Below the pieces are notes generated by a model. It was not told where the DNA came from. It worked only from the letters and a program-made list of their open reading frames with translations, and made no database searches. Both the position numbers and the translations under genes were made by a program. From a virus (taxonomy: Duplodnaviria; Caudoviricetes), in the IMG/VR virus record IMGVR_UViG_3300010966_000053, positions 1-26,794 of that record: a DNA stretch of 26,794 bases. One strand, given 5' to 3'. This document shows positions 1 to 26,794 of the stretch, piece after piece. Numbering within the stretch: the stretch's first letter is position 1; each line of letters begins with the position of its first letter.

Positions 1-1
1 T

Positions 2-784
2 AAGGTTGCTCAAGAGTTTGGACTTTACCACCCGGAGGTTGTTCCGACACAGACCCAGATGACACAACAGTTCATGGTCAACAACTTCTTCCTTTGCTGG
101 AGCGTTGTCTATAAGCAACTGTTCTCGCTTTCGATGCAGTATCTTCTGCCAGAAGAGATTGAAAGAATCGCAGGTATGCCGATTGATACCAACTTCACGG
201 ACAATCATGGTCAGTTTGACTTCATGGTTAAGTTCGACATCAGAGAGCATGATACGGATTACGTTCTCGAGAAGATGAAGACCCTCAACCAGTTCGTTCT
301 TCCGATGGATTCCGTTGGTGCTATCGACAGAGCAAAGTTGATTAAGGCTATGGCCGAGGCCATCGCTCCGGAAACCGCCAAGGACATTCTTGTTGACCAG
401 AGAACCGCAACCCAGAAGCAATACAAGGAAGTTCAGAATGACCTTGCTCTGATGATGCTTGGACTTGAGGCTCAATACACCGAGAACGACCCGCAAGCGA
501 ATCAGAAGATGCAAGCGATGCAGGATATCATGTCTAAGAACCCGAAGGCTCAACAGGCTTCGCAGGGAGACCCTGTGTTCCAAGCCCTGCTCCAGAACTA
601 TTCCAAGAACCTCCAGATGTCAATTAGCCAGCAACAGAATGCTCAGATTGGCAGAACTGGAGTTTCTCCGGTTGGCAACAAGTTCGCTCAACAGGCGCAA
701 GCCGGTGAGCAGCAAGAACTTATAGAACCGACAGAGATGCAACAGGCCATTAATCCTGTTGGCATGGGTCAGCAACCTCAATAA
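2..784 (+). CDS. Portal protein, C-terminal part (5'-truncated by window edge)
   Basis: The frame is open from base 2 (KVAQEFGLYHPEVVPTQTQM...), so the ATG at 59 is internal. Helical, Gln-rich C-terminal tail. Position upstream of small protein, scaffold and capsid genes is the usual podovirus portal slot. Confidence 0.7.
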   Translation, partial: KVAQEFGLYHPEVVPTQTQMTQQFMVNNFFLCWSVVYKQLFSLSMQYLLPEEIERIAGMPIDTNFTDNHGQFDFMVKFDIREHDTDYVLEKMKTLNQFVLPMDSVGAIDRAKLIKAMAEAIAPETAKDILVDQRTATQKQYKEVQNDLALMMLGLEAQYTENDPQANQKMQAMQDIMSKNPKAQQASQGDPVFQALLQNYSKNLQMSISQQQNAQIGRTGVSPVGNKFAQQAQAGEQQELIEPTEMQQAINPVGMGQQPQ

Positions 785-787
785 TCT

Positions 788-1048
788 ATGACCGAACAAC
801 AGAAGACGGAAATTAAGAACAAGGTTCAACGCTCGCTTGTCTTTCAAGAAAGCGAACTCTGGAACTCCGTTATGTGGATTCTATCTGAAGCAATCAAGAT
901 GGAAAGCGACATGGCTATTAGTCAATCCATTGAGGAGTCGAAGAGAGCACACCAGTCTGGTCGTGCAGACGGATTAGTCTATATCAAAGACCTTTTAGAA
1001 CAGACAAGAGAAGAAGCACTTCGTTTGTCTAACAGAAAAGGTTCTTGA
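788..1048 (+). CDS. Small helical protein between portal and scaffold (head-assembly associated)
   Basis: 86 aa, ATG 3 nt after the portal stop. Helical pattern ending RAHQSGRADGLVYIKDLL resembles the small genes often found between portal and scaffold. Confidence 0.6.
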   Translation: MTEQQKTEIKNKVQRSLVFQESELWNSVMWILSEAIKMESDMAISQSIEESKRAHQSGRADGLVYIKDLLEQTREEALRLSNRKGS

Positions 1049-1072
1049 CAAGTGTTAATCAATGATTAACTT
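1045..1072 (+). promoter_or_regulatory. Sigma70-like promoter with overlapping palindrome upstream of the scaffold gene
   Basis: Perfect TTGACA at 1045-1050, 16-nt spacer, TAACTT at 1067-1072. Perfect inverted repeat GTTAATCA-A-TGATTAAC at 1054-1070. Lies at the largest intergenic gap of the + strand operon. Confidence 0.5.
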
Positions 1073-1108
1073 ACAAATTAAGTTTCTGCGAACTCTAAAC
1101 GCTGACTG

Positions 1109-2113
1109 ATGACTACAACCAATGCCGATAACGGAGAGGCACAAAATCCCGTGGAAAATGCTATCGGAAGCATTCAAAATGAAGAAACCCTTGTAAGCCA
1201 ATTACGAGGCATACTGTTCTCCGACGAACAAGATGAAGGCAATCCCGAGCCTGTTGAACAAGAGGGAGAAGTCCAAACGGAAGACAAGGGTGAACAAGTT
1301 GACGAACTGGGTGACGGCCTAGTTGAAGATACCGAACTCACCCCCACGGCAGAGGATGGCGAAGATGTTCTTTCACAAGTAGAGACGGATGATAATGAAC
1401 AAGAACAGACCGGTGTTCAGAAGCGTATCGACAAACTGACTGCGTTGCGTAAGACTGCTGAAGAGCAAGTTGAAGCGATGCGAACAGAGGTCGAGCAATA
1501 CAAGTCCAAAATTGCAGAGTTTGAGAAGAGCAGCGAAGCGGTGCAGCCTACGGCTGAAAGCCCCTTTGCGGACCTCACTACACACGATGCTATCAAGGGC
1601 GAGTATGAACAGGCGAGACAAATCAGATATAAGTGCGAAGCGAACCCAGAAGGTTTCCAAATTGGAGAAACATACTTTGACTCTGAACAAGTCAGAAATA
1701 TGAAACTCAATGCCATGCAAGCGATGGAGGTCCACCTCCCCAAGCAATTGGAGTTTGTCAAGGCAAGAGAACAATGGAAGCCTGTTGCAGTCGAATCGTA
1801 TCCTTGGCTTAAAAACAAGGAATCGAGCGAATACAAGTTGGCCCAGCAAGTGTTGAAGACGTTCCCGCAGTTTAAGCGTTTCCCGGATTTTGAATTGTTC
1901 ATTGGCGACTATGTTCGTGGCTATACAGCCAGAACCAGTCAAATCGGCAAGAAGGGTGTTGCTATCAAGCAGTCCCCGCAACTTGCGGTTAAGCCTACCT
2001 CTACACAGACACAATCAAGCAGAAATGATGCCTCTGCGAGAAGTGTTGAATCCAGATTTGCAAAGACTGGAAGCCGTGAAGACCTGAAGCGAGTGGTGTC
2101 AAAATACCTCTAA
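1109..2113 (+). CDS. Capsid scaffolding protein
   Basis: Very acidic low-complexity N-terminus, coiled coil starting GVQKRIDKLTALRK, basic C-terminal helix (KTGSREDLKRVVSKYL), directly upstream of the major capsid gene. Confidence 0.85.
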   Translation: MTTTNADNGEAQNPVENAIGSIQNEETLVSQLRGILFSDEQDEGNPEPVEQEGEVQTEDKGEQVDELGDGLVEDTELTPTAEDGEDVLSQVETDDNEQEQTGVQKRIDKLTALRKTAEEQVEAMRTEVEQYKSKIAEFEKSSEAVQPTAESPFADLTTHDAIKGEYEQARQIRYKCEANPEGFQIGETYFDSEQVRNMKLNAMQAMEVHLPKQLEFVKAREQWKPVAVESYPWLKNKESSEYKLAQQVLKTFPQFKRFPDFELFIGDYVRGYTARTSQIGKKGVAIKQSPQLAVKPTSTQTQSSRNDASARSVESRFAKTGSREDLKRVVSKYL

Positions 2114-2142
2114 TACCCCCTAACCCCTAAATATCCACTACT

Positions 2143-3213
2143 ATGGCTATGCTCACAGAACGCAGTCTTTCCGCCGCCAACAAACTTGGTCGCCGTGAAG
2201 AAATTGCTAACCTTATCTCCCTCGTTGATGCGAAGGACACCCCCTTTACCTCTATGGCGAAGAAGGGTTCCCAGCCCCAACAAACCCTGTTCCGCTGGCA
2301 GGTTGACTCTCTCCCCGAACCGAAGACAGATGGTGTTGTCGATGGCACGGATGTGACCAACGCTGACTTCGAGAACTTCGTCAAGACTGACACCAAGCAG
2401 TATCGTAACGAACTCGCCGCTTTCATCCAGATTTTCCGCAGACAGACCAGAGTTTCCAAACTCACCCAGTCTTCTGTTACGAACATCGCTGGTGTGAAGG
2501 ATGAACTCGCCAACAATGTCGCCAAGGCTATTACGATGCTGAAGCGTGACATGGAAAAGACCTTCTGCTCGGATAACGAGTCTCAGGCCGAAAAGACTGT
2601 CGGTGGCACCGTTGTCCCTTACAAGACCCGTGGTCTGGATAAGTGGATTGTCAAGGCTGCCGATAAGGACACAAACGAAAACGCCACAATCGTTCCGGAT
2701 GAGTTCTGCGTTCCCTACGACGCTGTTGACCCGACCAACTCCTCGATTGCCGAAGGTGCTCTGGCTGACCTCTCCGAGACTCAGATTCAGAACGTCCTTA
2801 CGTCCATCTACAAGCAGACTGGTCAGTTCAGAACCTATGACCTCCTTGGCGGTCCCCTGCTGAAGAGAGCGTTCACGAACCTCGTCTATACCACGAAGGA
2901 ATCGGCCGCTACCGGTCCCCTCGAGTCCCAGAGAACGAATAACAGAGACGCTTCGTCTTCGTCCTACACCTCCTCGATTGACCTCTTCGAGGGCGATTTC
3001 GGTGGTCTGAGACTGCATCCGTCCCTGTTCCTCAAGAACCATAAGGTCGGTTACATCATTCCGTTTGACATGGTGGAAGTTCGCTACGGTGGCAATGTTG
3101 CCGAAGTGACCAACCTCCCCGATAACGGTGGTGGCCCTGCTCGCCTCATCGAAGCCGTCGCTGGCCTCGTTGTCCACAACCCGCTTGCCTTCGGTAAGTT
3201 GGACCTCTCGTAA
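2143..3213 (+). CDS. Major capsid protein (SU10-like / DUF5309 family, HK97 fold)
   Basis: 356 aa with motifs typical of this family: GRREEIANLISLVDAKDTPFTSM, FRWQVDSL, QIFRR...VS, LKRDME, TRGLDKWI, FEGDFG, C-terminal GLVVHNPLAFG. Strong C/T-ending codon bias suggests high expression. Confidence 0.92.
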   Translation: MAMLTERSLSAANKLGRREEIANLISLVDAKDTPFTSMAKKGSQPQQTLFRWQVDSLPEPKTDGVVDGTDVTNADFENFVKTDTKQYRNELAAFIQIFRRQTRVSKLTQSSVTNIAGVKDELANNVAKAITMLKRDMEKTFCSDNESQAEKTVGGTVVPYKTRGLDKWIVKAADKDTNENATIVPDEFCVPYDAVDPTNSSIAEGALADLSETQIQNVLTSIYKQTGQFRTYDLLGGPLLKRAFTNLVYTTKESAATGPLESQRTNNRDASSSSYTSSIDLFEGDFGGLRLHPSLFLKNHKVGYIIPFDMVEVRYGGNVAEVTNLPDNGGGPARLIEAVAGLVVHNPLAFGKLDLS

Positions 3214-3218
3214 GCGAG

Positions 3219-3590
3219 GTGTCGGACTTTATCCAAAGTCTGGCTGACGTGATTCCCTCCAATCTCCGCAAGGAGGTTGAGAGGGAACTTCGTTTCGGTT
3301 GGAATCAACAAGAAATCAAAGCAAAGGCTGACGCTAAACAGACAGCCATCTATGGTCATGCAAATGCTGCAAAGGCAATTGAAGGCGTAGGCCAACTAAA
3401 AGCAAGAATCCCTGTTAGTGCGTTCCACTATTGGGGTCATCGACTCGGCTATGAGTGCTGGGAAGATAAGCAATTCGTCAACGAGTTCATTAGGGACAAC
3501 CCAGAGGTAGCCGTCCGTAATCGAATGAAAAGAACAATGGTTAATGGTGCCGCTGGCATCTTTGACTCCTCTGGAACCCTTATCAAATGA
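3219..3590 (+). CDS. Conserved-type phage protein downstream of the capsid gene, function unknown
   Basis: 123 aa, GTG start 5 nt after the capsid stop. Motif ARIPVSAFHYW...WEDKQFVNEFIRDNPE resembles small proteins following this capsid family. Stop overlaps next start (ATGA). Confidence 0.65.
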   Translation: MSDFIQSLADVIPSNLRKEVERELRFGWNQQEIKAKADAKQTAIYGHANAAKAIEGVGQLKARIPVSAFHYWGHRLGYECWEDKQFVNEFIRDNPEVAVRNRMKRTMVNGAAGIFDSSGTLIK

Positions 3591-4435
3591 GAACCATTGA
3601 CTTCGAGACTATTCTCGCTCAATCACTTCAGATTGCCGGCCTTGACAGAGAGAATCTGACAGCCCAGTCATTTAGGCAGATTAGAGACTTTGCCAACTTC
3701 AGACTCAAGTTTGCTTGGGAGTATGATGTCTGGCCGGACCTCGTTCGCACCACCCTATTCCCTGTTACCAAGAGTGGAGCCATCTACTCGGTTAACATAC
3801 CCTCTAATGGGGTCGTAGTTAACTCACAGGGCACGTTTAAGGTCGATGTGGGCGATATCATGCAAGTTACTGGTGAAGACCCCAGAACGACTGGAAGAGT
3901 CAAGGAAATCGGCTTCTCGACAGACGAGCAGGATGTGCTTGTGTCTGGCGACGTCTATACGACGTCCAGACGACTTATAATTGACAATGCTAACTATTCT
4001 GAAGTCTATTTGACATACAGAATCAACTGTCCAGAACTTATTGGCGAACTCTGGACTGAACAGACATATTACCCCGGACAGGTGGCATATTGGGCATATC
4101 AAAACCTTAAATACTTTGCACCTACAAGCGGAGCGTCTGCTGGAAGCAAGAAAGGCAACTTCTGGAAGTGCATAGTTGAAGGCAATACCGTGCCGAACCT
4201 TGGCAACCTAAACAACCCTACTGCCGGAGACAAATGGGAAAAGGTAAAGATTCCCGCAATCTTCGGTCAATACATCATCAAGGGCATTCATAGTGATTGG
4301 CTTAAGTCTGAAATGCAGATTGAATTCGGCATGAATGCAGACAAGGAGGCCAATGCTTTGCTTGACTTGGAGATTCAAAAGTGTATTGTCCAGCAAGGTA
4401 TTCAGCCCAGAATGAAATTTAACAAAATATACTAA
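3587..4435 (+). CDS. Head-tail adaptor / tail tubular protein A-like
   Basis: N-terminal helices (ETILAQSLQIAG; FANFRLKFAWEYDVWP), beta-rich middle, C-terminal IPAIFGQYIIKG...A helices as in podovirus adaptor proteins; synteny. Confidence 0.7.
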   Translation: MRTIDFETILAQSLQIAGLDRENLTAQSFRQIRDFANFRLKFAWEYDVWPDLVRTTLFPVTKSGAIYSVNIPSNGVVVNSQGTFKVDVGDIMQVTGEDPRTTGRVKEIGFSTDEQDVLVSGDVYTTSRRLIIDNANYSEVYLTYRINCPELIGELWTEQTYYPGQVAYWAYQNLKYFAPTSGASAGSKKGNFWKCIVEGNTVPNLGNLNNPTAGDKWEKVKIPAIFGQYIIKGIHSDWLKSEMQIEFGMNADKEANALLDLEIQKCIVQQGIQPRMKFNKIY

Positions 4436-4437
4436 TT

Positions 4438-4740
4438 ATGTCTCACATTAAGATTTCCTCCCCCTTCTTTTCCAAACTTACGCACGAAGAAACCACAATC
4501 GGCACCGCTGTTTCTACCGTTATTTCTGCTGTAAATCCTGGCGAAAAGCGTATCCTGCTTGTCATTCAAAATAAGTCGACTGACGTTATCACGGCTATCC
4601 TTAGTTCTGATGTTACCGTTACGGTCGGAATTGACATTCAACCTAATCAGTTGATTTCCTTTGACAATTACAACGGCACCCTTCGTTGTAAGTCTGCCGG
4701 TTCTTCCAGCCTTGTTCATGTAGCCTTTGCTAATGTTTAA
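4438..4740 (+). CDS. Small beta-rich virion protein (decoration or spike-base-like)
   Basis: 100 aa, alternating beta pattern with RILLVIQNKS...GIDIQPNQ motif; lies in the structural operon. Confidence 0.55.
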   Translation: MSHIKISSPFFSKLTHEETTIGTAVSTVISAVNPGEKRILLVIQNKSTDVITAILSSDVTVTVGIDIQPNQLISFDNYNGTLRCKSAGSSSLVHVAFANV

Positions 4741-5986
4741 TAGGCTCAGAAAGTTAAATGGTATTGGCAGAGCATTCTTTGATAGTCTGAGTTTTGCTGG
4801 GCAGCCGCCAGTCGTTAACCCTCCTTATGGAACGGTTCTTTCGACTGCTTGCGGTAGCGAAGTTGGACAAGGGCAACCAGACAACTACTACGACGCTCTT
4901 GGCAATCCTTGGAATGGAATGTTCAAGAAATATAACCTCATTGCAGATGGCAATGGTGGTTCTATGTGGGTTGGAGTTTCCGATAACGCAAATCCGTGCT
5001 ACTATCCGTATGGATATGTAACTTCCGGAGTTTTCGATGGTGCTGCCAGTCTGAGTTGGAACTATGGAGGTGTTTCTGGAACCTATGTCTGGGGAGTTAC
5101 TTGGGATTATTACTATTCCGACGGTGCTGGCGGGGAAGTTCATACGGCAGGTGTTATTGAAAACAACCCGCAAGGTTGGAACATTAGCGGAGAAAACAAT
5201 TGGGCTGAAGGCTACATGGCCTATGTGTCAGTAGGACAATCTGCCTTCTGGTATAACTATGGTTACTACCTTGGTGACCATTTTTACAGCAACGATTATA
5301 CTACAGACTGCTGGACCGTATCTATTGGTGGATATACTAATTATATCTATGCAGACGGTTACGGCGGAACCTTTGAATCTTTTGCCGGCGGTGGATGGAA
5401 TTCATCTGGAATAATTGGATACTGCAACGACTACGAATACTATCACGATGGAAATGGGAACGTAACTTCTAATTACGTTGGCGGAGGCGGAGGCGGAGGT
5501 TCTAGTTATCCTTCTTATGGAACATACCTAGACGGAAGCAGCAGCCCTATTACGACCAACATTTCGTATGATGGATATGTAGATGGAAATTATCAAAGCA
5601 ATAATACTGATATTTCAATCGGATACTCTTATAGCAATAACTACGCAGACGGCAATGGAGGTTCGTATAACGAGTCTGGAAGTTATTACGATTATGCTGA
5701 CGGCTCGGACATCTTTACTGCTCCGTATGGAACCGAACTAAAGACTAACTGGGATTACAATGGTCCTGACGGTTCTTACAATGGAACTTTCAAGTGGGCT
5801 GACGAAGTTGGAGTTTGGAAGATTAACCAAGGCTCTACCTACATGGATAGACTTTACGTCGCACCGCTTGTTAGCGATGGTCATGTCATCTGGGAAAGTC
5901 CGGGTTGGGCTGGAGAAGGTGGCCAGTATAAGACTCAAATTATCCTTCAAAACGGTGCTTGGTTTAGCACCACAATCACATTCTAA
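4733..5986 (+). CDS. Tyr/Gly/Asn-rich repeat protein, probable surface or receptor-binding protein
   Basis: ATG at 4733 overlapping the previous stop is preferred over TTG 4727. Repeated (A/S/H)DGxG(G) and PxYGTxL-like motifs, Gly7 linker at 5480-5500. Confidence 0.6.
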   Translation: MFNRLRKLNGIGRAFFDSLSFAGQPPVVNPPYGTVLSTACGSEVGQGQPDNYYDALGNPWNGMFKKYNLIADGNGGSMWVGVSDNANPCYYPYGYVTSGVFDGAASLSWNYGGVSGTYVWGVTWDYYYSDGAGGEVHTAGVIENNPQGWNISGENNWAEGYMAYVSVGQSAFWYNYGYYLGDHFYSNDYTTDCWTVSIGGYTNYIYADGYGGTFESFAGGGWNSSGIIGYCNDYEYYHDGNGNVTSNYVGGGGGGGSSYPSYGTYLDGSSSPITTNISYDGYVDGNYQSNNTDISIGYSYSNNYADGNGGSYNESGSYYDYADGSDIFTAPYGTELKTNWDYNGPDGSYNGTFKWADEVGVWKINQGSTYMDRLYVAPLVSDGHVIWESPGWAGEGGQYKTQIILQNGAWFSTTITF

Positions 5987-5988
5987 CT

Positions 5989-6183
5989 ATGGCTAAAATT
6001 GACATCCCCAAGGGCTGGACTGCTTTCTTCCAACCTACTACAAAGAAGGTTCTTGGACTCACAGAGTTTAAGAATGGCGGTAAGGCTGATACGGCACTTA
6101 CACTTATCAATAAGAATACCAAGGAAGAAGTTCTTGCTGAAATCAAGAAACTGAACCTTAATTACACCGAACCTACCAAGTAA
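5989..6183 (+). CDS. Hypothetical protein, 64 aa
   Basis: ATG 2 nt after the previous stop; codon usage matches neighbours. Confidence 0.65.
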   Translation: MAKIDIPKGWTAFFQPTTKKVLGLTEFKNGGKADTALTLINKNTKEEVLAEIKKLNLNYTEPTK

Positions 6184-6184
6184 T

Positions 6185-6310
6185 ATGATTATCGCATTTA
6201 TCTCTTTTATTGTCGGATTTTCTGGCGGCCTTTGGGTCGGTCTGAAGAACGGCAAGTCCTCAAAGGTTGAAAAGGCCAAAAGCCTTCTTGACGAAATTAC
6301 AGGAAAGTAA
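6185..6310 (+). CDS. Small single-pass membrane protein, 41 aa (not in the ORF track)
   Basis: Translates as MIIAFISFIVGFSGGLWVGLKNGKSSKVEKAKSLLDEITGK*. Fills the gap exactly: starts 1 nt after the upstream stop, and its TAA overlaps the next ATG (TAATG). Confidence 0.75.
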   Translation: MIIAFISFIVGFSGGLWVGLKNGKSSKVEKAKSLLDEITGK

Positions 6311-7908
6311 TGGCTCAACAGGCACAGGGTAAAACTGGAGAACTTTCGGACGGGGACCAAGGATTCACTGGTTTCAATTCGAGAGACAATCCGACTGTGC
6401 TTAGTCCTGGGACTCTTTCTCTGAGCCAGAACTTCAGACTTAATAGAGGCATTGCTACGGCTAGAAAGGGGCTTAAAAAACTCCTTAACGTCAATACCTC
6501 TACTTATGGTATCCGTCATGTCGCTGCTTTTAGAAAGTCTGACGGAACTGACATAATAGTCCTAATTTGCAGGCTTGGACTTTACGTTTTTACTCCAAAT
6601 ACTGGTGCAATTACCGGACCTGTTCTATATAACTCCTATGGGACGATAGAGGACACCGACAAGGTTGACGCATTTCAAGCACTTGGTAAACTTATAATCC
6701 TCAGAGGCTTTAACAAGAAGCCACTTATCTGGGATGGCAATTCTACTATTACGGACGCTGGAACTACATCAAAGTTTATGCCTAACTCCGAACAGGGCAT
6801 ATATGTCAATAATAGGGCAATAGTTCAAAGTTCTTCTGATGAACTGTCCGTCTCTCACTATCTGAATATTGATAAGTTTGAGTTAATGGATGTGTTTAAG
6901 ATTAACGACGGCTCCAATGATTCAATCACGGCTATTGCCCCTTGGGTTCTTAACGAATGGGTCGTATTCATGCGTAACCGCATCTATTACGCATCTGTCG
7001 GTGCTGGTGCGTATAACGCTGGAGACCTTCCTGTTGCCGGAGATTCTTATGTCAAGGTTCTCGCTACTGACATGGGTTGCGTTGCAAAAAGAAGCATCAC
7101 ACAGGCTGGCGGTGGAATGATGTTCCTGTCTGACTCTGGAGTGTATGCTTTCACCCCTCAGCAAGCCACTACGCCCGAAGGTATGCGTGCTGGCGTAATC
7201 GGAGAGCCTCTTTCTGCACCGATTGAGGATATCATATACCGCATCAATCAGAACCATGTAAGCAAGGCTTGTTCTGCCTATTACAATAATAGATACTATC
7301 TTGCCGTTCCGCTTGATGGTTCTACTGTCAATAACGTAGTTCTTGTATTCAACTTTGTTAATAAGCAATGGGAATCTATTGACACATTCCCTCCAGGGAT
7401 TGACATTCAGTCCATGTTCACCGCAAACTATGACGGAAAGAAGCGACTGTTCTTTACCGACAAGGACTACGGTATTTATCTTGCCGAAGAACTGCAAGAG
7501 GGGGACAACTTCAACCATTCGACCATTAATAACGTGTTGCCGGTGATTCTCAGATTCTTCCTCAGAGATGAAATCAGATGGAGCATCTATCCTATTGATA
7601 GCAAGATTCATACACGCTCTTACAATTTTGGAATGAGTGAGGATAAGCGTTATTCGCAGGTTGAACTCGATATGAGACTGCCTTTGGCTACCTATACGAA
7701 GACCTCGTATATTGCTCAAAACCCAGACATTGAGGTTCAAATAGACGAGTTTGGTGCTCCCGATAACTATGCCAGCGTAAGAGACTTGCCAATTCGCAAA
7801 ATTGCGTCATCTTGTATAATCAAAGTTCAGTCCTTTAATGGTGAGGCCAATATTAGGTCTCTAGCCATTACTGCGATGAGAACAGGAACAAACATCCGTT
7901 CATCCTAA
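6310..7908 (+). CDS. Tail nozzle / tail tubular protein B-like (P22 gp10-type beta-propeller)
   Basis: 532 aa, beta-rich. Motifs FTGFNSRDNP, SQNFR...RKG, DMGCVAKRSI...MMFLSDSGVY, PLSAPIE, YYNNRYYLAVP...NNVVLVFNFVNKQW are characteristic of podovirus nozzle proteins. Confidence 0.8.
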   Translation: MAQQAQGKTGELSDGDQGFTGFNSRDNPTVLSPGTLSLSQNFRLNRGIATARKGLKKLLNVNTSTYGIRHVAAFRKSDGTDIIVLICRLGLYVFTPNTGAITGPVLYNSYGTIEDTDKVDAFQALGKLIILRGFNKKPLIWDGNSTITDAGTTSKFMPNSEQGIYVNNRAIVQSSSDELSVSHYLNIDKFELMDVFKINDGSNDSITAIAPWVLNEWVVFMRNRIYYASVGAGAYNAGDLPVAGDSYVKVLATDMGCVAKRSITQAGGGMMFLSDSGVYAFTPQQATTPEGMRAGVIGEPLSAPIEDIIYRINQNHVSKACSAYYNNRYYLAVPLDGSTVNNVVLVFNFVNKQWESIDTFPPGIDIQSMFTANYDGKKRLFFTDKDYGIYLAEELQEGDNFNHSTINNVLPVILRFFLRDEIRWSIYPIDSKIHTRSYNFGMSEDKRYSQVELDMRLPLATYTKTSYIAQNPDIEVQIDEFGAPDNYASVRDLPIRKIASSCIIKVQSFNGEANIRSLAITAMRTGTNIRSS

Positions 7909-7909
7909 T

Positions 7910-9100
7910 ATGCCTTCTCAAATCTCACCCCCTATCGAATATTTTGACGGAGACCCTATCAATGCGGAAGCGTTCAATGGTCATGTCAAAAATGCCACAC
8001 TTCAGAACGGCTCTATTACAGAGCAGACTGCTATTACTGACTCCGTTATTCCTACGATTGACAGACTTGATAGCCTTGTTGTCTATGACGAATCTGAAGT
8101 TACTACGAATAAACTGAGAAAGGTGCAGGTTGAAAGTCTGTTTAGTTCTGGGGCTCCGGTAGTTGCCGATTACATTGAGACATCCGTAATTAACGCAGAG
8201 GCTGAATCTGACATTGATGTAACTCCCTATGTCGGCATCCTTGTTTCCGGTAAGAATTACTTCTCTTTAGACGGACTCACAGTAACAGTTACATCTACTG
8301 AACACGGATTTGAGTCTGGAACGCTGGTTGAGTTTTATAGTTCTTCTCCTGTTGACCATACTGGAAGGTTCCAGATTACGGTTCTTACTGCTGATACGTT
8401 CAGTTATAACAATGGTAAGACGGTTGCTGCTGCCGCCGGAAGCGGAGTCCTGTCCTACAAGAAGGCTGCTACTGTTAATCTGATTGGCAATCTTATTGTT
8501 AACGACGACTCTAGGGTTGCTGGAGATTCGTTTATTGGTGGAAACCTAAAGGTTGATGGTTCTGCCAGCGTAGGTTCTCTTACAATCGGAGGCAAAACTC
8601 CGCTTACCCAAGAAGACAGTTTCCTTGGAATTAACATAAAGACGGTTACGCTTCCCAATGGAACGGCTTTTGGAACTGTTGACTATCAAACACAATCGTT
8701 TAATGTTCCTCCTGGCGAGACTTGGACTTTTGTTTGGACTGCCATTACTGACCAATATAACTCAACTGGAAATACAAGACCTAACGTTGCCTATACTTGG
8801 AATATCTTAGTTGGAAGCCTTACTGGTTCGCTAGTTGATACTGCTGCTGCCGGGAATCAAGGATACGGAGGAACATCTTCTGTGTCCAGAAGCATTGTTG
8901 TAAGAAATGAAGGAACAACTGGAAATACGCACCAAATCATCTCTCCTACTGTTAATATGACATATGCTGGAACCATGAATCTTACTTGGTCTGCAAAGCC
9001 TCCATACGGATGGAGTAAGTGGGAAAAGGGTCATATTAATCTTATTTTATTCAGACAAAAAACTGCGTCCATTAACTACGGACATCCTCAAGTTCTTTAA
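7910..9100 (+). CDS. Tail fibre / tail spike protein
   Basis: N-terminal anchor-like region, VTVTSTEHGFESGTLVEF...TFSY module (FCCH-like domain common in phage tail proteins), short beta-helix-like run (GNLIVNDDSRVAGDSFIGGNLKVDG), Thr/Gly-rich beta C-terminus. Confidence 0.65.
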   Translation: MPSQISPPIEYFDGDPINAEAFNGHVKNATLQNGSITEQTAITDSVIPTIDRLDSLVVYDESEVTTNKLRKVQVESLFSSGAPVVADYIETSVINAEAESDIDVTPYVGILVSGKNYFSLDGLTVTVTSTEHGFESGTLVEFYSSSPVDHTGRFQITVLTADTFSYNNGKTVAAAAGSGVLSYKKAATVNLIGNLIVNDDSRVAGDSFIGGNLKVDGSASVGSLTIGGKTPLTQEDSFLGINIKTVTLPNGTAFGTVDYQTQSFNVPPGETWTFVWTAITDQYNSTGNTRPNVAYTWNILVGSLTGSLVDTAAAGNQGYGGTSSVSRSIVVRNEGTTGNTHQIISPTVNMTYAGTMNLTWSAKPPYGWSKWEKGHINLILFRQKTASINYGHPQVL

Positions 9101-9104
9101 TTTT

Positions 9105-9968
9105 ATGGGCTTTACACCAATCGCATTTAGACCGTTCATGAATAAGGGGAGTGCTGCTCCCGATTATGGCGAGTTCCTCACCAAAGACGCACAACAGTAT
9201 TACAACGAAAGTGCCGGTGCCGTCGCTGCCCAAAAGAAAATCATACCTGCAACAATCAATGCAGAACGTGATATTCTTGGAGGCCTTCAGCAGTATCAAG
9301 CAGAGAGAATGGGCAGTCAGTCCAGAAACCTTCTTGGACAGTATGCCGATATGCAGGGAATGGCCAATGAGAGACAGAGTGAGTATCAAGGACAACTTCT
9401 TGGTATGTATGGTGGTGCTGGCGGAATGGCGACCGACTATGCAATTCAAGGTCTTGGTGCCGGAGGCCAAGGAGTGTATAATCAATTCATGCAACAGGCC
9501 AACATGGGTCTCGGCATGGGTTCTCAACTTAGTTTTGAAGACCAACAGGCATCCCAGCAGACCGCAAGAGCAGCGATGGCTGCTAGAGGTTTGACAGGAA
9601 ATCAAGCGGTTGGCCAGGAAGTTCTGAACTCCTATCAACTCGGGCACCAGAGAATGCAAGAGCGTCAACAGATGGGTATGCAAGCGATGCAGATGGCTCA
9701 ACAGCAACAGCAGTTTGGTCACCAAGCGTATCTTTCTCCCTCTATGCAACAGTCTCAGTCTATTTATGGACTTCCCTCCCTGTATGACAATACACAAGGT
9801 TCTTTCCAAAATATGGCTCCTCAGTTTATCCAACCCGAGTCTCAGTATCTTGCCAATATCCGTGGAAACCGCATCTCTCAAGAGAATGCAGACAAGGCGG
9901 CAAAGGCTCAGAATCAAGCGGGTATCGTTGGTGGCGTGGCAACCGTTGCGGCTGCTTACTTCATTTAA
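9105..9968 (+). CDS. Internal virion / DNA ejection protein (small)
   Basis: Gln/Gly/Ala/Met-rich helical sequence, ARAAMAARGL motif, hydrophobic C-terminus GIVGGVATVAAAYFI; follows nozzle and fibre genes as in podovirus ejection clusters. Confidence 0.7.
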   Translation: MGFTPIAFRPFMNKGSAAPDYGEFLTKDAQQYYNESAGAVAAQKKIIPATINAERDILGGLQQYQAERMGSQSRNLLGQYADMQGMANERQSEYQGQLLGMYGGAGGMATDYAIQGLGAGGQGVYNQFMQQANMGLGMGSQLSFEDQQASQQTARAAMAARGLTGNQAVGQEVLNSYQLGHQRMQERQQMGMQAMQMAQQQQQFGHQAYLSPSMQQSQSIYGLPSLYDNTQGSFQNMAPQFIQPESQYLANIRGNRISQENADKAAKAQNQAGIVGGVATVAAAYFI

Positions 9969-10768
9969 TGACAAAAGAACAAAGAAGCCTAGAGATAATT
10001 CAGCGAGGCTTGTCGATGTCAAACAAGTCGGCAGTTGCTTGGTCTGGTGGGAAGGACTCTATGGTTCTTCTGCATCTGATGCTTAAGACTGGACGTAAAT
10101 TCCCTATCATTTTCTTTAGGGAGCCGTGGCAACCTTGGAAGTATAAGTTCCAAGACAGGATAATCCAAGAGTATGGCCTTGAGTCCTATACTTGGCACCC
10201 TCAGTCTTCCTCGTTCCAGCAAACCGGAGACGAGTTTGAGGTCCAAAATGTCTATTCGTTTGATACAACCATTGTAACCTGTCCTAGCGGCATTACAAAG
10301 CCGGTGGACGGAAAGCCGTGGGTTTGTGCTATTGATATGCTCAAACGCCCCAAACAGATGAATCTTATGTCTGGTTGGGATATGGTTTGGGTGGGACACA
10401 AGGCCTGTGATAGCGACCCTATTTATGGTGGCGACGCTGGCACTAGAACTGAAGTAAGGGTAGTCCCAGGACAGGCTACAATGATGTTCCCCCTCCGAGA
10501 TTGGACACACGAAGACATCTGGAACTACACCATCGCCAACAATATTCCTATTGACCTTGATAGATATGAGCAGGTTGACGGAAAGTGGGGCGAGAAAGTT
10601 GACAAATTAACCAACGTTGACTATGTTCACGCTTGCACCTCTTGTATTGATAGAAGGAATACGGCTAACAAGTTCGTATATTGTCCGAAGTATGACGGAG
10701 TAGTCGAAAACTGCTCAGATAAACTTCCTTGGTTCAACCAGACAATCCCTTCTTATATGAAGGACTAA
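9968..10768 (+). CDS. PAPS/APS-reductase-fold (adenine nucleotide alpha-hydrolase, PP-loop) protein
   Basis: PP-loop AWSGGKDSMVLLHL (SGGKDS at 10043-10060), WVGHKACDS, FPLRDWTHEDIWNY and CTSC match the CysH-family layout. No C-terminal ECG(L/I)H motif. Confidence 0.88.
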   Translation: MTKEQRSLEIIQRGLSMSNKSAVAWSGGKDSMVLLHLMLKTGRKFPIIFFREPWQPWKYKFQDRIIQEYGLESYTWHPQSSSFQQTGDEFEVQNVYSFDTTIVTCPSGITKPVDGKPWVCAIDMLKRPKQMNLMSGWDMVWVGHKACDSDPIYGGDAGTRTEVRVVPGQATMMFPLRDWTHEDIWNYTIANNIPIDLDRYEQVDGKWGEKVDKLTNVDYVHACTSCIDRRNTANKFVYCPKYDGVVENCSDKLPWFNQTIPSYMKD

Positions 10769-10785
10769 TTTAAACCTACACTTAT

Positions 10786-13578
10786 ATGCCTGCCCAAAAT
10801 CAACCCAACCCCGGTGGTATGTTTTCCAGATACCAGTCTGAACAAGTAAATCAAATTCCTGCTGGATATATGGAAGGTATGTCTTCTTGGGGTCGTGCTG
10901 CTCAAAGCCTTGGTAGCAACATTGCCAACATGATGGCTCAGAACAGAGCAGAAGAGCAGAATACTAAGTCTAACGCTCTCAAGACCGGAGAGAACGCAAT
11001 CAACGAACGAAAGGTAGCCGCCGCCGAACGAGCCAATGTCATCAAGGAGGGCATGGCTGATACTGAATCTACATACAAGGCATATACTGCTGTTCTTGCC
11101 GCCGATGAGTCTGGATATAAGAGAATTTCTGAAAGCAACAAGGCTCTTGATGCCCAATTGGAATACTTTGGCAATATCCTTAAAGAGCCCAAGTCTTCTG
11201 AGGCCGACAAAGCGGCAGCACAAAAGAAGGTCAACGAACTTACTCCGCTTAAGAAGCAAGCACTTGAGGGACTTACAAGATACCTTCAAAACACTCCTCC
11301 TTCTTACGACCAGTTCCTTACTGACAGAAGAAAGGCTGGTGCAGACAGACCTGTTATCAGAAACCCCGACGGAACACGTAGCGTCCTCAATCCTGTTCCT
11401 GGGGTCAAGCCCTTTGAGACCCCCGAGAAAAAAGGGTCTCCCGACAGCAAGGAACCTATCTCGTATTACACATCTCCTGCTTTCAATCCCGCACCTATTA
11501 CTGGCGAACGACAGGGTGTTACAAAAACAGTAGCATACGGAGGTTCCGCAAAAAAAGTCGAACTGGTGGGGGGAAGGGTTTCTTCCGTCACTTCACCGGC
11601 GGGGAAGAAGACGGTTCTGGGAAGTTTTCTGCCTGAAGAACACCTTGCTGGTGCTACTGAGTTTTCTGAAGCAAGCGTTGATGCTTCCAATACTGATGAC
11701 CCTCATCTGAATCCGCAGACTACTGCGGAAGAAAACCCTGCACCGATTGAAAGAGTTGAAGTTCCTGGCCCCCTTGGAAACAAGATAGTCCAGACTGAGC
11801 CGCTTAAGGCTATCGAGACATCGCTCACTCCGAGTGTTCCTGTAAGCGGGACAATCATCTTTGAAAAGAACACAGATTCTGCTGGAACAGTCACAAAGAC
11901 TCCCAGAATCATGTTCAATACAAGTGCCCTTCAGAATGCTGATGGAACACCCAATGAAGTTGGAGTCAGAACGCTTAGACAACTAACTCTTATTAATGAA
12001 GTGTTACAGGGAGGAACGCATAAACTGGTCAAGCCTACTCAAGAAGAAAGAGATAGTGCCAGAGACTTGTTTGGAACGCCGGAGAACGCCTTTGACCTTC
12101 CCGAGATTTCTTCGGCTTGGGCTGTCGTCAAGAGAAACACCGACAAGGGTTACAAGGGTTTTGACTCTACTGCCAATAATTTCACCCTGTCATTCCAGCA
12201 GAAGTATGGGATGTTTCCGTCCCAGTTCATGGTTAACGGAGAACAGGTCAATCAAGAGGAAATCGTTGCAGATGCAAATGTCGCCCTTGAGTCCACCGCA
12301 TCTGCCAGACTTGCTAGCAGATTTGAAAGCATTGGTAGTGCCCCTCAAAAGCCTACAGGTCTTCAAGAGTCTATTGATAACGTAACAAAGCAACTTGCTG
12401 AATCTGAAGAAAAGATTGCCAGACTTACAAAGTATCTCAGCAGCCCCCTTATTGTTGGGTCTGATGTCGAGACTTCTTACAAGAATGAACTTGGTGCTGA
12501 AATGAAGAAACTGACCGTTATTCAAGCGAAGGCACAGCAGAATCAGATTGTCAGTTCTAACTACGATATCGACCTCAAGGCTTACGAAGCAAAGCGTAAC
12601 GCTGTTGAGCAAGAACTTAAGGTTGATAAACTTGCACAAGACCTAGCCACGGGCAGGGTTGAGCAATCCAAGGCTGTTAGAGTTCTCCGAGAGGGATGGA
12701 TTGGAACAGAGCCAGAACATTTAGTCATGACCAATGGATTTATTGCCTCCAAACTTAAGTCCATCAAGGGCAAGACTGGTGCCATTCCTATGACTGACAG
12801 GGACGGCAATCCGATTATGGTCATTGACAGATTTGGCAACAAGGTTCAAAAGACATATCAAGACAGACTTGATGCTCCGGAACTCATGTCGCATCTTCTT
12901 AGAACTAAGCGTTATGACCTAATTGACTCCCTGTCTTCTGGTATGCCTAATGCTGAAAATCTCAGCAATCCGAAGACTGGAATCATGGATGCCCAGTTTA
13001 AGTATAACGAGTCTCTTGTTCCTATCAGAAAGTTGGCTGAAATGAACGACAAGTATGTAGCGTTGGCCTCCAAGGGGTTGACTGGTGAGGCTAAGTCCTA
13101 CTGGAACAGAATGTGGTATGAAGCCGAAGATGCGGCTGGAACCACATATCAAAAGACGCTTATTGGTAAGATTCGAGAAGCAATTGTTGGTCCGGGCAAT
13201 CCGTCTAACTATGAACAAGAGGTCATTGCATCTATTGTTCCTAATCCTACGGATGTCCTTACAAGACCCGAAAGACAAAAGGCTAGAATCAAGGCTCTGG
13301 CTACCATTGCCATTCTTAACCATTATAACCGAATGCTTGCTAACAAACTTGAGGCAACACCGGAAACCTATAAGATGTATAGTGACCAACTTAGTGGTGT
13401 TCTTGGATTCCCTGTTACTGAGGAATTCTTCACTGGTATGAGAAACGACTATACTAGGTCCAGACAGGTTTACTCGAACAATGAGGCCATTGGTAATGAG
13501 AACAAGTCTATTGCGTCTGACTACGCAAACCGACTGCTTGACACCCTTGAGGCTAGAAGTGCTCCTGCCAAGAAGTAG
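10786..13578 (+). CDS. Internal virion / DNA ejection protein (930 aa)
   Basis: Mostly helical with coiled coils and Pro-rich linkers. C-terminal IVGPGNPSNYEQEVIASIVP resembles motifs in podovirus ejection proteins; synteny. Confidence 0.65.
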   Translation: MPAQNQPNPGGMFSRYQSEQVNQIPAGYMEGMSSWGRAAQSLGSNIANMMAQNRAEEQNTKSNALKTGENAINERKVAAAERANVIKEGMADTESTYKAYTAVLAADESGYKRISESNKALDAQLEYFGNILKEPKSSEADKAAAQKKVNELTPLKKQALEGLTRYLQNTPPSYDQFLTDRRKAGADRPVIRNPDGTRSVLNPVPGVKPFETPEKKGSPDSKEPISYYTSPAFNPAPITGERQGVTKTVAYGGSAKKVELVGGRVSSVTSPAGKKTVLGSFLPEEHLAGATEFSEASVDASNTDDPHLNPQTTAEENPAPIERVEVPGPLGNKIVQTEPLKAIETSLTPSVPVSGTIIFEKNTDSAGTVTKTPRIMFNTSALQNADGTPNEVGVRTLRQLTLINEVLQGGTHKLVKPTQEERDSARDLFGTPENAFDLPEISSAWAVVKRNTDKGYKGFDSTANNFTLSFQQKYGMFPSQFMVNGEQVNQEEIVADANVALESTASARLASRFESIGSAPQKPTGLQESIDNVTKQLAESEEKIARLTKYLSSPLIVGSDVETSYKNELGAEMKKLTVIQAKAQQNQIVSSNYDIDLKAYEAKRNAVEQELKVDKLAQDLATGRVEQSKAVRVLREGWIGTEPEHLVMTNGFIASKLKSIKGKTGAIPMTDRDGNPIMVIDRFGNKVQKTYQDRLDAPELMSHLLRTKRYDLIDSLSSGMPNAENLSNPKTGIMDAQFKYNESLVPIRKLAEMNDKYVALASKGLTGEAKSYWNRMWYEAEDAAGTTYQKTLIGKIREAIVGPGNPSNYEQEVIASIVPNPTDVLTRPERQKARIKALATIAILNHYNRMLANKLEATPETYKMYSDQLSGVLGFPVTEEFFTGMRNDYTRSRQVYSNNEAIGNENKSIASDYANRLLDTLEARSAPAKK

Positions 13579-13622
13579 TATTAAATACTTGCTATTTATT
13601 GACAAATAAGGACTATAAGCAA

Positions 13623-16600
13623 ATGGCTGAACCGCTTAAAACTACTCCGACAAAGTTGCCTGTCGAAGCCAAGAACCCAATCGCACCCTCCAAAGTAGAT
13701 ACTGCTCCTGTTGATTTGACAGTAAAGGCTGCAATTGATAATGCCAATGCTACAAAGGAGAGGCCTCCGTTTATTCCTATCCAAGAGGGTCAAGATACGT
13801 TCATTGAACCTGCCTTTACCATTCTCGGAACAGAAGCGAATTCACAGGCTTTCGCCAATATCGTCGACAAGAGCAACCCGCAGGGTGTCATTATTCACAA
13901 TAAGGTTAAATATGCACTCAGGGACAAGGAGTCGGTAGATAAGAGACACGCCAAGTGGAAGGCTGACAGAGAACTGCAGGTTGCAGGTGCTCCGAGGGCT
14001 GGCGGACTTACAGATAGACTTACTGGTGGAACTGGTGTCACTTCTGCTAATCAAGAAACTAAGGAGCCAGTTCTTCATCCTTTTTCCAGTTACCTTACTT
14101 CGTTTGGCAAGACTGACGTTGAGGTTGTAAGCGGCCTTGCCAGAGCACAACTCAGAGCACAGTCGTATGCCGACAAATATGAAAAAGCCGGCGTTGCCAA
14201 ACTAATAGAGTCTGACGATTCCCTGCTTTCTGCCCCAGATGCGTTGTTTGATGCCATGAAGAACATTCCTGGTATGTTTGCAAACAAGACGGAAGAAGAG
14301 TTCTTCAAGGCTGGTGCTGGTAGCAAGTATGCTGGCAAGTATGAGACTAGTCCGTTCCACCTTCTTCAAAGGAAGCATATGGGCAAGTATAAGGGAACGA
14401 TGCATCCGTCGCAGTTAAAGATTAACATCGACGAAAACGGATTCCGACTTAACCCCAAGAACCCGGAACATCAAAAGATGTTCAGAGAGTATAACACTTG
14501 GGTTGAAAACCACCCAGACCTTAAGCCCCTCGTTGACAGAGCACAGGAAAACTTCAGCACAGTCGGCAAGATGCTGGTTGATTCTGTCATAAGAACTGTC
14601 TATACATCCGTCTCCTCGATTGGAGACCCGGAGATTGATTGGCATCCCGACTTTAAGGATGAAGACGCTAAAAAGGCACTAACAGACAAGTTGCTTATTC
14701 TTGCCTCTGCAAGAAGCAACGGAGAGGTTCTTGATGGATTTACTGAAGATACGGCATTGCACATGGTTGAGAAGAAGTTCGGAGAAACTGGTGCAATCGA
14801 CATGGACCTGTTTGACGAAGATGCGAAGAAGAAGATGCCTGACATTTTGATTGAAGTTGCAAAGCAGGTCAAGGAACTCGATTCAAAGGGTGCGTTCAAG
14901 AAGGACATCAGAGGCCTGTCGTCGGCACTAACTGTCATGTCTTCTATGATTACTGGCGGTATTGGACTTGGAATGATGGCAATCAACTCCGACCCCAATT
15001 CTTACTCGATGAGAGTTATCAACGGCTTCCATACTGGAAGAGTATGGGCTGGTGCTGACTTTAGCCCTGCCGACCCGGATTCCTCCCTCAATATTCAACA
15101 GATTTACGAGCAGATGCAGATGCAGGGAATGAATACTGGTGCTGATTATGCTACTTGGCATCACCATCTTTCCAAGGAAGGTATCTTTGGCTCTGCGGTG
15201 ATGGACACAAGATATCACGAAAATGGCAGTCATTGGCTTACTCCGTTTGAAGGTGCAGCCCTTCTTGCTGGCGGATTCAGAGCAGGAAAGGCTCTTACAC
15301 TAAGAGGTGCCAGAGGTGCGGGTGTTTCCAAGAACTTCCTTGAAAGAATAGGCCTGCAGGAAAGTCTAGACGTTACCCTTGAAAGACTTAATACGCTCTC
15401 CAGACAGGGAGTTCCGTTTGCAGAGGGAATGGTTGACCTTGAAATCAAGGCTATGATTGATGACATCAAAGCACAGGGTGCTGCCGCAGGAGAAAAAATT
15501 GATGACTATGAGGCTATCAAGAGAGCCTATGAAGGAAGAGGAAGAGTTCCTCATAAGAGAGACCCTCTCAGAATGGTGAAGGCTCCGGAAGAGGTTCTTA
15601 ACAGACTTAGTGGAATTATTTCCACCAAGGCTGAAAGCGTAGCCACGATGCGTGATGCAATCCTTGAAGCAGCCAGAGAGGGAAGAAAGATTACCTATAG
15701 CCCCAAGGTGATGGAAACCATCACAAAGGCTCGCAAAGCACTTCAAGAAGCGAATCCCGATATTGATTGGAGCGTAGTCCCAGATAGCGTAGTTTATGAA
15801 AGAATTAGAAACAATGCCATTCCTCTGACAAAGGGCGTTGAAACGCTTTCTCAAAACGAAATCAGAGCAATGTCGCAAGAGGTTGGAAGAGTTTGGAGAA
15901 AGGTTGATGCAAAAGACCTTGCTGGCTACAAGCGAGGACAGGCGTTGCCGATTCAAGTAAATTGGGTATATGACAACTTCTTCACCAACATAGCGACTGG
16001 CGCGCTGAGAACTGGTAGCAGATTTGCAAACTGGGTAGATGAACTTGAAAAGGTATATGGTAACCCGAGAAGCGGACTTAACGCTATTGGAAAGATGTCT
16101 AGCGCACCCGGAGTCGCCGCAAGCACACTTCAGTCTCAAGGCAACGGACTGTTCAGATTCGCAATGGCTAATGCAATCATTCCCGCACTTCGATTCATGG
16201 GAACGATAGGAGAGGCAGCAGAGTTCTTGCAGGATTTTGAAACCATGAACCAGAGAGCACTTGGTCATGACTTTAATTCCACGCTTCTTGGTATGCGTAA
16301 TAACTACAACAGGGAGATTAGAAAACTTCTTGTCAGAAGAGCGTCCGTAAAAGGTGGAGATTGGAAGGAAATCAGAGAAAGACTTATTGAAAAGGGAGAG
16401 ACAGTTGCACTCGACGAACCGCAGTTCATCGGAAGTTCTGTCAATGCCGACAAGGAACTTATTGATATTGATGCCAGGATTACCTACCTTGAGGCAAAGT
16501 CCCTTTGGGCGAAGAACATTCACGCATTTGGTGCCAATGGAGCACTTGCTGGTGCCACCAAACTATTCAGAGACGGCATGGTGTCATCTGCTAGCAATGA

Positions 16601-19600
16601 AATGTTGCTCGGAATTACTGACAATTTCGCAGGATTTGGTGGCGGAACAGCCTATGCTGGATTTGGAAGCACGACCAATGCAATAACATCCGGATGGACT
16701 GCTCACTTCGGAAAGAATGCAATTATCAGAGAAAGAACAAACCATGACTTCATGGAACTGAGAAACAGACTTGATAACATGGGTCAAGACCCAGCAGGAG
16801 ATGTTCAGAGAATGAAACTTCTAAAGGTCATGGTTGCTGCCAGAGACAAGGCTGATATTATTTCTGCCGAGAAGGGCGAGAAGGCTGCCGAGGTGTTCTT
16901 TGCTAAGGAAATCGCAACTCTTGCCAATCTCTACAGAACCAACGCAGATGTTCATATTACAAATGCCGACGTAAGACAAGGGCTGGTTGCCTTGATGGAA
17001 GGCCTTCAATTGCAAGACCCGGATTTCGTTGATGAAATCAAGACTCACTATCTCAGCGTTGCTAACAAGATGGGAATGAAGGGCGATGCCGCTACTGCAT
17101 ATGCCAAGCAAATGCTTAGTGCTATCGTTGAGAGTAACGCTGCTACTGTTAGAAGCGGAACAATTGGCAAGGAAAGAGGATTGCTTGAAGCCGCAAAGCA
17201 GAGACTGATTGAAACGACTGGTGCTGAACTTGCAACGCTTAGTGCCGGTGCTGAAGTCCTTGCAAGAGAGGCTGGACTTAATACTGAGCAACTCTTTTCT
17301 GCAGGATTCCACACGACGGTAACGCAAGCAGAAAACATAGATACAACCTCTTACGGAATTCCTCACAAGGGAAGGCAGCGTCCTACTCCTTTTGGCGGAA
17401 CGGACACGCCGATGCCGGAAATCATCGGAGGTGTGGACACAAGCGGAATGACTGGTCCAGTCATTGACAAACTCAAGGCCTTCAGAAGTGAATTCAAAAG
17501 AATCAAGGCACTTGAACTTGAGAACAACATCAAGATTAAGGACATTAACCAGCAACTTACCGACCTTGCAGACGAGGCTGGCCAGATTGGTAGAGTTAAG
17601 CGTATTGCTCCGTTCAGAGATGGGCAGATGACAATTAATCCGCTTGATGGCTCCTCTTTCACGTCTCACAAGAACGGCATTACCGTGTGGGAAAAGGACG
17701 GAAGAACCTCCGTGTTCGTAGATGAAGAGAAGTTCTCTATTTCCGATGCCAGAGAAGAAATAGCACACGCAATCTTCTATACCGAGAACATGAAGGATTC
17801 TAGAGCACAACTCAGAAACATAATTCTCGGAGAAATTACGGTTGACCAAAACGGAACCAGACAGGTCAAGTCCGCCCCGCTAATCGCTGAAACGATTGAA
17901 GGCTCTCTTGCCTTGATGGATAAGTTTGTTGATGCACACGCATCCACATTGAGCGAAAGTGATTCCGTGTGGTTTAAGGCGACTTGGAATAGAGGAAAAA
18001 AGAACTTTGAGAGAAATGCTGACGACACCAGACTGATGCAGTCCGTGTTCGTCGAGTTTGCCGGAAGACTCTATCAAGCAAGAATGGAACTTGCCAACCC
18101 CCACATGACCAGAAGCGACCAGCAGGGTTCTACTGGAGAGGGAAGCATTGAGATGGGAAGCATCCCAATCAGACAGAAGCAGATTACCGGAGAAGACAGA
18201 GAGACAAGACTGAAAAAGTTGACATCTGGAAACAGACTGATTAGCAAACTTATCCTTGGCGACTTGAGAGTTGAGGATATTGTTAATGACGGCAATCCTA
18301 TCAACGCTACAGATGTTGACCTTGATGGTAAGCATTCCACCGCAAAGTTTGGAAACGGAGATAGCATCAGAGATGCCGCTAGATTCATCTTGGCATTCGG
18401 TGCTGGAGGAAAGATTGATGAAATGTGGAGATTTATCAGCGAGGAAAGACTGTCCATGATGGGTTTCATCAAGTCTGGAAATAAGTCTCCCGACTATACC
18501 AAGTTCTGGGAGCATGGTAAGATTCGCCATCCTGTCAGCGGAGAACTGCTTGACATTGACCCCGCCCTTATGGGTTGGGCTGAGCAGATGATTGCTCACA
18601 CACGAAACAGGGGTAGTTCGCAGGATGTTGATGCACTTACTGACCTTGAATCCGTATTCAACGAAAGAGAAGACTCCAGCGATGGTGCCAAGCGTAGAAG
18701 ACTGATGTGGGCACTTGCTTCTGGTCGAAAGAAGTTTATCAACCCAGAAACTGGAATGTTCAGAGCGTCTCTTGCTGAAATGATGCATTCTGAGTGGCAA
18801 CCCCTTGGGTCTCTTATCCAAAGAATCATCACTCCCAGAATCGGAGAAGATGGAGACTGGTCCGGCATGAAGGTCAAGAAGACTGTTGACGGAAAGACAG
18901 TTCTTATCGGTGCTCCTAACGTTGCCCAGACAAGACGAATCATCGAACATATCAAGGAGAACTACGGTCAGTATTCCGAGGGCAATGAAGTTGTCATGAA
19001 GAACATTGCCATCTTCCTTGAGGCAATCGCAGACGGAAACAGATTCGACCCTAAGTCGAGAGACGTAAAGGATGGCGGTGCTCCGGGTTGGACGCAGGTG
19101 TTTATCGCAGAATACTCTGGCGTATGGCAGGGCAAGGGAGTTGGAACTACCAAGAAGACAAAGGTTGGCGGAACCATGCCCCAGCAGAGAATGCTTGTTC
19201 CGTTGAGAGTAATCATTAGAGACTCCAACTTGGATGCTCTCGGTAAGAAGAAGACCCCTAATGAAGAAAGCGGAGAAATGCCAGGTATGCCAGAGATGTA
19301 TTTCGAGATGTATGACCCTGTTGCTGGAAATACAGCCAGAGAGAACGCATGGAATGGCAACCTGTTTGATGCTGGCGGTAGCAGATACTGGACAGAGAAT
19401 CAGATTCGTAAGATGTTTGGAGACTCCAAGAAGAACCTTAAGGCTGCTTGCGACATGGTTCTTGAGAACTATCAAAACGGTGGTTCCATTGCCAGAAAGT
19501 CCACAGAAAGACCTCCGCAAGAATCTTGGGAAGTTCTACTTGATTTGGCTGACGGAAATCCTGGCGAGGCGAAAAAGATGGCTTCTATGGTCAATCGAAT

Positions 19601-21662
19601 CCTTGGATTCCAACAGACTGATTTCATGGAACTCAACGCTCTTGAGCAACAACTCATCAAGAGCAAGGGAAGGGGTCTCCCTGCCAAGAAGGAACAGAGA
19701 CTTGAAGACCTTCGTGAAAAGTTCAGCGAAGAGAATGAGAACGAAGACGGCAGGACGCCGCTTGATAGCATTACTGAAAAGGAAAGAAAGATGGCTGTCT
19801 TCTACGGAGAGCGTCCCAACCTATACGGACAAACTCCGATGAGAGATACTCAATCTCCTATCTCCCTGTTCAGAGCAGATAGATTTACAGGCGAAGCGGT
19901 TGCCCATGTCAATGACGCAGGACAGCCTCACAAGGTCAGATGGAATCAGTTTACGCAGGGATGGGGTAATGCAAACTACGCCTCCCAGAATTGGGTTCCG
20001 ATGGCAGCGAAGCAACTGGCTGATACTGGAACTGGTTTCAATACTGGCCATAGAACAATCGTTGAAGGCATGACCCATAAGTCCGGCTATTCCCTGTTCA
20101 AGATGGAAGACCCTCAACCAGCCGACCCGAACAAGAAGCCCAACTCCGAATACTTCCTCCTCGACCCTAACAGAAAACTCGTAGGCAGAGGATATAGAAA
20201 CAAGGATACTGCTCTTGATGCGGCTGAAGAACACGCACAAGGTGCCACCCTTCCCCCAGAAAATGCTAACTCCATAGAGATAGCGTTAAAGGGCGCTGGA
20301 TGGAACCCGAAGGGTATCAACTTTGCTGGAAGAATCAGAAGCACATTTGTGTCTGCTGACGGAAACTGGAGGGCTGAAAGACAATATACTGGCGGTGCCA
20401 AGGGGTATGACCTTATTGATGTTAAGTCCGGCATTGTCGTGGCTGAAGGCATCAAACTCGGTCTTAAGTCTGACAGAAAGACCCCGATGATTGAAGACCT
20501 AAATGCGGCTGTTGAGGCTGCAATTGAAGGAGGAACAGTCAAGTTGAAGATGAGCGAAGCATTCCAGGCCAAGATTGGTGAAACAAGAGGTTTGTCTGAC
20601 TGGACAATCATCCATCAAGACGGCAAGAAAAACAAGGTGTTCTTTGCCAGCGAGAATCCTGTGTATTATGACGTGAGAAAAAGATTTGCCGAAGTCCTTG
20701 GATGGAAGAAGGTCAATGAAATCACAAGAGAGATGCGTAAGGCTCTTGGCGACGATGTTGTGGCAAGGGACTCCGAGGCAGTCATCAAATGGGTTGAGGA
20801 CTGGACACACAACTGGCATTCCGACCAACTCAGACAGATGGCTGAAAGAGCCTCTGCCGATGCTAGACTCGAACTTGATGATATCAACAAGACTGAAAGA
20901 GAACTCCTTGCGTTAAGACACGGAGAGCAACTCACTTGGAGCAAGCCTGTCGAGCCTCAGAAGCCTAAGGCTGGTGCCACAAACAAGGATATCGAAAAGT
21001 TCAACAAGGCTATGGCCAAGTTTAATGAAGAATCCATTGCTTGGACTAACCATCAAAAGGCAGTAGATGAAATGCCACTCAGCGAAGGAGAAGTAAACTA
21101 CCTGCTTAATTACACAAAGAAACTCAAGACCAGAGGAGACGAGTTCCTTAGAGTTGCAACGCTTGGTGGAGCATTGTCGAACAAGGGCTTTGCTGCTGCC
21201 AGAGCAGAAGGTCCGATTGATGCTTTGACACTCGCTAGAAATGCAATGGCTGATGCCAGAGTCGCTGGCGAGTCTATCTGGTATGTCGAGAACTCTGGAT
21301 ATATCATCCAGCAACTGATGTATAAGGCTGAAAGGCCTACATTCGGAATGGAGATATCTCATAACAAACTGCTTGTCCTTGGAGACAAGAAGGCGGATGT
21401 CAAACAGGCCAACTATATCCTGTATTCTCCGGGTGGCCAAATCCTGCTCCGTGCAAAGAGCAGAGAAGAGGCGGTAGAGGAAGCATACAAGCAGAGGGAA
21501 CCTCAATGGCTTAAGAACTTCATTACCAACAACGAAGGACTTAACCTTGGTTTCACCAATGAAGAAGCCATGAGACTGAGAAAGCACGGCATCCCCAAGA
21601 GCAATAACCCTGTTCCGAGCAGGGCTCCCGCTAACCGCTATGACAGGCCTGCACAACGATGA
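13623..21662 (+). CDS. Giant internal virion protein (about 2680 aa), polyvalent ejection-protein type
   Basis: Uninterrupted 8-kb ORF; ATG at 13623 is preferred over TTG 13599. Last and largest gene of the ejection cluster; Gly/Ala-rich hydrophobic stretches and a degenerate zincin-like EEIAH motif. Confidence 0.75.
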   Translation: MAEPLKTTPTKLPVEAKNPIAPSKVDTAPVDLTVKAAIDNANATKERPPFIPIQEGQDTFIEPAFTILGTEANSQAFANIVDKSNPQGVIIHNKVKYALRDKESVDKRHAKWKADRELQVAGAPRAGGLTDRLTGGTGVTSANQETKEPVLHPFSSYLTSFGKTDVEVVSGLARAQLRAQSYADKYEKAGVAKLIESDDSLLSAPDALFDAMKNIPGMFANKTEEEFFKAGAGSKYAGKYETSPFHLLQRKHMGKYKGTMHPSQLKINIDENGFRLNPKNPEHQKMFREYNTWVENHPDLKPLVDRAQENFSTVGKMLVDSVIRTVYTSVSSIGDPEIDWHPDFKDEDAKKALTDKLLILASARSNGEVLDGFTEDTALHMVEKKFGETGAIDMDLFDEDAKKKMPDILIEVAKQVKELDSKGAFKKDIRGLSSALTVMSSMITGGIGLGMMAINSDPNSYSMRVINGFHTGRVWAGADFSPADPDSSLNIQQIYEQMQMQGMNTGADYATWHHHLSKEGIFGSAVMDTRYHENGSHWLTPFEGAALLAGGFRAGKALTLRGARGAGVSKNFLERIGLQESLDVTLERLNTLSRQGVPFAEGMVDLEIKAMIDDIKAQGAAAGEKIDDYEAIKRAYEGRGRVPHKRDPLRMVKAPEEVLNRLSGIISTKAESVATMRDAILEAAREGRKITYSPKVMETITKARKALQEANPDIDWSVVPDSVVYERIRNNAIPLTKGVETLSQNEIRAMSQEVGRVWRKVDAKDLAGYKRGQALPIQVNWVYDNFFTNIATGALRTGSRFANWVDELEKVYGNPRSGLNAIGKMSSAPGVAASTLQSQGNGLFRFAMANAIIPALRFMGTIGEAAEFLQDFETMNQRALGHDFNSTLLGMRNNYNREIRKLLVRRASVKGGDWKEIRERLIEKGETVALDEPQFIGSSVNADKELIDIDARITYLEAKSLWAKNIHAFGANGALAGATKLFRDGMVSSASNEMLLGITDNFAGFGGGTAYAGFGSTTNAITSGWTAHFGKNAIIRERTNHDFMELRNRLDNMGQDPAGDVQRMKLLKVMVAARDKADIISAEKGEKAAEVFFAKEIATLANLYRTNADVHITNADVRQGLVALMEGLQLQDPDFVDEIKTHYLSVANKMGMKGDAATAYAKQMLSAIVESNAATVRSGTIGKERGLLEAAKQRLIETTGAELATLSAGAEVLAREAGLNTEQLFSAGFHTTVTQAENIDTTSYGIPHKGRQRPTPFGGTDTPMPEIIGGVDTSGMTGPVIDKLKAFRSEFKRIKALELENNIKIKDINQQLTDLADEAGQIGRVKRIAPFRDGQMTINPLDGSSFTSHKNGITVWEKDGRTSVFVDEEKFSISDAREEIAHAIFYTENMKDSRAQLRNIILGEITVDQNGTRQVKSAPLIAETIEGSLALMDKFVDAHASTLSESDSVWFKATWNRGKKNFERNADDTRLMQSVFVEFAGRLYQARMELANPHMTRSDQQGSTGEGSIEMGSIPIRQKQITGEDRETRLKKLTSGNRLISKLILGDLRVEDIVNDGNPINATDVDLDGKHSTAKFGNGDSIRDAARFILAFGAGGKIDEMWRFISEERLSMMGFIKSGNKSPDYTKFWEHGKIRHPVSGELLDIDPALMGWAEQMIAHTRNRGSSQDVDALTDLESVFNEREDSSDGAKRRRLMWALASGRKKFINPETGMFRASLAEMMHSEWQPLGSLIQRIITPRIGEDGDWSGMKVKKTVDGKTVLIGAPNVAQTRRIIEHIKENYGQYSEGNEVVMKNIAIFLEAIADGNRFDPKSRDVKDGGAPGWTQVFIAEYSGVWQGKGVGTTKKTKVGGTMPQQRMLVPLRVIIRDSNLDALGKKKTPNEESGEMPGMPEMYFEMYDPVAGNTARENAWNGNLFDAGGSRYWTENQIRKMFGDSKKNLKAACDMVLENYQNGGSIARKSTERPPQESWEVLLDLADGNPGEAKKMASMVNRILGFQQTDFMELNALEQQLIKSKGRGLPAKKEQRLEDLREKFSEENENEDGRTPLDSITEKERKMAVFYGERPNLYGQTPMRDTQSPISLFRADRFTGEAVAHVNDAGQPHKVRWNQFTQGWGNANYASQNWVPMAAKQLADTGTGFNTGHRTIVEGMTHKSGYSLFKMEDPQPADPNKKPNSEYFLLDPNRKLVGRGYRNKDTALDAAEEHAQGATLPPENANSIEIALKGAGWNPKGINFAGRIRSTFVSADGNWRAERQYTGGAKGYDLIDVKSGIVVAEGIKLGLKSDRKTPMIEDLNAAVEAAIEGGTVKLKMSEAFQAKIGETRGLSDWTIIHQDGKKNKVFFASENPVYYDVRKRFAEVLGWKKVNEITREMRKALGDDVVARDSEAVIKWVEDWTHNWHSDQLRQMAERASADARLELDDINKTERELLALRHGEQLTWSKPVEPQKPKAGATNKDIEKFNKAMAKFNEESIAWTNHQKAVDEMPLSEGEVNYLLNYTKKLKTRGDEFLRVATLGGALSNKGFAAARAEGPIDALTLARNAMADARVAGESIWYVENSGYIIQQLMYKAERPTFGMEISHNKLLVLGDKKADVKQANYILYSPGGQILLRAKSREEAVEEAYKQREPQWLKNFITNNEGLNLGFTNEEAMRLRKHGIPKSNNPVPSRAPANRYDRPAQR

Positions 21663-21973
21663 ATGAGCACGACCAGTCAATGAAGGCGGTTATAGCGGAC
21701 TTTAAGTCTGGCGGCTGGGTTGTCATAATCCTGGGAGCAATTGGTGCTTTTGTCAGTCTAGTAATGAAGAACGAAAAGTATCATGTGTTTGTTTGGGGAA
21801 GAAAGGTGTTTGCAGGAGCCTGTGTTGGCGTTATAACCTACTTTGCTCTCTACTACGTTGACATACTACCAATCTATAAAGGCATATTGTATTCTATTTC
21901 CGGTGCCATTGCTCCTGAGTTGTTTGACTTTATCAGCAATCGTGCTAGAAGTATGTTCTCTAAATCAGAATAA
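21659..21973 (+). CDS. Putative holin
   Basis: 104 aa with about three hydrophobic segments (GWVVIILGAIGAFVSLV; VFAGACVGVITYFALYYV; GILYSISGAIAPELF) and a basic C-terminus; directly upstream of a lysozyme-like gene. Confidence 0.7.
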   Translation: MNEHDQSMKAVIADFKSGGWVVIILGAIGAFVSLVMKNEKYHVFVWGRKVFAGACVGVITYFALYYVDILPIYKGILYSISGAIAPELFDFISNRARSMFSKSE

Positions 21974-21974
21974 C

Positions 21975-22604
21975 ATGGGATTCCTAGATAGCATTTTCGG
22001 TGAAGATAAGCCTGTTCCTACGGCTACTCCTAACGTAAAGACTCCAATTAACAAGTCCCAGAGCGTAGAGACATTGACTCCCAACATCATAGTTCCTACT
22101 GCGACTCCGGTTCAGCCTCCTGTTGTTGATAAATATTATCATATTCCAGACAATGAGTGGAATATCCTTTTGCGTAATGAGACTGGCCCCAATAAGACCA
22201 AGGCACAAAGAGAAGCAGCATTAGGCGACCCTAGCACCAAGAATAAGGGTGTAATGCTTGCTGTTGGTCCGGCACAACTACACCCAGAGTTTGTCGAACA
22301 AGTCAATAAACTCATTGATGTAAGAGCAAGAAGAGGCGAAAAGGTTCCTCCTCACTTTACGCTTCAAGACAGAAACTCTACAGAAAAGTCAAGACAGATG
22401 GTTGACATACATCAGTATTGGATTGGTAAGGAGTTTGAGCAGAAATACGGAAGACAACCTAATAGCGTCGAGAGAGCACAACTGCACCAAGCGGGTTCTA
22501 TGAAGAGTTTCAATAACGATTCAAATAAGAAGTATAGGGAATCTTACCTTGCGGCCAAAAGTGCCCACGAAGAAGAAGAGAAGCAGAATTCCAAGAAGAA
22601 ATGA
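21975..22604 (+). CDS. Lysozyme-like / lytic transglycosylase endolysin
   Basis: Start at ATG 21975 (MGFLDSIFG), 1 nt after the holin stop. Candidate catalytic Glu in LRNETG, then AVGPAQLHPEFVEQVN, FTLQDR...KSRQM and ERAQLHQAG, matching the SLT / i-type lysozyme-like pattern. Confidence 0.7.
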   Translation: MGFLDSIFGEDKPVPTATPNVKTPINKSQSVETLTPNIIVPTATPVQPPVVDKYYHIPDNEWNILLRNETGPNKTKAQREAALGDPSTKNKGVMLAVGPAQLHPEFVEQVNKLIDVRARRGEKVPPHFTLQDRNSTEKSRQMVDIHQYWIGKEFEQKYGRQPNSVERAQLHQAGSMKSFNNDSNKKYRESYLAAKSAHEEEEKQNSKKK

Positions 22605-23335
22605 TTAAGTCAATGTGCATCGCTGGTTTCTTGATGATTCTCTCCGGGTGCACTCCTGGCCAAGTGCCTACTGTCGTGATAAAAGACAACAAGGAGAAGG
22701 ATGTCTATATAGACAAACTTGAGTCTATTGTTTCTGACGCTGGGGCTGGCATTACAGCCGTCTTGGAGGTTACCCCTAGCCCTTCTATCGTTTACTCGGT
22801 ATTAGAGGCTGAGACGGCCAGATTAGGGGGTATAAAGCCCCCCACAGTTGCTAAACTGGCTGAAAAAAGACTTATCATTAAGAACAACGATGTTAAGGCA
22901 GTTGCGAAAGATAAGATTGAAGCCGACAAAGTTGACAAGGAAACCACTATCCTCTACAGCCGAGTTGAGGCGCTTGACAGAGAACTTGCCGAAGCAAATC
23001 TTGCCAAAGAACTTGCCATCGAAGCGGAGAACAGGGCGGTCAAAAGCGAGCATCTGCATATGATAACAAGCGTAGGCATTGCGATGTTTGCGATAGGAGT
23101 TTTCATAGTAGCGTTCACAACTAAGAAGATTGGCGGAGGAATCGTAGCAGTATGTGGGGCCTTGGCTACGTCCGTCTCGTGGATTTTTGACAGTCATTGG
23201 TTTAGTTGGATTGCCGGATTTGGTGTTGGTTTTATTGTCTTAGATATCGTTGTTGTCATAGGCAAGAAGAGCCTAGACTACATAAGGGCAAAAAGAACTG
23301 GACAAGGTAAGGATGATGAGCAACCTAGTAACTGA
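22601..23335 (+). CDS. Lipoprotein with coiled coil and three C-terminal TM helices; candidate unimolecular spanin
   Basis: Signal peptide with lipobox LSG-C17, helical charged middle region, three hydrophobic segments near the C-terminus; last gene of the lysis cassette. Confidence 0.6.
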   Translation: MIKSMCIAGFLMILSGCTPGQVPTVVIKDNKEKDVYIDKLESIVSDAGAGITAVLEVTPSPSIVYSVLEAETARLGGIKPPTVAKLAEKRLIIKNNDVKAVAKDKIEADKVDKETTILYSRVEALDRELAEANLAKELAIEAENRAVKSEHLHMITSVGIAMFAIGVFIVAFTTKKIGGGIVAVCGALATSVSWIFDSHWFSWIAGFGVGFIVLDIVVVIGKKSLDYIRAKRTGQGKDDEQPSN

Positions 23336-23369
23336 AGATAGTTCAGCCGTGCAGAGGATTGTTGCTCAT
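23316..23369. other. Inverted repeat / stem-loop at the convergence of the two transcription units
   Basis: ATGAGCAAC (23316-23324) pairs with GTTGCTCAT (23361-23369) and encloses CTGAA-gatag-TTCAG (23332-23346). No clear U-tract. Confidence 0.35.
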
Positions 23370-23415
23370 GTTTCGTTGTTATCCGTTGGGTGCTGACCTT
23401 TCCGAAGTCTCCCCT

Positions 23416-23730
23416 TTAATCCGTTACTCCTGCACGAACGGACAGGGAGCGTTTTATCAGTTCGAGTCGGACTAGTTCTTTCTCGGTCTTACTGGTGTTG
23501 GCGTTCTTCGGAAGTTGGAGAGCCTCCCAGTAAGACTTTAACTGGGTATCGTTAAGGCGGGATAGTTGTCCGTCTATCTTCTTGGTCAACTCCGAGCGAA
23601 GCGACGGAAGGTTATGTCGTGTCTTCATCTTGGCTAACGAACGACAACTAACGCCATACTTGTTTCCGGCATCACGTGCCGTAAGATTCTCGATGATGGC
23701 TAGACGATAGACTTCGATGAGCGAGGCCAT
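23416..23730 (-). CDS. HTH-like DNA-binding protein
   Basis: LTARDAGNKYGVSCRSLAKM helix-turn-helix pattern; start overlaps the upstream stop (TAATG). Confidence 0.55.
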   Translation of the reverse strand: MASLIEVYRLAIIENLTARDAGNKYGVSCRSLAKMKTRHNLPSLRSELTKKIDGQLSRLNDTQLKSYWEALQLPKNANTSKTEKELVRLELIKRSLSVRAGVTD

Positions 23731-23978
23731 TAGTTCTTGATTTTCTTGTAGTAAGGGATGCTGATGATGGAACCGCTTTCAGACTTAACACGGAACAACT
23801 TACGCTCCAACTTGCCCTCCTTGGCTAGTGCTCGCAGTTTCTTACGAACAATCCACAGGGAACGATTCATCTCCTTGGCACATTCCTGCGTAGAGAAGAA
23901 ACCCTTCGGGATTTCGTCTATGCTCTTTTGCTGAAGTTCCCAGATGAGAAGTTTAAGAAGTGCGTTTGGTGTTTTCAT
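23730..23978 (-). CDS. Winged-HTH-like protein
   Basis: Likely start ATG 23978 (MKTPNALL) after an A/C-rich leader. FSTQECAKEMNRSLWIVRKKLRALAKEGKLER followed by a beta hairpin. Confidence 0.65.
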   Translation of the reverse strand: MKTPNALLKLLIWELQQKSIDEIPKGFFSTQECAKEMNRSLWIVRKKLRALAKEGKLERKLFRVKSESGSIISIPYYKKIKN

Positions 23979-24378
23979 TTTGTTTGTTGTGTCTTGAATG
24001 CCAGTTACGGCAAGTTGTTTTTCGGTCAATCCCCTCTCTGACGCACCAGTTATATACTACCGATGTGGATGAGTTAACCTTTTTGGCGATGTCCTTATAT
24101 AGCATACCCTTCTTGGTCATTGGAAGGATAATCTCATGCCATTTGGATTTATCGACATTCGACCAAGGTTTCTTATGGAGAAGTTTTATGCCAAGTATCT
24201 TAATCCATCGCTTTAAGGTATCTTCTGATATGTTCATGGCGATAGCCATATCTACCATATTAAGTCGCTCCTTCTCGTTAAGACGAATCAGTTCCTTCTC
24301 TGCGGCAACAAGACGCATGAGAAGTCCTTGAGTAATGGTATGATTATTAAACTTAACTGTCGGGTGATTATTCCCCAT
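23953..24378 (-). CDS. Protein with two HTH-like motifs
   Basis: Likely start ATG 24378 (MGNNHPTV). LNMVDMAIAMNISEDTLKRWI and GMLYKDIAKKVNSSTSVVYNW both fit the HTH pattern. Confidence 0.65.
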   Translation of the reverse strand: MGNNHPTVKFNNHTITQGLLMRLVAAEKELIRLNEKERLNMVDMAIAMNISEDTLKRWIKILGIKLLHKKPWSNVDKSKWHEIILPMTKKGMLYKDIAKKVNSSTSVVYNWCVREGIDRKTTCRNWHSRHNKQNENTKRTS

Positions 24379-25138
24379 TTTTGTGAGTCCAAGTGCGAAC
24401 ATCCTTGGTCCAAATCCAGCCATTGTTGAAGCGATGTGCCTGCCAGACCTTCCATTCTTTGCCTTCAATTACGCCATAAGTCCAACCAAGACCCCACATA
24501 GATGTGGCCAGTCGGTTCTTTGCGTAGTCCATTTCGCCCTTTTTGCACATACATCCGCCGGAGAATCCAACAACTCCGCCATGACGCTTTGCATTAGACT
24601 GCTGGATGCTGTGGATATGACCCATGATTACGGCACCTCCAACCTCTCCGTAGTGGACTGCGTGTTCTTGGACTGCTCGGGTTCCGCAGGTGTAGCCATG
24701 CACGGCAGTAATAGGCCCAAGTCGATACACGCCCTTGTCGGCATGGTAGGGAAGGATAGTCTTACACTTGTTCTGACGGAGGGTTGACTTAATCTTATTA
24801 TCAAGTTCGAACGCATAGTCTCGAATGACACCGCTGCTGCTTCCAACCATCATCTGGTGAAGGCGGTCCTCATGGTTTCCATACAGGAATGCGGTAGGCT
24901 TCATTGCCTCGATGAATTCAAAACCACACTCGACGTCATCTATCAATGACTCATGTGATTCGTTATCCGAGTTAGAGACTCCTCGTCGGATAGAACGGAA
25001 GTCGAAGCAATCTCCAAGATGAATGCGATGCTGGGGCTTGAAGTCCTTGATGAACTCTTTAAGGCCTCCGAATGCAACAGGGTCGCACATATCACCGTGG
25101 TTATCTCCTACACAAAGAAATGTCTGGTATTTTTTCAT
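24368..25138 (-). CDS. Calcineurin-like metallophosphoesterase
   Basis: All five family motifs are present: GDNH, LGDCFD, GNHE, VHG, GHIH. Likely start ATG 25138 (MKKYQTF), overlapping the upstream stop. Confidence 0.9.
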   Translation of the reverse strand: MKKYQTFLCVGDNHGDMCDPVAFGGLKEFIKDFKPQHRIHLGDCFDFRSIRRGVSNSDNESHESLIDDVECGFEFIEAMKPTAFLYGNHEDRLHQMMVGSSSGVIRDYAFELDNKIKSTLRQNKCKTILPYHADKGVYRLGPITAVHGYTCGTRAVQEHAVHYGEVGGAVIMGHIHSIQQSNAKRHGGVVGFSGGCMCKKGEMDYAKNRLATSMWGLGWTYGVIEGKEWKVWQAHRFNNGWIWTKDVRTWTHKNGE

Positions 25139-25755
25139 AGTAAAATCTGTTTGCCCCATTGTTCAGCCATAGCGTCTGCTATGCCTTGAAATGTTCGAGA
25201 ACGCATTTTAGCACGTTCGTCTTTGTTAAAACGGAAGGATTGGTAATGCCACATTGGGTCTTTTGTGCCGTCTTTATATACATAGTATTCTGGTTTTACT
25301 ATGTTAGTTGGGACAAGTAAAGGTAAATTCTTTAGCCAAAGTCCGGTTCTTTTAGCATGAGGTTCACCGAATTGGTATGGCTGTATGTATTGATTCGGGG
25401 GTCTGAACTGTGTGGTAAGGACACCCGCTGGGTTCTCCATACACACCTTATCAATGTTAGAGTTAAAAAGGTTAACGGCAAACGCGATGGCATCCTGGCG
25501 TTGCTGCGGTCTGTCTGGATATCTGTCCTTATACTCTGGTTTGAACCAGCGATTTCCGCTGATAGTAAGATATGTGCAAGGGGGATGGCATATCATCAAG
25601 TCCCACCCTCTGTCAATGATATCAAAGACGCTTCCAACGTAATGCTCTCCGGGCTTTTCAGTCGGAAGAAGGTCGCAAGACATTGCATAATGCCCCTGTT
25701 TCGTGAACGCATCACGAACTGTTCCAGAGAACTCGCAAGCGACCAACACTCTCAT
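25135..25755 (-). CDS. Minimal DNA cytosine-C5 methyltransferase-like protein
   Basis: VLVACEFSG (divergent motif I), SCD, DLMICHPPC (catalytic PC), ENP (motif VI), QFG...KRTGLW (motif VIII-like), C-terminal RSRTFQGIADAMAEQWG. Confidence 0.75.
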   Translation of the reverse strand: MRVLVACEFSGTVRDAFTKQGHYAMSCDLLPTEKPGEHYVGSVFDIIDRGWDLMICHPPCTYLTISGNRWFKPEYKDRYPDRPQQRQDAIAFAVNLFNSNIDKVCMENPAGVLTTQFRPPNQYIQPYQFGEPHAKRTGLWLKNLPLLVPTNIVKPEYYVYKDGTKDPMWHYQSFRFNKDERAKMRSRTFQGIADAMAEQWGKQILL

Positions 25756-26009
25756 GGAGTTTGATTCTTGTTGAACCAGTCAATCCATTGCTTCTTGGCC
25801 ATCTTATACTGGACTCGATACAGTTCGCTGTTGGTCACGGAGTCATGAACATCCTTGATAGGTTCCGGCAGTATGAATGCGAATGCCATACAGAAACCCT
25901 TAAGGTTCTTTCTGTCGTCAGACAGTTTATCGTTCTCATTTCTGAGTTCGATGATGGTCTGCTCAAGCAACTGAAGGTGAGTCCAATGCTGTTCGTCCTT
26001 CTTTTTCAT
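25752..26009 (-). CDS. Hypothetical protein with short coiled coil
   Basis: 85 aa, ATGA-type overlaps with both neighbours. Confidence 0.6.
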   Translation of the reverse strand: MKKKDEQHWTHLQLLEQTIIELRNENDKLSDDRKNLKGFCMAFAFILPEPIKDVHDSVTNSELYRVQYKMAKKQWIDWFNKNQTP

Positions 26010-26215
26010 CGTGCTTTTCGGAGTTGCTCTACTTCAATTTCAAGAAGTGCATTATCAGCAAACAACTTCTTATACATATCCGCTATCTGACGCTTCTCCG
26101 TTTGACATACAGATAGTGTCATCTGCAGGTCAAGCAGTTCTTCAAGTTTCTCGACCGGCATTGACAGCAATAGTGCTGCCGCACGAATCGAGTTATTCTG
26201 TTGCTTCTTCGTCAT
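26006..26215 (-). CDS. Hypothetical protein
   Basis: 69 aa helical ORF overlapping both neighbours in the - strand gene run. Confidence 0.6.
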   Translation of the reverse strand: MTKKQQNNSIRAAALLLSMPVEKLEELLDLQMTLSVCQTEKRQIADMYKKLFADNALLEIEVEQLRKAR

Positions 26216-26399
26216 TGTCGTTGAAATCTTTTGCGTGCTTGGTTAGGTCAGGATGGATACGTTGACCGCATTTAGGACAATACTCACAGGTATATCCGAT
26301 GAAATCTTTAATATCACCATCAGCGTATTGGACTGACATATATGGGCCGAATATACGAGGATTGAATTTTTCAATGTGCTTGCAGTTTCGTTTGGTCAT
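26193..26399 (-). CDS. Small Cys-rich, zinc-ribbon-like protein
   Basis: CKH near the N-terminus and CEYCPKCG; A/C-rich leader AACAAACAAA directly before the ATG. Confidence 0.6.
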   Translation of the reverse strand: MTKRNCKHIEKFNPRIFGPYMSVQYADGDIKDFIGYTCEYCPKCGQRIHPDLTKHAKDFNDNDEEATE

Positions 26400-26416
26400 T
26401 TTGTTTGTTTTGAAAC

Positions 26417-26488
26417 TAGCCCCGCTTGGAATCGAACCAAGATAACCCGCTTAGAAGGCGGGTGTTCTATCCGTTGAACTACGGGGCT
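26417..26488 (-). tRNA. tRNA-Arg(TCT)
   Basis: Minus strand folds as AGCCCCG TA GTTC AACGGATA GAAC A CCCGC CTTCTAA GCGGG TTAT CTTGG TTCGATT CCAAG CGGGGCT A (72 nt). All stems pair, anticodon TCT, A20 arginine identity element present, CCA not encoded. Confidence 0.95.
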
Positions 26489-26502
26489 GTATCAATTATT
26501 TG

Positions 26503-26793
26503 TTAGAACGGAATAGCGTCTTCGGAAGGTTCGTCGTCAACGGAGTTGCCGCTTTCGCTGTTCTTCATGGCCCACAGAGCCTGTGCAGACGACTTAAGCG
26601 ACAAGTCCTTGATGCCGACCTTGCCGGTCTTTTCCCAAGGCTTAGGTTCCCACGTATTCGCCCAGTAGTTGAGGTCATTAAGAGGGAGGTCTTGAAGAGC
26701 CGTGCCCTTTGCCTTGCCAAACGGAACAGGCAGGGAGAAGTCAACCTCTCCAGTCGCTAACTTAGAAGCAGACGGATTAGCGATGAACTTACC
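26503..26793 (-). CDS. 3' end of a probable ssDNA-binding or recombination protein with DUF3820-like motif and SSB-type acidic tail (5'-truncated; not in the ORF track)
   Basis: Open frame from the window edge: GKFIANPSASKLATGEVDFSLPVPFGKAKGTALQDLPLNDLNYWANTWEPKPWEK...NSVDDEPSEDAIPF*. Confidence 0.75.
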   Translation of the reverse strand, partial: GKFIANPSASKLATGEVDFSLPVPFGKAKGTALQDLPLNDLNYWANTWEPKPWEKTGKVGIKDLSLKSSAQALWAMKNSESGNSVDDEPSEDAIPF

Positions 26794-26794
26794 T

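Follow-up and report, generated by a model that had tools for sequence, protein, structure and literature searches.

Phage genes labeled 'cysH' or 'PAPS reductase' are widely counted as auxiliary genes of sulfur metabolism, and ecological conclusions are based on them (PMC13369170; PMC12647753). The closest described cassette is that of the Bcep22-like phage JC1 (Lessievirus; OM283127), with the gene order N-acetyltransferase (gp63), virion protein (gp64) and 'PAPS reductase' (gp65). In the available text of the JC1 report, gp65 is read as a sulfate-reduction moron, with no functional test reported there, and its virion proteomics table (Table 6) contains gp64 and does not list gp65 (PMC9144972). 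The sequence of gp64 ends GLGTVAGAGIMAF.

The window analyzed here (26,794 nucleotides of a caudoviricete genome, IMGVR_UViG_3300010966_000053) carries a similar cassette, in the same slot behind the head-closure gene. The features of the locus are as follows.

6310–7908, plus strand: tail nozzle/head-closure-like protein, 532 aa, start of the conserved block (phrog_3287, E 2e-11; phrog_578, head closure, E 2.4e-4).
7910–9100, plus strand: virion-type protein, 396 aa, placed by gene order; no family match.
9105–9968, plus strand: likely substrate, a small ejection-type protein of 287 aa that is rich in Gln, Gly and Ala and gp7/gp14-like by position (173 homologs; role from gene order).
9921–9968, plus strand: hydrophobic tail at the C-terminus, GIVGGVATVAAAYFI-stop, where recognition by the enzyme is predicted (from the co-occurrence of Ile end and enzyme).
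9966–9970, plus strand: TAATG stop/start overlap, by which translation of substrate and enzyme is likely coupled (67 of 76 junctions have this −1 overlap).
9968–10768, plus strand: PP-loop enzyme with PAPS-reductase/CysD/FAD-synthase fold, 266 aa (profile matches and structural model).
10043–10060, plus strand: intact PP-loop, SGGKDS, residues 26–31 (99–100% conserved in a 187-sequence alignment).
10325–10684, plus strand: four near-invariant Cys residues (C120, C223-x-x-C226 and C239), predicted to form a single metal site, 4Fe-4S or Zn (123 distant relatives).
10786–13578, plus strand: ejection-type protein, 930 aa, gp20/gp15 slot (gene order in relatives).
13599–21662, plus strand: ejection-type protein, 2687 aa, gp16 slot by position and size only; no family match.

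The overall organization is similar to that of JC1. In both, a homologous enzyme (hhalign probability 97%, with PP-loop and CxxC in gp65) immediately follows a virion protein whose C-terminus is hydrophobic, and the Gly/Ala-rich end of gp64 (…GAGIMAF) is very similar to the tail of the 287-aa protein. The first-pass annotation had named this the best candidate for an undescribed system, which has to be qualified, as a similar cassette already carries a sulfate-reduction annotation in Bcep22-like phages. On the other hand, gp64 aligns with the 287-aa family over the tail only (probability 15%), and the N-acetyltransferase slot of JC1 has no gene in the window. A GNAT-like gene, which some podoviruses carry near this position, was not found there, and the small genes (107–180 aa) that most relatives carry between the 396-aa slot and the ejection gene, absent from the window, gave no GNAT evidence.

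The enzyme gene starts inside the TAATG shared with the upstream stop and ends 17 nt before the gene for the 930-aa protein, as previously noted. The neighborhood check suggested at that time gave a fixed context over 76 distinct junctions, and most enzyme loci have a relative of the 532-aa nozzle protein a few genes further upstream. The earlier assignment of the neighbors as ejection proteins is consistent with gene order and composition, but none has a family match; the 287-aa protein gave no match in Pfam, PHROG or NCBIfam.

The enzyme matches PF01507 (PAPS_reduct) with E 5e-14 and 53.1 bits, above the gathering cut-off of 22.5 bits. Both the SGGxDS motif (WSGGKDS, residues 25–31) and the PP-loop (adenine-nucleotide alpha-hydrolase) superfamily fold are present. 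Its best NCBIfam models are those of CysD (1.7e-12), and all are far under their own cut-offs. The curated CysD models score 47.2 and 41.7 bits against cut-offs of 195 and 396.6. The CysH and APS-reductase models score 36.9 against 154 (PRK02090), 21.6 against 165 (TIGR00434), 20.5 against 235 (TIGR02055) and 15.8 against 254 bits (TIGR02057), and TIGR03183 (DndC/SspD/BrxP) scores 15.2 against 290 bits.

The fold is shared with the APS/PAPS reductases (CysH), but the enzyme lacks their adjacent CC pair as well as the ECG(L/I)H tail, which in these reductases carries the catalytic Cys. This tail is also absent from the consensus of 45 relatives. The CC pair and the CxxC are the cluster ligands of APS reductase, and C120 and the CxxC of the enzyme occupy these positions in an alignment through JC1 gp65, with C120 on the first Cys of its CC pair. 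JC1 gp65 keeps the pair, whereas the clade of the window has one Cys there and a fourth at C239. Residues S26, G28, K29, D30 and S31 are kept in 120–122 of 123 distant relatives, and C120, C223, C226 and C239 in 123, 122, 122 and 122 of them. The first-pass annotation had correctly described the PP-loop, the missing reductase motifs and seven Cys residues (105, 120, 147, 223, 226, 239 and 249). Its C-terminal Cys cluster is not an addition, as C120 aligns to the CC pair and C249 (the 'NC' Cys) is variable in distant relatives, where only the four survive.

The structural model of the enzyme (pLDDT 95) is closest to CysD, a subunit of ATP sulfurylase (1zun, Z 15.7), and FAD synthase (8rom, Z 15.0), with rms distances of 2.8 and 3.1 over 158 residues and 20–25% identity. 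A second structure comparison also ranks CysD and then FAD synthase at the top. The APS/PAPS reductases 2goy, 4bwv and 6vpu have Z scores of 11.6–14.2, so that the gap between CysD and APS reductase is just 1.5 at its closest. Residues 223–266, which include the CxxC…C segment, are outside the CysD and FAD synthase matches. By this model, the fold is nearest to enzymes that transfer AMP from ATP through an intact PP-loop. Their acceptors are sulfate or FMN, in comparison to the protein end proposed below, and the CysN partner of CysD has no match among the scanned ORFs. Motif and fold support the earlier view that the enzyme is ATP-dependent.

A true sulfur-metabolism function, as an APS/PAPS reductase or a CysD-like ATP sulfurylase for late cysteine supply, would agree with the database and literature labels (phrog_424; PMC9144972; PMC13369170; PMC12647753), with the CysD top match, and with the retained CxxC and one Cys of the CC pair. 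The missing tail and the low scores argue against it. Sulfur-assimilation and dnd/ssp families gave no match among the 26 ORFs of the window or among 25 further ORFs of a near-identical complete genome (G011; from a list of 35 ORFs of at least 110 aa), and no CysN/CysC or other partner was matched among these scanned ORFs, many of which have no match at all. Moreover, the presence of the enzyme is predicted by the end of a neighboring structural protein (see below). We consider this function highly improbable, in agreement with the first-pass annotation, and the sulfur label is probably wrong for the enzyme family (384 clusters at 50% identity, E up to 1e-10, with gene context checked for the nearest group).

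Judged from the sequences, the presence of the enzyme goes with the type of C-terminus found on the upstream ejection-type protein. Upstream of the enzyme, the last residue is Ile in 74 of the 76 distinct junctions and Phe in the other two. The terminal codons are ATC (41), ATT (33) and TTC (2), so that the residue is fixed at the protein level, and Ile is still last in six junctions with a 37-nt gap. Enzyme-linked tails end (A/V/I/G)-(L/A/F/M)-I. Among 160 scorable loci fetched via the ejection protein, the enzyme is present in 45 of 45 with the hydrophobic Ile-ending form and in 0 of 115 with other forms. Of these 115, 32 are fused to a CFI-box-like domain, 19 to S74 and one to Hint, and the other 63 have a polar/basic tail; the enzyme is found with none of the four. 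It was not found elsewhere in nine near-complete genomes of the other forms, in which a positive control was detected. In a second locus set, which includes phages of 60–85 kb, 11 upstream proteins (126–200 aa) that miss the ejection-protein profiles end -LI (10) or -LF (1), an end seen in just 2 of 563 other ORFs of enzyme loci.

A tree of the 160 ejection-protein cores, built without the tails, has at least 27 state changes, and tail state and enzyme agree in 24 of 24 independent pairs (p 1e-7). However, these pairs are cassette swaps and not independent selection of tails, since similarity between close enzyme-plus and enzyme-minus pairs stops 10–105 nt before the stop codon and returns at the next gene. 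Because the tail and the enzyme gene are transferred jointly, as a single cassette, the correlation is weakened, and the case rests more on the Ile kept across divergent cassettes than on the 24 pairs.

This linkage is real, and the enzyme could be a passenger that rides with the last ~20 codons by adjacency and acts on DNA, through DndC-like adenylation or phosphorothioation, or on a nucleotide. The fold serves DNA phosphorothioation in DndC/BrxP in the available text of PMC12839542, the DndC model matches the enzyme with E 0.0075, and a DNA methyltransferase is also present in the window. But linkage does not explain why all 76 junctions, with or without overlap, keep a terminal Ile or Phe while its codons vary synonymously, nor why other phages have -LI/-LF ends on proteins of a different kind. 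Cysteine desulfurase (PF00266) was found in 0 of 5 complete enzyme-bearing phage genomes, in a scan that detected 14 of 14 controls, though a host desulfurase could stand in, and dnd/ssp families have no match among the scanned ORFs. This explanation is therefore unlikely, and the same holds for the sulfur-metabolism and DNA-modification readings in general.

The fused domains lie at the same position of the cassette, immediately after the same tail, and never occur together with the enzyme; they are ATP-independent, unlike the enzyme. Peptidase_S74 (PF13884), which is known to release a free end, is the only one of the three above its cut-off. NF041770 (CFI-box-CTERM) matches the CWVAREVYG domain with 15.0 and 14.2 bits (E 0.016–0.028; cut-off 40 bits), spanning the whole profile in two of three tested domains, hence the name CFI-box-like. 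This domain is modeled as a small bundle of helices, and its best structural match (Z 4.5) is uninformative, which does not support self-cleavage; in addition, a Lys often precedes its Cys (10 of 32). The Hint class consists of one distinct locus and database proteins, with Pfam E of 0.003–0.16, under the cut-off. Its members (L216/L217, P0135 and P0195) have an N-terminal Cys and an x-x-x-H block by eye, with PF01079 scores of 17.7 and 11.9 bits compared to 29.7. The chemistry of these fused domains may differ from one to the next.

An enzyme found, in the related phages analyzed, only with a greasy tail that ends in Ile (rarely Phe), and replaced elsewhere by fused domains or a charged tail, points to ATP-dependent capping of this tail and away from sulfur assimilation. 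An intein between D30 and S31 in one relative of the enzyme, and the fusion of two relatives to a SET domain, a protein-modifying partner, are in line with this. On balance, we consider it somewhat probable that the enzyme adenylates the terminal Ile carboxyl of the upstream protein and passes the activated end on to an acceptor, so that a tail destined for the membrane is capped. The upstream protein would be a small membrane-inserting ejection protein, and the enzyme would act inside the host cell, at the time of late expression, rather than in the virion. ATP would be used to form an acyl-adenylate on the free C-terminal carboxyl, and the activated end would pass to an acceptor, preferably a small nucleophile that removes the terminal charge (an amide- or thioacid-type cap), with a second virion protein or a lipid as further candidates. 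With its carboxyl free, a hydrophobic tail inserts poorly into a membrane, and Tsp/Prc and ClpXP recognize non-polar C-termini as signals for degradation; a capped tail may avoid both problems. Other answers to this in relatives would be a domain fused after the tail (Hint, S74 or CFI-box-like) and a tail of polar/basic type.

The proposed chemistry is like that of E1/ThiF/MoeB, which adenylate the C-termini of ubiquitin-like proteins, but those enzymes have a different fold and a Gly-Gly substrate end in place of the hydrophobic Ile tail. The PP-loop fold is bound to a protein partner in TtuA–TtuB (5gha) and Cap9–CdnD (9nto), with Z scores of 7.6–8.2 to the enzyme model; both belong to other subfamilies, and neither is a phage virion-maturation enzyme. 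TtuA binds the TtuB C-terminus, which it uses as a sulfur donor for tRNA, unlike the enzyme proposed here, and Cap9 modifies a protein N-terminus.

As a PP-loop enzyme that modifies a protein, Cap9 ('Cap9-CdnD complex containing NDG modification') would also be a precedent for a different virion target or site, such as the N-terminus of either neighboring ejection protein, upstream or downstream, with head-to-tail cyclization as one form of this. Most relatives of the upstream protein start Met-Gly. In a further variant, the enzyme itself would be packaged and injected. However, the MG[SGKA] start follows the small upstream gene (109 of 131 with it, 0 of 22 without) and not the enzyme, which is present in 7 of those 22. 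The downstream gene is unchanged with or without the enzyme, and the 930-aa protein is not the enzyme-tracking part, because its relatives follow in either case. JC1 gp65 is missing from the virion table (PMC9144972). Such targets are decidedly improbable. Thus, among the options raised by the first-pass annotation, modification of an ejection protein is retained, with the C-terminal Ile of the 287-aa protein as the predicted site, and modification of DNA and injection of the enzyme itself are disfavored.

Alternatively, the enzyme could be a chaperone in trans that binds and shields the hydrophobic tail until packaging, much like a fused S74 or helical domain in cis, with ATP and metal in structural or regulatory roles and no covalent mark. 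The stop/start overlap fits 1:1 synthesis, S74 is a chaperone domain, and the CFI-box-like domain is a plain helical bundle in its model. A pure binder would not need the catalytic PP-loop residues, however, which no fewer than 120 of the 123 distant relatives retain, and the specificity is centered on the last residue. We regard this role as rather unlikely, though a little less so than a different virion target.

If the capping reading is correct, it defines a post-translational maturation step of ejection proteins with the substrate and residue named, for which JC1 gp64/gp65 is a cultured stand-in, the phage of the window being uncultured, and gives a first functional handle on CFI-box-like domains. 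The contribution of the window locus is the near-invariant terminal Ile and the CFI-box/Hint swaps. An ATP-dependent enzyme that reads a short C-terminal tag on different protein bodies would be a possible protein-labeling tool. A broader reading, possible but doubtful, is that interchangeable modules activate the terminal carboxyl of the ejection protein, Hint as a thioester in cis and the PP-loop enzyme as an acyl-adenylate in trans, and that the activated end is then coupled to a lipid, or else to a different virion protein. It would place a hedgehog/Atg8-like anchor on a protein that opens the host membrane, and a widespread class of phage 'cysH' genes would encode ligases that act on protein C-termini and use a short, portable tag (…AALI).

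The 266-aa PP-loop enzyme and the hydrophobic tail of the protein encoded directly upstream form a real, conserved two-part module. The enzyme has the fold and the motif of ATP-using enzymes, and it occurs together with a terminal hydrophobic Ile in the co-encoded protein. The window covers the late genes of a phage of the short-tailed type. A scaffold gene and the gene for an SU10-like capsid protein lie ahead of the nozzle/head-closure-like gene, which is followed by ORFs of 396, 287, 266, 930 and 2687 aa and then by a holin.

3219–6183, + strand: five ORFs (123, 282, 100, 419 and 64 aa) from the capsid gene to the nozzle-like gene, with no family match
6310–7908: nozzle/head-closure-like gene
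9072–10022, − strand: 316-aa antisense ORF overlying the 287-aa gene
13599–21662, + strand: 2687-aa protein without a Pfam, PHROG or NCBIfam match
23953–25755, − strand: opposite-strand block with an HTH protein, a metallophosphoesterase (phrog_221) and a DNA methyltransferase (phrog_757)

The antisense ORF is likely an artefact of the codon bias of the 287-aa gene. The ORF coordinates bear out the TAATG overlap at the start of the enzyme gene and the 17-nt spacing to the 930-aa ORF described in the first-pass annotation; a scan for promoters and terminators gave no usable result. The enzyme is identical in the complete 44.3-kb record G011. Its neighbours have no family match among the Pfam, PHROG and NCBIfam profiles. 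Their position, together with a small-medium-large order that matches the gp14/gp15/gp16 table of PMC8954989, makes them probable ejection proteins. The 2687-aa protein is roughly double T7 gp16 in size, and its slot spans about 1000 to 2700 aa in relatives.

The enzyme matches PF01507 above the Pfam cut-off, and all curated NCBIfam models fall far under theirs. It has SGGKDS and, as noted earlier from the sequence, seven cysteines, but neither the CC pair nor the ECG(L/I)H tail. When compared with 48,161 solved chains, the structure model (pLDDT 95) is closest to CysD (Z score 15.7, rmsd 2.8 for 158 residues), followed by FAD synthase (Z score 15.0) and the APS/PAPS reductases (Z scores 11.6–14.2); Foldseek also places CysD and FAD synthase on top. 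There are 188 near homologues, and cluster representatives number 1777, 384 and 161 at E values up to 1e-3, 1e-10 and 1e-30, respectively. The look-alikes in the ESM atlas fall in viral clusters, and the annotated phage collection gave two matches, both weak (24%).

Among the 150 representatives listed, 123 were both new and 240–320 aa long, and these were aligned as distant relatives. Residues S26, G28, K29, D30 and S31 are retained in 120–122 of the 123. C120 is present in all of them and C223, C226 and C239 in 122 each, and C105, C147 and C249 show no conservation in this set. In the alignment, C120 falls on the first cysteine of the CC pair in gp65, the homologue in the Bcep22-like phage JC1. 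Based on this alignment, and on the ligand positions of the APS-reductase cluster, the four conserved cysteines probably form one four-ligand metal site related to that cluster site and are probably no added domain. The enzyme is a member of the PP-loop superfamily related to the Bcep22-type cassette, and is not CysH, CysD or DndC. BrxP and DndC are treated in PMC12839542.

In JC1, the gene order is head closure, gp62, the acetyltransferase gp63, gp64 and the 'PAPS reductase' gp65, and the C-terminal end of gp64 is GLGTVAGAGIMAF. The virion proteomics table for this phage includes gp64, gp67, gp68 and gp69, with gp63 and gp65 absent (PMC9144972). This non-detection of gp65, in one phage, is evidence against packaging of the enzyme. 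The JC1 authors interpreted gp65 as functioning in sulfate reduction (PMC9144972), and recent surveys still handle phage cysH as a sulfur gene (PMC13369170, PMC12647753). A role in sulfur metabolism is extremely unlikely here. No paper linking the enzyme to ejection-protein C-termini was found among open-access papers.

The context of the enzyme was compared in 80 IMG/VR loci found through it, two of which were left unparsed. The order is nearly constant: nozzle-like gene, a gene of 200–690 aa, usually a small gene, ejection-type gene, enzyme, and the next ejection-type gene. The upstream proteins are 19–68% identical to the 287-aa protein of the window, and 62 of the 63 distinct ones have a terminal Ile. 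The distinct enzyme junctions carry an Ile end in 74 of 76 cases and a Phe end in two, and a similar end is found in only 2 of 563 other ORFs of these loci. A cause at the DNA level, such as the overlap or a ribosome site, is unlikely, given that the Ile codon is ATC at 41 junctions and ATT at 33, and that the six junctions with a 37-nt gap retain the Ile end. A nozzle-based scan gave nine close loci only, and a GTDB scan gave five full-length matches on short MAG contigs from unrelated taxa, from which no host was assigned.

L364–L368: cassette carried by short MAG contigs with the labels Oceanospirillum, Chitinophagales, Methanobacteriota and Oceanicoccus

These are probably mis-binned phage DNA, which places false cellular labels on the protein.

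Homologues of the upstream protein have several endings: the hydrophobic tail with its final Ile; this tail extended by a domain beginning CWVAREVYG, by Peptidase_S74 or by a Hint-like domain; or a polar/basic tail. The S74 match is above the cut-off, the Hint match is below it, and the CWVAREVYG ending has a weak full-length match, also below the cut-off, to CFI-box-CTERM (NF041770). Control loci were found through four alignments of the upstream protein. Filtering removed 29 of the 189 distinct cores: 10 were truncated by contig ends, and 19 had no enzyme match and less than 600 nt downstream. Among the remaining 160, the enzyme is the next gene in all 45 Ile-ending forms, a count that is biased as part of the 45 were first found through the enzyme, and in none of the 32 CFI-box-like, 19 S74, one Hint and 63 other forms, zeros that the bias does not affect. 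In nine near-complete genomes of enzyme-less forms, no enzyme copy was found at another place, and a control genome gave a signal. The tails of the 'other' forms are not hydrophobic: their mean hydropathy is 0.09 versus 1.69 in the Ile-ending ones, and Lys or Arg is found within the last eight residues in 52/63 versus 1/45.

In six close comparisons between enzyme-plus and enzyme-minus loci, DNA similarity ends 10–105 nt ahead of the ejection-gene stop and returns at the next gene. Tail and enzyme therefore move as one cassette. A FastTree phylogeny built from the 160 cores, with the last 35 residues removed, requires a minimum of 27 changes of state; all 24 independent pairs agree, which, given the joint cassette, counts swaps and not separate selection. 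Such mobility would suit a passenger cassette or an enzyme acting on DNA, but this reading is unlikely, as linkage leaves unexplained the fixed last residue across divergent enzymes merely 50–60% alike.

The N-terminus of the upstream protein follows a different gene.

L010:3368–3706, L021:3524–3949 and relatives: small proteins of 107–180 aa, ahead of the ejection gene

They fall into two groups of related proteins, with 69 and 56 distinct sequences, and neither has a family match. An MG[S/G/K/A] start is found in 109 of 131 upstream proteins with the small gene versus 0 of 22 without it, with seven loci that could not be scored; the window is among the loci that lack it. The N-terminus thus goes with the small gene, which sets two modules apart. 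Head-to-tail cyclisation via the N-terminal Gly is unlikely, since this start follows the small gene. By eye, both the small gene and a 120-aa C-terminal domain on three distant enzymes were guessed to be GNATs; neither guess found support in PHROGs, in the ESM atlas or in an hhalign comparison with JC1 gp63.

We lean modestly towards covalent activation of the C-terminus of the upstream protein as the predicted activity. Carboxyl adenylation is the usual first step for PP-loop enzymes acting on carboxyl groups. The enzyme would adenylate the carboxyl of the terminal Ile, and the activated C-terminus would be passed on to an acceptor. The favoured product would be a small cap that takes away the terminal charge, which may ease the tail into the membrane or mask a degradation signal at a non-polar C-terminus; Tsp/Prc and ClpXP recognise such non-polar ends. 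Ligation to a lipid or a protein is possible as well, because the Hint alternative would, by its known chemistry, form a thioester at this bond. Two points count against a chemistry shared by all endings: S74, a chaperone, leaves the end free, and the model of the CFI-box-like domain gives no structural sign of self-cleavage. That the enzyme is itself a chaperone for the tail, as S74 would be, appears quite improbable, the PP-loop residues being retained in nearly all distant relatives. No cysteine desulfurase was found in any of five complete enzyme-bearing genomes. G011 also has the following gene pair outside the window.

L459:8003–9514, − strand: amidoligase (phrog_2443)
L459:9655–10716, − strand: glutamine-amidotransferase-like gene (phrog_4736), paired with the amidoligase gene

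The latter, considered as an ammonia donor, is unlinked to the enzyme (3/5 enzyme-bearing versus 3/5 enzyme-less genomes) and was rejected as its partner.

Two of these alternative endings are the following fusions.

L142:3716–3940, L147:4865–5089 and 30 more distinct loci: CWVAREVYG domain fused behind the ejection-protein tail
L216:18–1259 and L217:40–1281: Hint-like fusion, with a Hint-like domain starting CIPSGEMIDT
P0135, P0142, P0148, P0168, P0176, P0195, P0206: proteins with the Hint-like fusion

The CWVAREVYG domain is helical and conserved, about 70 aa long, with an invariant N-terminal Cys. Its model (pLDDT 82) has an uninformative best structural Z score of 4.5 and gives no structural sign of self-cleavage. 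Its exchange with Hint and S74 suggests a possible function in processing. C-terminal sorting signals are the subject of bioRxiv 2023.06.07.544157, whose passages on them do not contain the term 'CFI'. An ejection protein with the Hint-like domain and, behind it, a short predicted helix resembles hedgehog in layout, here in a protein of the phage virion.

Some distant relatives of the enzyme also have extra parts.

P0284, P0262, P0270, P0347, P0356, P0371, P0381, P0269: distant enzyme relatives with unusual extra parts

These are a PP-loop intein (splitting D30/S31 in one relative), N-terminal SET domains (fusions in two), a TPR/glycosyltransferase-9 region, the 120-aa C-terminal domain without assignment, and a C-terminal S74-like piece.

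A further scan, seeded with a more distant enzyme subgroup, reached phages of 60–85 kb with an upstream protein of 126–200 aa. Eleven such proteins match no ejection-protein profile; behind a Gly/Ala-rich stretch, 10 of them still finish in -LI and one in -LF, and their downstream neighbours have tail-lysin/tape-measure family matches. The tag thus persists next to the enzyme on different protein bodies, which is what recognition of the C-terminus by the enzyme would predict. An enzyme acting on some other virion target is very improbable.

L388, L403, L453: contigs of 75–82 kb from this second phage group, upstream protein of 126–200 aa ending in -ALI/-VLI

In this group the enzyme adjoins a tail-lysin/tape-measure-like gene downstream. 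A baseplate-connector match lies near the enzyme in L388, and the module may therefore extend beyond short-tailed phages.
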